This document shows positions 1 through 64,000 of a stretch of 64,000 nucleotides of DNA, one piece after another. The number at the start of each line of letters is the position of its first letter. The stretch's first letter is position 1. The translations under genes were made by a program, and so were the position numbers. The notes under the pieces are model-generated. The model was not told the origin of the DNA. It worked only from the letters and a program-made list of their open reading frames with translations, and made no database searches. Origin of the DNA: Candidatus Parcubacteria bacterium (lineage in GTDB: Bacteria; Patescibacteriota; Patescibacteriia; Magasanikbacterales; UBA922); assembly GCA_002869205.1 (NCBI GenBank), contig PKTJ01000066.1, positions 187 through 64,186 on the forward strand. The letters are read 5' to 3'.

Positions 1-1017
1 ATACCCTCTTTCCCCCGTATCTTCTTTGGGTGTATCTTCTTTAGGTTTTGGTTCTTCTTCTTTTTTTGGTTCATCTGTGTCACTAAGAGAATCAGCCATT
101 TGCTTCCATTTTTTGTCGCCCCATAGACTGGCTGGCCCTCGTGGGCCACCTTTTGTGCGCAATGGTTTTTGTGAACCGTCATTATCTTCGGGCTCTGTTG
201 TTTTTTCTTGTGCTTTGTCTCTGGGCGCTGTTTCATTATTTGGTTTATCTTCTGGTTTTCGGTCTTCAGCTCTTTTTGTGTCCGCTACTTTACCCTCTCC
301 TTCTTCGTTTTGATCTTGTTCTGAAGAATTACCATCCTGAGCTTCTGTCTCTGATTCATTTTCTTCGTTATCTCCATATTCATCTTCTGGTGTGTCAACA
401 ATGGATCTGCGATCATCATCAGTGAGAGGCGAATCATCAAGATTGTTGGCGCGATTTGTCCATTTGCTATTATTATCTTGTGTTGGGTCAGCATCTGATT
501 TACGCTCTTCATCGGTAAGAGGATCATCGCTTAGATTGCGATTACGATCTGCCCAATCACCTGTGCCATAATCATCTGAACTTTCTGGCTTCTGTGATTC
601 TTCTGTAGGTTTTATACCTTCTTTCTTTTCTGATTTAGGAGTTTGTTTTGGTTCTGGTTTTTTGTTTTCAGCTTTTTTTGCATCACGTGCATCTTGTTTA
701 TCAGCGCGCTTACTCCATTTATCATCACCTGTATAGTCATCTTCTGGTGAGTCGACAATGGATTTACGGTCATTATTACTCAGAGGTGCATTATCAAGAT
801 TTCTGGCACGTCTGCCCCATTTATTATTATCTTCCGCAGATAGTGGTGTGTCTGTGGAAGAGGATTTTTGTGGTGCATTAGTATTTCTTGATTGCGACGT
901 AGACGATTTCGTTATTTTTCTAGTTTTTTTACTTTTACTATTCTGACTCCTTTTCGCCCTTTGTTGGTCTCTGCGTAATTGCACGGCACGTTGTTTTTGT
1001 TTGCCTTTTTTTGGCAT
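1..1017 (-). CDS. hypothetical low-complexity charged repeat protein, N-terminal 339 codons (C-terminus lies beyond the window start)
   Basis: Manual translation of the minus strand from ATG (rc of 1015-1017) is open to position 1 with no stop. N-terminus MPKKGKQKQRAVQLRR; a ~40-aa motif NNxKWxxRAxNLDxxPLxxxDRxSIVDxPEDxYxGD occurs about three times. The ORF track missed it because it has no in-window stop. The plus-strand ORFs 26..946 are its antisense. Confidence 0.5.
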   Translation of the reverse strand, partial: MPKKGKQKQRAVQLRRDQQRAKRSQNSKSKKTRKITKSSTSQSRNTNAPQKSSSTDTPLSAEDNNKWGRRARNLDNAPLSNNDRKSIVDSPEDDYTGDDKWSKRADKQDARDAKKAENKKPEPKQTPKSEKKEGIKPTEESQKPESSDDYGTGDWADRNRNLSDDPLTDEERKSDADPTQDNNSKWTNRANNLDDSPLTDDDRRSIVDTPEDEYGDNEENESETEAQDGNSSEQDQNEEGEGKVADTKRAEDRKPEDKPNNETAPRDKAQEKTTEPEDNDGSQKPLRTKGGPRGPASLWGDKKWKQMADSLSDTDEPKKEEEPKPKEDTPKEDTGERGY

Positions 1018-1030
1018 ACGGAGGCTTACG

Positions 1031-3565
1031 TTAGTTTAAGCTATATGTATTATCACGGTAACTTAGTTTGTATGCTTCTTTTTTTGTTTTGTCCTGAAGT
1101 GTTTCTACTGCTAATTCGTGTAGTAATTCTTGCACCTTTTTTTCTATATTTCGTGCACCAAGGTCAATATTTGATGTTTCTTTTGTAATTGATTTGAGCG
1201 CAGATGCGTCAGCCGTAATACTAAATTTCTGTGTTTTTTTGAAATGTTTACTTACGCGATCTATGTGTTGTTTGATTATCTTTTCAATATCTTTTTTTCC
1301 TAGTGTGTTGAATACACAAATAGTTCCGAGTCTGCTCAATAGTGCATTACCTAATGTTTCTTTTAATTTATTGTGTATGTTTTTGGTAAAATTAGTATCT
1401 ACATCTCGGTTTTCGTGTGTTTCGTTATCAAATCCAATGCCCTGAGATTTGAATAGTTCATTTCCTACATTAGTTGTGAGAATTATAGTGGTGTGTTTGA
1501 GACTTATCTTGCGTCCATTGCTATCAGAAATTTCTCCTTCATCTAGTATTTGTAATAAGAGTTTAGAAACATCTGGGTGTGCCTTGTCAATTTCATCAAA
1601 GAGAAGCACACAATATGGTCGCTTTTTTAATTTTTCTATAAACGGATTTCTATCCTTGTATCCAATATATCCAGCAGGGGAGCCAAGGATTTTTGACACG
1701 CTATGACTCTCACTAAATTCTCCCATATCGAGTTTTATAAGTGCTTGTTTGTCATGATAAAGTTCTTCTGCAAGACGTTTTGTTAGTTCAGTTTTCCCTA
1801 CACCACTTGGGCCAACAAAAAGAAAAGAGCCAAATGGTTTGTTTTGGTTTTGTATACCAAGTTCAGCACGTTTGAGTGATGCAATAACTTCTTGAATGGT
1901 TTGTTTTTGCCCCACAATATGTTTACTCAATCGCTTTTCGAGTGTCTTGAGATTTTCCCATTCATTTTGTGAAAGAATTGTTTCGTCGATGTGCATTTTT
2001 TTACTCAGCACACTGCGAACATGCTGTTCTGTGACGCGGAGTTTTTTCTTAGTTTTATTTTGCGTTGTTTTGCTCAAGTCAGTTATTTGTGTGTCTAACT
2101 TTTCTATTTTCTTTTTGAGTTCCAGAGCATCTTTGAGTCGTTCTTGTGAAATTGCTTTATCTTTTTCTTCTATGTATTCTTCTTGTTTTTGCTCTAGTGC
2201 AAATAGGCGTGTTGTGTGTTCACTTGTTTTTCTACTTGTCTTTACTGAGCTCGCAGCTTCGTCTATTAAGTCTATAGTTTTGTCTGGTTGAAAATTGTCG
2301 TGAATGTATTTATTACTCAACCTCAACGCTTCTTTGAGCGCGTTTTCAGTAATTGAGACATGATGAAATGATTCGTAGTATTTTTTTATACCTTGCAAGA
2401 TCGTGAGTGTTTCTTTGTCATTTGGTTCTTCTACATCGATCATTTGAAATCGGCGTTCAAGTGCAGGGTCGCTGGTAATATATTTTTTATACTCATCATA
2501 TGTTGTTGCTCCAATACAGCGTAGTTGTCCGCGTGCAAGAGCGGGTTTGAGTATGTTGGCTGCATCCATAGTTCCTTGGTTGGATCCAGCTCCGATAATG
2601 TTGTGAAGTTCGTCAATAAATAAAATATAATTTGGATTGGCACTGCACTCGTCTACAATTTGTTTGAGTCGTGCTTCAAATTCTCCACGATATATGGTTC
2701 CTGCAACGAGCAGTGTAAGGTCAAGTGATAATATTTTTTTGCGTTTCAATACATCTGGCACGTCACCTGACGCAATTTTTTTGGCAAGTCCTTCTACGAT
2801 TGCAGTCTTACCAACACCTGGTTCACCAACAAGAATAGGATTGTTTTTTGTCCTACGTGCCAAGATATTTATAATACGTTCAATTTCCTCATCTCTTCCC
2901 ACAACAGGATCAATTTTTTGTTGACTTTGTTTCGATGTGAGATTGGTAGTAAATTGTGTGGTGGCATTTATTTTTTTATTTCCTTTCATGTGTGGCGGCA
3001 TTGGCATACTAGATGGGGGAGGTGGCATAGATCCTGGTGCAGGCATGTCCCCTAGATTGTCAAAAACTTCACTCACATCTCCCATCTGTGAAAAACGGGT
3101 TGTGTTTTGAAATGAAGTATCTAGCTGATCTTTTATGTGCTCATATTCAATATTGAGAGATACAAATACTTCGGTTATATCTTTGTTTTGTGCGTGTACC
3201 AATCCAAACAGGAGGTGTTCAGTTCCTACGTACGTGTGTTCTTGATCATGTGCAAGGACAAGTCCTTTTTCCAATACTTTTCGTGATGTCGGACTTAGTT
3301 CTGGTAGATTTTCTGGTCCTGTTGTTTTTGATGATTGGTTAAGCGTTTGTATATCTAGTGAAGAAATATTTTTTATAAATTCTGGTGTGATACCAAATTT
3401 TTTCAAAATCTCTCCTGCAACACATCCTTGTTCTTCTGACAAAGCAAGAAATAAATGGATAGGTTCCACTTGTTTGGAATTATAATGTGAAGCGAGGGAA
3501 ATAGCTCGCGCAATGACATTTTTTAGGTGGGTGGAAAAATTATCAATGAGTTTTTGTGCGTCCAT
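1031..3565 (-). CDS. Clp/Hsp100 family AAA+ chaperone (ClpB/ClpC-like), two AAA domains plus Clp_N
   Basis: Clp_N repeats ([22 protein letters not shown]), Walker A GEPGVGKT and GPSGVGKT, and a coiled-coil middle region. Start placed at MDAQKL (Met 26 of the track ORF). There is a Pro/Met-rich linker after the N-domain. Confidence 0.9.
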
Positions 3566-3691
3566 ATTTTGGTTATATATCAAAACAAATAGTTGCTTTA
3601 GAACTACGCTTATTATATAATAAATGTCCCTTTTTATCAATTACTTTGAATTATAAAATTATATATTAGTTTAGCTATTTATTTTGCATTG

Positions 3692-3739
3692 AACCCTACC
3701 CATTCCCTCCCCTAGTAGGGGAGGGTCGGGGGAGGGGTT
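3692..3739. repeat. GC-rich nested-palindrome intergenic repeat, copy 1 (core CCCTCCCCTAgTAGGGGAGGG)
   Basis: Near-identical ~47-nt elements at 24503-24549 (inverted) and 45384-45430. Sits in the divergent intergenic region between the clp gene and pgm. Confidence 0.6.
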
Positions 3740-3789
3740 GCAAAGCAATAGTATAGTTTTATAATTCGGAATAAATATTTTTATTTTCT

Positions 3790-5154
3790 ATGAGCTTTCC
3801 AGATCACATATTCAAGGCATACGATATTCGTGGGCTATATCCACAAGAATTAGACGAAAAAATGGCATATAACATGGGTCGTGCTTATGCTGAATTTATG
3901 AAAAAAGATACTGGAAAAGACGATCTGAAACTCGTGGTCTGTCAGGATATGAGAGACTCTTCTATTCCGCTCAAAAAAGAGTTGGTTCGCGGTATGCTTG
4001 AGCAAGGAGTCGATATTGTTGACATTGGTCTTGCCTCCACCCCAACGTTTTATTTTGGTGTGAGTTTTTATGGGTATGATGGAGGTGTCCAGGTTACGGC
4101 ATCGCATAATCCAGGAGAGTATAATGGATTCAAGATTGTGCGTGCTCGCGCAGTGCCTATTAGTGGTGAGACAGGAATTCATGAGATCCGAGATATGGTT
4201 AGAGGTGCTCAATTTGATCCAGTGGAAAAACAAGGGCAGATTGAAACACGAGAAGGGGTTCTCGAAGAGCAGATTGCTTATGCACTCAAACATATTGATT
4301 ACAAATCAATCAAACCATTGAAAGTCGTGGTAGACACTGGGAATGGTATGGGCGCTCCTATTATTGAGGAGTTGTTTAAACATTTGCCATGTGAACTTGA
4401 TAAAATGTACTTTGAGCTTGATGGTAGTTTTCCAAATCATGAATCAAATCCGTTTAAGGAAGAAAATAACGTAGATATTCAAAATAGAATTAGGGAGACG
4501 GGGGCTGATTTAGGTATTGGGCTTGATGGAGATGGAGATCGCGTATTCTTTTTTGATGAGACAGGTAGAACAATTGATCCAGGTATTATTCGTGGTATTT
4601 TGGCACAGCTTGTGTTGCGCGATCATCCGGGTGCCGCAATTGGATACGATATTCGTCCGGGTAGAATTACACGCGATATGATCGAAGAAGGTGGTGGTAA
4701 ACCATTTGTAACACGTGTCGGTCATTCATTGATTAAAATGAAGGGTATTGAAATGAAAGCACCATTTTCAGGTGAATCATCTGGTCATTTCTTTTACAAT
4801 GAGCCACATGGGTTTTTTGAGATGCCTGCATTTATCATCCTTAATTTTTTAAAAGAGATATCGCAGAGTGGTAAGACGGTGAGTGAATATACAGCACCAC
4901 TCTATCGTTACTCACATTCTGGTGAAATTAATTTTAATGTGGATGACAAAGAAAAAGTATTGCAATTACTAAAAGAAAAATTTGCCGACTCAAAGATTAA
5001 TGATCTTGATGGATTATCTTTTGAGTACGAGGATTATTGGTTTAATGTGCGACCAAGTAATACTGAGTCTTTACTTCGGTTAAATTTGGAAGCCAAGACA
5101 GACGAGATTATGAAGGAAAAAGTTGAAGAGGTAACACGCGTTATTGAAAGTTAA
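3790..5154 (+). CDS. phosphoglucomutase/phosphomannomutase (alpha-D-phosphohexomutase family)
   Basis: TASHNPGEYNGFK phosphoserine loop, GDGDGDR metal loop, FDIRG N-terminus. Confidence 0.9.
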   Translation: MSFPDHIFKAYDIRGLYPQELDEKMAYNMGRAYAEFMKKDTGKDDLKLVVCQDMRDSSIPLKKELVRGMLEQGVDIVDIGLASTPTFYFGVSFYGYDGGVQVTASHNPGEYNGFKIVRARAVPISGETGIHEIRDMVRGAQFDPVEKQGQIETREGVLEEQIAYALKHIDYKSIKPLKVVVDTGNGMGAPIIEELFKHLPCELDKMYFELDGSFPNHESNPFKEENNVDIQNRIRETGADLGIGLDGDGDRVFFFDETGRTIDPGIIRGILAQLVLRDHPGAAIGYDIRPGRITRDMIEEGGGKPFVTRVGHSLIKMKGIEMKAPFSGESSGHFFYNEPHGFFEMPAFIILNFLKEISQSGKTVSEYTAPLYRYSHSGEINFNVDDKEKVLQLLKEKFADSKINDLDGLSFEYEDYWFNVRPSNTESLLRLNLEAKTDEIMKEKVEEVTRVIES

Positions 5155-5200
5155 GAATTACATAATTAAAAAAGACGTGTGCAGCACGTCTTTTTTTGTT

Positions 5201-5968
5201 TTAATTATTTTGTATCCATCCGGTAATCTTTGTCGCCACATTTCTCGGTGCTAGTCTATTTGCAAACGCAAGAAGTTTGTTTCTAAATCCTGGTATCACT
5301 ACACGTTTGTTTTTTATCAGTCCTCGATATCCAACATAGGCGACTTCGTCGGCATTCATAACCTTCATTGTTTTGGGAAAGCGTAGTTCGGCAGCTTTTT
5401 CAAAACCAGTCCGAGTAGGGCCAGGACACAGTGTAGTGACACTCACGCCGGTATTTTTTAATTCTTCTCCAAGAGCTTCTGAGAAATGAAGTACAAATGC
5501 TTTACTTGCATAATATACTGCCATGCCAGGACCTGGTTGGAATGCTGCGGTTGAGGCGATGTTTAAAACTTTTCCACTTTTTTTAGATATCATGTCTGGT
5601 AAGAAAAGTTTTGTAAGTTCTGTCAGTGCAGAGATATTTATTTTGATCATGTCGAGTTCTTTTGCTAGATTTGTTTCTGTAAATTTTCCATATAATCCAA
5701 ACCCAGCATTATTCACTAGTATGTCTATAGTAATATTGTTTTCTTTTATCTCAGCATACAGTTTTTGAGGTGCGTCATCGTCAGTAAGGTCGTGGGTAAA
5801 TACATGGGTTTGAATATCGTGTGTACTCGAAAGTTCTTTTGCAATTGTATCTAGTTTTTCTTTATTACGTGCCACCAAAACGATATTGTGATTGTTTTGT
5901 GCAAAACGTTTACATAGCTCATATCCTATACCACTTGATGCGCCAGTGATGAGTACTGTTTTTTGCAT
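5201..5968 (-). CDS. short-chain dehydrogenase/reductase (SDR) family oxidoreductase
   Basis: TGASSGIG cofactor motif, NNAG, YxxxK (YYASKAF). Confidence 0.85.
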   Translation of the reverse strand: MQKTVLITGASSGIGYELCKRFAQNNHNIVLVARNKEKLDTIAKELSSTHDIQTHVFTHDLTDDDAPQKLYAEIKENNITIDILVNNAGFGLYGKFTETNLAKELDMIKINISALTELTKLFLPDMISKKSGKVLNIASTAAFQPGPGMAVYYASKAFVLHFSEALGEELKNTGVSVTTLCPGPTRTGFEKAAELRFPKTMKVMNADEVAYVGYRGLIKNKRVVIPGFRNKLLAFANRLAPRNVATKITGWIQNN

Positions 5969-5978
5969 AATATATCTA

Positions 5979-6632
5979 TTAGATTTCTATGTCTTTGAGA
6001 GATTCTGACAAGAAAATAGTATCAAAATTTCCATTAAAAAATTCTTTTGGATGAAGTGCGCGAGTTACCATGAGGAGGTTTTTTTCAATAACATTTTCAG
6101 CTTTCTTGTGATTTGCGAGTCCTGTGTTGAATCCTGCTTGATGGTATGCATCGTTCACAAGTTGTGAACAAAAAAATTGTTGTTGTTTTGATGCAAAAAA
6201 GAAATCAAAAGGTTTGCCAATTTGTTTTCGTGCATAGCGCACAGTTTTCTTTATTATTGTTTTTTTGTGTTTTTTGAGACGTGGTCTGAGAATAGCGAGC
6301 GTATCATATTCTGAAAAGAAATTTCTAAATTTTTCTCTTACAACACCATCTGAAACTGCATGTATGACACGTCCGCCACCGGTATAGATACATGCATGCG
6401 TGACAGGACCGCGTATGAATAAGCCACTTGCCCTTCTGTGGTTTCCGACCAAGAGCATGTCTCCTTTTTGGATTATTTTTAGTGCATTTTTATAATCTTG
6501 TGGAGTAAGATTATTTTTTCGCCACGTAACTTTTGTAACCCCAATCAAAAAAATAATATTTCCAAATATTTTTTTGAATACTGAAGCATTCTCTTCAAAA
6601 TTTTTTATGAGATGATATCTATAGGATTTCAT
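5979..6632 (-). CDS. YiiX/YaeF-like permuted papain-fold (NlpC/P60-related) putative amidase
   Basis: FFCSQLV cysteine motif and HAV/HACIY histidines; family assignment made from memory of motifs only. Confidence 0.45.
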   Translation of the reverse strand: MKSYRYHLIKNFEENASVFKKIFGNIIFLIGVTKVTWRKNNLTPQDYKNALKIIQKGDMLLVGNHRRASGLFIRGPVTHACIYTGGGRVIHAVSDGVVREKFRNFFSEYDTLAILRPRLKKHKKTIIKKTVRYARKQIGKPFDFFFASKQQQFFCSQLVNDAYHQAGFNTGLANHKKAENVIEKNLLMVTRALHPKEFFNGNFDTIFLSESLKDIEI

Positions 6633-6639
6633 TTTTTGT

Positions 6640-7509
6640 TTATACTAGTCCACGAAGTTTTTTAATACGATCTTCTGCTGGTGGATGTGTAGAAAAGAAT
6701 TTTGAAAAGCCCTTTCCTTTGAGAGGGTTTGAAATGAAGAGGTGGGCTGTCGCAGTGCTTGCGGTAGGGAGAGCTGAAGATTTGGAAATTTTTTCAAGCG
6801 CTCGCGCAAGACCTTCTGGATATCTTGTTAGAAGTGCGCCAGATGCATCTGCAAGGTATTCGCGTTTTCGTGAGATAGCGAGTTTGATGAGTTCGGCGAT
6901 AATAGGGGAGAGTATGAGTAAAATCAGTCCGATAATCGCAAAATATCCACTTCCTTTACTATCACTTTTTCCACCACCATACCATCGTGCACGGAAAAAC
7001 CAATTACTAATCAGAGATATTGTTCCGACAAGGACGACTACAATGGTCATGAGTCTAATGTCGAAATTTTTGATATGAGATATTTCATGTGCGATCACTC
7101 CTTCGAGTTCTTCGTTTTCGAGTGCTTTTACAATTCCTGTGGTGACAGCTACTGATGCGTGCTCTGGATCTCTACCTGTGGCAAATGCATTCATGGCAGG
7201 GGAGTCTATAATATATACTTTTGGGGTCGGGATTCCGGCGGTAATAGCCATGTTTTCTACCATGCGATATACATATGGATCAGCTTCCTTCGTTGTTTCT
7301 CTGGCGCCGGTAGAGCGTAGTGCGATTTTGTCTCCCTTGTAGTAGCTTATGAGTGTCATGAGAACAGAAATAACCATAGCACCCACGACCATAGCGTATC
7401 CACCGCCATAATATACATCGAGTGCCCAGCCGATTGCGAGAATGATTATCATAAACACAAAGATGAGAATCTTTGTCTTGCGTTTGTTTGAGTCTATTTG
7501 AGAATACAT
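6640..7509 (-). CDS. htpX: protease HtpX (M48 zinc metalloprotease)
   Basis: HEISH zinc motif, N-terminal TM helices, typical HtpX length; adjacent LemA as in many genomes. Confidence 0.9.
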   Translation of the reverse strand: MYSQIDSNKRKTKILIFVFMIIILAIGWALDVYYGGGYAMVVGAMVISVLMTLISYYKGDKIALRSTGARETTKEADPYVYRMVENMAITAGIPTPKVYIIDSPAMNAFATGRDPEHASVAVTTGIVKALENEELEGVIAHEISHIKNFDIRLMTIVVVLVGTISLISNWFFRARWYGGGKSDSKGSGYFAIIGLILLILSPIIAELIKLAISRKREYLADASGALLTRYPEGLARALEKISKSSALPTASTATAHLFISNPLKGKGFSKFFSTHPPAEDRIKKLRGLV

Positions 7510-7597
7510 ATTATTTAGTATTTAGTTCGTAGCCAATAGCCAATAGAAAATTTACAAAAGGTATTCCTATTGGTTGTAAATTATTGGTTGTGAACTT

Positions 7598-8164
7598 TTA
7601 GAGTTTTACTTCGATATTCTCACGTTCAGTTGCATCTTCAATTTCGAAGAATACAAATTTCTCAAATCGTTTAAACATTCCTGCAATAACATTGTTTGGG
7701 AATGATTCAATTTTGATATTGAAATCACGTACATTGCCGTTGTAAAATCTACGTGCTGCCATGATTTTGTTTTCAGTATCAGAAAGTTCGTCCATGAGCT
7801 GCATAACATTTTGATTTGCTTTCAAATCTGGATATGCTTCCATAGCTACTTTCAAATCACGCATCATTGAGTTGATTTGTGTTTCTGATTTTGCAAGACC
7901 TTCTGTGTCACCAGCTTCTTGTGCTTTCATAGCATCAGCACGAGATTTGGTAATGTTTTCGAGTAGTTCACGCTCGTGTTTCATGTATCCTTTCACACTA
8001 TTGACCAAATTTGGAATGAGGTCGTGACGACGCTTGAGTTGTACATCAATATCACTCCAAGATTCTTTCGTGCGATTTTGGAGTTTGATAAGTACGTTGT
8101 AGACACCAATAATCCAAAAGAGGACAACGGCGAGGATAATAAGGATCGCGAATAATACTGGCAT
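7598..8164 (-). CDS. lemA: LemA family membrane protein
   Basis: N-terminal TM helix followed by the conserved LemA core (KESWSDIDVQLKRRHDLIPNLV...RRFYNG). Confidence 0.85.
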   Translation of the reverse strand: MPVLFAILIILAVVLFWIIGVYNVLIKLQNRTKESWSDIDVQLKRRHDLIPNLVNSVKGYMKHERELLENITKSRADAMKAQEAGDTEGLAKSETQINSMMRDLKVAMEAYPDLKANQNVMQLMDELSDTENKIMAARRFYNGNVRDFNIKIESFPNNVIAGMFKRFEKFVFFEIEDATERENIEVKL

Positions 8165-8271
8165 AATATAAACGGTTACGTGGATAAGTTTCCACTATTG
8201 ATTAAGATACTACATTATGAGATAATGATACTGTTATTTTACGCTAATTTATAGCTTTTCGTCAATATATT

Positions 8272-9477
8272 ATGATTACTGTACTACTTTTTATACTTAT
8301 CTTAGGGGTTTTAGTAATTGCTCATGAATTTGGACATTTTATTACCGCACGTATGAGTGGTATGAAGGTCTATGAATTTGGTTTTGGGTATCCGCCGAGG
8401 GTATTTAGTTTCTATAGAGATCCAGAGACAAAGAAAATTAAAATTATCTGGGGCAAAGGAAAGAGTAATTTGAAGAAGACTGTTTCAGGAGATGAGCAAC
8501 AAGATGAGTTTCCTGGTATGCTTTGGTCAATTAACCTTTTACCAATTGGTGGTTTTGTACGTATTAAGGGAGAGAATGGTGAGGAAGCTCAAGATCCTGA
8601 TAGTTTTGGTGCTCACAAAGCGTGGAAACGTATTGTTGTTTTGGTTGCCGGCGTTACCATGAATGTAATTTTGGCTGGTATTGTGCTTGGTGTTGGATTC
8701 ATGATCGGATTACCTACAGACATGTCCCAAGGTGTTGATAAACATGCTCAGGTTTTAGAAAGTCCGAGTATTATTGTTCAGCAAGTTCAGCCTCATACTC
8801 CAGCAGAGGAGGCAGGTGTAAAATTTGGAGACAAAATTTTGCGTGTTGGTGAAGGAGATACAGAGTGGACAAAAGAAAAAGAGTGGAATGGTGAGTCTGT
8901 AGATTCGATGTCTTTTATATCATTTGTAAATGAGCGTGAAGGAGAAGAGATTTCTCTTGTTATTGCTCGTGGTGAAGAAGAGTTTATTACCACGTTAGTG
9001 CCTGAGGTTTTTGAAGGAGAAGAGGTGGCGAAAATAGGTGTTGCATTGGCTGACGCAGGCATTGTTCGTTATCCGTGGTTTATTGCAATTTACAAAGGTT
9101 TTGTCGCAGCAGTGTTTGGTCTCATGAATATCTTTATCGCTTTTTATTACTTGATTAAGAATCTGATGTTGGGGCAAGGTCTGTTGTTTGATGTCGCAGG
9201 ACCAGTAGGTATTGCAAATATTGTGGGACAGAGCGCTAAGCTCGGAATTAATTATCTTTTGAATGTGACAGCCATGCTTTCTCTTAGTTTGGCGGCTATC
9301 AATATTTTGCCAATTCCTGCTCTTGATGGTGGTCGTATATTGTTTATTTTGATAGAAAAAATAATTCGTCGTCCTGTCCCTATAAAGTATGAACAACTTG
9401 CTCATACTATTGGATTTATGTTGCTTATGTTACTTGTGGTTGTGGTCACATGGCGCGATGTGGTAGGGTTATTTTAA
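8272..9477 (+). CDS. rseP: RIP metalloprotease RseP (site-2 protease, M50) with PDZ domain
   Basis: HEFGH near the N-terminus, PDZ-like middle, LDGG motif near the C-terminus, multiple TM helices. Confidence 0.9.
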   Translation: MITVLLFILILGVLVIAHEFGHFITARMSGMKVYEFGFGYPPRVFSFYRDPETKKIKIIWGKGKSNLKKTVSGDEQQDEFPGMLWSINLLPIGGFVRIKGENGEEAQDPDSFGAHKAWKRIVVLVAGVTMNVILAGIVLGVGFMIGLPTDMSQGVDKHAQVLESPSIIVQQVQPHTPAEEAGVKFGDKILRVGEGDTEWTKEKEWNGESVDSMSFISFVNEREGEEISLVIARGEEEFITTLVPEVFEGEEVAKIGVALADAGIVRYPWFIAIYKGFVAAVFGLMNIFIAFYYLIKNLMLGQGLLFDVAGPVGIANIVGQSAKLGINYLLNVTAMLSLSLAAINILPIPALDGGRILFILIEKIIRRPVPIKYEQLAHTIGFMLLMLLVVVVTWRDVVGLF

Positions 9478-9486
9478 GTACGATAT

Positions 9487-9771
9487 ATGACTAATATTCC
9501 TTCATTTAGATTAGCACAAGTTAAAAAAGATCTCAGGGATGGGCGATTGAAGTTTAGTCTCGATTTGGTGGATGCTTTGGCAGATATTATTATTGAAGCA
9601 GAAGATGAAGAAACACATATGGATCCCATGACTCTGGAAACTCGTTTAAAAGATTTAGTGGGTAGCTTGGAAGGTAAAAAAGCTGAACAACAGTACGATT
9701 TTTTATGTGGTATTGTTCGGGATGTGGCCAAACGTACTCCATGGTCTCGCATGGCCCTAGATCGAAGATAA
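9487..9771 (+). CDS. hypothetical protein (94 aa, charged/helical)
   Basis: ORF only; GC slightly above neighbours; no recognisable motif. Confidence 0.4.
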   Translation: MTNIPSFRLAQVKKDLRDGRLKFSLDLVDALADIIIEAEDEETHMDPMTLETRLKDLVGSLEGKKAEQQYDFLCGIVRDVAKRTPWSRMALDRR

Positions 9772-9781
9772 TTATATTTTT

Positions 9782-10195
9782 ATGGATTCCTATACAAGAA
9801 CTCTTACTGATGACGAAAAGAAACGTCTCAAAGAAGCGATTGAGACTAAATTACAAGAGACAATCGTACAAGAAGATAGAGTCAAAGATCCAGAAGCAGC
9901 GACGGAATTGATCGAGCGTATTGTTGGTAGATTGGATCAGGACGGTATGAATATTAGGGATTTCCAAACAGCCATGGCTCAAGAACTCGAACGTCTGTTA
10001 CGTGTTGCAGGTGATATTTTCAAAGAAGGTCCTGAAGGTGAAATGAGAAGAGGTGTCCAGCAACAAATAGGAGTTTTTACAAGGTTTTTACAAGATGAGT
10101 CTCGTGCCATACTTTTTCCCCCAGAGGGTGGGGGCAGGGATGCTTCTACAGAATTTCCTGATAACGTAACAAAAGGACCCTGGTCAAAAAGATAA
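9782..10195 (+). CDS. hypothetical protein (137 aa)
   Basis: ORF only. Upstream context AGATAATTATATTTTTATG nearly identical to that of pheS at 10187-10208. Confidence 0.4.
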   Translation: MDSYTRTLTDDEKKRLKEAIETKLQETIVQEDRVKDPEAATELIERIVGRLDQDGMNIRDFQTAMAQELERLLRVAGDIFKEGPEGEMRRGVQQQIGVFTRFLQDESRAILFPPEGGGRDASTEFPDNVTKGPWSKR

Positions 10196-10205
10196 CTATA
10201 TTTTT

Positions 10206-11237
10206 ATGAAACAAGAACTCGAAAATTTACAAAAAGATTTTAAAAAAGCAGTTGACGACGTCAAAGATGTTTTGAAACTTGATGAAGTATATCAGAGATT
10301 TTTTTCACGCAAGTCTGGTGAGATGACAAACATCATGAAGAATTTGAAAGAGCTCACTGGTGACGCGCGAAAGGAAATTGGTAAACTTGCCAATGAGGTA
10401 AAAGGAGAGCTTGAGGATATATATGGTAAGAAAAAAGACGAGCTTGAAAATCAAAAATGGGATGAGATTGCACAAACGGAAAAAATTGATATCACGCAAC
10501 CAAAATTACCAAAGAAACGAAAAGGTCATTTGCATCCTATGACCATTGTGCACAATGAGTTGGAAGACTTATTTACCAGCATGGGCTTCATGGTGCTTGA
10601 TGGTCCAGAACTTGAGAGTGACTTTTATAATTTTGAAGGATTGAATATTGCGAAGACTCATCCTGCTCGAGATAGCCAGGATACTTTCTTTATAAAAAAT
10701 AAACCAGAGTGGGTGATGCGCACGCATACGTCACCAGTACAAGTTCGTGCTATGCAAAAGTATGGGGCGCCACTTCGTACTGTGGTAACAGGGCGGTGTT
10801 TTCGAAACGAATCAACTGATGCGAGTCACGAACACACGTTTTATCAGATGGAGGGTCTTGTTATAGATCGTGAGATTTCCATAGCAAATCTTATTGGTAC
10901 CATGAAAGAACTTTTGCAAGGTGTGTTAAAACGAGAAGTTGAAGTACGTCTTCGCCCAGGGTATTTTCCATTTGTGGAGCCGGGCTTTGAACTTGATATG
11001 AAATGTCTCGTGTGTGAAGGGCAGGGCTGTGGTGCATGCAAACATAGTGGATGGGTGGAAACACTTCCATGTGGACTTGTAAATCCAAAAGTTATTGAAC
11101 ATGGGGGTCTTGATCCAAAAGAGTGGACTGGATTTGCATTTGGTCTTGGGTCTATGCGACTGTGTATGCAAAAGTATGGAGTGGAAGATATCCGTCATCT
11201 ACATGCGGGGGATATGAAATTTCTTGAACAATTTTAA
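10206..11237 (+). CDS. pheS: phenylalanine--tRNA ligase alpha subunit
   Basis: Class II aaRS motifs (FRNESTDASHEHTFYQMEG, GFAFGLGSMRL) and zinc-ribbon Cys; followed by pheT. Confidence 0.95.
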   Translation: MKQELENLQKDFKKAVDDVKDVLKLDEVYQRFFSRKSGEMTNIMKNLKELTGDARKEIGKLANEVKGELEDIYGKKKDELENQKWDEIAQTEKIDITQPKLPKKRKGHLHPMTIVHNELEDLFTSMGFMVLDGPELESDFYNFEGLNIAKTHPARDSQDTFFIKNKPEWVMRTHTSPVQVRAMQKYGAPLRTVVTGRCFRNESTDASHEHTFYQMEGLVIDREISIANLIGTMKELLQGVLKREVEVRLRPGYFPFVEPGFELDMKCLVCEGQGCGACKHSGWVETLPCGLVNPKVIEHGGLDPKEWTGFAFGLGSMRLCMQKYGVEDIRHLHAGDMKFLEQF

Positions 11238-11248
11238 ATTTTTGAAAT

Positions 11249-13720
11249 ATGTTAGTAAGTTACAATTGGTTAAAATATTACGTTGATCTCCCAGATTCAC
11301 TTACACCCGAAGAGTTGGGATTGAAATTGACTATGGGGGTGGTTGAGGTTGAGGGTGTGGAGAAACTTGGAAATAATCTGGAAAAGATTTTTGTTGGCAA
11401 AGTCTCTGGCGTTCAAGATCACCCAAATGCAGATAAGCTTAAAATCTGTACAGTTGAGTTTGGACAGGACCATCCTGCACAAGTAGTGTGCGGTGGTTCA
11501 AATGTGACAGAAGGAATGCTGTGCGCGTTTGGTTCGCTTGGTGCAAAAGTAAAATGGCATGGAGAAGGTGAATTGGTTGAACTCAAAAAAGCAAAAATTC
11601 GTGACGCAGAAAGTTATGGAATGATTTGTGCCGCAAGTGAGATTGGTCTTGGGGAAATGTTTCCTGCAAAAGACGATGCAGAAATTTTGGATTTGAGCGA
11701 TATGAAATTAAAAGTAGGGGAACCTCTTGCAAAAGCACTAGGGTTAAATGATGTCGTATTTTATATTGATAATAAATCAATGACACATCGTCCAGATCTC
11801 TGGGGTCATTATGGTATGGCACGAGAGGTCGCAGCGGCTTATGGCAAGAAGTTGAAGAAATATGAGCCGGCTGAGATAGGTAAGGCAAAAAAGACCGAAG
11901 GGGCAGCTCTAGAGCTGTCCGTACGGGTTGAGGATGCGCAATTATGTCCACGATATATGGCAGTCGCAATAGATGGTATCAAAGTCGGTCCGTCTCCAGA
12001 TTGGATGCAGACACTATTATTAGCAGCAGGACTTCGTCCGATTAATAATATTGTAGATATCACCAATTTCATTTTGTTGGATCTGGGTCAACCAATGCAT
12101 GCTTTTGATAAGTTAAAAGTAGAAAGTGAAAAGGGAAAAGTAGACATACTCGTGCGTAGAGCAAAAGATGGAGAAAAGTTTACAGCTTTAGATGAGCAAG
12201 AGTATGAATTGACGAGTGATATGCTTGTCATTGCTGATAACAAAAAAGCCGTTGCGCTTGCCGGTGTGATAGGTGGTTTAAATAGTGAAATTTCAGATGA
12301 CACCACCGCTATTGTATTTGAATCAGCAAATTTTGATGCAACAAATGTTCGTAGAACCGCTACGAAATTGGGTTTGAGAACTGATGCGTCAGCTCGTTTT
12401 GAAAAGAGTCTTGATCCAAACAATGCAGAACTTGCACTTCGTCGTGCTGTGGAGCTTACACTTGAAATATGTCCTGAAGCAAAAGTTGTGAGTAAGGTAG
12501 CTGATGAAAAGAATTTTAATTTGAATCAAGGTCCAATTGAATTATCTTTAGAATTTTTAAACAAAAAAATTGGTAAAGAAATTTCTAAAAAAGAAGTTGT
12601 TAAAATTCTCGAAGGTCTTGGGTTTGAAATTAAAGATAAAAAAGATGTATTGTTTGTCACTGTTCCTACGTGGCGTGCGACAAAAGATATTTCTATCCCA
12701 GAAGATCTCGTAGAAGAAGTTTCTCGTGTGTATGGATATGATAATATTGAGACGGTTTTGCCTTCTTTTCCTGTTGCACCGCCAGAACGCAATGAATTAC
12801 GTCTTCTTGAGCGCACGGTAAAGAATGTAATGTCGATGTCTCATGGATATACTGAGAGTATTAATTATTCGTTTATTTCTCCTGATCTCTTGAATGCTGT
12901 TGGTTTAGAGGTTGGTAAACATATTGAGCTTGATAATCCGATTGCAAAAGATCGTCCATATTTGCGCAGAACTCTTTTACCAAATTTATTTGAAAATGTA
13001 GAGAAAAATATTCATGACAGAAATGACCTCTATCTATTTGAAGTAGGTAAGGTTTTCAGGTTGGAAGAATCAGGTGAACGTGTGAGTGGTAATAGTGATG
13101 ATTTGTTACCTCGGCAAGATGTGGTGTTTTCAAATGTATACGCAAGCAAGAATGATAAAAAACCATTTTATGAAATTTCACAAAGCGTAGGGTCTTTACT
13201 CAATGAGTTAGGTGTCCATACCTCGTTTGATATAGTGGGTGAGACACAAGAAAAATATATTCATCCCGGCCGTGTAGCATACATTACTGTCAATGGTGAA
13301 AAGCTTGGTGTAATCGCAGAACTTCATCCTGCCGTCCAAAAAAAGCTTGGTATTGATGTACGCGTTGGTTTTGCTGAAATAAATCTTACTAGACTCCTGG
13401 AATATTCAGCAGAACGTGCCAACTATACGGGTGTACCAGCATATCCACCAGTTTTGCGCGATATTGCTCTTGTCGTGGATGAAGGTGTGATGAATCGTGA
13501 TATGATTAACACTATTAAATCTGTGGACAATCTTGTTTCTGATGTTGAATTATTTGATGTGTTTGAAGGTAGTAAGCTAGGAAAAGGTAAGAAGAGTGTG
13601 GCATATCATATTACATACATGTCAAAGGAAAAAACACTTGAAGCAACTGACGTTGATAAAATCCATGACAAAGTTGTGAAGGTGCTTGAGAAGGAATTTA
13701 AAGCAGAGGTGAGGAAATAG
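11249..13720 (+). CDS. pheT: phenylalanine--tRNA ligase beta subunit
   Basis: tRNA-binding N-terminus, B3/B4, B5 and FDX-ACB-like C-terminus; 823 aa, immediately after pheS. Confidence 0.95.
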   Translation: MLVSYNWLKYYVDLPDSLTPEELGLKLTMGVVEVEGVEKLGNNLEKIFVGKVSGVQDHPNADKLKICTVEFGQDHPAQVVCGGSNVTEGMLCAFGSLGAKVKWHGEGELVELKKAKIRDAESYGMICAASEIGLGEMFPAKDDAEILDLSDMKLKVGEPLAKALGLNDVVFYIDNKSMTHRPDLWGHYGMAREVAAAYGKKLKKYEPAEIGKAKKTEGAALELSVRVEDAQLCPRYMAVAIDGIKVGPSPDWMQTLLLAAGLRPINNIVDITNFILLDLGQPMHAFDKLKVESEKGKVDILVRRAKDGEKFTALDEQEYELTSDMLVIADNKKAVALAGVIGGLNSEISDDTTAIVFESANFDATNVRRTATKLGLRTDASARFEKSLDPNNAELALRRAVELTLEICPEAKVVSKVADEKNFNLNQGPIELSLEFLNKKIGKEISKKEVVKILEGLGFEIKDKKDVLFVTVPTWRATKDISIPEDLVEEVSRVYGYDNIETVLPSFPVAPPERNELRLLERTVKNVMSMSHGYTESINYSFISPDLLNAVGLEVGKHIELDNPIAKDRPYLRRTLLPNLFENVEKNIHDRNDLYLFEVGKVFRLEESGERVSGNSDDLLPRQDVVFSNVYASKNDKKPFYEISQSVGSLLNELGVHTSFDIVGETQEKYIHPGRVAYITVNGEKLGVIAELHPAVQKKLGIDVRVGFAEINLTRLLEYSAERANYTGVPAYPPVLRDIALVVDEGVMNRDMINTIKSVDNLVSDVELFDVFEGSKLGKGKKSVAYHITYMSKEKTLEATDVDKIHDKVVKVLEKEFKAEVRK

Positions 13721-13797
13721 TTTGGTGATGTAATAAATTGTGGTATAATACTTTCACCTTTTAAACTTTTTACTTTATAAACTAACTTGCCTGTCAT

Positions 13798-14148
13798 ATG
13801 TTTGAAACAAGTAAAGATCTACTCTATGTAGTCTTATCACTTTCAATACTCTGGTTTACTGTATTTCTGTGTTGGCTTTTATACCAAGCAGCACGAGCTT
13901 TGCGTAATGCCAATAAGATTATTGAGACGCTTACACAAAAACTCGAACTTATCACTGATGCAGTAGAATTTATCCGTGCGAAGGTCGATAATATGTCGAG
14001 TCACATGGGTGCGGTAAGTGGTGTTGCATCAAGTCTGGTAAATAAATTTGTTTTGGGGAAGATATCAGATAAGCTTGATGAGAAGATGGGTGAAAGGAAG
14101 GCTAAAAAAACACCCAAGAGGAAAACGACCAAGAAAAAGAAAAAATAA
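13798..14148 (+). CDS. hypothetical small membrane protein with lysine-rich tail
   Basis: One TM helix, C-terminal KKTPKRKTTKKKKK. Confidence 0.4.
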   Translation: MFETSKDLLYVVLSLSILWFTVFLCWLLYQAARALRNANKIIETLTQKLELITDAVEFIRAKVDNMSSHMGAVSGVASSLVNKFVLGKISDKLDEKMGERKAKKTPKRKTTKKKKK

Positions 14149-14156
14149 TACTAATA

Positions 14157-14186
14157 AACCCCGCTAACGGCGGGGTTATTTTTTTG
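14157..14186 (+). terminator. rho-independent terminator
   Basis: AACCCCGC-taac-GGCGGGGTT hairpin followed by a T7 run. Confidence 0.7.
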
Positions 14187-14813
14187 CATATGCTTACCAG
14201 TTTGAAATTTTATAGTTTTTTCAACAAAGAAATAAAAATTATAAAAAAGAAAGATCTATCAGGGTCTATAAAAGATGTGGTCATGCAGATAGACAGCAGT
14301 GGCTCTGCTGAGGGCTGTGTTTTTCGTCCCACACCAGATGTAAGCAAAGTCATGACTGTAGTTATGGGTTTGTTTTTTATCATGTTTAGTATACTTGTGT
14401 TTCAAGGGTTGTCTTTCAAGGGTATGTTTACTGCAGAGTTATGGTGGTCTTTTCCTGCTGTCTTTTTTGTATTTTTTATTTTATTTTATTATAGTTTTTT
14501 TATTTATTGGATTGGTCCTGTGTATGTGAAAAAAAATATAGATAATTATTTTATTTATATTGGTAAGGAGGGGATTATACGTAAAGAATCAGGTAGGGTT
14601 GCGTTGGTGCCCTGGGAGATTATCACGGGAGTAAGCGTAGTCTTTGGCGTACGTGGTGGAGGTAATTATCTCGAGCTTGAAATAAAAGGACATCAGGTGT
14701 GGACACCCAAGCTTGTGCGAGGTGCAAATGAATCTACTTTGTTTGCCGACTGGGTGGAATATAGCGCACAAGACATGAGAGCGATGAAAGATATAATCCA
14801 AAAATTTTTGTAA
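14184..14813 (+). CDS. hypothetical membrane protein (true start probably an internal Met near 14283)
   Basis: ORF with two predicted TM helices; no known motif. Confidence 0.4.
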   Translation: MHMLTSLKFYSFFNKEIKIIKKKDLSGSIKDVVMQIDSSGSAEGCVFRPTPDVSKVMTVVMGLFFIMFSILVFQGLSFKGMFTAELWWSFPAVFFVFFILFYYSFFIYWIGPVYVKKNIDNYFIYIGKEGIIRKESGRVALVPWEIITGVSVVFGVRGGGNYLELEIKGHQVWTPKLVRGANESTLFADWVEYSAQDMRAMKDIIQKFL

Positions 14814-14828
14814 GTTTTTCATAAAATA

Positions 14829-14860
14829 AAAAATCACCTGTATGGTGATTTTTTATTTTA
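14829..14860. terminator. bidirectional hairpin terminator between convergent genes
   Basis: AAAAAATCACC-tgta-TGGTGATTTTTTATTTT, with an A-run and a T-run on either side. Confidence 0.65.
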
Positions 14861-14879
14861 TCATACAAGACAATATTCA

Positions 14880-16361
14880 CTACATGAGTTGGTATACATA
14901 ATAATCTACAGGAGCATACTCATCAGTGAGTATCGGCATGTCGTTTGGTATTTCTTTTTGCCATACATTATTTAGTCGTGAGTTTGTTTCGATATCATCG
15001 GATTCAAAAGATGGGGGAACGTCTCCCTTGAGCGCGACAAGCATGAGGTTTTGTATATCAGACCCATCGTCTGGGTTTGCAACTGGTATGATATATACGT
15101 AAGGAAATATGCTTTTGTATGTGGCGTACTGTGCGCGAAGAAATTTTCCCTTATCTCCTTCGATCGCAGAAATGATGTTCACCAAAGTAACCCCACCATC
15201 ATTCAAGATATCGTATGTTTTTTGGATGACTTCTTGGGTAGTGAGTTGGTAGGGAAGTGAATAATATGAATCAAATGCGTCTCCAAACACTACATCGTAT
15301 TTTTTCTCTGTCATATTTAGAAATGTCCTTCCATCTTCATGAAAAATGTTTAATCGAGGACTTTCTTCCAAACGAAAATATTTTTTTGCGAGTTCTGTTA
15401 CTTTTGGATCTATCTCAATGACATCCATAGATGCATCAGCGTATTCTCTGAGATAATATTTTGGATAAGAAAATGCAGCTCCACCGAGAAGTAGGCTGGT
15501 TTTGAAATTTGGATTAAAATGTTTTGCGAGATCATAATATTTTGTGTATTCAAATACCAAATCATCATTTTCTAAGAACATGGCAGAACTTGCATTGCCA
15601 TCAATACTCATTCGTCGAATTTCTTTTTTTGTCCGATGATCTATTGTGTCGCGGATAATAACACGACTATATGAGGTGTCTACATCGATAAAATTATGTG
15701 ACAGCTTTTCTGCTTCAACCGTGTTGATGATTAGTAGTGATGATGCAATCAGGGTGAGCATGTAGATTTTCAAGATAATTCCTTTTTGTGTAAATAATAG
15801 GATTGACACCAATATGAGAGTCAAGGATATTAACAAAAGTATTTTGGTTGTACCAAGTGTAGGGATAAGCCAAAAACCAGCAGCAAATGTGCCGACAATG
15901 CTACCAATAGTCGATATGGCGTAAAGATTTCCGACAGTAGAGCCAGATGTTTCTAGTGAATTTATTTTGAGTTTCACTGCATAGGGAGAAACCATTCCAA
16001 GAAATACACTTGGTAGTGAAAATAATGTAATAGTGCTCAAGACAGTACGGAGCTTGAAGTCTCCTATAATGTTTTGTAAGAAAATAAGTGTCGGTTCTTT
16101 TATCAGTGTGATAAAACTAATAAGGATCGCTGAAGTAAAGATGATCCACGAGAGTGTCTTTACATTTGCTTTTTTGTCAGACAGTTTACCACCAAGCCAA
16201 TATCCTAGACTCAGACTTCCGAGAATAATACCGATTAAGCTCGTCCATACAAATATAGAATTTCCAATATAAGGAGAAACGACACGAGATCCAACGACTT
16301 CGAAGACCATGACCACGGCCCCACTAGTAAAAACGACGAGTTCGAGTATATATTTTTTCAT
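14880..16361 (-). CDS. fused polytopic membrane domain / spermidine-synthase-fold protein (fused MFS-spermidine synthase family)
   Basis: N-terminal ~8 TM helices. The C-terminus aligns to SpeE (VIEIDPKVTELAKKYF, PRLNIFHEDGRTF, YDVVFGDAFD, LNDGGVTLVN), but the GGGDGG loop is replaced by GGAAFS. Confidence 0.65.
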   Translation of the reverse strand: MKKYILELVVFTSGAVVMVFEVVGSRVVSPYIGNSIFVWTSLIGIILGSLSLGYWLGGKLSDKKANVKTLSWIIFTSAILISFITLIKEPTLIFLQNIIGDFKLRTVLSTITLFSLPSVFLGMVSPYAVKLKINSLETSGSTVGNLYAISTIGSIVGTFAAGFWLIPTLGTTKILLLISLTLILVSILLFTQKGIILKIYMLTLIASSLLIINTVEAEKLSHNFIDVDTSYSRVIIRDTIDHRTKKEIRRMSIDGNASSAMFLENDDLVFEYTKYYDLAKHFNPNFKTSLLLGGAAFSYPKYYLREYADASMDVIEIDPKVTELAKKYFRLEESPRLNIFHEDGRTFLNMTEKKYDVVFGDAFDSYYSLPYQLTTQEVIQKTYDILNDGGVTLVNIISAIEGDKGKFLRAQYATYKSIFPYVYIIPVANPDDGSDIQNLMLVALKGDVPPSFESDDIETNSRLNNVWQKEIPNDMPILTDEYAPVDYYVYQLM

Positions 16362-16427
16362 AGATATGGGTGATTTGATTTTGTAATGGATATATTATAA
16401 ACTAGTGGAAGCTTTTAGCCAAATACT

Positions 16428-19400
16428 ATGGATTTTGTACATCTCCATGTACATTCACATTATTCACTTTTGAACGGTTTGTCCAAGGTCAAAGCGCTTG
16501 TTAAGGCTGCAAAAAAACGTGGTTTTAAGGCTCTTGCGCTTACTGACTATGGTTCTATGTATGGTGCTATAGAATTTTATCAGGCGTGTCTAGCAGAAGA
16601 TATCAAGCCAATTATTGGGTTTGAGGCATATGTGGCTCCACGGAGTCGGCATGATAAGGATCCAGAAAAAGACAAAGGTGTATACCATATCATGTTGTTG
16701 GCAGAAAATTTTGAGGGATACCAAAATCTAATGCGTCTTTCTTCCATAGGACACTTGGAAGGGTTTTTTAATGATAAGCCTCGTGTTGATAAGGAGCTTT
16801 TAAAAGAGTTTGGAAAAGGAGTGATTGCGTTGTCTGGACCTATAGAAGGGGAAGTGCCTCAATTATTAAAAGATAATAAAGATGATGAGGCAAAAAAGGT
16901 GGTAGCCGAATTTGAAGAGATTTTTGGAAAAGGAAATTTTTATCTTGAACTTCAGGATCATCCAGCAATTGAGGGTCAGATGCAGGTGAACACAAAACTT
17001 ATTCAATTATCAAAAGATGTGAATACACCTTTGGTAGTTACTCGAGATGTACATTATTTAGATTTTAATGAAGCTGAGGCGCAAGATGTCTTGCGTTGTA
17101 TTTCCAATGGATGGAAAGTGGGGCAGTCTGATAGAGAAGATTACCGGCATGTAGATCGTTCATTTAATACTGCTCAAGATATTATTTCACGTTTCAAACA
17201 CGTACCAGAAGCAATTGAGAATACGGTAAAGATTGCAGACAGGGTGGACCTAGATATTCCTCTCAATAATTGGCACTTTGCACCAGTAGATTTGCCAGAA
17301 GGAAAAAATGCAGATGAACATTTGCGCGATGAAGCGTACCGATGTGTCAGTGATTTTTATGGAGATACCACACAAGAACTAAAAGATCGTATTGAGTATG
17401 AACTTGATATTATCAAGACAAAAGGTTACTCACCGTATTTTATTTGTGTTGCAGATTATGTGAGATATGCAAAACGCAATGGTATTGTAGAGTCTACTCG
17501 TGGTTCTGCTGCTGGTTCACTTGTGTCATACATTCTTGGTATTACGACGGTTGATCCTATGCGGTTTAAACTTCCGTTTGAACGTTTCTTGAATCCATAT
17601 CGTCCGAGTCCTCCTGATATTGATACAGATTTTGCTGATGATCGAAGAGAAGAGATGATCGAGTATATGACACGCAAATATGGTGAAGATAAGGTGGCTC
17701 AGATTATTACATTTGGAACAATGGCTGCGCGTGCAAGTGTACGTGATGTCGGTCGTGCTCTTGCGCTTTCATATGGATTTTGTGATCAGGTTGCCAAACT
17801 GATTCCTCAAGGTGCACAAGGATTTCCTATGACTATCGAGCGTGCACTCAAAGAAGAGCCAGATCTCAAAAAACTCTATGAAATGAATGAAGATGTGAAG
17901 CGTCTCCTTGATCTTGCTCAGCAGGTCGAAGGGTGTGCACGTCATACATCTATTCATGCGGCGGGTGTGGTGGTTTCTCCTACACCGCTTACTGATTTTA
18001 GTCCGGTGCAGCGAGAAACAGGAGGAGATAAATTGACTACACAATATGAGATGCATTCAGTCGAAACAGCTGGTGTGCTCAAAAATGATTTTCTCGGGAT
18101 TCGTAATCTCGCAATTTTAGGAAATGCTGTGGTAATTGTAGAAAAAACAACAGGAGATAAAATTGATATTTATAATCTTCCACTTGACGATACAAAAACA
18201 TTTGAAATGCTTGCGCGTGGTGAAACTATGGGTGTGTTTCAGCTCGCGGGAGCAGGTATGACTCGATGGGTCAAAGAGCTTAAACCAAATAGAATTGAAG
18301 ATATTATGGCCATGGTTGCTCTGTATCGTCCTGGTCCGATGGAATCTATTCCAGAATATATTCATCGTAAATATAATCCAGAGACCGTAAGTTATCTTGA
18401 TCCGCGTTTAGAAAAGATTCTGGATGCATCATATGGTCTTCTCGTGTATCAAGATGATGTGATGCTTACTGCTATTGAGCTTGCGGGGTATGATTGGATG
18501 GAAGCTGATAAATTTCGAAAAGCGATGGGAAAGAAAGTTCCCGAAGAAATGGCAAAGCAAAAAATCAAATTTTACGACGGGTGTAAAAATCACGGAAAAG
18601 TACCAAAAAATATTATTGATGAGTTGTGGACTGCTATTGAGCCGTTTGCCGCGTACGGGTTTAATAAGGCTCATGCGGCTAGTTATGGTATTGTGGCGTA
18701 CCAAACGGCTTATATGAAGGCTCATTACCCTGTACAGTACATGACGTCGGTTTTGCAGGCTGAATCAGGTGACGCAGACAAGATTTCTGCTATTGTAGGG
18801 GAATGTCGTAGAATCAATATCGAAGTGTTGCCGCCTGATGTAAATGAGAGTTTTAAGTCTTTTGCTATGGTGTCAAAACCAGGCGAAAAAGGACGTATCC
18901 GTTTTGGTTTGACTGCAATTAAAAATGTTGGAGATCATATTTGTGATGTTATCTACCGTGAAAGAAAAGCAAATGGTCAATACAAAGATTTGGAAGATTT
19001 TCTTGACCGTATTGATGACAAGGATTTAAATAAGAAATCTGTAGAGAGTTTGGCCCAAGCTGGTGCGCTTGATTGTTTTGGGTATGATCGAGGAGTACTA
19101 ATGGCCAATAGTGAAAATATTTTGGGTTATATAAAACAGATAAAAGAAAAACGTACCACCAATCAGGATTCTCTCTTTGCTGGCACAGACATCGCACTTG
19201 ATTCAAAGGTGCGTATAGATGATACAGAGCCTGCTACGCTTGAACAAAAGCTGGTGTGGGAAAAAACATTGCTTGGTATTTATGTTTCTTCGCATCCGTT
19301 TGCTTATTATGAAAAATTTTTGGGAAATAAAGTTGTGCCTGTTGCAGAAGTAGAAGAAAAAGATCGGGATTCGTGGGTGGTTGTTGGTGGTGTGATCGAT

Positions 19401-19904
19401 GCAGCCAAGAAAAAAATAACAAAAAAAGGTTCTGTCATGATGTTTGCGACAATTCAAGATATGACAGGTCGTATTGAAATGTTGGTTTTTCCAAAAGCAT
19501 ATGAAGTAAGTAAAGAAGTTTGGGAAGCGGGTAATGTTGTGTGTGTGGTAGGAAAAACTCCGCGCGAAGATGGAGACAATAAGATATTTGTAGAAAAGGC
19601 ATATGTATTAACGAAAGAAAATATTGAACAAATTAGTGGGTATCTATCTTTTAATACAAGTGGTGTAGAAAAAAAGAAGAAAGAAGAAAATAGTAAGTAT
19701 ATTACAATAGGTTTGACTCAAGATGAGGTCAAGGAATATACCAATGATCTAAAAGTATTGTTAGAAGAATATCCGGGTAATTACGATGTATATGTTCGTG
19801 TTGGTATGAACACAATTCGTGCTCAATCACAAGTTGACTGGAACGAAGAGTTGAAGGATAGACTTGAGTCACTGATAGGTCCAGGTAAGGTAGAAGTGCG
19901 GTAA
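16428..19904 (+). CDS. dnaE: DNA polymerase III alpha subunit
   Basis: PHP domain start (HLHVHSHYSLLNG), polymerase core motifs, OB-fold C-terminus; 1158 aa. Confidence 0.95.
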   Translation: MDFVHLHVHSHYSLLNGLSKVKALVKAAKKRGFKALALTDYGSMYGAIEFYQACLAEDIKPIIGFEAYVAPRSRHDKDPEKDKGVYHIMLLAENFEGYQNLMRLSSIGHLEGFFNDKPRVDKELLKEFGKGVIALSGPIEGEVPQLLKDNKDDEAKKVVAEFEEIFGKGNFYLELQDHPAIEGQMQVNTKLIQLSKDVNTPLVVTRDVHYLDFNEAEAQDVLRCISNGWKVGQSDREDYRHVDRSFNTAQDIISRFKHVPEAIENTVKIADRVDLDIPLNNWHFAPVDLPEGKNADEHLRDEAYRCVSDFYGDTTQELKDRIEYELDIIKTKGYSPYFICVADYVRYAKRNGIVESTRGSAAGSLVSYILGITTVDPMRFKLPFERFLNPYRPSPPDIDTDFADDRREEMIEYMTRKYGEDKVAQIITFGTMAARASVRDVGRALALSYGFCDQVAKLIPQGAQGFPMTIERALKEEPDLKKLYEMNEDVKRLLDLAQQVEGCARHTSIHAAGVVVSPTPLTDFSPVQRETGGDKLTTQYEMHSVETAGVLKNDFLGIRNLAILGNAVVIVEKTTGDKIDIYNLPLDDTKTFEMLARGETMGVFQLAGAGMTRWVKELKPNRIEDIMAMVALYRPGPMESIPEYIHRKYNPETVSYLDPRLEKILDASYGLLVYQDDVMLTAIELAGYDWMEADKFRKAMGKKVPEEMAKQKIKFYDGCKNHGKVPKNIIDELWTAIEPFAAYGFNKAHAASYGIVAYQTAYMKAHYPVQYMTSVLQAESGDADKISAIVGECRRINIEVLPPDVNESFKSFAMVSKPGEKGRIRFGLTAIKNVGDHICDVIYRERKANGQYKDLEDFLDRIDDKDLNKKSVESLAQAGALDCFGYDRGVLMANSENILGYIKQIKEKRTTNQDSLFAGTDIALDSKVRIDDTEPATLEQKLVWEKTLLGIYVSSHPFAYYEKFLGNKVVPVAEVEEKDRDSWVVVGGVIDAAKKKITKKGSVMMFATIQDMTGRIEMLVFPKAYEVSKEVWEAGNVVCVVGKTPREDGDNKIFVEKAYVLTKENIEQISGYLSFNTSGVEKKKKEENSKYITIGLTQDEVKEYTNDLKVLLEEYPGNYDVYVRVGMNTIRAQSQVDWNEELKDRLESLIGPGKVEVR

Positions 19905-19922
19905 TAAAAATATATAAAAAAT

Positions 19923-19958
19923 TCCCTCTGGCAAAAACCAGAGGGATTTATTTTTCTT
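19923..19958 (+). terminator. rho-independent terminator after dnaE
   Basis: TCCCTCTGG-caaaaa-CCAGAGGGA followed by a T-run. Confidence 0.7.
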
Positions 19959-20034
19959 TGGAGGCGCCGTCAAGAAACGACGCCTGTCGGGGAGGGGAAC
20001 GCCCCGCCGCCCGAAGGCGGCGGGAGTAGAGCGT

Positions 20035-21078
20035 TCAGCGAGTTGTGCGGATCGAGGTGTCCCAGTGGTGGTGGTAGATGATGTGACCGAGGTCTGTGAG
20101 CCACGAGACGACACGGATCTTGCCCGACTTGACGAAGGGGTTCAAGAACTGTCGATTCACGAGCGGGACCGTGTCTGCGACGTAGAGGCGATCGAGCGGC
20201 GAGTGATCGAGCTGCAGGTTCTCCACCGCGTCACCACACAGAATGGCGTGCGTAACGATTGCCCAGAATTCGTGGATCTCGGCACGTTCTCGGACGGTGT
20301 TAGCTGTCCTCAGATTCGTGCTGACTGTCGCCGCTTCATCGTCCACAGACAGAACCAGTGCACCTTCGAGTTCATCGACATCTCGATAGATGTCTTTGAT
20401 CTCGACGTCGCGGCTGTTTCCACGACGTTTGTCACCAAACGTCGTGAAGATGTCACAGTCGAGCTCGTCGGCCACGTTCGTGACAGCTTCCTCATAGCGC
20501 TTCTTGGCGCCGTTGTCTGGGTAGTGTACGACGATCTTGTCGTGAGTTTGCAGCGCTTCTTCGAGCGCCTGCTTGAATACGCGCTTGAACATACTCACTT
20601 CGGTGATGAGACCAGGGTCACCGGCCATCACAACCTGCGAAGCGTGGAGATCGACGGAGATGATTCTGTCGAGTCTGCCTTGCGCGGCCGTCTTCATCAG
20701 CGAGACGATGAGGGGTGGAAGAGCGAACTCGTCGTCAGCTTCGTCTCTGTCGGATCGCGAGAGCGGGAAGTAGGCGGTGATGACGGTGATTCGGGCGGCT
20801 CTTCTGCCTGCCACGTGGTTGAGCAAGAAGAATAGGTTCACGAGCATGTCGGGGGTGCCAGGGCCACTGGTCAAGATCACGCAGTCGTGACCGCCGATGT
20901 GCTTCTTCTTCAGCTTGATGAAGGGTTCTTTGCTGCTGCGCCGACCGAAGATCGGAGACGCGATGTCGACAGGCGTCTCTTTCCTTTCGATCTGCTCTTT
21001 GAGAAGGGTGGCGATGTCTTCGAATCCGGGCATGGGAACGAGCGTGAGCGCGCCGTGCTGGCTGTGTCTGTCTTTCAT
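20035..21078 (-). CDS. divergent ribose-phosphate pyrophosphokinase (PRPP synthetase) family protein, second copy
   Basis: Aligns along its whole length to Prs (HDCVILTSG..RITVITAYFPLSRSDRD..DLHASQ..KRRGNSRDVE..SVDDEAATVST). Signature loops are altered: GYARQDRK becomes PLSRSDRD and DTGGT becomes EAATVST. GAGGG ribosome-binding site 8 nt before the ATG. Confidence 0.7.
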   Translation of the reverse strand: MKDRHSQHGALTLVPMPGFEDIATLLKEQIERKETPVDIASPIFGRRSSKEPFIKLKKKHIGGHDCVILTSGPGTPDMLVNLFFLLNHVAGRRAARITVITAYFPLSRSDRDEADDEFALPPLIVSLMKTAAQGRLDRIISVDLHASQVVMAGDPGLITEVSMFKRVFKQALEEALQTHDKIVVHYPDNGAKKRYEEAVTNVADELDCDIFTTFGDKRRGNSRDVEIKDIYRDVDELEGALVLSVDDEAATVSTNLRTANTVRERAEIHEFWAIVTHAILCGDAVENLQLDHSPLDRLYVADTVPLVNRQFLNPFVKSGKIRVVSWLTDLGHIIYHHHWDTSIRTTR

Positions 21079-21158
21079 AACGAAACCCTCGTAATTAGAT
21101 CAAGAAAACGACCTCCCCGGCCGTCTCCTCGATGTGTGAAATGAGCAAACATGTCACC

Positions 21159-21188
21159 ATAATAATTGTTTTGAGTTGTCATGTCAAC
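21159..21188 (-). promoter_or_regulatory. sigma70-like promoter for the prs-like gene (TTGACA-17-TATTAT)
   Basis: Minus-strand -35 at 21183-21188 and -10 at 21159-21164, between the udk terminator and the prs-like ribosome-binding site. Confidence 0.55.
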
Positions 21189-21202
21189 CATAAAAAAAAC
21201 GA

Positions 21203-21233
21203 ACACCCCGAGGCCGAAGCCACCGGGGTTTTA
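21203..21233 (-). terminator. rho-independent terminator downstream of udk
   Basis: Minus strand AAAACCCCGGTGGC-ttcg-GCCTCGGGGTGTT followed by T8. Confidence 0.65.
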
Positions 21234-21239
21234 GTTCGC

Positions 21240-21863
21240 TCAGGATGGGTGGAATCCGTTGAGCATCTGTTCGAGTCCTGCCTGAATGAACAGGCGTGCG
21301 ATCTCGTTGTTCCCGCCGTGTGGCACGATCAGGTTCGCGTGTCTGCGGGTCGGGTGACAGAATTCGTCGTGCATGGGTGCGACAGTGCCTTCCCATTGCT
21401 CGAGGATACCTTCGAGTTTGCGTCCTCGTTCCAGAACGTCTCGTTTGATACGACGCGCGAGACGTGTGTCTCCGGGCGTGTCGACGTAGATCTTGATCTT
21501 GGCGAGGCTTACCAATTCAGGTACAGCGAGCGCGAGTATTCCTTCGGCGATGATGAACGTTTTTGGGTCCACCTGGACACGCTCAGGTTCACGCGAATGC
21601 GTGTTGTAGTCCCAGCGCGGGGTCTGGACCGATACACCATCGACGAGCTCGCGAACGTGTGACACCATTAGGATGTTGTCGAAAGACCCTGGGTGGTCGA
21701 AGTTGCCGTTCTGGACGTAGGGAGACTCGGGGTCGTAATAGAAGTCGTGGCAGATTCGACAGCACTTGTCATCGCCGAGCATTCGGATGATTTCACGCGC
21801 GAGCGTTGTCTTACCAGAACCAGTGCCACCAGCGACGATGATCACGACAGGCGTGTTTTCCAT
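21240..21863 (-). CDS. udk: uridine/cytidine kinase
   Basis: P-loop GGTGSGKTT, NFDHPGSFD, FIIAEGIL, YVDTPGDTRLARRIKRDVLERGR, ANLIVPHGGNN; near colinear with E. coli Udk. Start placed at MENTPVV, which has GGAGG 9 nt upstream. Confidence 0.85.
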   Translation of the reverse strand: MENTPVVIIVAGGTGSGKTTLAREIIRMLGDDKCCRICHDFYYDPESPYVQNGNFDHPGSFDNILMVSHVRELVDGVSVQTPRWDYNTHSREPERVQVDPKTFIIAEGILALAVPELVSLAKIKIYVDTPGDTRLARRIKRDVLERGRKLEGILEQWEGTVAPMHDEFCHPTRRHANLIVPHGGNNEIARLFIQAGLEQMLNGFHPS

Positions 21864-21959
21864 CTTGAGCTTCCTCCAATTTGCAACAAAGCAGGCCATC
21901 GGCCTGCTCCTTTGTTGTATTTCAGAAATATTGTAACGCTACTTTTGTAGTTTGTCAAA

Positions 21960-22220
21960 TTATTCTACATCTCCATTTTCTTTGATTTTTTCGTCTTCGT
22001 ATGGAGCGATGTGTTTTCTATAGAGTTCGAGTTTACATGATTCAAGTGCACCAACAAGTTCGTTCCAGTCTTTATATCTTCCCTCACCTTTGTTCAATAA
22101 AAGAAGTTTTGTGATGGTGTAATTTAGGTCACCAGCACGCTGGTCTGTGCTTATGAGCTTTGCAAGTTCTGTTATTGTTGGATCAAGACGTTCGCGGTCT
22201 TGTGGTAGGATGTATGGCAT
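21960..22220 (-). CDS. hypothetical protein (86 aa)
   Basis: AT-rich, host-like ORF between island A and prs. Confidence 0.4.
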   Translation of the reverse strand: MPYILPQDRERLDPTITELAKLISTDQRAGDLNYTITKLLLLNKGEGRYKDWNELVGALESCKLELYRKHIAPYEDEKIKENGDVE

Positions 22221-22225
22221 ACAAT

Positions 22226-22317
22226 GAGTTTATAAAGTTTAAAAGTTTAAAAAGTATACAAACTAACTATATGTAAAATACTTTACAAACTTTATAACTT
22301 TAGTAACTTTCGAACTC
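22226..22317. repeat. AAAGTT-motif inverted-repeat element (MITE-like), overlaps the 3' end of prs
   Basis: Left arm GAGTTTATAAAGTTTAAAAGTTTAAAAAG and right arm CTTTACAAACTTTATAACTTTAGTAACTTTCGAACTC are imperfect inverted copies; related elements at 53854-53931 and 54097-54183. Confidence 0.5.
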
Positions 22318-23250
22318 ATTAATAGATTTTACACTTTCATTTTTATGGATTTTTGAAATAATTTCAGCAAATCGTTTGCTCACTGACACTATTTCCAAAT
22401 CTCGTAGGTTGTGATGGTCACTTGGAATTGTGTCAGTAGTAATGAATTTGGTGATAGGGGAGTTGTTTAGTTTTTCACTTGCGCCTACACCCAAATTCGC
22501 GTGTATGAAACATGCATCTACACTCACTGCTCCTGCAGAATTGAGGAGAAATTCAGCATCTTCAATCAATGTTCCACCACTAAGTGTTTCGTCATCAATG
22601 ATAAGACATTTTTTATTTTGTACATCACCAATAACACCTTTGATTTTTACTTTTTCATCATTACCAATTCTACGTTTATCCATCATAGCAACAGGTAAGT
22701 CGAGACTGTCGGCATACGATTCCATCATTTTTGCTGCGCCGCTGTCTCCAGCTACGAGAACATAATTAGATAAATCCCAATTCTGTTTTAGGTGTTTGAT
22801 AATATCTGGTGCCGCAATGAGATGATCACACGGTACGCCGAAGAAGCCATGGAGTTGTGCCGAGTGCATCTCCATGATGAGGACACGGTTTGCACCAGCT
22901 GTCTGTAGCATGTCGGCTATGAGTTTGGCAGTAATACAAATTCGTGGTTGATCTTTTTTGTCTGATCGTGCATATGAAAAGTAGGGGAGAACTGCGGTAA
23001 TTCTTTTTGCAGAAGCATCTCTGAGTGTTCTGATATACATGAGAAGTTCCATGATATGGATGTGTACCGGTGTTGTGTGAGTTTGTATAACAAACACATC
23101 ATCTCCTCGCACAGCCTCATCAACAGTCACAAATTTATCTCCATTACTAAATGTTATAGAAGATGTTTGTGTCTCTTCTATATCCAAGTGTTCACAGATT
23201 TTCTTTACAAATCCTTTGTGGCTGCTACCACCAATAATTTTGAGGGACAT
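22300..23250 (-). CDS. prs: ribose-phosphate pyrophosphokinase (host copy)
   Basis: Canonical motifs DDVFVIQTHT, RITAVLPYFSYARSDKK, MEMHSAQ, IIDDETLSGGTL; AT-rich codon usage. Confidence 0.9.
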   Translation of the reverse strand: MSLKIIGGSSHKGFVKKICEHLDIEETQTSSITFSNGDKFVTVDEAVRGDDVFVIQTHTTPVHIHIMELLMYIRTLRDASAKRITAVLPYFSYARSDKKDQPRICITAKLIADMLQTAGANRVLIMEMHSAQLHGFFGVPCDHLIAAPDIIKHLKQNWDLSNYVLVAGDSGAAKMMESYADSLDLPVAMMDKRRIGNDEKVKIKGVIGDVQNKKCLIIDDETLSGGTLIEDAEFLLNSAGAVSVDACFIHANLGVGASEKLNNSPITKFITTDTIPSDHHNLRDLEIVSVSKRFAEIISKIHKNESVKSINEFESY

Positions 23251-23253
23251 ATG

Positions 23254-24453
23254 CTATATATGTGTTAGTTTCATTTTTATAGATCTCATGAAGAGTGTTT
23301 GTATCAGTATACCGCATGCCATGATACCAAGTACAGTCTGTAGATGAGTGCTCGATAAACTCGGTACGAAAAACAGGAGGCTGTAGCTTGCGATTCTACT
23401 CATAATTACGTATACCCATTCTCGAATGACAATATATTCCACACGATGATTTTTGTAATTTGGTAACGTGTGAAGGAGATTGTCTCGGTATGTTTTGGCT
23501 GGGATTTCCATCATTGGTAGGAAGAATTGTCGTGCAAAACCGTAGAGGATATACGTCGCAAACAGAGGGGCGCCAACAACCGACATACTTGCAAGAAAGA
23601 ATATTGATCCACCAAATGTAAGCAAGCTTCTGTAATGTTTGTAATCTATTTTTTTGCCAATGAGCCAGACACTTACAATAGCAAGTATTGAAAACACAGA
23701 AAACCATGTGCCTAATTCTAACTCACTGTTTAATACATCAAAAATAAATATAGGAAGTAGACGTTCAAACGCTCCCTTGAACGCAAGGTTGCCAAAAAAC
23801 CGAGAAGCAAGAAGCTTCGTAATATCTTTGTGGGACCATAGAGCCTTGATAGTTTTTTTGTAATGAAGCGGTGTATTGGTATATTTTTCAATTTTTACAT
23901 TTCCAATGATAGCTGAGAGTACATAGGAGATTGTACCGATGATAAAAATATTTCCATAGCCTAGATTGAATATATTGAGACCGATGGCTGCACCTCCAAC
24001 AATTGGTGCAATAAGATTCACAAAGTTTCGTGTTGCCTCTATCATCCCATTATAATTGCCTCTGTTTTGTTTGTTTGTGGTGGCGAATTGTATGAATAGA
24101 TAACTGAGCCAATACATACCATTGAAAAAACCAAGTGCAAGTCCTGTGATGATAAGGTGGCTTGGTATGTATTCTTTGAATACAAATAGCACAATATAGA
24201 GAATAGATGATCCCACAAGACTCAAAAGACGTGGAATGTGGGGGCGTCCTCTATTTACTATACCTGCAAGCGAGGTGAATGATATTCCGTGTCCAATGAT
24301 TAACGCAATTGAATATGTGGCGATAGCTTGCAGGGAGTTAGTCTGTGTCCACACAAAAACCGCAAAAAATATATTAAATACGGTTCTCCCAAACATGGTT
24401 AAATTGTGTGAAATAATGAGACGTTTTATTTCCTGTGTGTTTATGCGATTCAT
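23254..24453 (-). CDS. MFS-type transporter-like polytopic membrane protein
   Basis: About 12 predicted TM helices in a 6+6 arrangement; no specific substrate motif. Confidence 0.5.
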   Translation of the reverse strand: MNRINTQEIKRLIISHNLTMFGRTVFNIFFAVFVWTQTNSLQAIATYSIALIIGHGISFTSLAGIVNRGRPHIPRLLSLVGSSILYIVLFVFKEYIPSHLIITGLALGFFNGMYWLSYLFIQFATTNKQNRGNYNGMIEATRNFVNLIAPIVGGAAIGLNIFNLGYGNIFIIGTISYVLSAIIGNVKIEKYTNTPLHYKKTIKALWSHKDITKLLASRFFGNLAFKGAFERLLPIFIFDVLNSELELGTWFSVFSILAIVSVWLIGKKIDYKHYRSLLTFGGSIFFLASMSVVGAPLFATYILYGFARQFFLPMMEIPAKTYRDNLLHTLPNYKNHRVEYIVIREWVYVIMSRIASYSLLFFVPSLSSTHLQTVLGIMACGILIQTLFMRSIKMKLTHI

Positions 24454-24502
24454 GCGTTACTTGCTTTGAGTTAAAAATATAAATACTTAGATCATTACCA
24501 TA

Positions 24503-24549
24503 CACCCCTCCCTAACCCTCCCCTAATAGGGGAGGGAATGGGTGGGGTT
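24503..24549. repeat. GC-rich nested-palindrome intergenic repeat, copy 2 (inverted orientation)
   Basis: Its reverse complement matches copy 3 nearly base for base. Confidence 0.6.
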
Positions 24550-24582
24550 TAGCACAAAATAAATAAACAAACATCCTCATCA

Positions 24583-25611
24583 TCATCTAAAATTATTATA
24601 AATTTTCCAACTTGGGTCTGCCTGAATTTTGTTCCAAGCAGTAAATTTTTTATTTTTTGCATGATTGTATGCAGCTACAGCAATCATTGTAGCGTTATCC
24701 ATACAATAGGGTAGAAGAGGAAAAGTAAAAGTAGGCTGTGGTGAAACTTTTTTAATTTCTTTTTCTAATGTGTTTCTGAGTTTTTTGTTTGCTGATACAC
24801 CGCCAGCTAGAATAATAGTTTTTGGATTATATTTTTTTGTGGCTTTGAGTGTTTTTGAAACCAATAAGTCGACAATTGCTTGCTCAAAGCTTGCGCAAAA
24901 ATCATTTTTATCGGTATTAGGATGATCTCGTAAATGATAGAGCGCCGCAGTCTTTAATCCTGAAAAACTCATATCAAAATCTTTTGAATGTATCATGGGG
25001 CGAGGAAAGTCTATTGCTTTTGGATTTCCGGCTTCGGCAAACTTGGAAATCTTTGGTCCACCAGGATAATCGAACTCCAAGAGTTTGGCAACTTTGTCAA
25101 AACATTCTCCTGCAGCGTCGTCTCGTGTGCCACCAACTTTTTTATAGCGTCCTTGTTCTTTGCTTAATATAATTTCTGTATGTCCACCAGACACAACTAA
25201 AGATAATACTGGAAAATTTATATTTCTTTTTCTTCCCTCTTTTTCATTTTCTATTAATACAGAATGTATATGACCTTCGATATGGTTCATGCCAACTATA
25301 GGTATGTCCCATAGATACGAAAGTGTTTTTGCTGTTTCTACGCCCACGATGAGCCCGGTGATGAGCCCGGGTCCCGAAGTAACTGCAATAATATCAGGCT
25401 TTTCAAAATCTTTCATAATTTCTTCTACAACGGGCGTTATTTGTTCTGCATGTTTTCGTCCGGCAATCTCTGGCACGACACCACCATACTTTTTGTGTAT
25501 TTCAATTTGACTTGCAGTTTTTTCTGCAAGTATGTTTATTTTATTGCCTGTTATATCAATCAGCGCGACTGATGTGTCATCACACGATGATTCTATGCCG
25601 AGTATTTTCAC
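24583..25611 (-). CDS. tsaD: tRNA N6-adenosine threonylcarbamoyltransferase
   Basis: Kae1/TsaD motifs: GIESSCDDTSVAL, HIEGH metal site, GGVSAN. Confidence 0.9.
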   Translation of the reverse strand: MKILGIESSCDDTSVALIDITGNKINILAEKTASQIEIHKKYGGVVPEIAGRKHAEQITPVVEEIMKDFEKPDIIAVTSGPGLITGLIVGVETAKTLSYLWDIPIVGMNHIEGHIHSVLIENEKEGRKRNINFPVLSLVVSGGHTEIILSKEQGRYKKVGGTRDDAAGECFDKVAKLLEFDYPGGPKISKFAEAGNPKAIDFPRPMIHSKDFDMSFSGLKTAALYHLRDHPNTDKNDFCASFEQAIVDLLVSKTLKATKKYNPKTIILAGGVSANKKLRNTLEKEIKKVSPQPTFTFPLLPYCMDNATMIAVAAYNHAKNKKFTAWNKIQADPSWKIYNNFR

Positions 25612-25614
25612 AAA

Positions 25615-25899
25615 TTATATTTTAATAGCATTTTTGAGTAATAATTTTATGTCTTTTGCGCTAATACCAAATTGATCCTGTATTTTTTCGATTGATTCTA
25701 TTAAAAAATGAATATTTTGTATACCAAACTCACCGTCTCTTAATTTCATTTTTTCATTTACCCAACTCTCTATCGTGTCATGGTCACTGACCATACATTC
25801 AACAAGTATTTTGTACTCTTGAGGACGCAATGATTGTATAAATTGTGACAAAGCCTCTTTTATTCCCTCCAACCTCTCTCTTTCTCTGTCGTGATTCAT
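25615..25899 (-). CDS. hypothetical protein (94 aa)
   Basis: ORF only. Confidence 0.35.
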   Translation of the reverse strand: MNHDRERERLEGIKEALSQFIQSLRPQEYKILVECMVSDHDTIESWVNEKMKLRDGEFGIQNIHFLIESIEKIQDQFGISAKDIKLLLKNAIKI

Positions 25900-25964
25900 A
25901 TAAGTGTATTATGTGAAATATGATTTTATTTTAGCAAAGAAATAGCAATTTGAACACCTTTAAA

Positions 25965-26204
25965 TTATGTAACCAAGAAGTGTGTTCCTACACTTTCTTT
26001 TCTATCTAGAGCCGACTGAGTAATCAATTTTGCTACAGTATGTAAGTTTTTAAGTTCAAGAATTTCTTTGTTTATACCATCGTTTAATATCTCTTTAAGT
26101 TCTATATTGTATTTATTTAATTCTTCAAGTGTTTTTTTCATATTTTCTTCTTTTCGAATAATGCCAACATTATTCCACATCAATTTTTGAATTGATGATT
26201 TCAT
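25965..26204 (-). pseudogene. nadB: L-aspartate oxidase C-terminal helical-domain fragment, separated from the nadB body by an in-frame TAA
   Basis: Sequence LELKNLHTVAKLITQSALDRKESVGTHF matches the NadB/flavoprotein C-terminal domain. It lies in the same frame as 26247-27485, and the only interruption is a TAA inside the 8-bp tandem repeat. Confidence 0.7.
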
Positions 26205-26230
26205 TTTTTTAATTTTTGGATCATTATTTT

Positions 26231-26274
26231 TTCCAACTTTCCAACTTTACAACTTTCCAACTTTCCAACTTTTT
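26231..26274. repeat. 8-bp tandem repeat (CCAACTTT)x5, i.e. AAAGTTGG on the coding strand; the third unit reads AAAGTTGT and creates TAA
   Basis: Read directly from the sequence. Confidence 0.9.
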
Positions 26275-27485
26275 TCTTTTTCAATATATGTTTTTGTTGC
26301 GTCAACTGCTCTCCCACTAAATACCATACACTCTAGCAAAGAGTTTGATGCGAGACGGTTTGCGCCGTGTACTCCTGTGTGTGCGACTTCGCCAAATGCG
26401 AAGAGTCCAGGAATGTTCGTCCGTCCATCGAGGTCTGTATGAATACCGCCGCATATAAAATGTGCAGCAGGGGATATAGGAATCAAATCTTTGTCCATTT
26501 TGATATCATGCCACCAGAGATTTTCATAGAGGTATGGGAAACGTTTTTTTATATAAGCACTTCCTTTGTGTCTAATATCTAAATATACGGTACCATGCTT
26601 CATTTCTTCCAAAATTGCTCGAGCAACTATATCGCGGGGCGCCAAATCTTTCAATTCATGATAGTTTTTCATGAATTGTTCGCCTTTGCTATTTACAAGA
26701 ACACCGCCTTCACCGCGAACTGTTTCTGATATAAGTAACGACGGCGCACCTTTTTTATTAAGAGCAGTTGGGTGAAACTGAATAAATTCCATATCTTTAA
26801 TTTCAGCACGTGCTTTGTATGCCATCGCGACACCATCACCTGTGGCGATTTTTGGATTTGAATTTCTTTCATATACTTGTCCTGCACCGCCGGTTGCAAG
26901 AATTGTTGCCTTTGCAGAGAAATTGAGAATCTTGTTATTATCAGTGTCCAGGACGAATGCACCTATGCATTGTCTTGGTGTTGAGACGCGATCAATCGCG
27001 TCTTTACTTTCGGCTAATTTAAATGCGACATGCGATTCAAATATGGTTATGCGCTTATGGTGGCGCACTTGGTGAATGAGGGCTCGCTCTATTTCTTTGC
27101 CAGTTGTATCGTGTGCATGAGCGATCCTGCGCTCAGAATGTCCACCTTCTTTGGATAGACATAGCTCGTCTTGTTTTTTGCTAAAGCCAACACCGACGTC
27201 GATGAGTCGCTTGATTTGATTTGGTGCTTCTTTGATCATTATCTCTACTGCTTCTTTATCATTCAGATGGCACCCAGCTTTCATAGTATCTTCGATATGT
27301 TTATCAAAACTATCCATCTTATCTAGTACCGCAGCAATACCACCTTGTGCATAGTTGCTGTTGCTTTCCATAAGCTCTTTTTTGGTCACAATAGCGACAG
27401 TTCCATACTCACTTGCTTGCAAGGCAAAATTCAGGCCTGCAATGCCGCTGCCTATTACTAAGAAGTCAAAACTGTTTTTAAACAT
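26247..27485 (-). CDS. nadB: L-aspartate oxidase, FAD-binding and capping domains (412 aa, truncated by a stop inside the repeat)
   Basis: FAD motifs (VIGSGIAGL, RHHK, HYxxGG), in the nadA/nadC neighbourhood. Confidence 0.85.
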   Translation of the reverse strand: MFKNSFDFLVIGSGIAGLNFALQASEYGTVAIVTKKELMESNSNYAQGGIAAVLDKMDSFDKHIEDTMKAGCHLNDKEAVEIMIKEAPNQIKRLIDVGVGFSKKQDELCLSKEGGHSERRIAHAHDTTGKEIERALIHQVRHHKRITIFESHVAFKLAESKDAIDRVSTPRQCIGAFVLDTDNNKILNFSAKATILATGGAGQVYERNSNPKIATGDGVAMAYKARAEIKDMEFIQFHPTALNKKGAPSLLISETVRGEGGVLVNSKGEQFMKNYHELKDLAPRDIVARAILEEMKHGTVYLDIRHKGSAYIKKRFPYLYENLWWHDIKMDKDLIPISPAAHFICGGIHTDLDGRTNIPGLFAFGEVAHTGVHGANRLASNSLLECMVFSGRAVDATKTYIEKEKSWKVGKL

Positions 27486-27495
27486 ATAATATGCT

Positions 27496-27549
27496 GATTT
27501 CCAGATAACCCAGATTTACGGATATCTGAATTATCTGGAAATCCGAATC
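27496..27549. repeat. palindromic intergenic repeat family P (core GGATTTCCAGATAATCCAGATTTACGGATATC), copy 1
   Basis: 13-bp perfect arms GATTTCCAGATAA/TTATCTGGAAATC; 5 copies in the window. Confidence 0.65.
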
Positions 27550-27558
27550 TTAAAATGA

Positions 27559-28422
27559 TTAAAGAATGTCTAAGCTTATATCCAAAGACTTAACCGAGTG
27601 GGTGAGACTTCCAAGAGAAATTACGTTTACACCACTCTTTGCATAAGAAATAATATTTTTTTCTGTAATACCACCGGATGCTTCAAAAATAATATTTGTT
27701 TTTCCAATTTGTTTTATTATTTTTTTAATATCTTGTGGTTTGAAATTGTCGAACATTATTGCGTCTGGTTTTTGTTTTACAAAGTCTAATATTTGTTTTT
27801 TTGTTTTGCATTCTACTTCTGTGAAGTAACTAGTTACTGGTAACTTGTTACTAGTTACTAATTTGAGATGGTTATCTTTTATCAAAATCCAATCATATAG
27901 ACCAAGTCGGTGGGTGCCTCCGCCGCCGAGTGTCACTGCTTTTTTGTCTACCAATCCCCATTGTGTCTTGCGTGTTGGTACCACAAGTACATGTTTTCCA
28001 ACTTTTTTTACAAGTTTATCAGTTTGCGTTGCAATACCAGACATGCGTTGCATCAAGTTTAGAATCGTGCGTTCAATCTTTAAAATATCTTTTATGCCTC
28101 CTGTTAGTTTTAAAATCTTATCTCCTTTTTTTACTCTCGCTCCGTCTCGCTTGTATCTTGTAATTTGTATCTTGTATCTTTTTAAGAACCATTTTGTTTC
28201 TTCAAGACCAGCGAGTGTGCCAGATTCTTTTGCTTTTAGTATAGCAGTAACTTTTGGATTTCCTTTTATTGTTGCGTCGCTTGTGACGTCACCTTGGCTA
28301 TCCAAATCCTCAATCAAAAAATCCTCAGTTAATCTTTTTACCTGCCTCAAGTACTTACGATTTTTCAAGGTAAGTTTTTCTCTTTGGTTATAATATTTTT
28401 TGATTTTTTGTTGCTTGGTCAT
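27559..28422 (-). CDS. nadC: nicotinate-nucleotide pyrophosphorylase (quinolinate phosphoribosyltransferase)
   Basis: NadC core (LLNLMQRMSGIAT, TRKT, GGGGTHRLGLYD, LIKDNH). Confidence 0.85.
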   Translation of the reverse strand: MTKQQKIKKYYNQREKLTLKNRKYLRQVKRLTEDFLIEDLDSQGDVTSDATIKGNPKVTAILKAKESGTLAGLEETKWFLKRYKIQITRYKRDGARVKKGDKILKLTGGIKDILKIERTILNLMQRMSGIATQTDKLVKKVGKHVLVVPTRKTQWGLVDKKAVTLGGGGTHRLGLYDWILIKDNHLKLVTSNKLPVTSYFTEVECKTKKQILDFVKQKPDAIMFDNFKPQDIKKIIKQIGKTNIIFEASGGITEKNIISYAKSGVNVISLGSLTHSVKSLDISLDIL

Positions 28423-28482
28423 ATTGACTATAAAAATTTATTGTGATATGTTTTATAAGTTACACAACGGAAGGAGAGCCCT

Positions 28483-28701
28483 ATGACGTCAAAGGATGTG
28501 GTTGTCACCATCACGATCGGAGATGCAGAAGGTGATCAAGGTATCAAGGTGTCCGGAGATGTTCACCTGACTCACAACGTCGCGAACAGGGCGCTGAATC
28601 TGTTCGCCAGCACGATGCTTCATGCGCTCGGAGAGAGTAGCATGCTCGCGCGTAACTTCTGGAGTGCGATCTCGAATCTCGCATCAACGGTCCGTAAGTA
28701 G
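28483..28701 (+). CDS. GC-rich island B: hypothetical 72-aa protein inserted inside the NAD operon
   Basis: GC-rich codons in an AT-rich operon. GGAAGGAG ribosome-binding site 6 nt upstream; TTGACT-17-TATGTT promoter 2 bp from the nadC start. A tiny ORF (MPMEVQYI, 28737-28763) with its own GGAGGA site follows. Confidence 0.55.
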   Translation: MTSKDVVVTITIGDAEGDQGIKVSGDVHLTHNVANRALNLFASTMLHALGESSMLARNFWSAISNLASTVRK

Positions 28702-28830
28702 GACTAGTGAGGTTCGGTGACCATGGAGGAAAGGACATGCCCATGGAAGTACAGTATATATGAATTTCGTTTATACTGTTCTATCATGGGTAAATAATTT
28801 TGAAAAGGACTGTAGAGATACGGTTCTTTT

Positions 28831-30180
28831 TTATTTACTTAATTCCATCATTTTATCTAAACTTATTTTTGCTTTTTGTAATACTTCTTTACCAAGATTA
28901 ATAATTTGATCTTTACGTGGATTCTTAAGTGCAGTGAGAATATCTTCTAACTTTATTTTTTTCATATACGGACAGAGCTGGCAGCTACCAACAATGTGTT
29001 TATTCGGGAATTCTGTTTGTACCCTGTCGGTAATACCGCATTCAGTAATTAGCATGTAGTGCTCAGAAGGGTTGTCTTTTACATAGTTCAACATATCACT
29101 CGTGCTACCAACTAGATCAACCGAGTCAATGACAGAGGGGGTGCATTCATAATGTGCTAATATTTTTGTATGAGGAAATTGAGCTCTAATTTTTTTTACT
29201 GCGCGTTTATCAAATTGTTCATGCACTATGCATACACCATCCCATAAAATTAACTTTTTTTTCGTCAATTTTTGTAAGTTATGCCCCATAAGCATGTCGG
29301 GAATAAAAATAATTTCATCGTTTGGAAGACTTTCGATAATTTTGAGTGCATTTGAACTGGTGACACATATATCACTTTGAGCTTTTACTTCCGCACTCGT
29401 GTTTACATATGTCAAAATAGGAACTCCTGGATGTTTTTCTTTTAGATTTTGTACATCTTTGGCAGTGATTGAGTCAGCGAGTGAACATCCTGCAACTGCA
29501 GGAATAAGGACTTCTTTTTCTGGACTCAAGATTTTTGCAGTCTCACCCATGAAGTGTACTGAGCAAAAAATAATTTTCTTTGCGCTGTGTTCTGCCGCAA
29601 TTTTACTAAGCCCATATGAATCTCCAAGGAAGTCTGCTACACCATACATAATGTCTGTTGTTTGGTAAGAGTGGGCGAGTATGATGGCATCTTGTTCACG
29701 CTTTAATTTATTTATTTCAAGTGTTGTTGGTGCAATGCTTAGACAGTAGCCAAATGTCCTTTTTGTTTTTTTTAATTTTTCAAATAGACGTGCAGCTTCT
29801 TCACGTATCTCGGTTGCGCTGATGTTAATATTTTTTTTAATCATTTTTACGTTGTAATTTTTTTCTTCAAATAATTTTTTTACTACATCATTTCCTGTAT
29901 ATACTGTGTCAAATTCTCCAACAGTATTTTTGACATGATTAACCCATTCATTTTCGTTATGAATATCAGGAATGGCGATGATTTGATAATTTAAATTTAA
30001 TCCATCTAGATTAGATTCTATGTTTTTTTTACGCTCCTCAAAACTTTGTGGATTGTCATCGGTTTCACTATATTGTGAGCTACCAACACCAATAATAATC
30101 TCACTTTCTGAGATTTGTTTAATGGCATCTAAATGCCCATCATGAAATGGCTGGAATCGTCCGATGAATAGTGCTTTCAT
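28831..30180 (-). CDS. nadA: fusion protein: N-terminal NadM-type NMN adenylyltransferase plus C-terminal quinolinate synthase
   Basis: N-terminus GRFQPFHDGH..ISATEIR (cytidylyltransferase, NadM-like). C-terminus ILAHSYQ, VADFLGDS, CSVHFMGETAKIL, TYVNTS, VTSSNA and Cys ligands of NadA. Confidence 0.8.
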   Translation of the reverse strand: MKALFIGRFQPFHDGHLDAIKQISESEIIIGVGSSQYSETDDNPQSFEERKKNIESNLDGLNLNYQIIAIPDIHNENEWVNHVKNTVGEFDTVYTGNDVVKKLFEEKNYNVKMIKKNINISATEIREEAARLFEKLKKTKRTFGYCLSIAPTTLEINKLKREQDAIILAHSYQTTDIMYGVADFLGDSYGLSKIAAEHSAKKIIFCSVHFMGETAKILSPEKEVLIPAVAGCSLADSITAKDVQNLKEKHPGVPILTYVNTSAEVKAQSDICVTSSNALKIIESLPNDEIIFIPDMLMGHNLQKLTKKKLILWDGVCIVHEQFDKRAVKKIRAQFPHTKILAHYECTPSVIDSVDLVGSTSDMLNYVKDNPSEHYMLITECGITDRVQTEFPNKHIVGSCQLCPYMKKIKLEDILTALKNPRKDQIINLGKEVLQKAKISLDKMMELSK

Positions 30181-30184
30181 GGCA

Positions 30185-30227
30185 GAGTTAGAAAGTTTAT
30201 AAAGTGAAAAAGTTTTAAAGTTTACAG
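30185..30227. repeat. AAAGTT-motif repeat (GAGTTAGAAAGTTTATAAAGTGAAAAAGTTTTAAAGTTTACAG) in the nadE-nadA gap
   Basis: Shares GAGTTAGAAAGTTTA-AAAGT with the in-frame repeat at 42577-42616. Confidence 0.5.
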
Positions 30228-31012
30228 ATAGGAGGTATTTTGTTTTTGTGAGTGGCTTTGTTCATCAACTTTCTTACTTTTTCTACATCATTTGTTTCAA
30301 ATTTATCTAGACTTTTATTTTGTTCAAGTGACGTCAAAATTTTATCGAGTGTTTCATATGTCATTCCAATCTCATCTTCATCAGTTTGCCCATCCCATAG
30401 TCCAGCCGTTGGTGGGCGATCGATTATTTCCTGCGGTACACCTATGTATTTTGCAAGCTCTCGTTCTTCGGTCTTGTATAAGTCACCAATGGGAAGGAGG
30501 TCTGCGCCGCCGTCACCATGTTTTGTAAAGTATCCAATTGAGAGTTCAGTCCTGTTTCCTGTACCGAGCACGAGTCCGTCTAGTTCGTTTGCTTTTCCAT
30601 ACAGAAGTGACATGCGAATGCGTGCTTTCAGATTTCCCAAAGATTGTTTTGAGGTATAAAGGTTATCTGTAGATTTTTGGAAGCTTTCAATAATAGTATC
30701 AATATTGAATATTGAATATTTAATATCTAGATTTTCACATATATTTTTTGCATATTCCAAATCTTGATCAGTATTTGTTTCAGAAGGGGATATGATTGTA
30801 TGAATTTTATTGCTCCCGAGTGCTTCTGCTGCTAAATATGCAACGACAGAAGAGTCTAATCCGCCACTTAATCCCAAGACGGCAGGCTTGTCTTCACAGT
30901 ACTTTTGCAAGAAGGAAATAATCGATTTTTTGGAGTGTTCTGAGTTCATGTGATAGGTATTATGATCGACAGGTATTCTAGCACAAGGATCCACAGTTGT
31001 CATTATTGACAA
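30215..31012 (-). CDS. nadE: NH3-dependent NAD+ synthetase
   Basis: PP-loop SGGLDSS, about 265 aa, NAD cluster context. Confidence 0.9.
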   Translation of the reverse strand: MSIMTTVDPCARIPVDHNTYHMNSEHSKKSIISFLQKYCEDKPAVLGLSGGLDSSVVAYLAAEALGSNKIHTIISPSETNTDQDLEYAKNICENLDIKYSIFNIDTIIESFQKSTDNLYTSKQSLGNLKARIRMSLLYGKANELDGLVLGTGNRTELSIGYFTKHGDGGADLLPIGDLYKTEERELAKYIGVPQEIIDRPPTAGLWDGQTDEDEIGMTYETLDKILTSLEQNKSLDKFETNDVEKVRKLMNKATHKNKIPPICKL

Positions 31013-31048
31013 ACTTGCCTGATTTATGTATAATTTTCTCGTCCTTAA

Positions 31049-31120
31049 GGCCCCATCGTCTAGTGGTTAGGACATCTGGTTTTCATCCAGAAAACAGGGG
31101 TTCGATTCCCCTTGGGGCTA
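31049..31120 (+). tRNA. tRNA-Glu (anticodon TTC)
   Basis: Manual cloverleaf: acceptor GGCCCCA/TGGGGCT, anticodon stem-loop TCTGG-TTTTCAT-CCAGA, T-loop GGGGTTCGATTCCCC; CCA not encoded. Confidence 0.75.
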
Positions 31121-31135
31121 CGAATTATCGTACTA

Positions 31136-31164
31136 TTGACATATATGTGTTTATATAGTACTAT
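31136..31164 (+). promoter_or_regulatory. sigma70-like promoter upstream of rplJ (TTGACA-17-TACTAT)
   Basis: Read directly from the sequence. Confidence 0.5.
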
Positions 31165-31189
31165 ATTCACATCCATAGACAGCAGGTGC

Positions 31190-31295
31190 CATAAGGCTTA
31201 ATTTCCTGCCGAGGTAACTCTTAGCTAATTTTAGCTAAAATAAGGTCGAAGAGTACCGAAAAGTCTGTGGTTAAAAACCACAGTTTTATTTTTTC
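31190..31295 (+). promoter_or_regulatory. rplJ (L10) leader with intrinsic terminator/attenuator
   Basis: Structured leader ending in CTGTGG-ttaaaaa-CCACAG plus a T-run 6 nt before the rplJ ATG; analogous to L10-leader autoregulatory elements. Confidence 0.45.
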
Positions 31296-31300
31296 AAGTT

Positions 31301-31822
31301 ATGGCAAAAACAAAACAAACTAAAGAACAAGCCGTTCAAGAGTTGGTGGAGAGCCTAAAAAACTCAAAATCAGCTGTTTTTGCAAATTTTCAAGGACTCA
31401 AAGTTTCTGAGTCTGAAGAGCTTCGCGCACTTTGTCGTGAACAAAACGTGAAGTATGTGGCTACCAAAAAGACATTGCTCAAGCGTGCACTCGCTGAACT
31501 TGATCTCGAAGTAGACACAAAAGCATTTGAAGGTGGTCCTGCTATCGTCCTCGGAGTAGAAGACGAAGTTGCTCCAGCTCAAATTCTTGCAAAATTTGCA
31601 AAAGATCATGAACTCGCAACTATGTTTGGTGGAATTTTAGAAGGAAACTATATTGACGGAGAAAAAGTCAGTGAACTTTCAAAACTTCCAAGCAAAGACG
31701 AGCTTCTTGCGAAAATGGTTGGTTCTCTCAATGCACCGGTATCTGGATTTGTAAATGTCCTTGCTGGTAATTTGCGTGGACTTGTAAGTGTACTAAACAA
31801 TATTAAAGACGCAAAAGCGTAG
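31301..31822 (+). CDS. rplJ: 50S ribosomal protein L10
   Basis: Typical L10 N-terminus (KEQAVQELVESLKNSKSAVFANFQGLKV) and position before rplL. Confidence 0.95.
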   Translation: MAKTKQTKEQAVQELVESLKNSKSAVFANFQGLKVSESEELRALCREQNVKYVATKKTLLKRALAELDLEVDTKAFEGGPAIVLGVEDEVAPAQILAKFAKDHELATMFGGILEGNYIDGEKVSELSKLPSKDELLAKMVGSLNAPVSGFVNVLAGNLRGLVSVLNNIKDAKA

Positions 31823-31830
31823 GTAATATA

Positions 31831-31894
31831 CGGATTTCCGGATAATCCAGATTTACAGATATCTGTCGATCAGGATTATCCGGAGATAAGGATC
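31831..31894. repeat. palindromic intergenic repeat family P, copy 2 (between rplJ and rplL)
   Basis: CGGATTTCCGGATAATCCAGATTTACAGATATCTGTCGATCAGGATTATCCGGAGATAAGGATC. Confidence 0.65.
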
Positions 31895-31933
31895 TAAAAG
31901 ATTAAGTTAAATTATCATAAATTTACAAAACGT

Positions 31934-32347
31934 ATGTCAGAAGAAACAAAAACAGAGGTAGTAGTACCAGAAAAATTTAAATCTCTTGTAGAAGAGGTTG
32001 AAAAAATGTCTGTACTTGACCTCGCAGAACTTGTAAAAGTTCTTGAAGACAAATTTGGTGTTTCAGCTGCTGCTCCTGCAATGATGATGGCAGGCGGTGC
32101 TGCTGCTGGCGGTGACGCTCAAGCTGCAGAAGAGAAGACTGAATTCACTGTTGAGCTTACTGCTGCTGGAGATAACAAAATTGGTGTTATCAAAGCTGTA
32201 AAAGCTGCAACTGGACTTGGTCTTGCTGATGCAAAGGCACTCGTAGACGGAGCTCCAAAAGCTATCAAAGAAAATATCGCAAAAGCTGAAGCTGAAGAGC
32301 TTCAAAAAGCTTTAGAAGAAGCAGGTGGTTCTGTAGAACTCAAATAA
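31934..32347 (+). CDS. rplL: 50S ribosomal protein L7/L12
   Basis: Ala/Gly-rich hinge and conserved C-terminal domain ([30 protein letters not shown]). Confidence 0.95.
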
Positions 32348-32351
32348 ATCG

Positions 32352-32716
32352 TTTGTCATCCTGAGCGTAGCGAAGGATCTTTCGAAAATAAGACCGGTGT
32401 TGATTCACCGGTTTTTATTTTTGTGATACACTACTAGTAGTATTCACTAACAAATTCATGTAATATGCATTTAAGTTGGGTTTTTGTTTTGATCTCTTTA
32501 ATTATTTTATACGGATTTTATGCATATAAGATGTATAAGAAAGATCAGGAGATAGAAAGGTGGAGATCAGAGTCTGAGAAATGGCATAGACGGTATAAAG
32601 AAAAAGGTGAAGAATAAAAAACTGACATTCTGCTGTCAGTTTTTCTTTTTAAAACATTTGTGGTCAGAAAGATCCCTCGACTTCGCTGCGCTCCGCTCGG
32701 GATGACAATTACATAT
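32352..32716. mobile_element. MITE-like element: ~35-bp imperfect terminal inverted repeats (TTGTCATCCYGAGCG..AGCGAAG..GGATCTTTC) flanking a ~290-bp AT-rich core with hairpin terminators at both ends and a 28-codon ORF
   Basis: The left repeat 32352-32386 and the reverse complement of the right repeat 32674-32716 align. Internal hairpins ACCGGTG-ttgat-CACCGGT+T-run and CTGACA-ttctg-CTGTCAG+T-run. Confidence 0.45.
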
Positions 32717-34955
32717 TAAATCTGTAGACTTTGTTTTCGTCTAGAAGATAGACTGATTTTTCAGATTCTTGTACCACTATGCTTGTCGGGTTTTGCCAAG
32801 CATCAGATGTGTACTGTCCTACGAAATTACCTTCCTTATCAATTGCTACAACACGCTTGTGTGTTGGTTCGAGAATGTATACATTGTTTACATCTGCATA
32901 GGTCCAGATCTCACGTGGATTTTCTAGTACTGGGTCAAGTCCTCGAATTTCAAATCCTTGTTGTGTTCCTGCAAAGAATTTAAGTATGGTATTGTCTGTC
33001 AGCACATATATGTCACCATCCACGGTAAGTGAACGTGCATTACTCAGTGAGTCTGTTTTGCTGGTTATCCATTCACTACCACGATCATATCCTGTTTGTA
33101 TTGGGTTGTGTTTGTAGATTTGATCATTTTCTGAACTCAATAGATATGTACGTCTGTTGTAAATTGATATATCAGTAAGAGGTGGGTCATCTACTGGATA
33201 TGTTATATCTTTGTTTGCAAATCCATTTGATTCCTTTTCAAGCTCAACTATATTGTTGTTGCTAGAAATAAATACCGCTTTGTCATCTTCTTTTGGTACA
33301 TCAGCCGCTGATAATTGCGCGATGGTTTCGTGCTTTTTTTGTTCTACATTTTTTGTTATTGGGTCTACGGTGTAAAGGATTTCGTCTTCAGGGCCGTATG
33401 CAAGTATTTTTTCATTAAATAATATAATGTTTGTGGTGTTTGCCTGCCCGTTTGAAACAGATAGGTCTGTGATGAGTTCAGCGTCAACAACAGTTATGTT
33501 TCGCAATGTCTGTAGTAGAGTTTCAATGCTTTGTTTTAAATTGTCGCTTGTTTCTCTTTCACTATCTTTTTTTGTAGGAAGCGTGCTTGCGAGCTCTGAT
33601 GCTTCGTTGAGAAGTTCAAGTGCTTTCTCATCTTCTCCATACAAGAGTCTACTTTCTGCTTCATCTCTTTTTTCTTCAATCGTTTCAATAAGGGTCGTGT
33701 ATTGTGCCTGTTTTATTTCACGGTTTTCTCGCACCTTTATATAGGTAATACTTCCAATAAATAGTATTACAAATACAAGTAAGGCAATAAACAATACTTT
33801 ACTTACCATGCCCATATGTCTTACTTGGTGCTTTTTGTTATCAATATATGATTTTGAACTGTCGATAGTTAGTGTTCTCTTTCCGTTCTTATTGGTAATA
33901 AAATAAAAGCTGTGTTGTAAAAATAAAGCTGTCCATTCAAGTATCTTTTTTGAAACAATAAATAATCCGGTTCCGAGAATCACAATACCTCGTCCAAGTA
34001 GGATAAGTAATTTTCCTGTCCAATTTTCTTGAGATTGGACAGAAGATGTGCGGTGGTTAGTTTCTATATTTCCATGTCGTGTTGTCTTTGTCTCTGTTGC
34101 ACGTTTTTTTGCTTTTTCTACTCGTTTATTCTTTCCTGAGGTAAATTTTTGAAATACGTCTTTTACCTTACCTTTGGCATGCTTCATGATGGGTGGAGAA
34201 AGCGTTTCTTCTGTTGCTTTTGCCGTACCAAGAAAGTTATCAAGAGATGCTTGTGAACCAACATGCTCTTTTTCGTCTTCTTCTATAAGTGGTTGTATAG
34301 ATTTTGGTGTGTGAAATAATATACCACCAAAGGAGTATTCATTTTTTAGACTTTCAAGTACCTTGCCGATATGCATGGCACTTTGTCTTGTGGTGCGCGA
34401 CTGCAGTATCTTTCGTACACGATCAGAAGAGAAGAAATCATTGACATGCGGTGTTGCAATATACACGAAATCTCCTTTGCTTATATTTCCTTCCACTACA
34501 GCTGAAAAAAGTTGGTGTGAATTGTTGGTATCTCCGTCTATAATAGATGTCTCTCTGAGTCCGTCTGGTGTTGTGTAGTAGAGTAGTGCTTGTGGTGCAC
34601 CGTGATAGGCGAGCACTAGTCGTGAATTATTGAGTGTGCCAACGAGTGCATTTATTTCACTTTCTTTGTATCCGAGTATATGGTGACTTTTGCGATTGAT
34701 ATCCTGGATGATGTGTTCAAATGTTTCATCATCAACATCTTCGGTTTCATAGTATTCAGTTTCTATCTCATCAATGATTTGTTGGAGTTGTGTGATCTGT
34801 TCATGGTGGCTCTCGTTTATTTCGATGAGTGCAAAAAAATAACCCTTTTCTTTCTCCTCTTGGGTTACGGGTTCTGCAAGGTGGAGGAGTACATGAGAAG
34901 TCTGTTGATCATTTCCTTCAACAAAAAATTCTTGAATTTCGAGTTTATTGTTCAT
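32709..34955 (-). CDS. hypothetical large membrane protein (748 aa): N-terminal cytoplasmic domain, two TM helices, coiled coil, C-terminal beta-rich domain
   Basis: ORF plus hydrophobic segments; no confident family assignment. Confidence 0.5.
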   Translation of the reverse strand: MNNKLEIQEFFVEGNDQQTSHVLLHLAEPVTQEEKEKGYFFALIEINESHHEQITQLQQIIDEIETEYYETEDVDDETFEHIIQDINRKSHHILGYKESEINALVGTLNNSRLVLAYHGAPQALLYYTTPDGLRETSIIDGDTNNSHQLFSAVVEGNISKGDFVYIATPHVNDFFSSDRVRKILQSRTTRQSAMHIGKVLESLKNEYSFGGILFHTPKSIQPLIEEDEKEHVGSQASLDNFLGTAKATEETLSPPIMKHAKGKVKDVFQKFTSGKNKRVEKAKKRATETKTTRHGNIETNHRTSSVQSQENWTGKLLILLGRGIVILGTGLFIVSKKILEWTALFLQHSFYFITNKNGKRTLTIDSSKSYIDNKKHQVRHMGMVSKVLFIALLVFVILFIGSITYIKVRENREIKQAQYTTLIETIEEKRDEAESRLLYGEDEKALELLNEASELASTLPTKKDSERETSDNLKQSIETLLQTLRNITVVDAELITDLSVSNGQANTTNIILFNEKILAYGPEDEILYTVDPITKNVEQKKHETIAQLSAADVPKEDDKAVFISSNNNIVELEKESNGFANKDITYPVDDPPLTDISIYNRRTYLLSSENDQIYKHNPIQTGYDRGSEWITSKTDSLSNARSLTVDGDIYVLTDNTILKFFAGTQQGFEIRGLDPVLENPREIWTYADVNNVYILEPTHKRVVAIDKEGNFVGQYTSDAWQNPTSIVVQESEKSVYLLDENKVYRFNM

Positions 34956-35058
34956 AGTTAAAATACGTTGACTTTTATGGTCATACTTATTATACTATAA
35001 CTCGCAAAAGCTTGGAAGAGCTGGTAGGCCAAAAAAGCCCACAGGGCCTTGAATAGTA

Positions 35059-35721
35059 ATGGAGGATTTTTTAGAAAGATGTCAGTTTATCGGCATTTTA
35101 AAATATCAGTATATGCTTGAACAACTATTTGGTTCAAAGACCAGATTAAAAATTTTACGTGTTTTCTTTCGTGATCCCCAGGAATCTTTCTTTGTTCGGG
35201 AGTTGTCACGGCAAGTAGGTGTTCAGATCAATGCCGTTCGTCGCGAATTAGAGCTACTTCTGAGGCTGGATATTATCCAGGAAAAAGAAGAGAAAGAAAA
35301 AAAGGCAGAGGAGATAACGAGTGGTAAGGCAGGTGCGGGATTACGTAAATATTACCAACTTAACCCTGAGTCAATTATTTACTCAGAGCTTCAGGCACTT
35401 CTTTTGAAAGACACCATCATTGGTCAAAAAGAATTTATAAAAGAACTTGAACAAAAGTCAGGGGATGTAAAATTGCTTGTTTTGACAGGGGAGTTTACCG
35501 GCACAAGAAAAGCACCAACTGACTTACTTATTGTTGGAAAAATAAAACCACGGTCACTTTCAAAAATTATAGAACAGTATGAGAAGGATTTGGGATTTGA
35601 TATTCGCTATACCGTGATGAGCGATGGTGAGTTTGCTGATCGTAGATATGTGATGGATAAATTTATATATGGAGTCTTTGAGGCAGAACATTTGAAGGTG
35701 GTAAACAAACTAGGTGTATAA
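35059..35721 (+). CDS. winged-helix (ArsR/MarR-like) transcriptional regulator with C-terminal domain
   Basis: wHTH segment TRLKILRVFFRDPQESFFVRELSRQVGVQINAVRRELELL. Confidence 0.5.
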   Translation: MEDFLERCQFIGILKYQYMLEQLFGSKTRLKILRVFFRDPQESFFVRELSRQVGVQINAVRRELELLLRLDIIQEKEEKEKKAEEITSGKAGAGLRKYYQLNPESIIYSELQALLLKDTIIGQKEFIKELEQKSGDVKLLVLTGEFTGTRKAPTDLLIVGKIKPRSLSKIIEQYEKDLGFDIRYTVMSDGEFADRRYVMDKFIYGVFEAEHLKVVNKLGV

Positions 35722-35735
35722 AACCTACAAAATAT

Positions 35736-36122
35736 ATGTTTTTGTTAATCGACATGTCAGAGCTAGACCAGATTCATCTGGCTCTTTTTGATTCAGAAAA
35801 GCGGTTTGACAAAACATTTGAAGGAAGAAATCGTGAGCTTCTAGCATCGATCGACACATTAACGAAAAACCATGGAGCATGGAGCATGGAGCAGTTGGAA
35901 GGTGTTATGGTTGTGGTGGGTGCGGGGAGTTTTACGAGTACCAGGATTGCATGTGTGGTGGCGAATACGTTTGCTTATGCAAAGCAGATTTCATTACTCG
36001 CTATTTCAGTTGACCAAGTTGATCAAGTGCAGGATTTAATCCCAGAACTTTTGAAACAACCAAAGGGGCAGTATATTTCAGCAACTTATTCAGCTGAGCC
36101 AAATATTGGGAAGAAAAAGTAA
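35736..36122 (+). CDS. tsaB: tRNA threonylcarbamoyladenosine biosynthesis protein TsaB-like (inactive Kae1 homolog, short form)
   Basis: N-terminal ASKHA fold pattern with GAGSFTSTRIACVVANTFAYA matching the YeaZ/TsaB GPGSFTGVRIGIG region. Confidence 0.6.
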   Translation: MFLLIDMSELDQIHLALFDSEKRFDKTFEGRNRELLASIDTLTKNHGAWSMEQLEGVMVVVGAGSFTSTRIACVVANTFAYAKQISLLAISVDQVDQVQDLIPELLKQPKGQYISATYSAEPNIGKKK

Positions 36123-36123
36123 T

Positions 36124-36399
36124 ATGAAACGTCTCACACTAAAAATTTATGGAGATGTACAAAATGTCTTTTTTCGTCAAAACGTGCTTGAAGTTGCCAA
36201 GAGACTGCAACTAACTGGTTGGGTGAGAAATGATAAAGACGGATGTGTGTCTGTTGTTGCAGAAGGTGAAGAAGATAAACTTATTGAGTTATTGGGTTAT
36301 TGTAGTGAAGGACCAAAGATGTCTGTGGTAGAAGATGTCGTAGAAAAGTGGGAACATATAAAATCTAATAAGTTTGAGGAGTTTAAAATCATGTATTAG
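36124..36399 (+). CDS. acyP: acylphosphatase
   Basis: VQNVFFRQ..A..LQLTGWVRNDKDGCVSVVAEGEE matches the acylphosphatase signatures; start placed at MKRLTL. Confidence 0.8.
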   Translation: MKRLTLKIYGDVQNVFFRQNVLEVAKRLQLTGWVRNDKDGCVSVVAEGEEDKLIELLGYCSEGPKMSVVEDVVEKWEHIKSNKFEEFKIMY

Positions 36400-37891
36400 C
36401 ATTATGCTTACTGACTATCAACGGTACAGACTATATGAGATATTGCCAGGGTTGACTATCTGGCTTACTTTGATACTCGGGATTTTATTTTCGTTTATAA
36501 AACCATTATGGATGATATATTTTATCATTCTTTTTGATATATATTGGGTACTCAAGGTTATTAATTTTGCGTTTTATCTTGTCACTGCGTGGTTTCGGTT
36601 TCGTCGTGTCAAACGTGTTGACTGGAAAGACGCTCTTCATCATGAAATTACAGATTATGATACCAAGCGTCATATTGTATTTTTGACCGTATATAATGAA
36701 TCTTGGGATGTGGTACGAAGTGCCATGCAAAGTGTGTGTGATGCATGCTATGATCATACTAAATTCACTATTGTTGTGGCGGGTGAAGAAAAAAACAAAG
36801 AACATTGTGAACAGATTTTTAGACATGTTGAACAAACATTTGGTGATTGTTTTGCTGACACCGTATTTACATTACATCCGTCAGACTCAGACGGAGAAAT
36901 CCCGGGCAAAGGATCAAACCTTCATTTTGCAGAGACACAGATGAAAGTATATGTTGATAAGAAAGGTTGGAATTATGATGATATTATCGTGACTGTCTTT
37001 GATATCGATACCGTGTGTCACTCAGGATACTTTGCATATCTCACATACTTATATTGTACACATCCAAATCCTACACGATCATCATTTCAGCCAATTGCTC
37101 TATATAATAACAATATGTGGGAATCTCCATCGATCTTGCGTATTATGGCATTTAGTACCACGTTTTGGACCATGATGAGTCTGGCTCGACAAGATTCGCT
37201 GGTTACATTTTCGTCACACTCTATGAGCTTCCGTGCATTGGTTGATGCAGGATTTCATGAAAAGCGTATTGTGAGTGAGGATTCTCGTATTTTTTATCAG
37301 TGTTTGCTCAAGTATGATGGTGAATATGAAGTAACACCAATGTACATGCCTGTATCTATGGATACGGTGCGTGATGATAATTGGTGGCAAAGTATTAAGA
37401 ATTTATATGGGCAACAACGTCGATGGGCATGGGGTGTTGAGCATGTACCTTACTTGTTGTGGGAATTTCGTAAAAAAGGAAACAAGATTCCACTTTGGAA
37501 AAAATTTAAATGGGTTTTTATAGAATGGGAAGGTAAGTGGTCGTGGTGTCTGGCAGCTCTTATTATTACTATTTTGGGGAGACTGCCTTTGTGGGTTGCC
37601 GGACCTGAGGTTCGTCAAAGTGCGTTGTTTTTTAATGCACCACATTTACTCGAAGTACTCATGCTTACCGCTATGACAGGGCTCATGCTTTCTGCTATAC
37701 TAAGTATTCCTATACTACCAAAACGTCCCGAAGTACATTCAAAACACATGTACATCATCATGCTGTTGCAATGGATTCTTTTGCCTATTGCAATGATCCT
37801 CGTTGCAGCTATTCCTGCGATTGATGCAGTCACACATTTAATGTTTGGTAAGTATCTAGGCTTTAATGTTTCACAAAAGAAAAGAAATTGA
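36374..37891 (+). CDS. family 2 glycosyltransferase, processive (cellulose-synthase-like) membrane enzyme
   Basis: DxD-type motifs (FDIDT), QQRRWAWG (QxxRW) motif, multiple TM helices. Confidence 0.7.
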   Translation: MRSLKSCISIMLTDYQRYRLYEILPGLTIWLTLILGILFSFIKPLWMIYFIILFDIYWVLKVINFAFYLVTAWFRFRRVKRVDWKDALHHEITDYDTKRHIVFLTVYNESWDVVRSAMQSVCDACYDHTKFTIVVAGEEKNKEHCEQIFRHVEQTFGDCFADTVFTLHPSDSDGEIPGKGSNLHFAETQMKVYVDKKGWNYDDIIVTVFDIDTVCHSGYFAYLTYLYCTHPNPTRSSFQPIALYNNNMWESPSILRIMAFSTTFWTMMSLARQDSLVTFSSHSMSFRALVDAGFHEKRIVSEDSRIFYQCLLKYDGEYEVTPMYMPVSMDTVRDDNWWQSIKNLYGQQRRWAWGVEHVPYLLWEFRKKGNKIPLWKKFKWVFIEWEGKWSWCLAALIITILGRLPLWVAGPEVRQSALFFNAPHLLEVLMLTAMTGLMLSAILSIPILPKRPEVHSKHMYIIMLLQWILLPIAMILVAAIPAIDAVTHLMFGKYLGFNVSQKKRN

Positions 37892-37907
37892 AATATTGAG
37901 ATACGGA

Positions 37908-37972
37908 TTTCCAGATACCCTAAGGGCATCCATCTTCGGGGATAATCCAGATTTACGGATTTTGTATCTGTA
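37908..37972. repeat. palindromic intergenic repeat family P, copy 3 (with a 23-nt ACCCTAAGGGCATCCATCTTCGGGG insert)
   Basis: Read directly from the sequence; copy 5 carries the same insert. Confidence 0.6.
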
Positions 37973-37989
37973 TATCAGAATATTATTTT

Positions 37990-39489
37990 ATGAATAATCA
38001 GTACAAACCAATTCAACTTCATAAACCACGTAAATGGCCATGGGTATTATTTGTGATTGTTTCGATATTGTTTGGTACTGGTTGGTATGCATATACATGG
38101 CTCAAACAGTTGGATCCCGCAGATATATTTGAATCTGAATTTGTACGTGATCAGGTTGAGCGTCAGCTCGGAGAGGATAAGGCTGAGTTGTTTGACCTCT
38201 TGCCAGGATTGCTTGGGTTTACTGAGAAAAAAACATACCTTGTACTACTATTGAATAATACAGAGATGAGACCAGGCGGAGGATTTATTGGAACCTATGC
38301 AGTTGTGGAGGCCAATAAAGGAAGTGTAAATGTGCTCGAGGTAGAAGGAACAGAGCGTATTGATGGGCGTACTCCTGCGAGTTGGAATCCGAAACCAATT
38401 CCTGTTTTGGAAGAGCATTTACATGTTGATAAATGGTATTTTCGTGATAGTAATTGGTCACCCGATTTTCCTACGGGCGCACAAAAGGCACTTGAACTAT
38501 ACAAAGGAGAGAGTGGTGTTGCGGCAGAAAGAATTGATACGGTAGTAGCAATTACTACGACTGTTTTAGAAGAGTTGTTAGAAATCACTGGCCCTATTGA
38601 AATACAGGGGATTACATTTGATGCTCAGACAGGTATTGAAACACTTGAGTATGAGGTAGAATATGGGTTCAAAAAGAGGGGTATTTCTTTTGCTGAAAGA
38701 AAACAAATTATTGAGCCGTTTATGAGTGAGCTTATGGATAGGTTAACTGATGATGTTTTTCAAAATCTGGATATTTATGAAGAGGCGTTGAACAAGATGA
38801 CTGAAGAAAAACATTTGTTTGTATATTCCAAAGATGAGGATTTTCAAAAAAAGATGGATGAGTATGATTGGTCTGGTCGTATGCATGAGTCAACAGGTGA
38901 TTATCTTTTGTGGACAGACGCAAACTTGGCTGCACTGAAGACTGACCATGCAATGGAGCGCACACTTTCGTATTCTCTTTCAAAGCGTCCTCCTGCTCAC
39001 GAGTTAGAAGATTTTCATTATTTGGCAGCTGCAACAATGACATATACCAATAATGGTTCATTTGATTGGCGTACGACGAGATATCGCACATACGCACGTG
39101 TATTTGTTCCACTTGGATCCAAGCTTGTTTCTGTAGTTGGGTCGATGAAGTGGGATCGCACGGATGAGGAAGGTGTTGTCGATGAGGGTATTGAGAATGG
39201 TAGACAATGGTTTGGCACCTTTATTGCAATCGAGCCAGGAGAAACAAAGTCACTTGAATTTATTTACAGATTACCAGCACATGTGACTGATGATATAGAA
39301 AATGATTCGTATACACTTTTTGTTCAAAAGCAGTTAGGAACTATTAATCATGGTTTGACGCTTGGTCTGGATTTTGGTAAAACTATTACAGTGGCCAAGC
39401 CTGCAGAAGATGAGCAGGAGTGGTTTGATACATCATATACATATAGTACAGATTTACATATAGACAGAGAGTTTCATGTGAGCTTTTAA
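37990..39489 (+). CDS. hypothetical membrane-anchored protein (possibly DUF4012-like)
   Basis: N-terminal TM helix, LLLNNTEMRPGGGFIGTYAV segment; family assignment tentative. Confidence 0.4.
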   Translation: MNNQYKPIQLHKPRKWPWVLFVIVSILFGTGWYAYTWLKQLDPADIFESEFVRDQVERQLGEDKAELFDLLPGLLGFTEKKTYLVLLLNNTEMRPGGGFIGTYAVVEANKGSVNVLEVEGTERIDGRTPASWNPKPIPVLEEHLHVDKWYFRDSNWSPDFPTGAQKALELYKGESGVAAERIDTVVAITTTVLEELLEITGPIEIQGITFDAQTGIETLEYEVEYGFKKRGISFAERKQIIEPFMSELMDRLTDDVFQNLDIYEEALNKMTEEKHLFVYSKDEDFQKKMDEYDWSGRMHESTGDYLLWTDANLAALKTDHAMERTLSYSLSKRPPAHELEDFHYLAAATMTYTNNGSFDWRTTRYRTYARVFVPLGSKLVSVVGSMKWDRTDEEGVVDEGIENGRQWFGTFIAIEPGETKSLEFIYRLPAHVTDDIENDSYTLFVQKQLGTINHGLTLGLDFGKTITVAKPAEDEQEWFDTSYTYSTDLHIDREFHVSF

Positions 39490-39511
39490 TTGAAGATTAA
39501 ATCGTTATAGT

Positions 39512-40513
39512 ATGAAAAAGGTAGGAATTGACCTCGGTACAACTAATATACTTGTTTTCGTTCCTAAGCGAGGTATTGTTATTAATGAGCCATCGGTGGT
39601 AGCAATCTCAAAAGGAGACGGAAAAATTCTTGCAGTTGGTGGTGAAGCAAAAGAAATGATTGGACGTACTCCCGATACTATTATTGCAGAGAGACCACTC
39701 AAAGATGGTGTGATTGCAAGTTATAAAACAACAGAAGCTATGCTTCGTTATTTTATCAACAAGGCAATCGGTGGTATGCGACTTTTTCGACCAGAAGTAA
39801 TGGTTGCTGTTCCTGCAGGTATTACATCTACTGAACGTCGTGCGGTTATTGACGCTGCGATGGCAGCAGGTGCAAAAGCAGCTTACATTATAAAAGAACC
39901 TATTGTTGCGGCAATCGGAGCTGATATTCCTATTGGTAGTGCGTCAGGTCATATGATTATTGATATTGGTGGAGGTACAGCAGAAATCGCTGTGATTTCA
40001 CTCGGCGGTATTGTATCAGTAGGATCTGTGAGGATCGGTGGAAATAAATTTGATCAATCAATTGCAGAATATGTTCGTAGAAAATATGGTTTGGCAATAG
40101 GGGACAGAAGTGCCGAAGAGGCAAAAATTAGTGTTGGTTCTGCTATGTTTATGGATCAGCCTCTGAGTATGGAAGTAAAAGGACGAGATATGATCTCAGG
40201 ACTTCCGCGGACTATCAAAATTACTTCTGATGATACTACTGAAGCATTGCAACATGACCTTGAGGGTTTGGTAGAAGCAGTAAAAGATGTACTTCATAAG
40301 ACACCACCAGAATTGTCAGCTGATGTTATGGATAAAGGCATTATTATGTCCGGTGGTTCAAGTCAGCTGAGAAACCTAGATGAACTCATTGCTCAGGCGA
40401 TTGGTGTGGCAACATATGTGGCAGAAGAACCATTGCTTTGTGTGGCAAAAGGAACAGGTATTGCACTTGAAAATTTAGATAATTACAAACGGTCAGTTTT
40501 GGCCACAAAATAA
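39512..40513 (+). CDS. mreB: rod shape-determining protein MreB
   Basis: Actin-fold phosphate motifs (GIDLGTTN, DIGGGT) and typical length. Confidence 0.95.
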   Translation: MKKVGIDLGTTNILVFVPKRGIVINEPSVVAISKGDGKILAVGGEAKEMIGRTPDTIIAERPLKDGVIASYKTTEAMLRYFINKAIGGMRLFRPEVMVAVPAGITSTERRAVIDAAMAAGAKAAYIIKEPIVAAIGADIPIGSASGHMIIDIGGGTAEIAVISLGGIVSVGSVRIGGNKFDQSIAEYVRRKYGLAIGDRSAEEAKISVGSAMFMDQPLSMEVKGRDMISGLPRTIKITSDDTTEALQHDLEGLVEAVKDVLHKTPPELSADVMDKGIIMSGGSSQLRNLDELIAQAIGVATYVAEEPLLCVAKGTGIALENLDNYKRSVLATK

Positions 40514-40672
40514 TTTATTAACCTGGGTGGCGTGTAATTCGCCAACTGGACGTGAGCCCAGTACCGTATGGTACAGGGTATAGCCGTCGATCCACATTTA
40601 GTGGAATGATTCCGTGCAACTCGGAAGCCAACCGTATAGTCGGGACCCTGACGTTAGTCGGGGTATCACATT
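40514..40672 (+). ncRNA. candidate structured RNA / cis-regulatory leader (GC-rich, multi-hairpin) between mreB and the EamA transporter
   Basis: About 52% GC in an AT-rich genome, with at least five local hairpins (TGGCG-tgtaatt-CGCCA, GTACC-gtat-GGTAC, CCAC-attta-GTGG, GGAA-tga-TTCC, CTGGG...CCCAG). The track ORFs on the minus strand here look spurious. Identity unknown. Confidence 0.35.
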
Positions 40673-41680
40673 GTGTTCCTGCATAGTGTGATAATAAGGA
40701 AATATATGAAGAAAACATATGTTGGTGCTTTGAGCATCATGCTCGCAGCTTTTTTGTGGGCGTTTGATGGTGTGGTTCTCACACCATGGATTATGAAATT
40801 GGGTCTCTATGACGTCCCAATTTTTGTTTTTATGTTCCACGCAGTAGGATCATTATTTTTGTCCTACTTTTTTATTACCAAGAGACAAGAACTAAAAAAG
40901 CTTGATTGGAAAGATTGGGGCGCATTTGTTTTGGTTGGTGTATTTGGAGGAGCGCTCGGAACCATGGGAATTGTTGGGGCAATTATTTTTGTACATAGTC
41001 ATCATCTAAATATTTCGGTTGTATTATTACTCCAAAAATTACAGCCTATTTTTGCTATTTTGCTTGCTATCTTAATTCTCAAAGAGCGTCCAAAGATACA
41101 ATTTTATGTACTGGCGGCTTTTGCATTGGTTGGTAGTTACTTTTTAACATTTGGATTTGGTATGCCAGATTTGAGTGCGGGTGGTATGTTGATACCTGCA
41201 CTTCTTGCGCTACTTGCTGCGTTTTCATTTGGTTCATCAACTGTATTTTCCAAACGTGCGATTACAAAGGTGAGTCACGGCACAGGAACTATGCTTAGAT
41301 TTTATATCACTACACTTGTCATGATTGTGATTATCGCAGCCGTGTCATTGTTGAAAGCTTTCGGGATGGAGATATCGTATGCAGGGTTTGGTGGATTTAG
41401 TATTGTTGGCTGGAAATTGATTGGTGCATTTGTTGTAGTTGCTCTAACAACAGGAATTTTTGGTATTTTTATCTATTATTATGGACTTAAGCGTATCATG
41501 GCTTCACGTTCGACTATTTACGAACTTATGTTTCCTGTAAGTTCTATCTTTCTTGAATGGCTCATTCATGACAAGACATTGAACATAGGGCAATGGTTTG
41601 GTACTATAGTACTGTTCACTGCAATGATTTTTATTGCACGTCTAAGTAAATCATATGAAAAAAACAGTGAAATTATATAA
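40673..41680 (+). CDS. EamA/DMT family transporter (likely start at MKKTYVG, 40706)
   Basis: Ten TM helices in a duplicated 5+5 EamA pattern. Confidence 0.7.
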   Translation: MFLHSVIIRKYMKKTYVGALSIMLAAFLWAFDGVVLTPWIMKLGLYDVPIFVFMFHAVGSLFLSYFFITKRQELKKLDWKDWGAFVLVGVFGGALGTMGIVGAIIFVHSHHLNISVVLLLQKLQPIFAILLAILILKERPKIQFYVLAAFALVGSYFLTFGFGMPDLSAGGMLIPALLALLAAFSFGSSTVFSKRAITKVSHGTGTMLRFYITTLVMIVIIAAVSLLKAFGMEISYAGFGGFSIVGWKLIGAFVVVALTTGIFGIFIYYYGLKRIMASRSTIYELMFPVSSIFLEWLIHDKTLNIGQWFGTIVLFTAMIFIARLSKSYEKNSEII

Positions 41681-42128
41681 TGTATTTTTTCCAATCTATG
41701 TAATGGTTTTTTTTCCACCAATAATTTTTTTGGTACTCATTGGGAACTTTGTAATTGACGCGGTTGTCATAGTGTCTGTTCTTTATTTCAGTAAAGCATT
41801 GTCTACTATAAAGCATAAAAGAAAATACATTACAAAGGCTTGGGGCTATGGTTTTTTGGCGGATATTTGTGCGGCGTTGCTTTTGCTTGTGCTAGAATGG
41901 GCTGGTCTTGTATATTCTTACAAACCATTTGAATCAGTATCTAACGTAATGTTTATATTTTTTGCTATTGTTGTTGGCGGTGTGTTTGTTGGAATATTCA
42001 ATTATAGATTAGCTCTTCGAAATGGTCTTAATAAAAAGATTGCTTTGCGTCAAGCATTGTTTATGGGGATTATTACTGCACCATGGATGTTTTTATTACC
42101 TCTAAGTTTATTTGGTTTTAATATTTGA
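41655..42128 (+). CDS. hypothetical small membrane protein
   Basis: Four predicted TM helices; TGA stop overlapping the next ATG (ATGA). Confidence 0.45.
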   Translation: MKKTVKLYNVFFPIYVMVFFPPIIFLVLIGNFVIDAVVIVSVLYFSKALSTIKHKRKYITKAWGYGFLADICAALLLLVLEWAGLVYSYKPFESVSNVMFIFFAIVVGGVFVGIFNYRLALRNGLNKKIALRQALFMGIITAPWMFLLPLSLFGFNI

Positions 42129-42129
42129 T

Positions 42130-43233
42130 ATGAAAATAGGGATAGACGCATCACGAGCTAATGAAACACAAAAGACCGGTGTAGGTTGGTATGCTTATCA
42201 TGTGATACAAGAATTGAAAAAACAAACACCTCGCGATGTCGAGGTTGTTTTGTATACGAATAAACCACTTCAAGGTGACCTTGCTGACTTGCCAAGTGGA
42301 TGGACACAAAAAGTACTCAAATGGTCACCAAAAAGATTGTGGACGCAGGTGAGGTTGAGTTGGGAGATGTTATTACATCGACCAGATGTTTTGTTTATTC
42401 CAGCTCATGTGTTCCCATTGATTCATCCCAAGAAAACAGTAATGACAGTGCATGATATTGCAGCTATAACATTTCCTGGGAGCTATAGTTGGTTTGAGAG
42501 GTGGTACAGTGTGTGGTCTGCACGCGTAGCTTTGAAAAAGTTATGGAAAATAATTACGCCGTCAGAGTTTACGAAGAGTGAGTTAGAAAGTTTAAAAGTT
42601 AGAAAGTTTAAAAGTGATAAAATTCATGTGATTCATCATGGGTATGATAAGAGGTATAGTGAGAATGAGAATAAGGTTGAGATTGAAAAGGCGTTAGACA
42701 AGTACGGATTGAAGAAACCATTTCTCATGAGTATTGGTCGTCTTGAAGAAAAGAAAAACACGGTAAGAATTATCAAAGCATTTGAGAAATTACGGCTTAC
42801 GACTGAAAACTTGCAGCTCATTCTTATCGGTAATCCAGGTCATGGTTATGACAAAGTGAAAAAGGTGATTGACAATTCAAAATATAAAGAGGATATTATT
42901 ACACCTGGTTGGGTAGACAATAATGATCTACCAATCTTGATGAGCGGTGCAGAAGTATTTGTTTTCCCGAGTCTCTATGAAGGGTTTGGAATCCCTGTAC
43001 TTGAATCCCTGGCAAGTGGCACACCTGTCGTTACCTCAAAAGGTAGTTGTCTAGAAGAAGTTGGTGGAGACGTGTGTATATATGTTGATCCAGCCGATGT
43101 TGATAGTATTGTGCATGGTATTTCAGACGCTTTTGATGCATCAGAGATTAGAATTCAACAGGGCTTGAAACATACAGAAGGTTTTTCGTGGGAAAAGTGT
43201 GCTAAAAAGACACTTGAGACATTATTGTCTTGA
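42130..43233 (+). CDS. family 4 (GT-B) glycosyltransferase
   Basis: C-terminal EX7E region (EGFGIPVLESLASGTPVVTS) and GT4 N-terminal domain. Start placed at MKIGIDAS. Contains an in-frame 16-bp tandem duplication. Confidence 0.8.
   Translation: MKIGIDASRANETQKTGVGWYAYHVIQELKKQTPRDVEVVLYTNKPLQGDLADLPSGWTQKVLKWSPKRLWTQVRLSWEMLLHRPDVLFIPAHVFPLIHPKKTVMTVHDIAAITFPGSYSWFERWYSVWSARVALKKLWKIITPSEFTKSELESLKVRKFKSDKIHVIHHGYDKRYSENENKVEIEKALDKYGLKKPFLMSIGRLEEKKNTVRIIKAFEKLRLTTENLQLILIGNPGHGYDKVKKVIDNSKYKEDIITPGWVDNNDLPILMSGAEVFVFPSLYEGFGIPVLESLASGTPVVTSKGSCLEEVGGDVCIYVDPADVDSIVHGISDAFDASEIRIQQGLKHTEGFSWEKCAKKTLETLLS
42577..42616 (+). repeat. in-frame tandem duplication (TTAGAAAGTTTAAAAG)x2 inside the GT4 CDS
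   Basis: Encodes SELESLKVRKFKS. Same motif family as the intergenic AAAGTT repeats. Confidence 0.8.
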
Positions 43234-43262
43234 GGTTAAAATTATGCTATCCTTAGACATAT

Positions 43263-44156
43263 ATGTCAGATATCATAGGTCATCAGAGAATCCTACAATT
43301 TTTCGATTCGGTCATAACGCATGGTAATTTGAGTCATGCATATTGTTTTGTAGGTCCAAAATCTGTTGGTAAGAAGGCTGTTGCCGAACGTCTGGCGTCT
43401 CAGATTTTGAATATTGATTATAATAAATTATACACCTCTCCAGATTTTAGTCTGGTAGAGCGTTCAATAAACGAAAAGACAGGTAAGACTCGAAAAGATA
43501 TTAGTATCGATCAAATTCGTAATTTAATTTCTATACTTTCTCAAAGTGCGTTTGCAAAAGATGGTTACAAGGTTGCAGTTGTCGATGAAGCGGATATCAT
43601 GAGTGTGGGTGCATCAAATGCATTACTCAAGACACTCGAAGAACCAAAAAAGAATACTGTACTTTTTATTATTACAGACGACGAATCAAAATTATTACCA
43701 ACGATCCAGTCCAGGTGTCAGATGATTTATTTTTCACCTGTTGCAAATAAGGAGATTCAAAAACACATGAAAGATGGTAGTACTGATGAAATTATTGAGT
43801 GTGCACATGGATTACCGGGAAAAGCAATTACTTGGAGTCGGGACGCAGGTAATTTTCAAGAATATAAACATGAGGTAAGTCGTTTCCAAAGTTTGTTTGG
43901 AAAAAACTTTTATGAAAAATTGGCACTAGTGGAGGAACTGTTTGGAGACAAAACTGATCACATATTAGCAAGAAGTCGTCTACAAGAAGTGCTAAATATT
44001 TGGCAGATAGAATTGCATAACAGTATCAAGCAAGAAAAAATTGCTGCACAAAATTTTGTTCAGATTAGTAAGAACATCAAACAAGCACGTACGTTACTTG
44101 GAAAAAACGTACATCCACGACTTTTGGTTGAACACATTTTATTACAATTACCATAG
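43263..44156 (+). CDS. holB: DNA polymerase III delta-prime subunit (clamp-loader AAA+)
   Basis: HAYCFVGPKSVGKK Walker-A-like, SRC-like region, typical length. Confidence 0.8.
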   Translation: MSDIIGHQRILQFFDSVITHGNLSHAYCFVGPKSVGKKAVAERLASQILNIDYNKLYTSPDFSLVERSINEKTGKTRKDISIDQIRNLISILSQSAFAKDGYKVAVVDEADIMSVGASNALLKTLEEPKKNTVLFIITDDESKLLPTIQSRCQMIYFSPVANKEIQKHMKDGSTDEIIECAHGLPGKAITWSRDAGNFQEYKHEVSRFQSLFGKNFYEKLALVEELFGDKTDHILARSRLQEVLNIWQIELHNSIKQEKIAAQNFVQISKNIKQARTLLGKNVHPRLLVEHILLQLP

Positions 44157-44160
44157 GTCA

Positions 44161-44243
44161 GTTATAAGTCATAAGCTGTAAGTCGTAGTTTCCAATATCG
44201 ATATTTAATCTAAGGCTTACAGCTTAATATTTATAACTTATAA
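44161..44243. repeat. imperfect inverted repeat element (GTTATAAGTCATAAGCTGTAAG ... CTTACAGCTTAATATTTATAACTTATAAC)
   Basis: Read directly from the sequence; intergenic between holB and the BNR protein. Confidence 0.45.
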
Positions 44244-44252
44244 CTTTTATAT

Positions 44253-45335
44253 ATGAGAAAATATCTTATATCATTTTCCCTTGTATTTGCTGTTCTGTTG
44301 TTTACGGGGCAGAGTTGTGTCTTGGGACAAGATAATAAACCAAAGACTACTGGTCCTGCTGGTATGTTTGTTAGTGTTGATAAAGGTGAGACCTGGAAGG
44401 TCATTTCATCTATGCCTACTGTTGAGGGTGTAAAACAACTTACTAGTGTGAATGTCTATAGAGTCATAGAGGATCCTCAGGATCCAAAAGCTCTCTATTG
44501 GGCATCACGTGCCAATGGATTGTTCTATAGTTTTGATGATGGTAAGTCTTGGCAACGGCCAAGTGCTCCGGTGAACAGTTCGTTTATCTATGATGTAGCA
44601 ATTCATCCAGAAGATAGATGTACTATATATACGACTAAAGCACGTATTGTGTACAAAACTGAAGATTGTGGTCGTTCATGGGAAGAGGTGTATCAAGAGG
44701 GTAGACCAGCTGATATTATTACTTCAGTATCTTTTGATCCTCATGATTCACACCATATTTATCTTACTGAAACAAATGGAGATTTGCTCAAAAGTACAGA
44801 TCTAGGTAAGACGTGGTCAGTGGTGAATCGTTTTGGTGTATATGTGCGTGATGTTGAGTTCGATCCAAATAAAAATGATTTGATGTATGTCGTGACACGA
44901 GAAAAAGGACTGCGTCGTTCTAGAGACGGAGGAGCGACTTGGGAAGATCTCTCGGAAAAACTCAAGGTGTACCCTGGTTCACTTACGTATAGAAGATTTC
45001 TTGTGTATCCTAGCAACCCAGACCAAATTTATTGGGTTTCAAAATATGGTGTACTTATGTCACGTAACGCAGGGGATGACTGGGAACCTATTAATCTTGT
45101 GACGCCTCCAGGAAGTGTAGATATTTATGGATTTACCGTGAGTCCGCTCAATGATAAGGAAATATATTACACAGGTAGTATTGATTACAAATCTACATTC
45201 TATCGTAGTATGGACGGTGGTCAAACATGGGAAACACGCAGACTTCCTTCTGGACAATTGCCTACAGAGCTTCGTGCACATGGTGAGAATGATGGATGGT
45301 TGTATCTTGGATTTACCAATCCTGCATCTATTTAA
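44253..45335 (+). CDS. secreted BNR/Asp-box repeat beta-propeller protein
   Basis: Signal peptide and seven SxDxGxTW Asp-box repeats (SVDKGETW, SFDDGKSW, TEDCGRSW, STDLGKTW, SRDGGATW, SRNAGDDW, SMDGGQTW). Confidence 0.8.
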   Translation: MRKYLISFSLVFAVLLFTGQSCVLGQDNKPKTTGPAGMFVSVDKGETWKVISSMPTVEGVKQLTSVNVYRVIEDPQDPKALYWASRANGLFYSFDDGKSWQRPSAPVNSSFIYDVAIHPEDRCTIYTTKARIVYKTEDCGRSWEEVYQEGRPADIITSVSFDPHDSHHIYLTETNGDLLKSTDLGKTWSVVNRFGVYVRDVEFDPNKNDLMYVVTREKGLRRSRDGGATWEDLSEKLKVYPGSLTYRRFLVYPSNPDQIYWVSKYGVLMSRNAGDDWEPINLVTPPGSVDIYGFTVSPLNDKEIYYTGSIDYKSTFYRSMDGGQTWETRRLPSGQLPTELRAHGENDGWLYLGFTNPASI

Positions 45336-45383
45336 CTAGGACTAGTCGTAAAATTATTTGTTTGGATTTTGCTTTTTGTAACT

Positions 45384-45430
45384 AACCCCACCCGTTCCCT
45401 CCCCTAATAGGGGAGGGTCAGGGAGGGGTG
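45384..45430. repeat. GC-rich nested-palindrome intergenic repeat, copy 3
   Basis: AACCCCACCCGTTCCCTCCCCTAATAGGGGAGGGTCAGGGAGGGGTG. Confidence 0.6.
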
Positions 45431-45480
45431 TAATAGCTGAGAAGCAGATTATCTGATTTATTATTAACACATAGTATTGT

Positions 45481-46032
45481 ATGGATTTAATCGCACCACA
45501 TAAGGAGCAGTTTGAAAAAACTATTGAACACTTACGATCTGAAATTTCTGGATTACGTACCGGTCGTGCAACACCTGCGCTTGTCGAAGATATTGTTGTT
45601 GAAGCATATGGTGTCAAACAACAGCTCAAAGCAGTTGCGTCTATTGCCGTTGCTGATGCCAAAACACTTACGGTTGATCCGTGGGACAAAGGCCTTATCC
45701 AGTCAGTTGAGTCAGCTATTAGCCATTCTGATTTGGGGATTAATCCGGTGAATGATGGCAAACTTATTCGTCTACCATTACCTGAACTAACTCAGGATCG
45801 TCGTCAAGAGCTTATCAAAGTTTTACACAAGAAATTAGAAGAGGCACGTGTGGCTATTCGTAAAATTAGAGAAGAAGCACGAAAAGAAATTGATAACAAA
45901 GAGAAAGCAAAAGAAATTGGAGAAGATGAAAAATATAATTTACAAGATGATTTAGATAAGGTAGTCAAAAGTTACAATGAAAAAGCAAAAGAAATTGGAG
46001 ATGAAAAGGAGAAAGAGATAACTACTGTGTAG
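45481..46032 (+). CDS. frr: ribosome recycling factor
   Basis: RRF signature (LRTGRATPALVEDIVVEAYG..LTQDRRQELIK). Confidence 0.95.
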   Translation: MDLIAPHKEQFEKTIEHLRSEISGLRTGRATPALVEDIVVEAYGVKQQLKAVASIAVADAKTLTVDPWDKGLIQSVESAISHSDLGINPVNDGKLIRLPLPELTQDRRQELIKVLHKKLEEARVAIRKIREEARKEIDNKEKAKEIGEDEKYNLQDDLDKVVKSYNEKAKEIGDEKEKEITTV

Positions 46033-46037
46033 TGAGA

Positions 46038-46070
46038 TTCGGATTTCCAGATAATTCAGATTTACGGATA
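46038..46070. repeat. palindromic intergenic repeat family P, copy 4 (half element abutting the dtd start codon)
   Basis: TTCGGATTTCCAGATAATTCAGATTTACGGATATG, where the final ATG is the dtd start. Confidence 0.6.
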
Positions 46071-46507
46071 TGAAAATTATACTACAGCGAGTAACACAAT
46101 CTCAGGTTGATGTAGATAATCAAACCGTTGGAAAAATTTCTAACGGTTTCTTGGTCTTACTTGGTGTAGGTCAAGGAGATACAACTCTTCATGCAGGTAG
46201 TTTGGTTGAAAAGATAATAAAATTGAGAATCTTTGAAGATGAAGATGGAAAAATGAATAAAGATATTACAGAAGTGGGTGGTGAAATGTTGGTTGTGTCC
46301 CAATTTACATTGTATGCAAATTGTAAAAAAGGGAATAGACCTAGTTTCGTAGAAGCTGCACCGCCAGATGAAGCAAAAAAACTATACGAATATTTTGTTA
46401 AAAAAATAAAAGAAAAGGGCATAAGTGTTGCGACGGGTCAGTTTGCAGCACATATGTATGTAGAGCTTGTCAATGACGGGCCTGTCACATTAATTTTAGA
46501 ATCTTAA
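46070..46507 (+). CDS. dtd: D-aminoacyl-tRNA deacylase
   Basis: MKIILQRV, SQFTLYA and GNRPSF motifs; 145 aa. Confidence 0.9.
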   Translation: MKIILQRVTQSQVDVDNQTVGKISNGFLVLLGVGQGDTTLHAGSLVEKIIKLRIFEDEDGKMNKDITEVGGEMLVVSQFTLYANCKKGNRPSFVEAAPPDEAKKLYEYFVKKIKEKGISVATGQFAAHMYVELVNDGPVTLILES

Positions 46508-46512
46508 TTTTT

Positions 46513-47085
46513 ATGAAAAAAACAATCGTACTCATAGGGGTTTTATTTGCAGTGACTTTTATTTTTACCGGTTGTACAAAAACTGATGTAGAAAATGATC
46601 TTGAACAGTCGCGTGAAGGAGAAGAACTTATGACACAAGATGAAGCTGATGTATTGCACCAGGAAGACCAAGAATTTCAAGAAGACTATATGCGTGAACT
46701 CGCTGACGCGACAGAGGAAAAACATCTTGATGAATCTATTGCGCTCATCGATGAGCTCGAAGATGGGTATGCAAAGAAAAAAGAAGGTGGCCACGCAAAA
46801 GGAAGTTGTGATGCAATTGCCGAGAGTTCTACATGTATGGAATATTATGGATCTTTCTGGAATGAAGCAGAGATGAAATTACACTGTTCTGATTCTGGTA
46901 CGTTTTCATTTGATGGATGTCCTTCTGACATGTCGGGTGGGTGTAATACTGGCACTGGTACTTCAGCAGACATGGTTGCGTGGATGTATACACGTGGTGG
47001 CGGGGGTATTACCGTAGAGTCTCTCAAATATGCCAAAATGGCGTGTGATGCAACGATGGCATCGCAGTGGATCATGACTAAATAG
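46513..47085 (+). CDS. acidic lipoprotein, hypothetical
   Basis: Signal peptide with lipobox FTGC, Cys-containing C-terminal region. Confidence 0.5.
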   Translation: MKKTIVLIGVLFAVTFIFTGCTKTDVENDLEQSREGEELMTQDEADVLHQEDQEFQEDYMRELADATEEKHLDESIALIDELEDGYAKKKEGGHAKGSCDAIAESSTCMEYYGSFWNEAEMKLHCSDSGTFSFDGCPSDMSGGCNTGTGTSADMVAWMYTRGGGGITVESLKYAKMACDATMASQWIMTK

Positions 47086-47103
47086 GTTGTCATCGATTAT
47101 GAT

Positions 47104-48417
47104 ATGCCAAAAAAAGCTTCTAAAGAAAGAAAAACAATTTTTGACACTACAGATCTTGAGATAACTAAGGAAATCAAAAAAGCCTTGGGTATAATGGAAA
47201 ATACCAGAGACAATGTGTATGTGACAGGGAAAGCTGGAACAGGTAAGTCTACGCTGCTTAAGCATTTTTGTAATAACACGACAAAAAATATTGCCATAGT
47301 GGCACCAACTGGCGTGTCTGCTATTAACGTTGAAGGAGTGACGATTCATTCCTTTTTTAAATTTCCTTTTGGAATACTCGAGGAAAAAGATGTTGAATAT
47401 CATTTTTTCAAGCAGGATATTTTTAAAAATTTACAGACATTGGTTATAGACGAGGTTTCTATGATTCGATCAGACTTAATGAATGCGATAGACCTCGCAC
47501 TGCGAAAAAATACTGGAAAGAAAAATCTTCCATTTGGTGGAGTACAGGTTGTTATGTTTGGCGATCTTTATCAGTTGCCACCGGTGGTAACGAGCAGAGA
47601 AGAGCGAGATTATCTAAAAGAAACATTTGGAGGAATATATTTTTTTTATGCACCAGTTTTTAAAAAGATGAAGCTTAAGAAAATTAATTTGACCAAAATC
47701 TTTCGACAAAAGGACGATAAAAAATTTGTACAACTTTTGAATAGTATTCGTGAAAAAAAAGTATCAACACAAGATTTGAAAAATATCAACGAACGCGTAG
47801 TACCTTACAATAAGAAAAAAGAACCAGCCATAGTGTTGGCTACGGTAAATAAAACTGTAGATAATATCAATGAAGAAAAATTAGCGCAGATAAAACAAAA
47901 AGAATATACATTTCACCACACATTAACAGGAGATTTTGATGAAAAAAAGTCACCAGCTGATACTGAGCTGAAGTTAAAGAAAGGTGCTCAGATAATGATG
48001 ATTAGAAATGATAACCAAATACCACGTCGTTGGGCCAACGGCACTCTTGGTACAGTCACTACATTGTCAAAAGATAGAATTGTAGTAACAATTGGGGTAG
48101 AAAAATATGAGATAGAAAAAGCAACTTGGGATGATATGGAATATGAGTATGATGAAGAGGAAAAGATAATTGATCGTTTTTCAAAAGGTTCTTTTATACA
48201 ATATCCTCTCAAGCTTGCATGGGCGGTGACCATACACAAGAGTCAGGGTAAAACTTTTGATCGTGTTATTTTGGATTTGGGGCGCGGTGCGTTTACCCAT
48301 GGTCAAACGTATGTTGCATTTAGTAGGTGTACCACTCTTGATGAGATTTATCTCAAACAACCTGTGAGATTTTCAGATATTATTTTGGATAGCGAAGTAA
48401 AGGAATTTCATGAATAA
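47104..48417 (+). CDS. PIF1/RecD-family 5'-3' DNA helicase
   Basis: Walker A GKAGTGKST, DEVSM, GDLYQLPPV and C-terminal ITIHKSQGKTFD motifs. Confidence 0.8.
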   Translation: MPKKASKERKTIFDTTDLEITKEIKKALGIMENTRDNVYVTGKAGTGKSTLLKHFCNNTTKNIAIVAPTGVSAINVEGVTIHSFFKFPFGILEEKDVEYHFFKQDIFKNLQTLVIDEVSMIRSDLMNAIDLALRKNTGKKNLPFGGVQVVMFGDLYQLPPVVTSREERDYLKETFGGIYFFYAPVFKKMKLKKINLTKIFRQKDDKKFVQLLNSIREKKVSTQDLKNINERVVPYNKKKEPAIVLATVNKTVDNINEEKLAQIKQKEYTFHHTLTGDFDEKKSPADTELKLKKGAQIMMIRNDNQIPRRWANGTLGTVTTLSKDRIVVTIGVEKYEIEKATWDDMEYEYDEEEKIIDRFSKGSFIQYPLKLAWAVTIHKSQGKTFDRVILDLGRGAFTHGQTYVAFSRCTTLDEIYLKQPVRFSDIILDSEVKEFHE

Positions 48418-48423
48418 TGTGGC

Positions 48424-48595
48424 TTGACATATACATTGTTTTTAAGTACCATAGATATATCATTTATGAAACATATATGGCGTATGTGGAGATGATACAA
48501 ATCTAACGAGAGATCTGGCAACCAGTCAGATAACTTGGGTGGAACCCCCCGACGCACATCGGGGCCCGAGACCGTTTTTATGGTCTTTTTTTAAT
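48424..48595 (+). promoter_or_regulatory. promoter (TTGACA-17-TACCAT) plus candidate glycine T-box leader with terminator upstream of glyQS
   Basis: AGAGA box, specifier-candidate GGC within ATCTGGCAACC, T-box-like AACTTGGGTGGAACC (UGGA fits the tRNA-Gly discriminator U), then hairpins and a T7 run 45 nt before the glyQS start. Confidence 0.5.
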
Positions 48596-48637
48596 GTAAC
48601 ATATCAGGTATAATTAACATACACATAATATAAATAT

Positions 48638-49948
48638 ATGACTTTAGATAGTTTAGAACCAGTCGTTTCTTTAGCAAAACGTCGTGGTTTTATTTTTCCT
48701 GGATCAGACATCTACGGAGGGCTTGCTAATAGTTGGGACTATGGTCCTCTTGGTGCACAAATGCGCATGAATATTAAGACTGACTGGTGGAAGAAAATTG
48801 TAGAACAGCGCGCAGACATGGTTGGGCTTGATGGTGCCATCATGATGAACCCAAAAGTATGGGAAGCAAGTGGACACGTGGACACGTTTAATGATCCTTT
48901 GGTGGAATGTAAGAAATGTAACAAGCGTTTCCGAGCTGATACTATGACAGGTGAAGAAAAATGTCTCAAAGGAAAAGATCATGAACTGTCAGAACCACGC
49001 ACTTTTAATCTCATGTTTCAGACAAGTCTCGGGAAGACAGGAGAAGACAAAGGAATGGTGTATCTTCGTCCCGAAACAGCTCAAGCAATGTTTGTAAATT
49101 TTAAACATGTATTAGATACAACACGCAAACGTCTGCCATTTGGTATCGCTCAGATTGGAAAAGCATTTCGTAATGAAATTACGCCAGGTAATTTCACGTT
49201 TCGTACGCTTGAATTTGAACAGATGGAAATTGAATATTTTCTTGAGGAAGAAGATTGGAAAGAATCTTTTGAGTCGTGGGCAAATTGGATGGAAGAATGG
49301 GCAGCGTCAGTTGGTATCAATCCAGACATGCTACATCGCTTAGAAGTTCCCGAGGAAGAGCTTGCACATTATTCCAAACGTACGCTCGATTTTGAATTTG
49401 ATTTTCCATTTGGAACAAAAGAATTGTGGGGCCTTGCATATCGCACTGATTTTGATTTGAAAAATCATGAAAAACATTCAGGAGAATCTCTCGTATATTC
49501 TGATCCGGCTGACAATAAGAGAAAAGTAGTGCCGCATGTGGTAGAGCCAACATTTGGTGTTGATCGTACACTTCTAGCAATGCTTGTGAGTGCGTATAGT
49601 GAAGAAGAAGTAAAAGATGGTGACACACGTGTGGTAATGCAATTCAAACCACATATGGCACCATATCACATTGCGGTATTACCGTTATCAAAAAAAGAAG
49701 AGCTTTCAGGTGTAACACACGAAATTTTTGAAGATCTCATAAAGACATATCGATGTGAGTATGATGACACCGGAAGTATTGGTAAGCGTTATCGTCGTCA
49801 AGACGAAATTGGTACACCATATTGTGTTACGGTTGACTTTGACTCACTCGAGGACAAGGCAGTGACTGTACGTGACCGTGATACTATGGAACAGGAGAGG
49901 ATCTCTATTGAAGAGTTAAAAAATTATTTTGAAAATAAATTTAATTAA
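48638..49948 (+). CDS. glyQS: glycine--tRNA ligase (alpha2 type)
   Basis: Class II motifs, WDYGPLG, Zn-ribbon-like CKKC, 436 aa. Confidence 0.9.
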   Translation: MTLDSLEPVVSLAKRRGFIFPGSDIYGGLANSWDYGPLGAQMRMNIKTDWWKKIVEQRADMVGLDGAIMMNPKVWEASGHVDTFNDPLVECKKCNKRFRADTMTGEEKCLKGKDHELSEPRTFNLMFQTSLGKTGEDKGMVYLRPETAQAMFVNFKHVLDTTRKRLPFGIAQIGKAFRNEITPGNFTFRTLEFEQMEIEYFLEEEDWKESFESWANWMEEWAASVGINPDMLHRLEVPEEELAHYSKRTLDFEFDFPFGTKELWGLAYRTDFDLKNHEKHSGESLVYSDPADNKRKVVPHVVEPTFGVDRTLLAMLVSAYSEEEVKDGDTRVVMQFKPHMAPYHIAVLPLSKKEELSGVTHEIFEDLIKTYRCEYDDTGSIGKRYRRQDEIGTPYCVTVDFDSLEDKAVTVRDRDTMEQERISIEELKNYFENKFN

Positions 49949-49959
49949 ATTTAATATTT

Positions 49960-50454
49960 TTGTTGCGTATGGGTGGTGTGGGATTTGGAAAAACAAGAGA
50001 AATAAATAGAACAATAGTAGAAGATGATACGCTAGATACAGAGCCCTGTACTCTTGGCGGAGCGTCTTTGTCACAAGAAGAAAGTTCACCTGATGTGTCT
50101 TCACACGAAGTAGTTACACAGGAGCACGATATCCCAACATCTATTGAAAAAGCGAAAAAGCAGAAAGAGGAATTCGAGTGTGCTTTTAAGAAAGAATTTC
50201 CAACAATGTTTGAAGGTAGAGAGAGAACGGTCTTTGATTGTATTCAGATGTTTGTGGATCAAGATGGTGCTGGTAATCATGAGTTCAAAAAAAGAGGTGA
50301 ACTTACGAAAGCAGACTTGGATAGACGAGAGGAATATGAAAGTGATCTTCTTGAAATATATAAGAGTGGGAGAGGGAGAGATTATGAAGATGCACTTCTA
50401 GAATATCAAGGTATAATCCTTTGTTTGAGAGATTTAACTACTCGAAAGAAATAA
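49960..50454 (+). CDS. hypothetical protein (164 aa)
   Basis: ORF only. Confidence 0.35.
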   Translation: MLRMGGVGFGKTREINRTIVEDDTLDTEPCTLGGASLSQEESSPDVSSHEVVTQEHDIPTSIEKAKKQKEEFECAFKKEFPTMFEGRERTVFDCIQMFVDQDGAGNHEFKKRGELTKADLDRREEYESDLLEIYKSGRGRDYEDALLEYQGIILCLRDLTTRKK

Positions 50455-50747
50455 TCTTTAATATAACACATATGAAACCAGGTAATCCATCTATGGAGGC
50501 AATGCGTGAACAAAGGGCGTTTCGCATAGAGGCTATCGAAGGACAATTAGGTATCGTCAGGGCAAAGTTAGATACTTTGTTTAAAGATAAAGGAGGTTAT
50601 GATATTAATTCTGAAGGGCTCATCTTACAAAAAGAGAGCGAAGTTGTGTTTGAGGGAGATGAGACTGAGGTTTTAAGAGAATCTCAAGAACAATTATTTT
50701 CTTTATATAGAGAACTGAATATACTCAAATCTCAAGAACAAAAATAA
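50421..50747 (+). CDS. hypothetical protein (probable start at MKPGNPS, 50472)
   Basis: ORF only. Confidence 0.35.
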   Translation: MFERFNYSKEIIFNITHMKPGNPSMEAMREQRAFRIEAIEGQLGIVRAKLDTLFKDKGGYDINSEGLILQKESEVVFEGDETEVLRESQEQLFSLYRELNILKSQEQK

Positions 50748-50750
50748 ATT

Positions 50751-52010
50751 ATGTACGAAACATATACATTGAATAATAAAGCACAAGTAATATTTGTCCC
50801 TGTTGAAGGTACGAAATCCGTGACCACGCTTGTTATGTATCCTGTTGGTTCACGCTATGAATCTGAAAAAATGTCCGGTGTATCACACTACGTAGAACAC
50901 CTTATGTTCAAGGGGACAAAGAAGCGCCCAAACACACTCAAACTGACACGAGAAATTGATCGTCTTGGTGCACACTATAATGCGTTTACGGGGAAAGAAT
51001 ATACTGGTTACTATATTACGACTGATGCTGGTTATACCCAGACTGCAATTGATATTTTGTCAGACATGCTTTTTGATTCTCTCTACGATCCAAAAGAAAT
51101 GGAACGTGAAAAAGGGGTAATTGTCGAAGAGATTAGAATGTACAAAGATAATCCACTCATGAACATTGATAATATTTTTGAAGATCTCATGTACGAAGGG
51201 TCTCCGCTTGGTAGAGATATTGCCGGTACTGAGAAACATGTACTTGGGTACAAGCGCAAAGATGTTCTTAATTATCGAGACAAATATTATGAACCTCAAA
51301 ACATGATTATTGCAGTGGCAGGCGCGGTGGATGATAAGACAAAAGAATTAGTAAAAGAATATTTTGGCTCAAGGAAAAATAAAAAGTCATCATCAAAATC
51401 ATTTAAGCCATATTGTTTTGGTTCAGAAAAAAAAGAAGACAGGATTTTGGTTGAGCACAAAGAAACAGACCAAGCGCAGCTTATGCTCGGATTTCCTGGA
51501 TTTAAATATGATGACAAACGAAATGTTGTAGAAGGTGTAATGAATACTATACTTGGTGGTTCCATGAGTTCTCGTTTGTTTATTCAAATTCGTGAGCGCA
51601 GAGGCTTGGCATATATGATTCGTAGCGGATCTGATAATTTTCGTGACACCGGGTACGCATACATACGTGCAGGACTTGATGCAAAAAATATAAACAAAGC
51701 AATTAGTGTAATTAAAAAGGAAATAGAAAAGATTGTAAAAAATGGTGTGACAAAAAAAGAATTAGAAGATGCAAAAACGCATATTCGTGGATCACTCACA
51801 CTGTCTCTTGAAGATTCTGGTGCACAAGCTAGTTGGTATGCGCGCCAAGTGATGTTTGTGCCGACAATTAAGACACCAGAACAAAGACTTGCAGAAATTG
51901 ATAACGTGACAAATGAAGATATTAAACGTGTAGCAAAACAAATTTTCAAATGGAATAAAATGCGTATCTCTGTGATTGGAAATGTCCAAAAAGAAGATAT
52001 TAAATTTTAA
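50751..52010 (+). CDS. M16 family (pitrilysin/insulinase-like) zinc peptidase
   Basis: Inverted zinc motif HxxEH (HYVEHLMFKGT) and downstream E. Confidence 0.85.
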   Translation: MYETYTLNNKAQVIFVPVEGTKSVTTLVMYPVGSRYESEKMSGVSHYVEHLMFKGTKKRPNTLKLTREIDRLGAHYNAFTGKEYTGYYITTDAGYTQTAIDILSDMLFDSLYDPKEMEREKGVIVEEIRMYKDNPLMNIDNIFEDLMYEGSPLGRDIAGTEKHVLGYKRKDVLNYRDKYYEPQNMIIAVAGAVDDKTKELVKEYFGSRKNKKSSSKSFKPYCFGSEKKEDRILVEHKETDQAQLMLGFPGFKYDDKRNVVEGVMNTILGGSMSSRLFIQIRERRGLAYMIRSGSDNFRDTGYAYIRAGLDAKNINKAISVIKKEIEKIVKNGVTKKELEDAKTHIRGSLTLSLEDSGAQASWYARQVMFVPTIKTPEQRLAEIDNVTNEDIKRVAKQIFKWNKMRISVIGNVQKEDIKF

Positions 52011-52013
52011 TTA

Positions 52014-52100
52014 AGATCCTGATATTCGGATACCCTTAGGGCATTTCTCTCCGGGAATAATCCAGATTTACAGATATCACATCCGTAGATCTGGATTATC
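52014..52100. repeat. palindromic intergenic repeat family P, copy 5 (with an ACCCTTAGGGCATTTCTCTCCGGG insert)
   Basis: ATTCGGATACCC...AATCCAGATTTACAGATATC...ATCTGGATTATCCGGAAATCAG. Confidence 0.65.
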
Positions 52101-52126
52101 CGGAAATCAGTATATAAAATAGTTTT

Positions 52127-52867
52127 ATGAAATATATATTTGGTAATTGGAAAATGTATTTAAACACACAACAGAGTATTGATCTTGCTCGTGAATTTGC
52201 ACAACTCGTCCAAGATGGTGATGGGGTTGAATACGCTGTATTTCCAAACACACTTGCATTTTATGACGTAGCCGCAGAACTAAAGAACAGTCCAGTAGCA
52301 ACAGGAGCGCAAAATGTTGGTTGGACACCGCAAGGTGCTTATACAGGTTCTACGTCTGCATTTATGTTTAGTGATGCTGGTGCCAAATATGCTTTGGTAG
52401 GGCACTCAGAACGACGCCATGTATTTGGAGAGACAAATGAAGATGTGAGAAAGAGGCTTGAGGCAAGTATTGATGTGGGGCTTACACCTGTGTTATGTAT
52501 TGGTGAGACAAAAGAGGATCGAGATGCTGATAAGACTGAATATAGGCTCAAAAAACAGCTTTTGAAGGCATTTGAGAACCTTTCGTTGAATGGCAATCGT
52601 GTGATCGTCGCTTATGAGCCTGTATGGGCAATTGGTACAGGTGATGCTTGTGTGCCAGAAGAGGCACAACGTGTAATTAATCTTATAAAACAGGAGATCA
52701 AACAGTATGTAGATACAGATGTTCCTGTGCTGTATGGAGGTAGCGTTTCTGCTGACAATGTGGTATCATATGTTTCGCTTCCAGATATCGACGGTGTGTT
52801 GGTTGGTGGAGCATCTAGCAAGGCTGAATCATTTATGACATTAATTAATAATGCGATTTCTGCATAG
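52127..52867 (+). CDS. tpiA: triosephosphate isomerase
   Basis: NWKM, VGHSERR, AYEPVWAIGTG, GGSV motifs. Confidence 0.95.
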   Translation: MKYIFGNWKMYLNTQQSIDLAREFAQLVQDGDGVEYAVFPNTLAFYDVAAELKNSPVATGAQNVGWTPQGAYTGSTSAFMFSDAGAKYALVGHSERRHVFGETNEDVRKRLEASIDVGLTPVLCIGETKEDRDADKTEYRLKKQLLKAFENLSLNGNRVIVAYEPVWAIGTGDACVPEEAQRVINLIKQEIKQYVDTDVPVLYGGSVSADNVVSYVSLPDIDGVLVGGASSKAESFMTLINNAISA

Positions 52868-52870
52868 TGT

Positions 52871-53767
52871 ATGACGGTTATACTACCATTTATACTTATC
52901 GCGGTTTCACTTGGAGTGATTATCGTTATTATTGTACGCAAATATCCACAATTATTGTTGCTTGATATTGATTCCCTTCCTGAAATCCAACAATCAAGGA
53001 AAAAAGATATCATTATAAAAAAACGTGCTGAAAAAGAAAGTAAACACTTGTATACCAAACTTTTTGAATCACTAAAACCAGCAATACAAAAATTAAAAGA
53101 TATACAGCTTTTGTTTCGTAAGTTTGTCGGTCGTATTGAGCGAAAATCTGCAATGGAGGATGGTAAGCGTGCAAAATCTGGAAGTCAAGAATATAAAAAA
53201 CAAAAAGAAAAAGAATCTCTCACTCTTGTCCAGGATGCATCTCAAGATGTAGATCAGGATGATTTTGCTACAGCTGAGAAGAAGTATCTGGCAGCACTCA
53301 AGGCAGATGCTAAGAATAAGGATGCGTACAAAGGTTTGGCCCATGTTTATTATCAGCAAGGTCAAAAACAAGAAGCAAAAGAGACATATAAATTTATATT
53401 ACAACTTGATGATAATGATGAAGAGACTCATTTGAAACTTGGAGAAATGGCGGAAGAAGAAGGAGATATTCAGGAAGCTGTGGAATGTTATCAACAGGCA
53501 GTGATTCTCAACCCTCACAATCCACAACGGTTTGTTAAGATCTATGATCTGTTATTTGGGATAGAACAGTATGAGACGGCACTTGAGGCCATAGAGCAGG
53601 CTCTGGAGCTTGAGCCTCAAAATCCCAAATATCTTGACAATTTCGTAGAAACGAGTATAATAATCGGGCGTAAAGATCTCGCAGAAGAGGGAATACAGCG
53701 TTTACGTATGATAAATCCAGAAAATCAGAAGCTCCAGACGTTTAAACAGCGTATTGAGGAACTGTAA
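52871..53767 (+). CDS. TPR-repeat protein with N-terminal TM anchor
   Basis: N-terminal TM helix and multiple TPR-like 34-residue repeats (AxxxYxxxGxxxEA patterns). Confidence 0.6.
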   Translation: MTVILPFILIAVSLGVIIVIIVRKYPQLLLLDIDSLPEIQQSRKKDIIIKKRAEKESKHLYTKLFESLKPAIQKLKDIQLLFRKFVGRIERKSAMEDGKRAKSGSQEYKKQKEKESLTLVQDASQDVDQDDFATAEKKYLAALKADAKNKDAYKGLAHVYYQQGQKQEAKETYKFILQLDDNDEETHLKLGEMAEEEGDIQEAVECYQQAVILNPHNPQRFVKIYDLLFGIEQYETALEAIEQALELEPQNPKYLDNFVETSIIIGRKDLAEEGIQRLRMINPENQKLQTFKQRIEEL

Positions 53768-53775
53768 AAATTTAT

Positions 53776-53849
53776 GCCAACTTAGCTCAGCTGGTTAGAG
53801 CAACTGTTTTGTAAACAGTAGGTCCGGGGTTCGAATCCCCGAGTTGGCT
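53776..53849 (+). tRNA. tRNA-Thr (anticodon TGT)
   Basis: Manual cloverleaf: acceptor GCCAACT/AGTTGGC, D-arm GCTCAGCTGGTTAGAGC, anticodon loop TTTGTAA, T-loop GGGGTTCGAATCCCC. Confidence 0.75.
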
Positions 53850-53853
53850 CGAA

Positions 53854-53931
53854 GAGAGTTTGAAAGTTTATAAAGTAAAAAGTTAAAAGAATTCCTTTTA
53901 AACTTTCTGACTTTAGAAACTTTAAGAACTG
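53854..53931. repeat. AAAGTT-motif inverted-repeat element between the two tRNAs (centre GAATTCC)
   Basis: GAGTTTGAAAGTTTATAAAGTAAAAAGTTAAAAG / CTTTTAAACTTTCTGACTTTAGAAACTTTAAGAAC. Confidence 0.5.
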
Positions 53932-53937
53932 TTTCAC

Positions 53938-54019
53938 GGGTCGGTTCCCGAGCGGTCAAAGGGGGCAGACTGTAAATCTGCTGGCTCCGCCTTCGAAGGT
54001 TCGAATCCTTCCCGGCCCA
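53938..54019 (+). tRNA. tRNA-Tyr (anticodon GTA), long variable arm
   Basis: Manual fold: acceptor GGGTCGG/CCGGCCC, anticodon stem-loop GCAGA-CTGTAAA-TCTGC, variable arm GGCTCCGCC, T-loop GAAGGTTCGAATCCTTC. Confidence 0.75.
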
Positions 54020-54096
54020 CAAAATCCTTGTGTGAAATACATGAGGATTTTTTTATTGTTTAGATGTTTTTTTTAAGGTATACTTTCTTTGAATAT

Positions 54097-54183
54097 AGTT
54101 TTTAAAGTTTCTAAAGTTGAAAAGTTCATAAAGAGTAAAATGTGTATGGAACTTTTAACTTTATGAACTTTATAACTTTTTAC
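54097..54183. repeat. AAAGTT-motif inverted-repeat element upstream of pyk
   Basis: TTTTTAAAGTTTCTAAAGTTGAAAAGTTCATAAAG ... GAACTTTTAACTTTATGAACTTTATAACTTTTTAC. Confidence 0.5.
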
Positions 54184-54190
54184 TTGTGTT

Positions 54191-55627
54191 ATGACAAAAC
54201 AAACAAAAATTGTATGTACCATAGGTCCAGCATGTGAAACCGTGGAGACGCTCGAAAAAATGGTGAAAGCGGGGATGAATGTTGCACGATTGAATTTTTC
54301 TCATGGTTCATACGAGCACCATAAAAAACTTATAGCCAATATTCGTGAAGTAGAAAAACGTACAGGCGAACCTGTCGCAATTGTGCAGGATTTGCAAGGA
54401 CCAAAAATTCGTATTGGGGATTTGGGTGAAAAGGGTATCAAGCTTATACCGGGTGAAGATATATATTTTTCTACTGACATGACCGATAGGCAATCTATTC
54501 CTATTCAGTATGAACACTTGCATGAATATATAAAACGCGGCGAGAAGATGTTGCTCGACGATGGAAAAATGGAAGTAAAAATTTTGGATGTAGAAGGAAA
54601 GAAAATAAGAACAAAAATTATCGTAGGTGGTCTGTTGCTCGCGCACAAGGGAATCAATATTCCCGAATCCGATTTGTCTCAAATGCAAGTGCTTACATCA
54701 AAAGACAAAAGTGATGTGCGCTTTGGTGTGGAAAATGGTGTGGATATGATTGCGTTGTCCTTTGTCATGAAGCCAGATGATATTTTGGATCTACGTTTTC
54801 ATGTAAAACAAGTGGAATCAGAATTAGATATTGTAGGCAATCAGCCAATTCGACTTATTGCTAAAATAGAAAAACCAGAAGCAGTAGAACGTATGGAGGA
54901 GATTGTTCAGGTGGTAGATGGAATCATGGTGGCTCGTGGAGATCTAGGACTTGAGATCCCAGCCGAAGAAGTTCCTCTTGTGCAGAAAAAACTAATTGAC
55001 ACAGCGATGGAAGCTGGAAAGCCAGTGATTGTTGCTACGCAGATGCTTGATTCTATGCAGCATAATCCACGTCCAACGCGTGCTGAGGTGTCTGATGTAT
55101 CAAATGCCGTTATTGATCATACTGATGCAGTCATGCTTTCCAATGAGACGGCAGCAGGGGAATATCCTGTTGAGACTGTCGCAACTATGGCACGAATCAT
55201 TGCAGAGACTGAAAAATCTCATTATGATGATTTGCCATTTCGAGAACCAAAGACAAAGATTCACAAGATCGACGATACTATTAGTGGATTGTCTCGAGTC
55301 ATGGCAGAAAAGATTGGTGCAAAACTTATTTTGGCTGCTTCCATCTCTGGTGAAACAGGCCGACTCATTTCTCGTTATCGTCCCGAGTTTCCTATTGTTG
55401 TTGCGACAAGTACAGATCGTGTGCAACGTCAATTGAATTTATCATGGGGTGTACGACCGTTTATCCTCATGCCGTGTAATTCTATTGAAGAGCTTGTGGA
55501 TCGTGCAGTGATACATCTAAAAAAAGAAGATTTGGTCAAAATTAATGACAAAATTATTGTGGTAGCAGGGGAGCCAGTCGGACATGCAGGACATGTGAAT
55601 TTATTGGAAGTTAGAGAAGTAAAGTAG
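54191..55627 (+). CDS. pyk: pyruvate kinase
   Basis: KIVCTIGPA, MNVARLNFSHG, MVARGDLG motifs; 478 aa. Confidence 0.95.
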   Translation: MTKQTKIVCTIGPACETVETLEKMVKAGMNVARLNFSHGSYEHHKKLIANIREVEKRTGEPVAIVQDLQGPKIRIGDLGEKGIKLIPGEDIYFSTDMTDRQSIPIQYEHLHEYIKRGEKMLLDDGKMEVKILDVEGKKIRTKIIVGGLLLAHKGINIPESDLSQMQVLTSKDKSDVRFGVENGVDMIALSFVMKPDDILDLRFHVKQVESELDIVGNQPIRLIAKIEKPEAVERMEEIVQVVDGIMVARGDLGLEIPAEEVPLVQKKLIDTAMEAGKPVIVATQMLDSMQHNPRPTRAEVSDVSNAVIDHTDAVMLSNETAAGEYPVETVATMARIIAETEKSHYDDLPFREPKTKIHKIDDTISGLSRVMAEKIGAKLILAASISGETGRLISRYRPEFPIVVATSTDRVQRQLNLSWGVRPFILMPCNSIEELVDRAVIHLKKEDLVKINDKIIVVAGEPVGHAGHVNLLEVREVK

Positions 55628-55711
55628 TGCGTAGTAGGGGGTGTGCCTGCCCGTCCGAAGCCTCGGCGTAGGAGGGTGAATATGCTTGAGGTGAGAGAGG
55701 TGGGGTAAATA
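55628..55711 (+). pseudogene. GC-rich relic of a second pyruvate kinase C-terminus (..VVGGVPARPKPRRRRVNMLEVREVG*) immediately after the pyk stop
   Basis: In-frame translation matches the host pyk tail VVAGEPVGHAGHVNLLEVREVK, with G/C at the synonymous positions. Confidence 0.5.
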
Positions 55712-55727
55712 ATATTTTAAACAAAAA

Positions 55728-55756
55728 AACATCGCCTGTATGGCGGTGTTTTTAAT
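55728..55756 (+). terminator. rho-independent terminator
   Basis: CATCGCC-tgta-TGGCGGTG followed by a T-run. Confidence 0.6.
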
Positions 55757-55864
55757 TATACTAACTTCGCTCTGTTTGGACTCATTATCTTCGTCTTTTA
55801 ACAAAGCTAATGAATCGGGCGGGAGCGAAGGTAGCATGGTTGTGAGTAGCAGTCGCGCCGTCCG

Positions 55865-56575
55865 CTAGTTCACGGTGTGGTCGTCGCGCCACCTGGCACA
55901 GATGTCGTCCGGGTACTTCCACGTACCGTCGTCTCGGGTGTCGAGACAGTGGATCATCGGATCTTCCTGTGAGGTAGAGATGTTGTAGGATGTGCCATCT
56001 GGTGTGATGATGATGACCGTCGAGGTGATCGGCTTGTCACCTTCATGTTTCCAGTCAGTCGGTCCACGATACGGGCGAGGGGAGATGTCGAGGTGGGTGT
56101 TTTCATCGCAGTTCTTACCCTCGATGTAGAAGCAGCGACCGTATTCCGGGATGGGATAGATGCCGTGAAACTCTATGTGACAGACCGCGTGCGTGATGCA
56201 CTCGTGAGGAAGTTCCTCACCGAGACAGTCACTCACGGTGGCGCACTCGTAGTTGTCGTAGTCTGGCGCGGGGAGCTCCGACGCTTCGATCGAATCGACG
56301 TAGATGAACGAGTCGACTTCGATTTCACCCACGAGAACCCACTCGTAGATGGATCCGTCCGGCGTCCAGAAGGGGCCGTCGAGCCAGATGACTTCATCAC
56401 GCTTGGGTTGTGCCGCCATCGTGGCGGCCTTGTCCAGCGTCTTCATCTTATCCGTCGAGTCCTGCTGCTCGGCTTCCAGGGACGCGCCGAATCCGATCGC
56501 GATCGACGCGAACAGGACGAGGGTCATCATAGGGACGTTGACGATGGTTCTGATGCTGGCCGCTCGGTTGCTCAT
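55865..56575 (-). CDS. secreted/membrane-anchored cysteine-rich hypothetical protein (~236 aa)
   Basis: Signal/TM segment MMTLVLFASIAIGFGASLEA and 10 Cys. Start placed at MSNRAAS, which has AGGAG 7 nt upstream. The plus-strand ORFs 56045-56710 and 56349-56807 are Arg-rich antisense artefacts. Confidence 0.6.
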   Translation of the reverse strand: MSNRAASIRTIVNVPMMTLVLFASIAIGFGASLEAEQQDSTDKMKTLDKAATMAAQPKRDEVIWLDGPFWTPDGSIYEWVLVGEIEVDSFIYVDSIEASELPAPDYDNYECATVSDCLGEELPHECITHAVCHIEFHGIYPIPEYGRCFYIEGKNCDENTHLDISPRPYRGPTDWKHEGDKPITSTVIIITPDGTSYNISTSQEDPMIHCLDTRDDGTWKYPDDICARWRDDHTVN

Positions 56576-56626
56576 TTTCGAGCTCCTCATTGTGTCCGTG
56601 GGCTTTTTCGAGCCCTGTTGCGATTC

Positions 56627-56818
56627 TTATCTTCCGAGACTGCAGGTGCCACAGTGCTTGCCGCAGTATCCTCCGCCCTGGCAAATGCCACGAGGTTCTT
56701 TGGGAGGTAGTGGCGGAAGGTCCTTGAACCTTTCTTCCATCGGAAGCAGCGGAGCTTTCTCCTGGTCTCCTTCCGGAACTGCGATTTCTTCTGGGTCTGT
56801 GGTATGACGAGAGGTCAT
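56627..56818 (-). CDS. small Cys-rich protein (63 aa from MTSRHTT; C-terminal CQGGGYCGKHCGTCSLGR)
   Basis: AGAGGAG 6 nt before the internal ATG; four Cys in a C-x5-C-x3-C-x2-C arrangement; sits 50 bp upstream of the secreted protein gene. Confidence 0.5.
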   Translation of the reverse strand: MTSRHTTDPEEIAVPEGDQEKAPLLPMEERFKDLPPLPPKEPRGICQGGGYCGKHCGTCSLGR

Positions 56819-56963
56819 CGGTGACTCCTCTATGCTGGAGAGTACGTTAATCATTTTTTACCAAAAAAACGGTATTTTGTCAATGTTATGTAAGAATAGT
56901 GGGACGTTTTGATTCCCGATTATTTTATGGTATACTTATGACCACTATTTCTAACCTTATTTT

Positions 56964-59900
56964 ATGGTTGCAAAGGGGGCGAAAAAATCTCGAAAAGACA
57001 AACATATTTTGTGGTTCAAAGAAATCGGCATCAAGGATGTTCCACTTGTTGGTGGAAAGAATGCAAGTCTTGGAGAGATGTATAACACGGTTACAAAAAA
57101 AGGCATCAATGTCCCAAATGGTTTTGCAGTTACCGCTGCGGCATATTGGGATTTTTTGGATAAAACAAATCTGAAAGCAAAGATAAAAAAAGAATTAAAA
57201 GATCTCGATGTAACAAATGTTCGTGAGCTTGCACGTGTAGGAAAAAAAGTTCGCAACATGGTTCTTGCAGCAAAATTTCCTGCACATTTGGAAAAGGAAG
57301 TGGAAAAAGCATATGCAGAATTATCTAAACTAGAAAAAACAAAAAATATCGCAGTTGCTGTGCGATCTAGTGCAACTGCAGAAGATTTGCCTGATGCGAG
57401 TTTTGCTGGTCAGCAAGAAACATATTTGAATATAAAAGGCGTCAAGTCACTTCAGACTGCAGTAAAAAAGTGTGTCGCGTCGCTCTTTACGAATCGCGCC
57501 ATCTCATATCGTGAGACAAAAGGATTTGACCATCTCACTGTTGCCCTGTCAGTTACGGTTCAGGTGATGGTTCGTTCAGATGTGGGTTCTTCTGGAGTAC
57601 TCTTTACACTCGATACAGAATCAGGTTTTCCTGGAGTGGTACTCATCAATTCATCCTACGGTCTTGGAGAATACGTGGTAAAGGGTCGGGTAACACCAGA
57701 TCAATTTTATGTTTTCAAAGAAGGAATAAAACAAGGCAAAAAATCTATTATTAGTAAAATTATTGGTTCAAAAGAAGTAAAACTTGTATATGGAGCCACT
57801 AGTGGTACGAAGCAACTTGCAGTAAAGAAAGCTGATCAAAATAAATTTTCTATTACACCAGATGAGGTTATTAAATTGACGAAATGGGGAATGCAGATTG
57901 AAGAGCACTATAAACGACCTCAAGATATTGAATGGGCAAAAGATGGTAAGACAGGAAAGCTCTATATTGTCCAAGCTCGACCTGAGACAGTAAAATCTCA
58001 TACAAATAAATCGGTGATTGAGACATATATTCTCAAGAAAAAGGGTAAACAAGCACTTACCGGTATTTCAGTAGGACAAAAGATTGGTGCAGGAAAAGTT
58101 CGTGTGATTGACAATCCAAAGCAGATGAAACAGTTCAAAAAAGGCGAAGTGCTCGTGACTCGTATCACTGATCCAGACTGGGAACCAATCATGCGTATTG
58201 CAAGTGCTATTGTCACAGAGCAGGGTGGTAAGACAAGTCATGCTGCTATTGTAAGTCGTGAGCTTGGTGTGCCATGTGTTGTTGGTGCGCGTGCTGCACG
58301 CAAGACTTTGAAAACAGGGAAACAGGTTACCGTGAGTTGTGCTGAGGGCGATGAGGGTATTATTTATAATGGTATTCTTCCGTTTGAAGTCAAGAAAACT
58401 GAAATTAAAAAAGTAGAAAAAACAAAAACAAAAATCATGATGAATGTTGGTGATCCTGACAATGCATTTAGTTTGTCATTTTTACCAAATAATGGCGTAG
58501 GTCTGGCACGTGAAGAATTTATTTTTTCCAATTTTATCCGTATTCATCCACTTGCGCTCGTTCACTACAATAAGCTCAAGGATAAGAAAGCCAAGAAAAA
58601 GATTGCTGAGATGACAAAAGGGTATAAGAAAAAGACTGACTATGCAGTAGATAAGCTTGCGGAAGGTATTGCACGAATTGCAACAGCATTTTATCCAAAT
58701 GAAGTAATTGTTCGCTTGTCTGACTTCAAAACAAATGAATATGCAACACTTCTTGGTGGAAAAGAATTTGAACCAAAAGAAGAAAACCCAATGATTGGAT
58801 GGCGTGGGGCAAGTCGTTATTATTCAAAAGAATATAAGCCAGGATTTAAGATTGAGTGTGAAGCACTCAAGAAAGTTCGTAATGAATGGGGTCTGACCAA
58901 TGTGATTACTATGGTGCCATTTTGTCGTACACCAGAAGAAGGAAAAAACGTGCTCAAGACTATGGCAGACTTTGGGCTCAAACAAGGTGAGAATGACCTC
59001 AAAGTATACGTAATGTGTGAAATCCCAAGTAATGTTATCTTGGCAGAAGAGTTTGCAAAATTATTTGACGGATTTAGTATTGGGTCAAATGATTTGACTC
59101 AGCTTACTTTGGGTGTTGATCGTGATTCATCTCTAGTGAGTCATGTGTATAGTGAAAAAAATAAGGCAGTAACTAAATTGATTCGTGATGTGATTCGTGT
59201 TGCCCACAAACATAAGCGAAAAGTAGGTATTTGTGGACAAGCTCCGAGTGATTATCCTGAATTTGCAGAGTTTTTGGTACGTGAAGGTATTGATAGTATT
59301 TCTCTTAATCCTGATACCGTTGTTTCTACGCGTGAACGTATTGCCTATGTAGAAAAAACTCTAGGAAAGAAAGGTAAGAAGACACACAAATCATATCTTG
59401 GTCTTGTTGCCGGTCTTGCTGTCCTTTCTGCTAGTCTGATGATGGTGGGTGGTGGCTGTGATTCAATTCGAGGTGATTTACCAACCCCTCATACCGACCT
59501 CATCGATATGAGCCCTGCAGAGATTCGTGAACGTGTAGAGAAAAAATTAAATGAAACACAGGAATTAGAAAAACAAAAACCAACACAAGAATTAAAAGTA
59601 AATAGTTTTGAACATTTTTCAATCAAATATCCACAAGAATGGTCTGTAGAAAATTGGAATGGTGGTGTCACGATGAGAAATAATGAGACAGGGGAGTATG
59701 TGAGTTTGTTTGATCAGCTTGTTGGTCACCCTGTGGCAGAAGGTGTGAAGGAGATTGTTACAGTTGGTGGAAAAGATGCAACGAGGTATGTAGAAGATTA
59801 TAAGGGTGACGATACAGAGTCAGCATCATTTACCGTAGTTGAGATTGATATGGAAGGATATGTTTTTGAAATCAACAGCAATGCAGATAATTTTGATGAT

Positions 59901-60098
59901 ATCTTAGACACGTTGGTATTTGTCTCAGAAGATTCGCCAGACAGACCACTAACACACTGGGATGTGAGAGAGAAGCGTGTGTGTATACAGATGATCACCT
60001 ATGCTCGCCAAGGAAGTGAGGGTATGTGTGAAGTATTTCCTACACCGTGTGACGTACCTGATGGGTGGAATGTCTGTGACGCAACAGACCTAGAATAA
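56964..60098 (+). CDS. ppsA: phosphoenolpyruvate synthase (pyruvate, water dikinase) with ~240-aa C-terminal extension
   Basis: VGGKNASLGEM start and PEP-utilizing His domain (GGKTSHAAIVSRELGVPCVVG). The canonical end near SLNPDTVV is followed in-frame by KKGKKTHKS-YLGLVAGLAVLSASLMMVGGGC (a lipoprotein-like signal peptide) and a Cys-containing domain. Confidence 0.85.
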   Translation: MVAKGAKKSRKDKHILWFKEIGIKDVPLVGGKNASLGEMYNTVTKKGINVPNGFAVTAAAYWDFLDKTNLKAKIKKELKDLDVTNVRELARVGKKVRNMVLAAKFPAHLEKEVEKAYAELSKLEKTKNIAVAVRSSATAEDLPDASFAGQQETYLNIKGVKSLQTAVKKCVASLFTNRAISYRETKGFDHLTVALSVTVQVMVRSDVGSSGVLFTLDTESGFPGVVLINSSYGLGEYVVKGRVTPDQFYVFKEGIKQGKKSIISKIIGSKEVKLVYGATSGTKQLAVKKADQNKFSITPDEVIKLTKWGMQIEEHYKRPQDIEWAKDGKTGKLYIVQARPETVKSHTNKSVIETYILKKKGKQALTGISVGQKIGAGKVRVIDNPKQMKQFKKGEVLVTRITDPDWEPIMRIASAIVTEQGGKTSHAAIVSRELGVPCVVGARAARKTLKTGKQVTVSCAEGDEGIIYNGILPFEVKKTEIKKVEKTKTKIMMNVGDPDNAFSLSFLPNNGVGLAREEFIFSNFIRIHPLALVHYNKLKDKKAKKKIAEMTKGYKKKTDYAVDKLAEGIARIATAFYPNEVIVRLSDFKTNEYATLLGGKEFEPKEENPMIGWRGASRYYSKEYKPGFKIECEALKKVRNEWGLTNVITMVPFCRTPEEGKNVLKTMADFGLKQGENDLKVYVMCEIPSNVILAEEFAKLFDGFSIGSNDLTQLTLGVDRDSSLVSHVYSEKNKAVTKLIRDVIRVAHKHKRKVGICGQAPSDYPEFAEFLVREGIDSISLNPDTVVSTRERIAYVEKTLGKKGKKTHKSYLGLVAGLAVLSASLMMVGGGCDSIRGDLPTPHTDLIDMSPAEIRERVEKKLNETQELEKQKPTQELKVNSFEHFSIKYPQEWSVENWNGGVTMRNNETGEYVSLFDQLVGHPVAEGVKEIVTVGGKDATRYVEDYKGDDTESASFTVVEIDMEGYVFEINSNADNFDDILDTLVFVSEDSPDRPLTHWDVREKRVCIQMITYARQGSEGMCEVFPTPCDVPDGWNVCDATDLE

Positions 60099-60135
60099 AT
60101 AAGACTACAGAGCCTCACAGAGGCTCTTTTATATA

Positions 60136-61173
60136 ATGCATATGATGTTATCTCAAAAAGAAAAATTATTTTTAATACCTCTTGGGCTTGTTGCTATTGT
60201 GGTAGCTGCGGTTGGTGGGTATGTTATTTCTGAAGTGGGTTTTTCTGGAGGTGGTGAGGAAAGACAAATAGTTTCATATAGTGAAGAATCACCTGATCAA
60301 GATGAAAATAAGATCGATACTAAAGTGGAGGATCAGATGATTTCGTGTGTCATGGTAGACAAAAGTTTGGATATTGTTCCAGACGAAGGTCTGGGTGTGT
60401 ATTACAAGACACGCTTGTTTCCTGTAGAGACAAATGTTAGGCATGATATTTTTGTAAATGATTCAGCAATTATTGCGTTTAAACATTTTAATGGAGGAGG
60501 GGACCCCTATAATTATGATGAGGAAAAGTGGAGTAAGTTTGCTGGACAAGGACCTTCTTATTTTGTCGAAATGCTAGATTTTTCTGCACCTAGGAATGTT
60601 TCTGTTATCCCAACTTTTTCTATTCCTCATGAGGTTATTACCAATGACAATTTTATGGGTAATATCACAAATGTGAGTTATGGTGATAGTTGGTTTATTT
60701 TCTCTCGGGGGTTTGCAGCGTTTACTGGTTCGGTGGTGGATCAGAGATTGACAGAGGTTGCCTATGATCGTAAGTTTCGAGAGATTGTTATTCCAGAAGA
60801 ATACACTGCTGATCCAGAATTTCGTTCTGGTCCGGTTCATGGTTTTACTGTTAATAATAATACGTCAACCATAGGAGACATGCTTGGTCTTTTGCGTGAT
60901 GATACCATTGTGTTTTCTTTGCAAAAAAATACTAGTACATATATTGGTTATGAAATAAAAAATGACTCATGGATAGAAGTTTCTGTAGATGAGATATATG
61001 ATGTTGATATGACAGTCTATGAAGAGGTTGGTGGACCACGTATATACAAACCCCTTGATCTTATCAAGGAGTATGGTTGTTTTGCACTTCCAACACCGCG
61101 TGGTGATATGGTTTTTACGTCGCATGAGCTTGGTAATCTGAATGACGAGATGGATGTGTGGTTTGCTCGATAG
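60136..61173 (+). CDS. hypothetical membrane-anchored protein (345 aa)
   Basis: N-terminal TM helix; no known motif. Confidence 0.45.
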   Translation: MHMMLSQKEKLFLIPLGLVAIVVAAVGGYVISEVGFSGGGEERQIVSYSEESPDQDENKIDTKVEDQMISCVMVDKSLDIVPDEGLGVYYKTRLFPVETNVRHDIFVNDSAIIAFKHFNGGGDPYNYDEEKWSKFAGQGPSYFVEMLDFSAPRNVSVIPTFSIPHEVITNDNFMGNITNVSYGDSWFIFSRGFAAFTGSVVDQRLTEVAYDRKFREIVIPEEYTADPEFRSGPVHGFTVNNNTSTIGDMLGLLRDDTIVFSLQKNTSTYIGYEIKNDSWIEVSVDEIYDVDMTVYEEVGGPRIYKPLDLIKEYGCFALPTPRGDMVFTSHELGNLNDEMDVWFAR

Positions 61174-61292
61174 GAATATAACATAATATCAAAAAATGAT
61201 CCGGAGAGGGTCATTTTTTATTTGCTTTTTATTTTTGGTCGTGTTAGGTTTTATATATTGTCAACAATGTTCTCCACCAGATGAGGTCTGAT

Positions 61293-62045
61293 ATGAGCAT
61301 CAGGTTTACGTGTGAAGTCGAGACGCCTGACGGTGTCGTGCGATTCGTTCTTGATTCGTGGCGTTCTTCGTCGGAGGATGATCGAACCATCGAGCCGGAG
61401 TTCTATGTGGATTACTGTGCGGATGGTCAGATCCCGCAGGGTCCTCATCACGAGGTCGAGATCCTCGAGCCGGCGAAGATCGGTGGTCACGAGCACGAAG
61501 AAGTCATCCACTATCACATCAATCGTGGTGGTGGGCAGTTCGTGTGCTGGACCGGTTCTCTGCCGTCGCTCAGTGCGGTCAGTACCATGCTTCGCGTGTG
61601 GTGTGCTGGGACTGCCTTCACCATGGCGACTGGTAAGGACTTCACGGTCGAGTTCGAGGGTGATTTCGATCAGATCGTACGCGGCCTTTCTGAGGCCGGA
61701 TACAAGGTAGTTCTGTGTCGTAACGACCTGCAGCAGTTCGAAATTAGTATGACGTTTTCTCATAACGTGACATGGTCTGCTTTCAGCTCACCGCTGGTCA
61801 AGGAGATCGTGGCGCGGCTGCCGCGTGAGCAAGAAGACGTCTTGCGTGCAGTAGTAGAACACTTGCGTTCTCGCACACCACACGAGAACGGCGCGATCGA
61901 AGACAGTCTCATGGTTGCCTGGGGTGTGTTCTGTCAGAGGCTTCGGGGTAATTTGGACCTCAGCGAGCCTATCGCGACGCCATTGGCGATCGGTGATCTG
62001 AGCGGGTGGGTTCTGTGGGCTGAAGAAAGCGCCAACATGTGCTGA
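61293..62045 (+). CDS. hypothetical cytoplasmic protein (250 aa)
   Basis: ORF with GC-rich codon usage; start placed at MSIRFT, which has GAGGT upstream. Confidence 0.5.
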   Translation: MSIRFTCEVETPDGVVRFVLDSWRSSSEDDRTIEPEFYVDYCADGQIPQGPHHEVEILEPAKIGGHEHEEVIHYHINRGGGQFVCWTGSLPSLSAVSTMLRVWCAGTAFTMATGKDFTVEFEGDFDQIVRGLSEAGYKVVLCRNDLQQFEISMTFSHNVTWSAFSSPLVKEIVARLPREQEDVLRAVVEHLRSRTPHENGAIEDSLMVAWGVFCQRLRGNLDLSEPIATPLAIGDLSGWVLWAEESANMC

Positions 62046-62118
62046 AGGGAGGGTGTTGTGGCACGTTCACCACCAAGGGGAAGCCCTGACTGATCGCACC
62101 GAACAGTCGGGGACAGTC

Positions 62119-62190
62119 AAAAACAGTCTAGTTTATAGACTGTTTTTTTGTGTTTTTACCCTTGACATAAGGGTTTTTTTGTGATACAAC
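62119..62190 (+). promoter_or_regulatory. terminator hairpin (AAAAACAGTCTA-gttta-TAGACTGTTTTT) followed by sigma70-like promoter TTGACA-17-TACAAC
   Basis: Perfect palindrome 62119-62150; -35 at 62162-62167, -10 at 62185-62190; AGGAG at 62227-62231 before the ATG at 62239. Confidence 0.6.
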
Positions 62191-62238
62191 TCGAGCAGGT
62201 TTGAGAAAGCGAAACCAGGAAACAACAGGAGTGACATC

Positions 62239-63060
62239 ATGTCGCATAAGAATAGTTCGCGTTCGTTCATGCAGAACCTCGGTACGTACCGTGTGCAGCG
62301 TAGAATCTTCATTTTTTCGACACTTATCTCTCTGATCGTGATGTGTTCACTGCGTTCGGATAGCAGCGACGACCAAGAACAAGAGGTCGCTGTGTCAGCC
62401 ACTCCTGTCATCGTGCCGACGCAGTCCGGTCGTCCGGCGATTCCTGGACCGCTCGAGATTCCGAGCGATGAATTCAGGAAGTGGTCGGCCAAAGAGCTTG
62501 ATCGAATCGTGCGTACACACCCGAGTGAATTGATCTCTCGAGATCTGCTCGGACATGTCGAGGCACGTCCTCGCCGAGTTCATCCGAGTTTCGCTCTCGT
62601 CGAGACACCGGTACCACGCATGGCACAAGCGTTTTGCGATCTTCTGCCAAGCAGTGGAACTCGCGTGGGCTTCACCATCTTTCCGAGACTGTTCTTTGCA
62701 GACAATGTCTCGGATGTGGATCGTTACACCGCGCTTTACCATGAGTATGACCATATCGCCGAGATGCTGGCAGACCCATCCCTGTGTCCGTTTTTCTCAG
62801 AGACATGGGTCGGCACGTCTCTCGAGGTCCGTAGGTTTTTTGACCTCGAGATGCAGGCCTACAGCGCGGCATGTGAATTCGAGATCGTACATGAGCTTGT
62901 GGACCGGGCGCACCAGTCGGGCTGTCGCATATATCGCGATCAGGGTCCGGAGACTTATCTGAGGCTCACCTCTACACGTCTCGAAGCTATGCCGATCTTC
63001 GCGCCGTACCGGAACAAGCTTCTGGGATGGGCGCGTGAGTACATCGAACATAATCGTTAG
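62239..63060 (+). CDS. membrane-anchored HExxH-motif protein (putative zinc metallopeptidase-like)
   Basis: N-terminal hydrophobic segment IFIFSTLISLIVMC and a YHEYDH (HExxH) motif; otherwise unknown. Confidence 0.5.
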   Translation: MSHKNSSRSFMQNLGTYRVQRRIFIFSTLISLIVMCSLRSDSSDDQEQEVAVSATPVIVPTQSGRPAIPGPLEIPSDEFRKWSAKELDRIVRTHPSELISRDLLGHVEARPRRVHPSFALVETPVPRMAQAFCDLLPSSGTRVGFTIFPRLFFADNVSDVDRYTALYHEYDHIAEMLADPSLCPFFSETWVGTSLEVRRFFDLEMQAYSAACEFEIVHELVDRAHQSGCRIYRDQGPETYLRLTSTRLEAMPIFAPYRNKLLGWAREYIEHNR

Positions 63061-63147
63061 GCTGAGGAGGTGCCTCAAGAACCCGACGCCCAAAGCGTCT
63101 GGCTGGTCCCGCAGGGATCATTCAGCGAGCGTGCATCGGGATCAGTC

Positions 63148-63209
63148 AAAAACAGCTTTTTCTAAAAGGCTGTTTTTGTTTTGACCCACTCACAAAAACA
63201 TGTTAAAAT
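63148..63209 (+). promoter_or_regulatory. second copy of the terminator-promoter spacer module (hairpin, then TTGACC-17-TAAAAT)
   Basis: CAGTCAAAAACAGC...GCTGTTTTTGTTTTGACCC parallels the module at 62110-62167. Confidence 0.55.
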
Positions 63210-63350
63210 AATCCACCTGTGATAAGGCGCGTGAGCGTTTTGTCACGGTTTTTTGTAATGTTGAGACAGAGGAGTGGGTTTGATAGCTTTGTTTGTGTCG
63301 GGATTGGCCCGTCGCTGGCAAGGTGTCTAACTCACTTTTCGAGGTAGTCC

Positions 63351-63974
63351 ATGCGCGTTTGTAGCTTGTTCTCGATCCTGGTTCTCAGTGTCTCTTTCTC
63401 CTTCCTCGCTGCGTGCAACGATGATTCGTCTGGCGGCAGCGGTACGGTGGAGGAGACTGAGTACATCTCCTGCAATCCGGCTATGGGAGGTGACTGCCCG
63501 GATGGATCCTCGTGCGCTCGTCTCGAAGGCGATGCGCACACGCTCTCGGTATGCGTCCAGGACGAGCACGTGCCCTGTGTCGCCGACTTCGAGTGCGATG
63601 GCGGGCAGTGTATCTCCGTCCAGGGTCTTCAGCAGACCATCTGCACTCAGTCCTTGGCTGAAGATATCGGCTGTCCGTTCTACGGCTTTGATGAGCTCGA
63701 GTACGAGGTGAAGGTCGGGAACGAGACGTTCTACTTGCTCACCGAGTATGTCTCGGAATCGTGTGAGCTGTCCATGAGGCTGAAGTCCGACCTTAGCAAC
63801 ATGGCCTGGCATTACGTCTTGTACGTCGATGAGGATGACAGCCTCCGTGGCGTCGTCGGCAATGGCGCCCAGGTCGAAGTCCTTCACCTCAGCTTGGGCT
63901 GGATCCAGGTTCGTGAGACCGATCCGGACGGCGGCGCCGACCCGATCGAATACACCTTCTTCCTCGTACCGTAG
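63351..63974 (+). CDS. cysteine-rich lipoprotein, hypothetical
   Basis: Signal peptide with canonical lipobox FLAAC and about 14 Cys. The minus-strand ORF 63327-63887 is judged antisense. Confidence 0.55.
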   Translation: MRVCSLFSILVLSVSFSFLAACNDDSSGGSGTVEETEYISCNPAMGGDCPDGSSCARLEGDAHTLSVCVQDEHVPCVADFECDGGQCISVQGLQQTICTQSLAEDIGCPFYGFDELEYEVKVGNETFYLLTEYVSESCELSMRLKSDLSNMAWHYVLYVDEDDSLRGVVGNGAQVEVLHLSLGWIQVRETDPDGGADPIEYTFFLVP

Positions 63975-64000
63975 CCCAGCTTCGGTGGCTGAGGATCTTA

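Follow-up and report, generated by a model that had tools for sequence, protein, structure and literature searches.

An FMN-class riboswitch aptamer predicted in the leader of an EamA transporter gene of a Candidatus Parcubacteria bacterium

The spacer between mreB and the EamA gene

In a contig of a Candidatus Parcubacteria bacterium (GenBank assembly GCA_002869205.1, PKTJ01000066.1, positions 187 to 64,186; these 64,000 nucleotides are hereafter called the window), the spacer that separates mreB from an EamA-family transporter gene carries no annotation and looks highly structured, which raises the question of what it encodes. The original prediction offered three readings: a riboswitch or leader for the transporter, a small stable RNA (e.g., 6S-like), or a degraded foreign fragment. 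Pfam matches to both neighboring genes confirmed the position given for the spacer, and the open reading frames within it were, as had been stated, short and antisense or overlapping only. The main features of the locus are as follows.

39512-40513, + strand: mreB, the upstream gene, encoding a 333-aa MreB (Pfam PF06723, 1.2e-130)
40514-40672: spacer between mreB and the EamA gene, the interval under study
40518-40718 (- strand), 40552-40686 (+ strand) and 40598-40840 (- strand): short open reading frames inside the spacer, antisense or overlapping
40706-41680, + strand: EamA/DMT-family transporter gene (Pfam PF00892, two stretches, 5.3e-29), the presumed regulated gene and a putative riboflavin importer

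The spacer is indeed enriched in GC (50.9%, against 40.9% in mreB, 37.1% in the EamA gene and 39.5% over the window as a whole), but the earlier description of its GC content as much higher than that of its surroundings was too strong, as the interval ranks at the 92nd percentile among 159-nt sliding windows and three larger islands elsewhere in the window are richer. The minimum free energy (MFE) of 40505-40725 is -78.5 kcal/mol, compared to -57.0 +/- 4.4 kcal/mol for 200 dinucleotide shuffles (z = -4.85), none of which folds as well. The TAA stop codon of mreB (40511-13) abuts the proposed riboswitch and thus leaves no space for an intergenic promoter; no sigma70-like site was found on the + strand near the mreB stop or between it and the aptamer. 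Alignment with homologues places the start of the EamA gene at ATG 40706 (MKKT...). An alternative start at GTG 40673, preceded by GGGG as a possible Shine-Dalgarno sequence, was rejected, as it is not conserved, the homologues start at the ATG and one of the homologous loci described below (L003) has an in-frame stop upstream of the ATG.

A search of Rfam, the check suggested with the original prediction, matched the FMN riboswitch family (RF00050) to positions 40514-40661, end to end over model positions 1-138, with a score of 55.8 bits and an E-value of 5.6e-12 for the 601 nt searched, or ~6e-10 once scaled to the whole window. This match was seen in E-value mode. The score is ~10 bits short of the gathering cut-off for RF00050, which at 66.2 bits is an operational annotation threshold and not a structural feature, and it is because of this curated cut-off that the default Rfam scan misses the element: in gathering mode, the whole window yielded three tRNAs and an L10 leader only, with nothing at the spacer. 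The shortfall is attributed to an insert in P3, a divergent J6/1 and two flagged non-pairs in P1. The next-best candidates in Rfam were AdoCbl-II (15.3 bits, E = 2) and Yfr13 (E = 9), both of which we attributed to chance.

Judged by its sequence and predicted fold, the spacer is the aptamer of an FMN riboswitch (RFN element) in a divergent form, and the run of at least five successive short perfect hairpins that had been noted in it corresponds to helices P2-P6 of this aptamer. We further consider it likely that the leader of this EamA/DMT gene holds both the aptamer and the expression platform of an FMN-class riboswitch in a Patescibacteria (Parcubacteria-like) host. Residues of the aptamer are numbered below after the Fusobacterium nucleatum structure (3F2Q), onto which the Rfam consensus was mapped with an offset of +2. 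The contact residues and the 3F2Q numbering were taken from PMC6298564 and PMC7573352, and the register agrees with the published positions of J3/4 (G47-A49), J4/5 (U61-G62), A85 beside J5/6, and J6/1 (98-103) (PMC7573352; PMC3201879; bioRxiv 10.1101/389148). The predicted parts, all on the + strand, are as follows.

40514-40524, +: 5' flank with the candidates for the 5' strand of P1
40525-40527, +: J1/2 GGG, equivalent to G10-G12 (phosphate/ribityl contacts), placed by the Rfam alignment
40528-40544, +: P2 hairpin UGGCG / UGUAAUU / CGCCA, 5 bp (40528-32/40540-44), 2 of 5 pairs compensatory across relatives
40547-40548, +: one strand of the junction pairs U40547-A40630 and G40548-C40629, equivalent to C31-G84 and G32-C83
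40549-40588, +: P3 GACG/CGUC (40549-52/40585-88), -15.9 kcal/mol, with a 26-nt helical extension (40554-79)
40589-40590, +: J3/4 GA, equivalent to G47 and A48
40591-40605, +: P4 hairpin, 5 bp (40591-95/40601-05), of varying length among relatives
40607-40609, +: J4/5 UGA, equivalent to U61, G62 (phosphate contact) and A63
40610-40626, +: P5 hairpin, 5 bp (40610-14/40622-26), 4 of 5 pairs compensatory
40629-40631, +: equivalents of C83, G84 (here A) and A85
40632-40643, +: P6 hairpin CCG / UAUAGU / CGG, 3 bp (40632-34/40641-43), invariant in all relatives
40644-40645, +: equivalents of G98 and A99, invariant in 10 of 10 sequences

Distribution and covariation among relatives

The EamA protein has more than 2300 homologues at E < 1e-10, nearly all of them from Patescibacteria/CPR and some from DPANN archaea, and the sole relative found in a reference genome is from a Candidatus Parcubacteria MAG (85% amino-acid identity). 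About 95 homologous loci were gathered from a scan of genome contigs (one locus), a scan of metagenomes (80 loci) and look-ups of exact proteins. The metagenome scan found the element in 7 of its 80 loci, representing six distinct sequences, and eleven exact-protein look-ups added three more distinct examples along with several close relatives without the element. RF00050 itself also matches the syntenic site in L001, L003, L004, L005 and L006. A covariance model (R1), built from the aptamer core, detected the element in 13 of 90 sources, each time immediately upstream of the EamA gene; no other site in the window or the sources matched. These 13 comprise ten distinct sequences (the window, L001/L002, L003-L006, L033, L083-85, L086 and L088), so that the element is present in only about 10 of the ~95 homologous loci. 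Among close relatives without it, a 23S-rRNA-IVP gene occupies the site in L082, and the spacer of L089 measures 35 nt. A scan of viral contigs with a 20-mer gave two chance matches inside open reading frames and no FMN match.

The nine other distinct element loci come from Patescibacteria metagenomes, and in each the element lies upstream of the orthologous EamA gene. The gene further upstream is mreB in most element loci and a DUF2207 gene in L033 and L086. Given that the upstream gene differs while the EamA gene is constant, the element belongs to the EamA gene. Of the readings first proposed, a riboswitch or leader for the transporter is thus the one that holds, in that RF00050 identifies an FMN aptamer that accompanies the EamA gene even without mreB upstream.

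The ten aptamer cores were aligned (alignment A3). For P2, P3, P5, P6 and the two junction pairs, pairing is seen in 99.5% of the cells in A3 and compensatory changes in 9 of 19 pairs, values that should be read with the knowledge that clade-specific loop insertions were trimmed by hand and that the alignment leans somewhat towards the structure. None of 500 shuffles reached these values, and partners slid along the alignment were paired in 20-51% of cells. RNAalifold, applied to six leaders without any fitting, also recovered P2-P5. The EamA proteins encoded downstream of the elements are only about 60-70% identical. The comparison with relatives, in short, found a conserved and covarying RNA and not a lack of conservation. 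Hairpin insertions in differing loops are frequent among the relatives; the P3 extension of the window, for example, is present in L005 and absent in L001.

The closing helix and the expression platform

Between P6 and the start codon, the leader contains two further hairpins and a Shine-Dalgarno sequence.

40645-40664, +: hairpin A, ACCCUGAC / GUUA / GUCGGGGU, 8 bp (40645-52/40657-64), -13.1 kcal/mol
40665-40692, +: hairpin B, 12 bp (40665-76/40681-92), -13.7 kcal/mol, also predicted by RNAalifold
40696-40702, +: Shine-Dalgarno AAGGAAA, in which AGG (40697-99) is the proposed 3' strand of the closing helix

Hairpin A includes A99, the equivalent of J6/1 and the 3' strand of an Rfam-style P1 (40653-58). 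It is conserved, with C-G to U-A covariation, and was also predicted independently by RNAalifold. Were it to stay folded with the ligand bound, A99 could be freed only if the terminal A-U pair of the hairpin opened. In L006 and L083, the complementarity of its loop to the 5' flank suggests a further or a different switching helix in those leaders. Hairpin B reaches beyond the interval 40514-40672, shows compensatory changes in 7 of its 12 pairs and carries a conserved UUCC-type tetraloop (40677-80) that is complementary to the Shine-Dalgarno sequence. Both hairpins are kept in the window, L001, L003, L006 and L083, where pairing holds in 97% of the cells and 8 of 20 pairs have compensatory changes, a level equalled by 0-1 of 500 shuffles. 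Hairpin B is followed by a purine linker of 4-5 nt, the Shine-Dalgarno sequence and then the ATG. With start codons assigned approximately and a generic anti-Shine-Dalgarno sequence assumed, the Shine-Dalgarno sequence is strong in the riboswitch-bearing genes (mean -6.4 kcal/mol), compared to a mean of -0.8 kcal/mol in 59 riboswitch-less homologues, most of which have none.

No terminator was found between the aptamer and the ATG. A terminator-like hairpin (40731-45) followed by a U-run was rejected, as it lies inside the open reading frame and its U-run encodes a conserved AAFLW motif that is also found in riboswitch-less homologues. A nested sequestor hairpin was likewise rejected, as RNAfold with and without aptamer constraints left the Shine-Dalgarno sequence mostly unpaired in both states. 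Given the lack of a terminator and of room for a promoter after mreB, the switch most likely acts on the initiation of translation, on a transcript that continues from mreB into the leader, and the expected effect would be FMN-dependent translational repression (i.e., an OFF switch).

How ligand binding could reach the ribosome-binding site depends on the helix that closes the aptamer. The P1 placed by the Rfam alignment (40516-23 with 40652-59) has six real pairs and the two flagged non-pairs, and is worth -3.4 kcal/mol. Its core, AUUAAC (40517-22) with GUUAGU (40653-58), is equalled by 191 of 500 shuffled loops in the window and is broken by a U.U mismatch in L001, and its 3' strand is buried within hairpin A, which is more stable by ~10 kcal/mol. 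As it is no better than shuffles in the window, this P1 is disfavored as the regulatory helix, and it is unlikely to win over hairpin A thermodynamically.

Another candidate lies directly 5' of J1/2, where CCU (40522-24) could act as an anti-Shine-Dalgarno sequence by pairing with AGG (40697-99) in a helix of 3 bp (-2.2 kcal/mol in the window), and where UUUAU (40514-18) is complementary to AUGAA (40706-10). In all ten sequences, the pyrimidines 5' of J1/2 are complementary to the Shine-Dalgarno sequence, the two changing together as follows.

Window and L001: CCU:AGG
L003-L006 and L083: UUCC:GGAA
L088: CCCU:AGGG
L086: UUUCU:AGAAA
L033: UUC:GAA

In 8 of 10 sequences (all but L086 and L088), the upstream UU(U/C)AU has its complement in AUGAA at the start codon. 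The CCU:AGG pairs are part of the MFE structure of the window and equivalent pairs are part of those of L004, L006 and L083, and the unfitted RNAalifold consensus of the six leaders contains CC:GG closing pairs alongside hairpins A and B. When anti-Shine-Dalgarno segments were paired with their own and with each other's Shine-Dalgarno sequences, the two sets were not decisively different (own -4.8 vs. cross -3.7). Such a weak closing helix is as expected if it forms only with the ligand, and the evidence for it is suggestive.

We tentatively propose that the Shine-Dalgarno sequence and the start region serve as the 3' strand of a P1-equivalent helix, a reading that we hold to be plausible rather than probable. 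CCU (40522-24), aided by UUUAU (40514-18), would pair with AGG (40697-99) and with the start region AUGAA (40706-10), and this pairing would replace P1 as the closing helix. FMN binding would stabilize the otherwise marginal helix and mask the ribosome-binding site, so that plentiful flavin would lead to less importer being made. On this reading, the stable hairpins A and B would be insertions into J6/1 that are particular to the clade. To our knowledge, a closing helix that is parted from P6 by two extra hairpins is without precedent in the FMN class.

The same aptamer could instead work as a conventional switch, which we regard as unlikely. P1 would form between 40517-22 and 40653-58, where the Rfam alignment places it, and hairpin A would be the ligand-free alternative that sequesters A99, J6/1 and the 3' strand of P1. 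Ligand binding would free GUCGGGGU (40657-64); this strand could then pair with the UUCC loop of hairpin B and so alter access to the Shine-Dalgarno sequence. Taken literally, this would be an ON switch. The conserved and covarying overlap of hairpin A with both the P1 3' strand and A99 is what such a switch would show, and so is the conserved UUCC-type loop of hairpin B, given its complementarity to GGAA of the Shine-Dalgarno sequence as well as to GGGR in the 3' strand of hairpin A. The complementarity between the hairpin-A loop and the 5' flank is also beyond chance in L006 (1 of 500 shuffles) and L083 (2 of 500). In the window, however, P1 at -3.4 kcal/mol is matched by the 191 of 500 shuffled loops mentioned above and would have to displace hairpin A at -13.1 kcal/mol. 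L001 retains hairpin A yet breaks P1, the relatives have the complementary 5' segment at differing positions, and the hairpin in L004 and L005 does not overlap the candidate P1. An ON switch would also make little sense for an importer.

The ligand, the regulated gene and known flavin riboswitches

In the FMN class, A48 and A85 stack on the flavin and A99 is the pairing adenine (PMC6298564), and the guanines that contact the phosphate and ribityl groups (G10, G11, G32, G62 and G84) are >97% conserved. The equivalents of A48 (40590), A85 (40631) and A99 (40645) are invariant in all ten sequences, as are those of G11, G32 and G62. G10 is retained in the window, and L006 and L083 have A there. 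The window thus keeps four of the five contact guanines; the fifth, G84, is A (40630), and C31 is U (40547), which preserves the pair as U-A. At this position, CG is found in eight sequences and UA in two (the window and L001), and all five guanines are kept in 6 of the 10 distinct sequences. J6/1 of the window reads CCCUG where the consensus is UGGG. As far as residues and pairing can tell, the flavin pocket appears to be essentially canonical, and the RNA most likely senses FMN made from imported riboflavin.

An FMN-type aptamer with shifted specificity, for example for riboflavin or another phosphate-less flavin, has a precedent in rare Clostridial variants and would account for the change of G84 to A in the window and L001, for A at G10 in L006 and L083 and for the off-consensus J6/1, given that G-to-A changes define a group of variant FMN riboswitches that do not accept FMN (PMC6298564). 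We consider it quite improbable here, since only one contact guanine is changed per sequence, the change in the window keeps the base pair (C31-G84 to U-A) and most of the distinct sequences keep all five guanines, whereas the known variants have several G-to-A changes and precede COG3601, MFS or MATE genes and not COG0697 (PMC6298564). Still further from the evidence, and highly improbable, is a decaying riboswitch remnant, or an unrelated structured RNA (e.g., a 6S-like sRNA) or foreign fragment that merely resembles the FMN model: the sub-threshold Rfam score, the weak P1 and the patchy distribution, with close relatives such as L082 and L089 lacking the element, would fit it, but pairing is near-complete with many compensatory changes and invariant ligand contacts at ~60-70% EamA identity, and the position relative to the EamA start is fixed whatever the upstream gene. 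The two other readings first offered for the spacer are not supported either: no 6S or other stable-RNA family of Rfam matches, and a degraded foreign fragment is excluded because nine further distinct loci conserve the element and show compensatory base changes.

The EamA gene most likely encodes a riboflavin importer. [quoted passage not shown] Against NCBIfam, the EamA protein of the window gave only a weak generic DMT match (TIGR00950, 71.5 bits vs. a cut-off of 230). The assignment as a riboflavin importer is independently supported by a homologue (P0111; 48% identical over 96% of the query) in which EamA is fused to a CTP-dependent riboflavin kinase (PF01982, 3.3e-29; NCBIfam ribK_Meth, 1.7e-24). 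The fusion is present on two contigs, and its obvious reading would be import followed by phosphorylation.

An FMN riboswitch in front of a flavin transporter gene is a textbook arrangement. Like RF00050 and the F. nucleatum impX riboswitch (PDB 3F2Q), the element described here has the five hairpins P2-P6 in unchanged order around a single junction, loops and junctions of conserved sequence, two junction base pairs at the C31-G84 and G32-C83 positions and equivalents of A48, A85, A99, G10, G11, G32 and G62, and it is found in the leader of a putative flavin transporter gene (PMC6298564; PMC7573352). It differs from them in the 26-nt extension of P3, in A at G84 with the compensating C31U, in a J6/1 that reads CCCUG instead of UGGG and lies within a very stable hairpin, in the lack of a convincing canonical P1, in the two conserved hairpins between P6 and the Shine-Dalgarno sequence, and in its Patescibacteria host. 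No description of FMN riboswitches in Patescibacteria was found in the literature searched. New here are thus the host lineage, the sub-threshold Rfam score, the varied hairpin insertions in the loops, the G84A/C31U pair and the 3' architecture.

The transporter resembles RibN of alpha-proteobacteria and ImpX in being a multi-pass permease with EamA repeats and an upstream FMN riboswitch (PMC4418817; PMC6298564), a likeness of architecture; unlike them, its family occurs widely in Patescibacteria and DPANN archaea, and most members have no riboswitch. With the variant FMN riboswitches of subtypes 1 and 2 (Clostridioides difficile and others), the element shares an FMN-like fold, a change of at least one phosphate-contact guanine to A and a position in front of a transporter gene, but those variants have several guanines changed, reject FMN and precede COG3601, MFS or MATE genes (PMC6298564), whereas here one guanine is changed and the gene is of the COG0697 type. 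Subtype 2 riboswitches are, moreover, ON switches with terminators (PMC6298564).

The element can also be set beside FMN riboswitches that act on translation. Those of Bacillus subtilis ypaA/ribU and Escherichia coli ribB sequester the Shine-Dalgarno sequence by means of a separate sequestor hairpin that forms once P1 is stabilized. The leader of the EamA gene is like them in having no terminator and a Shine-Dalgarno sequence close behind the aptamer, and the expected logic, FMN-dependent masking of the ribosome-binding site, would be the same. It differs in that secondary-structure modeling gave no sequestor and that the closing helix may have the Shine-Dalgarno sequence as its 3' strand. Whether this 3' architecture defines a real structural subclass is doubtful. 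A broader form of the idea is equally speculative: Patescibacteria may have an FMN riboswitch subclass with two hairpins in J6/1, a Shine-Dalgarno sequence that replaces the 3' strand of P1 and perhaps a relaxed recognition of the phosphate (G84A or G10A), and this subclass would single out a previously unassigned EamA family as the one through which CPR bacteria and DPANN archaea import riboflavin.

The identification of a riboswitch accounts for an unannotated structured spacer, and it indicates that FMN riboswitches of Patescibacteria escape the standard thresholds of Rfam, the loop insertions and the divergent P1 and J6/1 costing ~10 bits. The unusual 3' architecture poses a modest but real puzzle of how the FMN fold is wired to translation. 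The general view is that CPR bacteria and DPANN archaea rely on other cells for vitamins. Together with the fusion of EamA to riboflavin kinase, the riboswitch gives an EamA family that is widespread in both a specific predicted function, which would be the uptake of riboflavin.

The EamA gene, its start region and its downstream neighbours

Among the EamA homologues, the protein P0111, which is 48% identical to the EamA protein of the window, carries a CTP-dependent riboflavin kinase domain fused to the EamA transporter and is encoded on two metagenomic contigs:

L096 4001-5287, P0111 fusion gene
L097 735-2021, P0111 fusion gene

In the start regions of loci L002-L081, where the start codons are approximate assignments, the riboswitch-bearing EamA homologues had a strong Shine-Dalgarno sequence of the AAGGAA type, while the riboswitch-less homologues (n = 59) mostly lacked a recognisable one. 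Downstream of the EamA gene, the window contains an ORF and a glycosyltransferase gene:

41655-42128, 157-aa ORF, with a 26-nt overlap with the 3' end of the EamA gene
42112-43233, GT4 glycosyltransferase, next after the 157-aa ORF

The sole match of the 157-aa ORF was a weak, sub-threshold one to YLATT three-TM (E = 8.8e-4).

Other RNA features and GC-rich islands of the window

The following RNA features were also identified in the window, the ribosomal protein L10 leader coming directly after tRNA-Glu:

31049-31121, tRNA-Glu
31155-31299, ribosomal protein L10 leader (RF00557, 72.8 bits)
53776-53850, tRNA-Thr
53938-54020, tRNA-Tyr

Three islands of the window (20001-22000, 55001-57000 and 61001-64000) are GC-rich, with 50-58% GC compared to a background of ~37%, and include these ORFs:

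20035-21078, minus strand, ORF
55865-56590, minus strand, ORF
63351-63974, plus strand, ORF, Cys-rich with a lipoprotein-like N-terminus

The islands may represent horizontally acquired genes or, alternatively, an assembly chimera. It should be noted that a strong terminator-like hairpin (CCCTCTGG...CCAGAGGG, ~19925-19955), flanked by A- and T-runs, lies immediately after a 1158-aa ORF (16428-19904) and borders the first island.

Loop insertions and the mreB boundary of the riboswitch

The FMN riboswitches of relatives contain additional hairpins, and the loop (L2, L5 or L6, i.e., of hairpin P2, P5 or P6) differs by locus:

L001 2904-2934, in L6
L003 1304-1351, in L2
L005 1267-1317, in L2
L006 1279-1347, in L2
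L086 194-223, in L5

Several of these hairpins share a CUUCGC-N-AAGC-U-NCG-like motif, which may represent either a small mobile insertion or a structural module that recurs.

The interval between mreB and the riboswitch also varies. In L005, a near-perfect palindrome of 71 nt (1174-1244) has the mreB stop on one side and the riboswitch on the other, and structured spacers of 50-130 nt occupy this interval in L004, L006 and L088 too; the window and L003 lack such a spacer. In the close relative L082, whose EamA protein is 84% identical to that of L004, a 23S-rRNA-intervening-sequence protein gene (PF05635, 729-1091) separates mreB from the EamA gene, and this locus lacks the riboswitch. In the window (40511-40524), the first candidate nucleotide of P1 is just 3 nt past the mreB stop codon, so that a ribosome terminating on mreB would sit over J1/2 and the 5' strand of the closing helix. 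Folding of the riboswitch may be coupled to mreB translation.

Follow-up and report, generated by a model that had tools for sequence, protein, structure and literature searches.

A T-box-related leader with an ultrashort Stem I upstream of glyQS in Patescibacteria

Results

The stretch of DNA analyzed here (64 kb, referred to as the window) encodes on its plus strand, to which all window coordinates below refer, a class II, single-chain glycyl-tRNA synthetase (GlyRS) of the glyQS type with 436 amino acids (48638-49948), the gene presumably regulated. Its open reading frame carries the Pfam domains tRNA-synt_2b and HGTP_anticodon, and a 94%-identical relative is named glycine--tRNA ligase. The upstream neighbor, a PIF1/RecD-like helicase gene, ends at 48417, and the 220-nt gap between the two genes contains the leader described in this work (48458-48592, ∼135 nt). 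The window (45481-52010) and the Magasanikbacteria-like contigs L167, L170, L176, and L185 have in common the order frr-(dtd)-glyQS-(small ORFs)-M16 peptidase; the window has an insertion of a lipoprotein-like ORF and the PIF1-type helicase after dtd and before glyQS, and the leader occurs together with this insertion.

Scans of genome and metagenome collections that were guided by GlyRS yielded 160 loci, mostly from metagenome-assembled genomes (MAGs) of Patescibacteria. No GlyRS more than 64% identical to that of the window was found in the collections scanned, and a search of the 160 glyQS loci with a regular expression and nhmmer returned a single close homologue of the leader, L137, which is collinear with it from the −35 box to the terminator. 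Closer GlyRS relatives came via a protein collection and contig look-ups. Homologous leaders were thereby found before glyQS in seven other Patescibacteria lineages, namely, L162-164 (GlyRS 94% identical; the MAG is named Candidatus Parcubacteria bacterium at NCBI), L165 (86%), L166 (71%), L137, its relatives L174/175 and L181 (source name Magasanikbacteria), and L180 (also a relative of L137; GlyRS cluster P0190). GlyRS identity across the leader-bearing lineages ranges from 54 to 94%, and in all eight lineages, including that of the window, the leader lies directly upstream of glyQS on the same strand. Its distribution, sampled over ∼185 loci, is patchy, since several equally close relatives do without it: the regions upstream of glyQS showed no leader in the GlyRS relatives P0004, P0005, P0050, P0156, and P0141, where glyQS directly adjoins the preceding gene or has a plain promoter in front of it.

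The leader is preceded by a promoter, P1 (48424-48452), with the −35 box TTGACA (48424-48429), a 17-nt spacer, and the −10 box TACCAT (48447-48452), which together match the consensus at 10 of 12 positions and would place the start of transcription at ∼48459. A counterpart (TTGACA or TTGACT, a spacer of 16 to 19 nt, and TAnnAT) stands at an equal distance to Stem I in L162, L166, L137, L174, L180, and L181. Between the terminator and the glyQS start codon lies a candidate second promoter, P2, whose −10 box TATAAT (48609-48614) is preceded by GG. Here, five of the relatives carry an extended −10 box, TGnTATAAT, 12 to 18 nt past the U-tract (L162, ∼1165-1173; L165; L137, ∼1147-1155; L174, ∼863-871; and L180, ∼891-899), the window has GGTATAAT (48607-48614) as its counterpart, and among the compared leaders the box is absent from L166 and L181. 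The position and conservation of this box suggest that P2 is a second, tRNA-independent promoter for glyQS.

At the gathering thresholds of Rfam, a scan of the whole 64-kb window returned three tRNAs, the leader of ribosomal protein L10, and no T-box. The L10 leader (RF00557, 72.8 bits), the only cis-regulatory RNA of the window that reaches its gathering score, follows directly on a tRNA-Glu gene (31049-31121; region 31049-31299). In a permissive scan of 48380-48680, the T-box family RF00230 was the best Rfam match, with 30.5 bits and an E value of 2.9e-5, far under its gathering score of 93 bits (Rfam 15 copy). Stem III, the T-box sequence, and the antiterminator were aligned to the model at high posterior probability, and the Stem I part was aligned poorly. 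Glycyl T-boxes located before glyQS in Firmicutes, scored as controls, also stay below 93 bits, with 76.2 bits for Allobacillus (L043, 2753-2928) and 63 bits for L076 (2570-2736). Since such bona fide controls miss the cutoff as well, failing it is uninformative for glycyl T-boxes; a score of only 30 bits in a patescibacterial host, versus 63 to 76 bits for the real glyQS T-boxes scored, implies that something substantial is missing from the window element. RF00230 matches other members of the family independently (L174 with 41.5 bits and L166 with 28.2 bits). In the alignment of L174, the K-turn and the proximal stem have top posterior probability and 74 distal Stem I positions of the model are deleted, so that Rfam's own model indicates the loss of the distal part of Stem I. 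An initial annotation, made from the sequence of this stretch, had proposed a glycine T-box before glyQS in a CPR-like host. The identity of the gene, the top Rfam family, the covarying leaders of the seven other Patescibacteria lineages, and a loop triplet that is always a glycine codon (see below) bear this out, and the covariance scan that it had called for names the expected family at a score that falls well short of the family's threshold.

Stem I is ultrashort, comprising 40 nt (48458-48497) in both a hand-made table of pairs and RNAalifold predictions. It consists of a C-stem of 7 bp (48458-48464 with 48491-48497), a K-turn-like internal loop in which the bulge TAT (48465-48467) and GAA (48468-48470) lie opposite GGA (48488-48490), an upper stem of 4 bp (48471-48474 with 48484-48487), and an apical loop of 9 nt, ATATGGCGT (AUAUGGCGU as RNA; 48475-48483). 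When RNAalifold was given seven Stem I sequences and no structure, it recovered this fold with 11 pairs, 6 of them with compensatory changes. The internal loop reads as a probable K-turn signature; its GA...GGA is invariant in seven lineages and is placed between the 7-bp and the 4-bp helices. Since Stem I ends in the specifier loop, the elbow-binding platform (AG bulge plus distal loop, IDTM) is absent from both the hand table and the RNAalifold structure, and a comparison with the T-box modules defined in PMC7583486, PMC7778990, and PMC11404447 found no specifier-loop S-turn in the window element.

The proposed specifier is the glycine codon GGC (48479-48481) in this terminal loop. The apical loops of seven lineages read AUAUGGCGU, CUCUGGCAA, GGUGGCAC, CCUUGGCAA, UAUUGGCAA, UGUGGCAA, and GAUGGAAA; the triplet is GGC in six of them and GGA in L180, both of which are glycine codons and match the glyQS gene downstream. 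It is embedded in an invariant motif, U-GG(C/A)-R, with U48478 before and the purine G48482 after it in the window (GGC-G) and with GGC-A or GGA-A in the relatives. Because the preceding base is always U and the following base always a purine, the loop sequence U-GGC-R (48478-48482 and its equivalents in the relatives) would be complementary to five anticodon-loop bases of tRNA-Gly, U33-G-C-C-A37. The complementarities of the leader to the anticodon and to the discriminator base are those expected for tRNA-Gly, which in bacteria generally carries U73; neither the 64-kb window nor 60 related loci contain a tRNA-Gly gene.

Several other readings of this region were set aside. A second GGC (48517-48519) belongs to the paired 5′ strand of Stem III, is separated from the bulge by only ∼20 nt, and lacks conservation, as the sequence of Stem III differs in every lineage. 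Pairing of the loop UGGC with a tRNA 3′ end (GCCA) is less parsimonious, given that GGC and GGA are both glycine codons and that tRNA-Gly ends in UCCA. An extended Stem I that takes in the 3′ end of the helicase gene, as in a truncated cmscan alignment, has low posterior probability and AGU as its “codon,” and P1 is conserved. A base helix found by single-sequence folding (48452-48456 with 48501-48505) has a 5′ strand that shares sequence with the −10 box and precedes the inferred start of transcription.

Stem I is connected to Stem III by a single-stranded linker of 15 nt, CAAATCTAACGAGAG (48498-48512), which can be written CAAAUCUAAC-GAGAG and ends in the purine string GAGAG (48508-48512). 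It is kept as CAAAUYUAAMGAGNG in the window, L137, L180, and L181. As judged from the interval that separates Stem III from Stem I, the window, L137, L166, L180, and L181 have neither Stem II nor the Stem IIA/B pseudoknot. The remaining leaders carry an insert of 40 to 75 nt in this interval (L162, 1005-1080; L165, 75-150; and L174, 710-760), and that of L174 aligns to the Stem IIA/B part of RF00230; a Stem II domain may survive in these inserts as a remnant or in variant form. In L165, positions 1-75, 5′ of the insert, would fold, as drawn on paper, into three short hairpins enclosed by the stem GATAATC...GGATTAT, instead of the usual Stem I. The contig ends at this region, so the true Stem I of L165 may lie further upstream.

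Stem III (ATCTGGC, loop AACCA, and GTCAGAT; 48513-48531) is followed by AA (48532-48533), and the feature as a whole spans 48513-48533. All seven of its pairs change on both sides among the relatives: its sequence is unrelated between lineages and the pairing is always kept. The module RRRxG-Stem III-AA, known from T-boxes (PMC7583486 and PMC7778990), is found in the window (48508-48533), L137, L166, L174, L180, and L181; among the compared leaders, its flanks are missing in L162 and L165, neither of which has the AA. The T-box sequence itself, AACTTGGGTGGAACC, occupies 48532-48546, with TGGA at 48540-48543. According to the RF00230 alignment, the antiterminator helix A1 pairs CTTGGG with CCCGAG (48534-48539 with 48565-48570), and the 7-nt T-box bulge TGGAACC (48540-48546) separates it from helix A2, in which CCCCG pairs with CGGGG (48547-48551 with 48560-48564; loop 48552-48559). 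The bulge UGGAACC is invariant in all eight lineages, A1 shows a compensatory change from G-C to A-U in L180, and A2 has a different sequence in every lineage and is still paired. The basal A2 pair, a G-U in Bacilli glycyl T-boxes, is C48547-G48564 in the window; five of the relatives show G-C instead, with G-U confined to L166 and A-C to L137. In L137, the 3′ strands of Stem III and A2 (1047-1070 and 1083-1102) contain the identical 7-mer GTTGGAG; its Stem III 5′ strand could consequently pair with either, a possible extra alternative structure.

The leader ends in an intrinsic terminator (48568-48592) with the hairpin GAGACCGT, loop TTTT, and ATGGTCTT (48568-48587) and a run of seven T residues (48586-48592), which as RNA reads GAGACCGU-UUUU-AUGGUCUU followed by U5. 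One terminator-like site was found in the 600 nt scanned, where 0.4 would be expected. Its upper stem covaries, with C-G and G-U replaced by A-U and G-C in L174, L180, and L181, and its base, GAG/CUU, is invariant and shows no covariation. The start codon of glyQS stands 45 nt beyond the hairpin and its T7 run. In two relatives, the 5′ UTR between terminator and glyQS is long; it is GC rich and highly self-complementary in L181 (770-960) and contains an AT-rich inverted repeat of GAATA-type units in L165 (300-385). The GGC in a loop context, the T-box-like sequence with UGGA, and the terminator hairpin with its T7 run had all been pointed out in the initial annotation, and each is located in the structure described here. 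The AGAGA also noted there is present (48509-48513), but it does not serve as the AG bulge box of a Stem I, since it is part of the RRRxG string directly 5′ of Stem III.

To describe the family as a whole, we built a covariance model, R1, from six of the leaders and the structure given above, with L165 and L181 outside the training set. R1 finds exactly one site in the window, with 141.6 bits, recovers L165 (42 bits) and L181 (86 bits), and weakly detects classical T-boxes of Firmicutes (19 to 30 bits). In the model-based alignment, 92.4% of the cells are paired, compared with 37 to 46% when partners are slid, 30 of the 34 pairs are changed on both sides, and the covariation score is 0.62, against ≤0.13, with none of 500 shuffles reaching the observed values. 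As this alignment was fitted to the R1 model, the hand table and RNAalifold serve as independent checks. Other T-box-like leaders came to light among the loci. A Parcubacteria-group MAG (L014, 2500-2900) carries before glyQS the T-box core AACTCGGGTGGAACCGCGG, with an insertion of ∼150 nt in the antiterminator loop, a classically overlapping terminator (GCTCGTCC/GGACGGGC), and an early hairpin whose loop reads UUUGGCAG, an architecture that differs from that of the window's family. A metagenome contig (L122, 2250-2420) carries before glyQS a T-box with the variant core AGATGGAACC, a classical overlapping terminator, and an apparent short Stem I containing GGCGGC; R1 scores it at 15 bits (E ∼0.2 to 0.6).

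The initial annotation had expected mutually exclusive terminator and antiterminator folds. Exclusivity holds over 3 bp, as A1 and the terminator of the window share only GAG (48568-48570), and most of the antiterminator can coexist with the terminator. The overlap amounts to 2 to 3 nt in all eight lineages, where the junction CCCGAGAC is conserved. For the window, we evaluated a structure with Stem III, the full antiterminator, and a 5-bp upper terminator at −28.1 kcal/mol and one with Stem III, A2, and the full 8-bp terminator at −26.6 kcal/mol. The minimum free energy, −32.3 kcal/mol, belongs to a fold in which the full terminator is combined with A2 and with the GGG/CCC top of A1, and in which only the lower three A1 pairs compete with the terminator. 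Because the full terminator is part of this fold, termination would be the default state; because the rest of the antiterminator coexists with it, a tRNA would need to hold only those lower three A1 pairs. In solved T-box complexes, the lower A1 pairs stack on Stem III.

Discussion

The leader upstream of glyQS is a real relative of the T-boxes, although not a canonical one: it is a minimal variant rather than a standard member of the class. From its sequence conservation and predicted folds, we propose that it acts as a T-box-derived, tRNA-Gly-responsive transcription attenuator of glyQS that works as outlined below, a reading to which we assign a probability of about two-thirds (∼0.68). The P1 transcript would begin at the short Stem I, where the K-turn would bend the chain, and the 4-bp stem would present the terminal loop U-GGC-R for pairing with the GCC anticodon of tRNA-Gly, as the conservation of the loop and the change from GGC to GGA suggest. 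By analogy with solved complexes of canonical T-boxes, the linker ending in GAGAG, Stem III, and the AA would pack against the antiterminator, and UGGA of the bulge would pair with the 3′ UCCA of uncharged tRNA-Gly. The bound tRNA would then stabilize the full 6-bp A1 (CUUGGG/CCCGAG) and keep GAG (48568-48570) from the terminator. Judging from the energies and the geometry, the terminator would thereby be reduced from 8 to 5 pairs, 3 nt off the U-tract, and RNA polymerase would read through; for intrinsic terminators in general, such a shortening to 5 bp and shift of 3 nt from the U-tract should abolish termination. Without uncharged tRNA, the full terminator would form beside the intact A2 hairpin and transcription would stop. 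The P2-like box may meanwhile provide a tRNA-independent basal level of the essential enzyme.

Some features of the leader point against attenuation. The distal part of Stem I, which canonical T-boxes and all characterized glycyl T-boxes possess, and Stem II are lacking, and the Rfam score stays well under the gathering score. Terminator and antiterminator are compatible for the most part, so that the switch rests on only three invariant, non-covarying pairs. The usual G-U at the base of A2 is replaced by C-G in the window, and many close relatives have no such leader before glyQS. Moreover, with the P2-like box behind the terminator, glyQS might be expressed without need of the leader; if functional, the box leaves some room for two other explanations. 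According to one of them, the leader is a decayed T-box that no longer regulates, glyQS being expressed from P2 and the P1 transcript simply terminating. The lack of a platform and of Stem II, the minimal overlap with the terminator, the conserved TGnTATAAT behind it, and the outright loss of the element in many relatives would fit such a relic, yet compensatory changes are kept in every helix, the K-turn, the bulge, and the purine string are invariant across lineages whose GlyRS are down to 54% identical, and over the same divergence the loop triplet stays a glycine codon. On the strength of this covariation and of the codon-preserving change, we regard decay as unlikely. According to the other, the leader is a stand-alone small RNA that reaches from P1 to the terminator and binds tRNA-Gly or another partner in a role apart from the cis control of glyQS; it could be a decoy, or a regulator that arose from a T-box and acts in trans. 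It is a self-contained unit with its own promoter and terminator, the terminator hairpin can fold while most of the tRNA-binding pocket stays intact, and a separate promoter-like box stands in front of glyQS. However, it is found only immediately upstream of glyQS and on the same strand, in eight of eight lineages, and the conserved junction CCCGAGAC, in which A1 and the terminator share GAG, is a requirement of a switch in cis. We know of no precedent for a T-box-derived stand-alone small RNA, and a T-box-derived RNA with another role is not favored here; we consider it rather unlikely.

Two explanations remain. A canonical full-length glycine T-box, with AGAGA as the AG box of Stem I, an internal specifier loop, and full overlap between terminator and antiterminator, would account for the good match of the T-box core, the bulge, and Stem III to RF00230. 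Against it, the promoter and the linker are only ∼40 nt apart, a distance taken up by a hairpin of 7 bp plus 4 bp that ends in a loop; RF00230 deletes 74 distal Stem I positions to align the family member L174; AGAGA lies 5′ of Stem III, outside Stem I; and the terminator shares only GAG with A1, compared with the ∼9 nt read off the sequence of the Firmicutes control L043. A canonical T-box is thus very improbable and is excluded by this anatomy. A motif that resembles a T-box by chance, in AT-rich intergenic DNA with an ordinary terminator, would agree with the Rfam score below threshold and with the 10-mer GGGTGGNACC, which occurs once in the 64 kb (0.09 expected by chance) and on its own turns up in 9 of 100 shuffled windows. 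Chance is nonetheless a negligible explanation for an entire 135-nt architecture that recurs, with covariation, in seven other lineages and always before glyQS.

We therefore return to the tRNA-responsive attenuator and compare it with known systems. Its closest counterparts are the glyQS and glyQ T-boxes of Bacilli (RF00230; structures from Bacillus subtilis, Geobacillus kaustophilus, and Oceanobacillus iheyensis, see PMC7583486), with which it shares its place as a leader of glyQS, a basal K-turn in Stem I, the specifier GGC with a purine behind it, a single-stranded linker in place of Stem II, RRRxG-Stem III-AA, the UGGAACC that separates A1 from A2, and intrinsic termination at a hairpin with a U-tract. 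Along the proximal Stem I, the 3′ strand (GGC-A-stem-GGA-G) runs almost collinearly with its counterpart in the control L043. In contrast to the Bacilli type, the window's family has no AG bulge, no distal loop, and no S-turn (AGUA/GAA), all of which are distal to the specifier; as this part of Stem I is missing, the codon lies in a terminal loop of 8 to 9 nt. Terminator and antiterminator overlap by 3 nt in the window rather than by ∼9 nt, and at the base of A2 the family has mainly C-G or G-C instead of G-U. The G-U at this position is regarded as a steric sensor of the aminoacyl group, and G-C is tolerated in atypical streptococcal glyQS T-boxes (PMC11404447). The latter also resemble the window's family in their conserved UGGAACC and very short linkers, but their Stem I is long, with AG bulge and apical loop, and their terminator and antiterminator overlap in the typical manner; some of them are without a K-turn, which the window's family keeps strictly.

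A truncated Stem I without the elbow platform is otherwise known from the translational ileS T-boxes of Actinobacteria, whose Stem I is of intermediate length or ultrashort (Sherwood et al. 2015, via PMC7583486), and those of Mycobacterium tuberculosis and Nocardia farcinica likewise retain the K-turn and carry the specifier atop a short Stem I (PMC7583486). They need the S-turn of Stem II and the Stem IIA/B pseudoknot, whereas the window has a 15-nt linker and no Stem II; they act on translation by sequestration of the Shine-Dalgarno sequence, whereas the window has a terminator with a U-tract; and they are specific for isoleucine instead of glycine. It has been generalized that transcriptional T-boxes need the IDTM, that is, a long Stem I platform, to catch the tRNA quickly enough, that Stem I's without IDTM are found in translational actinobacterial T-boxes and function solely in translational control and together with Stem II, and that truncated Stem I's scarcely bind tRNA without Stem II (PMC7583486). 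On paper, the window's family breaks all three generalizations at once. The potential five-base complementarity of its loop to tRNA-Gly may make up for the absence of the platform and of Stem II. By combining a transcriptional readout with a platform-less ultrashort Stem I, no Stem II, and a 3-nt overlap, the leader differs from every described T-box class. We tentatively suggest, at slightly less than even odds, that this is the smallest natural T-box architecture yet and the first from the CPR, with tRNA-Gly read solely by a K-turn-anchored terminal loop and the discriminator domain. A literature search found no paper pairing T-boxes with CPR, Patescibacteria, or Parcubacteria, its coverage being incomplete and an earlier description possible.

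For annotation practice, our scores mean that Rfam at its gathering score of 93 bits would miss ordinary glycyl T-boxes as well as the present patescibacterial family. If our reading is true, the platform is not essential for cotranscriptional sensing of tRNA, contrary to the current generalization, and a conserved, covarying family that has a terminator and neither platform nor Stem II would challenge the rule laid down in PMC7583486. It would also extend T-box regulation to the Patescibacteria and delimit, in ∼135 nt, a minimal core for sensing tRNA that structural studies and engineering could draw on. If P2 is functional, glyQS would be served by a basal, tRNA-independent promoter together with a T-box-gated upstream promoter, a sensible arrangement for an essential gene.

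Follow-up and report, generated by a model that had tools for sequence, protein, structure and literature searches.

A second pyruvate kinase gene end downstream of pyk in a Magasanikbacteria genome: a candidate scar of recombination with DNA of a related lineage

In this Candidatus Parcubacteria bacterium, the pyruvate kinase gene pyk is followed by a second copy of its own last codons. This copy (the relic) is a genuine, short pseudogene fragment that is specific to the species. We regard the 81-bp structure that carries it, with moderate confidence, as a non-functional scar left when the genome recombined with related foreign DNA, so that two alleles of the pyk tail were juxtaposed. The features at this end of the gene, numbered in the window (the whole stretch of DNA that was analysed, 64,000 nucleotides), are as follows:

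54191..55627, plus strand: the pyruvate kinase gene pyk, 478 aa, ending in a TAG stop (Pfam PK, E 1e-115; PK_C, E 3.5e-30)
55595..55627, plus strand: the working pyk tail, VNLLEVREVK*, comprising the final 10 codons and the stop, with A/T-ending codons
55628..55675, plus strand: a 48-nt GC-rich (69%) filler between the tail copies, with the translation 'CVVGGVPARPKPRRRR' and containing AGGAGG
55676..55708, plus strand: the relic, VNMLEVREVG* (TAA stop), a second pyk-tail copy in frame with pyk and 81 nt 3' of the working copy

The pyk product shares 93.5–94% amino acid identity with that of the closest relative (loci L003 and L083), consistent with the adjoining genes (90–95%), and its C-terminus reads ...IVVAGEPVGHAGHVNLLEVREVK-TAG. 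Directly past this stop, the in-frame translation is CVVGGVPARPKPRRRRVNMLEVREVG* (55628..55708), and the relic codons at its end are GTG AAT ATG CTT GAG GTG AGA GAG GTG GGG TAA. The original prediction had placed a duplicate of the pyk C-terminus at 55628–55711. Pairwise alignment at the protein and DNA level bears this out for the final 10 codons plus stop (55676–55708), where 22 of the 33 nt of the tail core are identical, but not for the first 16 codons (55628–55675), where the ungapped match of 12/48 nt is that of random sequence; the correct end is 55708 rather than 55711. Against the pyk tail, this 48-nt segment gives a protein p of ~0.07 and a DNA score that was equalled by 392 of 2000 shuffles. 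Since the first 16 codons carry no significant pyk similarity, the homologous relic is 33 nt long. The 48-nt segment showed no similarity to islands A, C or D or to the L003 island, viral contigs contain no identical copy of it, and its RNA fold is unremarkable (z 0.01). That the segment might be an inverted tail was considered and set aside, as its reverse complement aligns with the window's own tail at p ~0.01 and matches no relative, which fails multiple testing.

TAG is the stop of 11 of the 42 long ORFs in the window. We rejected stop readthrough or a recoded extension of pyk, since TAG is a normal stop here and the extension is absent from relatives. Within pyk there was no significant mosaic breakpoint (best 3' segment, p = 0.11). 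Third positions across the clade give 0.45 in the tail and 0.45 gene-wide, so that the tail is without extra constraint, and no nucleotide-level constraint on it was found. Only three members make up the 90% identity cluster of pyk, with no intermediate relatives among them.

At the protein level, none of 20000 shuffled versions of the relic attained its match score, which at 39 is modestly higher than the 35 of a background of other genes' flanks in this window. Because this score only modestly exceeds the flank background, the case for the relic rests on its DNA matches to relatives. The relic matches the pyk tails of L004 and L085 at 26/27 nt (E 7e-5; p only ~0.01 before correction for the number of relatives tried) and that of L022 at 35/41 nt (E 6e-6; 24/27 in the core), with which it also shares the GGG TAA ending. 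It matches the L003 tail at 23/27 nt and the window's own working tail at 19/27. Moreover, an alignment of 168 nt that starts at the relic runs colinearly through the pyk tail, terminator and hairpin of L003 (E 7e-18), and a 17-nt identical run is common to the relic and L003. The relatives of pyk are Candidatus Magasanikbacteria/Parcubacteria MAGs, and the tail VN(L/M)LEVREV is a signature of the Magasanikbacteria clade (Firmicutes, for example, end TNLMKVHVIG). A six-frame search of 162 related loci recovered the tail motif only at pyk tails and at the relic.

We found no other pyk fragment in the spacer or the rest of the window, no third copy of the tail on the other side of the island or anywhere else in the window, and nothing above chance in a repeat search of 55540–55900 against the window (blastn-short). 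Neither at other genes nor at island borders did similar duplicates of gene heads or tails rise above background. The relic has no unusual RNA fold (z 0.01) and no Rfam match, only the two tRNAs being found, and it is presumably without function. An AGGAGG lies 6 nt before the relic ATG (55669–55684), giving a perfect Shine-Dalgarno sequence and an 8-codon mini-ORF, MLEVREVG*. This is the sole AGGAGG-N5-9-ATG on both strands of the 64-kb window, and it is probably a coincidence of the junction.

The relic structure is identical in three assemblies, including ENA ERZ794998 and JGI 3300007102, both of which have their own SNPs elsewhere, and it is absent from ~60 related pyk loci, including L003/L083. 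L003 aligns to the window through the pyk stop (..55627) and resumes at 55676, with both alignments covering the same 33 L003 nt. The net difference between the window and L003 at the pyk end is one 81-bp insertion, made up of the 33-nt tail copy and the 48 nt. In most relatives ppsA follows pyk after 100–600 AT-rich nt, and in L003/L083 the pyk–ppsA spacer is ~1.25 kb and partly GC-rich. The JGI contig of the same organism (L002, JGI Ga0102541_1104843) ends inside the GC-rich gene of this spacer, at the equivalent of window 56166, possibly owing to a problem of coverage or strain variation in the island.

The working tail and the relic differ at 11/33 positions, 7 of which are third positions, mostly A/T to G. 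In the nine conserved codons, 16/18 first and second positions agree, and 3/9 third positions; by our own estimate, the former has a probability of the order of 1e-5 under neutral saturation. Because the differences are almost only synonymous, both copies evolved inside working pyk genes, for nearly all of the time since they diverged; as the third positions of the tail carry no extra constraint, a non-coding copy would have decayed at all positions. Since the copies are different alleles, each from a working pyk, one tail would have come from another Magasanikbacterium, and the comparison suggests that the two are alleles from different lineages, recently brought together. Recombination at pyk had been proposed from the start, and this part of the proposal holds: a second, allelic pyk 3' end is present, and the pattern of differences points to DNA of another lineage. 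A pyk paralog elsewhere in the genome may alternatively have been the source of the second tail.

As to how recombination could have produced the structure, one end of the incoming DNA would have recombined through homology while the other was attached by an illegitimate joint (homology-facilitated illegitimate recombination, HFIR), so that the tail of one allele would be displaced, not replaced. For HFIR the incoming sequence should be allelic and foreign to the resident copy, and the two tails stand in this relation (11/33 differ; synonymous sites saturated). At the possible joint, GTGAAT is common to both copies, and GTAG recurs at 55624–55637. In the likelier polarity, the gene would now be completed by an incoming pyk 3' end that brought along 48 bp of donor sequence from downstream of it, and the original tail, now the relic, would have been pushed out of use with its original terminator still attached. 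In the alternative, the 48 nt and the relic would have been inserted after the stop. We weakly favour the working tail as the import and the relic as the native tail, because the 48 bp are not pyk-like, as expected of donor flank and not of a fragment begun inside pyk. Of the third positions, the relic shares 6/9 with L003 and the working tail 3/9 (20/27 nt overall), against expectations of 0.61 for an ortholog and 0.45 for another lineage, which gives a likelihood ratio of ~7 for this polarity (a hand calculation on 9 codons only). Over the full 33 nt, counted by eye, both copies are equally far from L003, with 8 mismatches each. It had also been suggested that a foreign fragment began inside a donor pyk, for which the non-pyk character of the 48 nt past the stop would be unexpected.

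Some 3 kb upstream, tpiA (52127–52867) has 66% amino acid identity to L003, where its flanking genes have 90–95%, and 62% to L004. Because tpiA diverges from L003 amid conserved neighbours, allele replacement appears to occur in this region, and the pattern suggests a replacement of the tpiA allele in one lineage. A ~60-nt palindromic repeat (TCCGGATAATCCAGATTTACAGATATC...GATCTGGATTATCCGGA) is present in at least two copies in the window (52050–52112 and 31836–31888) and also, in inverted orientation, in the M16–tpiA spacer of L003 (3814–3883); this repeat could represent a shared terminator or an element of the REP/MITE type.

An event of the kind favoured here, with two pyk tail alleles brought together by recombination, is an ordinary one, and the scar opens no long-standing question. 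It would be direct sequence evidence of an uncultured CPR bacterium recombining with related-lineage DNA at a housekeeping locus. The tpiA anomaly adds to the evidence for recombination, and together they bear modestly on gene exchange in reduced, host-dependent bacteria.

The relic is followed by an AT-rich stretch, a terminator, a hairpin, a GC-rich segment and ppsA, in that order:

55725..55753, no strand assigned: a bidirectional intrinsic terminator with an A-tract, a 7-bp GC stem and a T-tract, serving pyk and the convergent island operon, by RNA folds
55758..55838, no strand assigned: a conserved ~80-nt hairpin (AACTTCGCTC...GAGCGAAG) separating the terminator from the GC-rich cassette, with a fold z of -4.2 to -6.9
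55865..56590, minus strand: a GC-rich orphan gene, the island proper, 241 aa, with an N-terminal membrane segment and GC3 0.77
56627..56854, minus strand: a small Cys-rich ORF, 75 aa, the first gene of the minus-strand island operon, with an L003 homologue at 46% amino acid identity
56964..60098, plus strand: ppsA (PEP synthase / PPDK family)

The pyk terminator was missed by a consensus terminator scan and found by folding, and L003 has an equivalent terminator hairpin at the same place with a different stem sequence. The ~80-nt hairpin has an outer stem AACTTCGCTC/GAGCGAAG, an internal loop and an inner stem, lies just 3' of the minus-strand GC-rich genes, and differs from its L003 counterpart by two compensatory pair changes. 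Covariance-model matches to it occur only in this organism (one copy in the window) and in L003/L083 (two copies); 60 other related loci and the rest of the window gave none. Across the terminator and hairpin, 79% of ungapped columns are identical to L003, and four other spacers give 78–90%. Because its divergence from L003 matches that of other spacers, this stretch looks vertically inherited. L003 has its terminator at the corresponding position, together with the hairpin and the small Cys-rich ORF, and the middle of its spacer differs from that of the window.

The first alternative we weighed is that the structure is the scar of a site-specific integrative element that targeted the pyk 3' end and supplied a surrogate tail, its body having later been deleted to leave 48 bp. 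The arrangement is e14-like, with a working gene followed by a second 3' end that differs at synonymous sites, and the 48 bp are GC-rich like the foreign islands of the genome. However, the copies flank only these 48 bp and no element, and the segment has no counterpart in the islands or in viral contigs. Among the ORFs scanned with Pfam between 55.8 and 64 kb, none showed an integrase or recombinase domain, and none of ~60 related loci has an element at the pyk tail. There is also no recognisable crossover core, since no stretch longer than 6 nt (GTGAAT) is identical in the two copies. We consider this origin unlikely.

If the final 81 bp of pyk had been duplicated in tandem in situ and the copies had then diverged, this would account for the spacing of exactly 81 nt (27 codons), for the shared reading frame and for a faint VVGGVP versus VVAGEP likeness (p ~0.07). 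Against this, the 48-nt halves are no more alike than random sequence, as the 12/48 match shows, so that similarity does not extend over the whole unit, and the duplication is absent from L003. A young event would yield near-identical copies; an old one, with synonymous sites saturated and non-synonymous sites kept at 16/18, needs long coding constraint on a copy that is non-coding. Duplication in place is accordingly quite improbable.

The spacer itself invites a broader interpretation. L003 carries two tandem units of terminator, hairpin and GC-rich gene, with the hairpins at 7489–7572 and 7945–8023, and the window has one such unit. The gene between the Cys-rich ORF and the hairpin is completely different in the window and L003, and the Cys-rich ORF of both has a C-terminal Cx5-6Cx3-4Cx2C motif. 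The orphan genes of the spacer (in L003, 7568–8561) have GC3 0.77 against 0.3 in host genes, with host-like AT-rich promoters (TTGACAAAA...TAAAAA). The hairpin at 55758–55838, considered as a candidate integron attC, has an outer stem, internal loop and inner stem and an attC-like placement 3' of a cassette-like gene, with two copies in L003 and one in the window; by eye, its match to the attC boxes RYYYAAC / GTTRRRY is partial only, and no intI was seen. The pyk–ppsA spacer of this Magasanikbacteria lineage could be a hotspot of cassette exchange, with the duplicated pyk tail as the footprint of one exchange, a proposal that we hold very unlikely. The same low credence goes to its corollary, that GC-rich orphan minus-strand units would each be framed by a host-like promoter and by the hairpin and terminator. 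Exchange of such units might be directed by the hairpin, in an attC-like way, or anchored by homology, and would involve no recognised integrase.

That the relic is the left end of the GC-rich Island C, a piece of donor pyk co-transferred with it, is what the original prediction proposed. The GC3 of the relic is 0.57 against 0.31 in the working tail, and a gene of GC3 0.77 with alien codon usage begins 157 nt past the relic stop. Relic and island are nevertheless neither contiguous nor alike in composition. The AT-rich terminator (55725–55753) and hairpin (55758–55838) stand between them; both are present in L003, diverged to the extent normal for spacers, and L003 carries a GC-rich insert at this site too, yet no relic. 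The right part of the island (the small ORF) is moreover older than the split between the window and L003. Relic codons are ~90 times better explained by host usage than by the C-ending usage of the island genes (log10-likelihood -4.98 versus -6.94): island genes favour GTC, AAC and CTC, and the relic uses AAT, CTT, AGA and G-ending codons. The relic had further been described as GC-recoded, with G/C in place of A/T at synonymous positions. The 7 of 11 differences at third positions agree with the description of where the copies differ, but at the differing sites L003, L004 and L022 (the three closest relatives, all AT-rich) mostly carry the states of the relic, so that it is the working tail that is A/T-shifted and not the relic that is GC-recoded.

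Nor does the relic give a handle on an island donor, as had been suggested. The relic matches the pyk tails of AT-rich relatives, nearly equalling them at the DNA level, and AT-rich Magasanikbacteria are where both the tail motif and its exact codons are at home. For the island genes no close relatives exist: the 241-aa orphan matched only itself in 5.8 billion proteins and had one weak match in 1.84 billion representatives (exhaustive HMMER), and no island protein was found in viral contigs. Our searches found no donor genome for either the tail or the island. From these sequence comparisons, the relic is not from a GC-rich donor and is not the island edge, and the co-transfer reading is highly improbable. 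As a caution, a GC-richer copy of a gene end beside a GC-rich island need not be part of the island; here the relatives reverse the apparent direction of 'recoding'.

Chance resemblance or an assembly artefact is the least credible explanation and scarcely to be entertained, for although the 9-residue protein match alone has a BLAST E of 0.33 and other genes' flanks score 35 against 39, the DNA matches are specific to relatives' pyk tails and colinear with downstream sequence, no shuffle in 20000 reaches the score, the structure is identical in three assemblies with different SNPs, and an assembler could not have joined the copies through shared sequence because they share no k-mer longer than 6.

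Two further observations concern the surroundings. Residues ~830–1044 of ppsA form a C-terminal extension of ~215 residues with a predicted membrane segment and a Cys-rich domain, unusual for a PEP synthase; the tblastn match of ppsA to L003 reaches residue 980, which is the end of the fetched L003 locus. A second GC-rich island (19955–21900) follows the dnaE terminator and holds, on the minus strand, a uridine kinase and a divergent PRPP-synthetase-like gene. This island adjoins the AT-rich host prs (22300–23250), with no duplicated gene end at its borders, and its uridine kinase (island A) has a best non-self match at 59%, followed by matches at ~45–50% that include Acidobacteriota and Thermoanaerobaculia.

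Several known systems place a second gene end beside a first. Diversity-generating retroelements, which work with template and variable repeat pairs, are common in CPR genomes, and they resemble the present case in having a repeat of a gene 3' end just downstream of the gene. Here, however, no more than 33 nt are repeated, and the gene concerned encodes a housekeeping enzyme. We rejected a repeat pair of this type, as 2/11 mismatches fall at A's of the relic and 6/11 at A's of the working tail (all A to G), with the others at T or G; no reverse transcriptase was found among the selected ORFs scanned.

The rhs and cdiA toxin loci, which encode polymorphic toxins with immunity genes under diversifying selection, carry displaced 'orphan' C-terminal modules. 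There, as proposed here, an incoming 3' end recombines in a conserved coding stretch and the old 3' end is pushed downstream, keeping a piece of that stretch. By contrast, pyk is a housekeeping gene, and the peptide encoded by its two tails is essentially the same.

In E. coli, e14 and phage 21 attach at icd, such that icd extends into the prophage and an icdC pseudogene lies at the far end (Hill et al. 1989; PMC13626634). As at pyk, the working gene ends in one 3' allele, and a second, synonymously different 3' fragment is a pseudogene. The icd locus, however, has a 15-kb prophage, an integrase and a shared crossover core, whereas the pyk locus has 48 bp, a 6-nt identical run and no integrase found.

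The closest parallel to the recombination favoured here is with HFIR, which the account in PMC6382021 presents as an established route to such joints and traces to natural transformation in Acinetobacter, S. pneumoniae and P. stutzeri (de Vries & Wackernagel 2002, Prudhomme 2002, cited in PMC6382021). The present case differs in having no donor, defined microhomology joint or experimental system, and in coming from an uncultured CPR bacterium. The likeness is in the product: a homologous anchor combined with an illegitimate joint can leave a resident duplicate beside an incoming allele and a short donor flank.

Follow-up and report, generated by a model that had tools for sequence, protein, structure and literature searches.

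The spacer between the pyruvate kinase gene (pyk) and a PEP-synthase-type gene (pps) of a marine Candidatus Parcubacteria / Magasanikbacteria-like MAG is occupied by a pair of minus-strand genes, which is best explained as a lineage-restricted accessory operon of ~1.1 kb: a resident, fast-evolving gene for a Cys4 peptide combined with swappable envelope-protein cargo. This reading is held with about even confidence. According to it, a host-type promoter, divergent from pps, would drive a single transcript, which would encode first a non-exported 63-aa peptide and then an acidic protein with 8 Cys and about 200 residues in its mature part, exported by Sec or anchored at the N-terminus, and which would end in a conserved long hairpin and an intrinsic terminator. 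The peptide gene, promoter, hairpin and terminator would be residents of the locus, subject to vertical inheritance and fast evolution, and the genes between them would be exchangeable cargo whose products are always targeted to the envelope.

The window, i.e. the whole stretch of 64,000 nucleotides (64 kb) that was analysed, belongs to a contig of ~39% GC. About 30 of its other ORFs, scanned with Pfam, are housekeeping genes (NAD synthesis, translation, proteases, transporters), and the ORFs scanned in the flanks of the pair comprise pyk, pps, a TPR protein, an M16 peptidase and orphans. The features of the locus, in window coordinates, are the following:

54191-55627, plus strand: pyruvate kinase gene (pyk), left neighbour.
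55723-55753, no single strand: bidirectional intrinsic terminator (A-run, stem CATCGCC/GGCGGTG, T-run), read by eye and from a fold.
55755-55840, minus strand: conserved ~86-nt 3' hairpin, directly after the stop of the large gene.
55865-56575, minus strand: 236-aa orphan gene (N-terminal Sec-type signal or anchor plus 8-Cys domain), NCBI hypothetical protein C0581_05225.
56576-56626, minus strand: intercistronic spacer of 51 nt, containing an AGGAG and a weak stem-loop of 5 bp, but no U-tract.
56627-56818, minus strand: 63-aa peptide gene, its ATG after AGAGGAG, the protein ending in CQGGGYCGKHCGTCSLGR.
56825-56831, minus strand: AGAGGAG, RBS for the 63-aa ORF, separated by 6 nt from its ATG at 56818.
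56855-56883, minus strand: predicted sigma-70-type promoter, divergent from pps, read by eye from the sequence.
56964-60098, plus strand: PEP-synthase-type gene (pps), right neighbour.

The initial annotation had described a gene of ~63 aa with an AGAGGAG site, followed 50 bp later by a gene of ~236 aa with an AGGAG site, the strand being left unstated. Both were recovered on the minus strand, the gap between the two ORFs being 51 nt, and both genes are real. They lie in a GC-rich patch from ~55.84 to 56.85 kb, with 55-65% GC (57% overall) as opposed to ~38-40% around it.

Evidence for the proposed reading comes from a sister species, represented by L002 (Parcubacteria SI034_bin149) and by L082, a 191-kb JGI contig 99% identical to L002. 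The same arrangement of pyk and pps is found there, with flanks of about 80% identical DNA and a GC-rich insert at the same site. The insert contains an orthologue of the peptide gene (12370-12561, minus strand), with the reading frame, the length and the four Cys of the small ORF conserved. The first gene downstream, its RBS overlapping with the stop codon of the orthologue, encodes a tail-anchored protein of 68 aa, and the next a 35-aa TM peptide; a 75-aa membrane protein follows after a second hairpin, terminator and promoter. None of these three cargo proteins has any Cys, and no relative of the 236-aa protein was found in the L002 insert. Because the peptide gene and its bracket are resident and the cargo has been swapped, the two genes of the window appear to be co-expressed neighbours and no dedicated pair. 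The idea of a dedicated two-gene module was thus not borne out, the partner being replaced in the sister species (L002 = L082) by unrelated, Cys-free mini membrane proteins; the 236-aa protein is without any credible homologue in the collections searched, and therefore co-occurrence of the pair in other genomes, which had been suggested as a check, is impossible.

Further relatives were also compared at this site. In L003, L005, L011, L012 and L032, pyk and pps are separated by an empty spacer of 107-207 bp, and these empty spacers of distant relatives would show the earlier state of the site. Other relatives bear different cargo: a GC-rich gene for a 358-aa Cys-rich lipoprotein together with one for a 1901-aa protein in L014, genes for 1997-aa and 660-aa proteins in L007, an ORF which by its appearance resembles an IS200-type transposase in L021, and small inserts or ORFs in L004 and L008. 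Since the spacer is empty in some relatives and filled with other cargo in others, it can be regarded as a probable insertion hotspot, often for envelope proteins.

At the upstream end of the operon, the predicted promoter consists of TTGACA (56883-56878), a 17-nt spacer ending in TG, and TAAAAA (56860-56855). A consensus scanner did not call it, the cause being that the last base of the -10 box is A. In the alignment, the promoter block TTGACAAAAT...TGRTAAAAAATGATT is conserved in L002, together with the first codons of the peptide gene, at the level of the flanks, and the equivalent of the peptide-gene RBS is GGAGAG. A direct repeat flanking the island (TTTTAAACAAAAAAAC/TTTTTACCAAAAAAAC) was considered as a target duplication and rejected, its second copy being the -10 region of this conserved promoter. 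A 75-aa extension of the small ORF (to 56854) is unlikely because its ATG falls inside the predicted -10 box, and 63 aa is the likely product of the gene. In the intercistronic spacer, the AGGAG that would act as RBS of the 236-aa gene lies at 56583-56587, with a 7-nt spacer to the start; the fold of this region is unremarkable (z = -1.4) and the scanner found no terminator-like site between the two genes, which are probably co-transcribed.

In the 63-aa peptide, the N-terminal half is acidic and the C-terminal tail, of the form C-x5-C-x3-C-x2-C, is basic; the peptide also contains an LLPMEERF...PPK motif and is devoid of a hydrophobic segment (maximum KD -0.01). Its L002 orthologue, also of 63 aa, is 49% identical and keeps 4/4 Cys, as well as the start MTS, LLPMEERF, PPK and GGY. 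The spacing of the Cys is not fixed (x5/x3/x2 in the window vs x6/x4/x2 in L002), and the neighbouring His appears as H-C-x2-C in the former and as H-x2-C-x2-C in the latter. Divergence between the window and L002 was estimated by Nei-Gojobori counts. For the peptide gene, pN is 0.34, pS 0.63 and dN 0.45 (61 codons compared, with dS near saturation), whereas pyk shows a pS of 0.58 and a dN of 0.04, and pps a pS of 0.56 and a dN of 0.06. The peptide gene seems to be a fast-evolving yet constrained coding gene, because its dN/dS is about 0.3, a value obtained from two lineages and 61 codons, with dS near saturation; it would also be about as old at this site as its pyk and pps neighbours.

As to relatives, a search of 5.8 billion clustered proteins with the peptide retrieved only itself, a profile built from both peptides added no new relative, a metagenome scan returned the sister strain only, and scans of viral contigs contained no relatives. 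Moreover, no zinc-finger or precursor-family model of Pfam or NCBIfam matched either peptide. The family is known from two lineages only, the window species and the sister species, and would thus be a new peptide family with two members. In the cytoplasm, the Cys4 tail would most likely bind a metal (Zn or Fe-S), as suggested by the four clustered Cys by themselves, their spacing being variable and the zinc-finger models unmatched.

A different function for the same peptide, unlikely although several of its traits fit, is that of a bacteriocin-like or RiPP-like precursor, whose cationic product would be exported and cross-linked through its Cys. In this precursor, an anionic leader with LLPMEERF as recognition motif would precede a Cys4 core of ~20 aa, and the downstream genes would have immunity or accessory functions. 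The segregation of charge is indeed pro-peptide-like and conserved (N-terminal half/Cys-rich part: -4.9/+3.1 in the window, -4.0/+4.1 in L002), the short leader motif and all the Cys are kept as the remainder diverges, the locus is hypervariable, and the neighbours in L002 are tiny TM proteins (35, 68 and 75 aa) of a size typical for immunity proteins. In these respects (small precursor-like peptide, conserved leader motif, Cys-rich cationic C-terminus, variable locus with tiny TM proteins adjacent in L002) the locus recalls class II bacteriocins, SCIFF/ranthipeptides and methanobactin-like peptides. However, the peptide has neither a Sec signal nor a double-glycine leader: there is no GG before the Cys core and the sole GGG sits inside the Cys cluster, between Cys1 and Cys2, so that no leader cleavage motif is found. 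Furthermore, no radical-SAM enzyme or other maturase and no C39/ABC or other peptide exporter was detected in the ~30 Pfam-scanned ORFs of the 64-kb window, no precursor family of NCBIfam or Pfam was matched, and the neighbour in the window is a 236-aa secreted protein, unlike an immunity protein. The bacteriocin or immunity function proposed in the initial annotation loses its ground with these results, given that no GG leader, exporter or maturase appeared among the scanned features.

Defensin-type host-defence precursors combine an anionic propiece with a cationic Cys-rich part. The peptide would resemble them by analogy, in that its acidic N-terminal half balances the basic Cys-rich C-terminal part; it differs from them in having no signal peptide, in its bacterial origin and in its four Cys only, and no sequence relationship is to be expected.

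The second gene encodes C0581_05225, which resides on a 74.6-kb contig. The codon-position GC of the ORF (GC1/2/3 = 0.54/0.42/0.77) is that of a real gene in GC-rich DNA, and the long plus-strand ORFs antisense to it show the shadow (mirror) of this pattern. The N-terminus of the protein, MSNRAASIRTIVNVP-MMTLVLFASIAIGFGA-SLEA, comprises two Arg and then a 16-residue hydrophobic stretch, at residues ~16-32, with a maximum Kyte-Doolittle value of 2.21 over 15 residues and the peak at residue 19. The features of a Sec (type I) signal are present, namely a basic n-region, an h-region, small residues near the cleavage site and no lipobox Cys. All the Cys come after the hydrophobic segment, the first of them at residue 111, in an acidic post-signal part of ~200 aa (pI 4.3). 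An exported or membrane-anchored product is supported by the hydropathy and inspection of this segment, by which a cleaved signal and an N-terminal anchor are not distinguishable. The earlier claim of a signal peptide is upheld in this wider sense of a signal or anchor, and the ten Cys then attributed to the protein have to be corrected to eight, at positions 111, 117, 126, 132, 148, 156, 210 and 226.

Concerning its relatives, only the protein itself was found among 5.8 billion clustered proteins, and HMMER over 1.84 billion representatives gave the self-hit and P0003. The latter, a 2125-aa acidic low-complexity, eukaryote-like repeat protein, was rejected as a homologue, the match being compositional. 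Nothing above noise was obtained from Pfam, NCBIfam, PHROGs, PADLOC or PDB sequences, nor was any relative found by tblastn in phage and plasmid collections or in viral contigs; tblastx of the island against all loci gave a match at the level of the signal peptide only. No internal repeat was detected in the protein (shared TPDG motif, p = 0.13). AlphaFold2 without an alignment, applied to the full length and to the mature part, reached a pLDDT of 33 both times and yielded no usable model. The protein is thus best described as a probable singleton secreted protein with no family, and the earlier statement that neither product has a recognisable family is in agreement with the databases (Pfam, NCBIfam, PHROG, PADLOC, PDB). 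Most likely it would act extracellularly, stabilised by disulfides, in interactions with a surface, a host or a competitor.

Within the window, no paralogues were found; a 16-aa match at 62002 was rejected as such, the stretch being out of frame. The locus was also considered as the target of a diversity-generating retroelement and rejected, since no segment of 55700-56960 occurs a second time in the window and a template repeat is thus lacking there.

At its 3' end, the large gene is followed by the long hairpin, with an invariant outer stem (CUUCGCUC/GAGCGAAG, 8-11 bp), a symmetric internal loop of 5-6 nt per side (6/6-nt here), a 9-bp inner stem and a variable tip. Its folding z is -8.4 vs shuffles. 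Three copies have been identified, one in the window and two in L002, with 4 compensatory pairs in the inner stem; those of L002 are 450 bp apart and each of them closes one gene block. When the three copies were combined in a covariance model, no further copy came to light in the window and 32 other related loci (619 kb in total), and Rfam contained no match. The hairpin was rejected as a genome-wide element, as no further copies were found, and is read as a locus-specific 3' structure, with a likely role in mRNA stabilisation or as a recombination scar. The adjoining terminator could serve both pyk (plus strand) and the island operon (minus strand). It was not called by the scanner, and an equivalent terminator hairpin, with another stem sequence, is present in L002.

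The form of the hairpin is one of the reasons to consider a mobile foreign cassette of recent acquisition, derived from a high-GC donor and placed at an attC-like (integron/CALIN-like) structure through site-specific recombination, a possibility which nevertheless appears distinctly improbable. In common with integron cassettes and CALIN, an imperfect hairpin, better preserved in structure than in sequence, closes short blocks of one or a few orphan genes. The hairpin resembles attC in its layout (basal stem, symmetric unpaired spacer, second stem, variable tip), and in the sister genome two such blocks stand in tandem. The composition of the island (57% GC vs 39%) and an 81-nt insertion beside the locus, duplicating the 3' end of pyk, point in the same direction. 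However, the defining RYYYAAC/GTTRRRY boxes are absent next to the hairpin spacer: the stem adjoining the spacer is the invariant CTTCGCTC/GAGCGAAG, and TAAC/GTTA is found 7 nt further out, out of the defining position. Compared with the integron/CALIN criterion (IntI nearby, or at least two attC within 4 kb), the scanned flanks contain no integrase, nor do the ~30 Pfam-scanned ORFs of the window, and there is one hairpin in the 64-kb window, two in L002 and none in 32 other related loci. Each block brings, moreover, its own promoter and terminator, unlike integron cassettes, and searches of viral contigs, phages and plasmids gave no match.

The age of the GC-rich genes is a further argument against a recent cassette. 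In the last island of the window, a GC-rich gene for a lipoprotein (63351-63974) has an orthologue in L082, with a pS of 0.58, like its flanks, and a GC3 of 0.76 and 0.78 in the two species. Since the pS of the peptide gene (0.63) and of this lipoprotein gene equals that of pyk and pps (0.58 and 0.56), both genes would have been in place since the species split. The island therefore does not appear to be a recent import, its synonymous divergence being equal to that of the flanks. Thus, of the foreign island that had been proposed at first, the island stands as regards composition (55-65% vs ~38-40% GC), and its foreign origin is doubtful.

With even less probability, the small protein could be a zinc-ribbon or anti-sigma-like regulator with the secreted protein as its specific target, as the initial annotation had also suggested. 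The four clustered Cys with a nearby His, the lack of an export signal and the retention of the gene as the first of the operon in the two lineages would be compatible with such a role. Nevertheless, the H-x3-C-x2-C (ZAS) spacing, i.e. an HxxxCxxC motif, is missing, a pair of CxxC knuckles is likewise absent, zinc-finger models are unmatched, the presumed target is not conserved, and no adjacent sigma factor or DNA-binding domain was found among the scanned ORFs, nor any sigma factor in the ~30 Pfam-scanned ORFs of the window. An artefact, either a chimeric assembly or ORFs arising by chance in GC-rich sequence, is hardly credible. In its favour are the singleton status of the large protein in all databases, the long ORFs that GC-rich DNA yields in several frames, and a GC3 of no more than 0.50 in the small ORF. 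Against it, a separately deposited JGI contig (L001, 2542 bp) is equal to window 56365-58906 at 99.92%, with two mismatches, and spans the transition from the GC-rich patch to pps; a high-GC insert occupies the corresponding site of the sister genome and carries the orthologue of the peptide gene together with the promoter and the hairpin; and codon-position GC, RBS and signal segment point to one frame. Some explanation other than the accessory operon and the four alternatives weighed above is rather unlikely.

Returning to the accessory operon, its closest known counterparts are the strain-variable islets of Patescibacteria/CPR, in which genomic islands and HGT have been reported (PMC12455944). 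The likeness concerns the atypical composition and accessory distribution, the orphan products with signal or TM segments, and the site between housekeeping genes, with other cargo in relatives. There are also differences: the island described here is not recent, judging from a synonymous divergence equal to that of the flanks; its peptide gene, promoter and 3' hairpin stay in residence while the cargo changes; and there is no mobility gene among the ORFs scanned. In its manner of working, the object is comparable to the strain-variable islets of many bacteria, Patescibacteria among them, and it is a member of no named family.

If this reading is right, the locus would be an ordinary accessory operon that varies between strains and encodes envelope proteins, in a genome that is reduced and of the symbiont type. 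What it adds, within a familiar kind of locus, would be a peptide family of two members and one secreted singleton protein. It would also imply that compositional 'islands' in such genomes need not be recent imports, and it would mark the pyk-pps spacer as a cargo hotspot, with a bearing on the diversification of the CPR surface and secreted repertoire.

As for the high-GC islands of the window in general, a phage origin was considered and found to be unsupported, the Prs-like protein of island A having phage hits of only 25-28% identity. On a more speculative level, with a small chance of being correct, the locus may exemplify a gene class of Magasanikbacteria-like CPR, made up of accessory genes that evolve fast, most of them encoding exported Cys-rich or membrane proteins and some encoding nucleotide-salvage enzymes, and which would keep a GC3 of 0.65-0.9 in genomes of 37-43% GC over synonymous divergences of 0.6-1.1, under host-type promoters; in this class, the peptide gene and the 3' hairpin would form a fixed expression bracket for swapped cargo. 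If so, a force specific to the gene class would have to act on these genes, the candidates for its action on GC3 being selection, exchange within a separate pool, or a strong GC bias of conversion at hotspots of recombination. In a second pair of relatives (L009/L005), the pattern seen in the lipoprotein gene recurs: the GC-rich genes display a dS of 0.62-0.76, vs 0.56 for pyk, and a GC3 of 0.64-0.79, vs 0.41-0.43.

The spacer between the pyruvate kinase gene (pyk) and the PEP-synthase-type gene (pps), occupied in the window by the two-gene operon, carries a different cargo among relatives of this genome, as is illustrated by three related CPR loci:

L021, 1644-2619: an ORF resembling an IS200/RAYT-type transposase and flanked by palindromic repeats, the resemblance having been judged by eye
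L014, 11588-18647: a GC-rich gene for a Cys-rich lipoprotein, together with a 1901-aa protein
L007, 11544-19681: two giant secreted proteins

At the 3' end of pyk (window 55588-55708), an insertion of ~81 nt is found with respect to the sister genome (L002), and the gene's final ~39 nt occur in two copies, separated by a G-rich spacer of 42 nt. The AT-rich copy terminates pyk at 55627, and the GC-richer one (~55670-55708) is the copy nearest to the gene end in L002. The fold of the inserted region is unremarkable (z = -0.5), and the duplication looks like a scar of recombination or insertion.

The interval from pps to a conserved GC-rich lipoprotein gene (window 60136-63060) is a second variable spot, directly adjoining the pyk-pps one: it contains three genes (a 345-aa transmembrane protein and two orphans of 254 and 273 aa), none of which aligns to the sister genome, where the corresponding interval (2000-2740 of its 191-kb contig, L082) has merely ~560 bp. 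The PEP-synthase-type protein lying between both spots (window 56964-60098; 1044 aa) itself links a cytoplasmic enzyme to an apparently extracytoplasmic domain, which is an unusual combination. Its three catalytic Pfam domains reach residue ~796 and are followed by a transmembrane segment and a C-terminal domain of ~200 aa with a 4-Cys motif at its end (...CIQMITYARQGSEGMCEVFPTPCDVPDGWNVC...), an extension also kept in L082.

Further patches of 53-58% GC, under AT-rich promoters and terminators of host type, were found in the window:

20035-21899: a Prs-like protein and a uridine kinase
28483-28701: a 72-aa orphan
61281-63974: two orphans and a Cys-rich lipoprotein

Similar patches occur in L082 (1318-1953) and in the related CPR loci L009, L005, L014, L020, L030 and L032; among their genes are ones for secreted Cys-rich proteins and for lipoproteins, and a phosphoribosyltransferase-like ORF (assigned by eye). 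The genes of these patches are not recent imports, because synonymous divergence in GC-rich orthologous pairs equals that of pyk, with GC3 (GC at the third codon position) still held at 0.64-0.79.

The GC-rich and divergent Prs-like gene (window 20035-23250 region) has a stronger match in the phage protein family PHROG 619 (E = 2e-18) than in the Prs domains of Pfam (E ~1e-6 to 1e-5), and the phage relatives found are all remote (25-28% identity). Together with the GC-rich uridine kinase gene, it adjoins the native AT-rich prs (22300-23250) and a DUF6899 gene.

Finally, a single 449-aa ORF (window 28831-30180), located in a cluster of NAD-synthesis genes (nadB-like, nadC and nadE), joins a cytidylyltransferase-like (NMNAT-type) domain to quinolinate synthase NadA. 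The genome carrying this fusion ORF is small.
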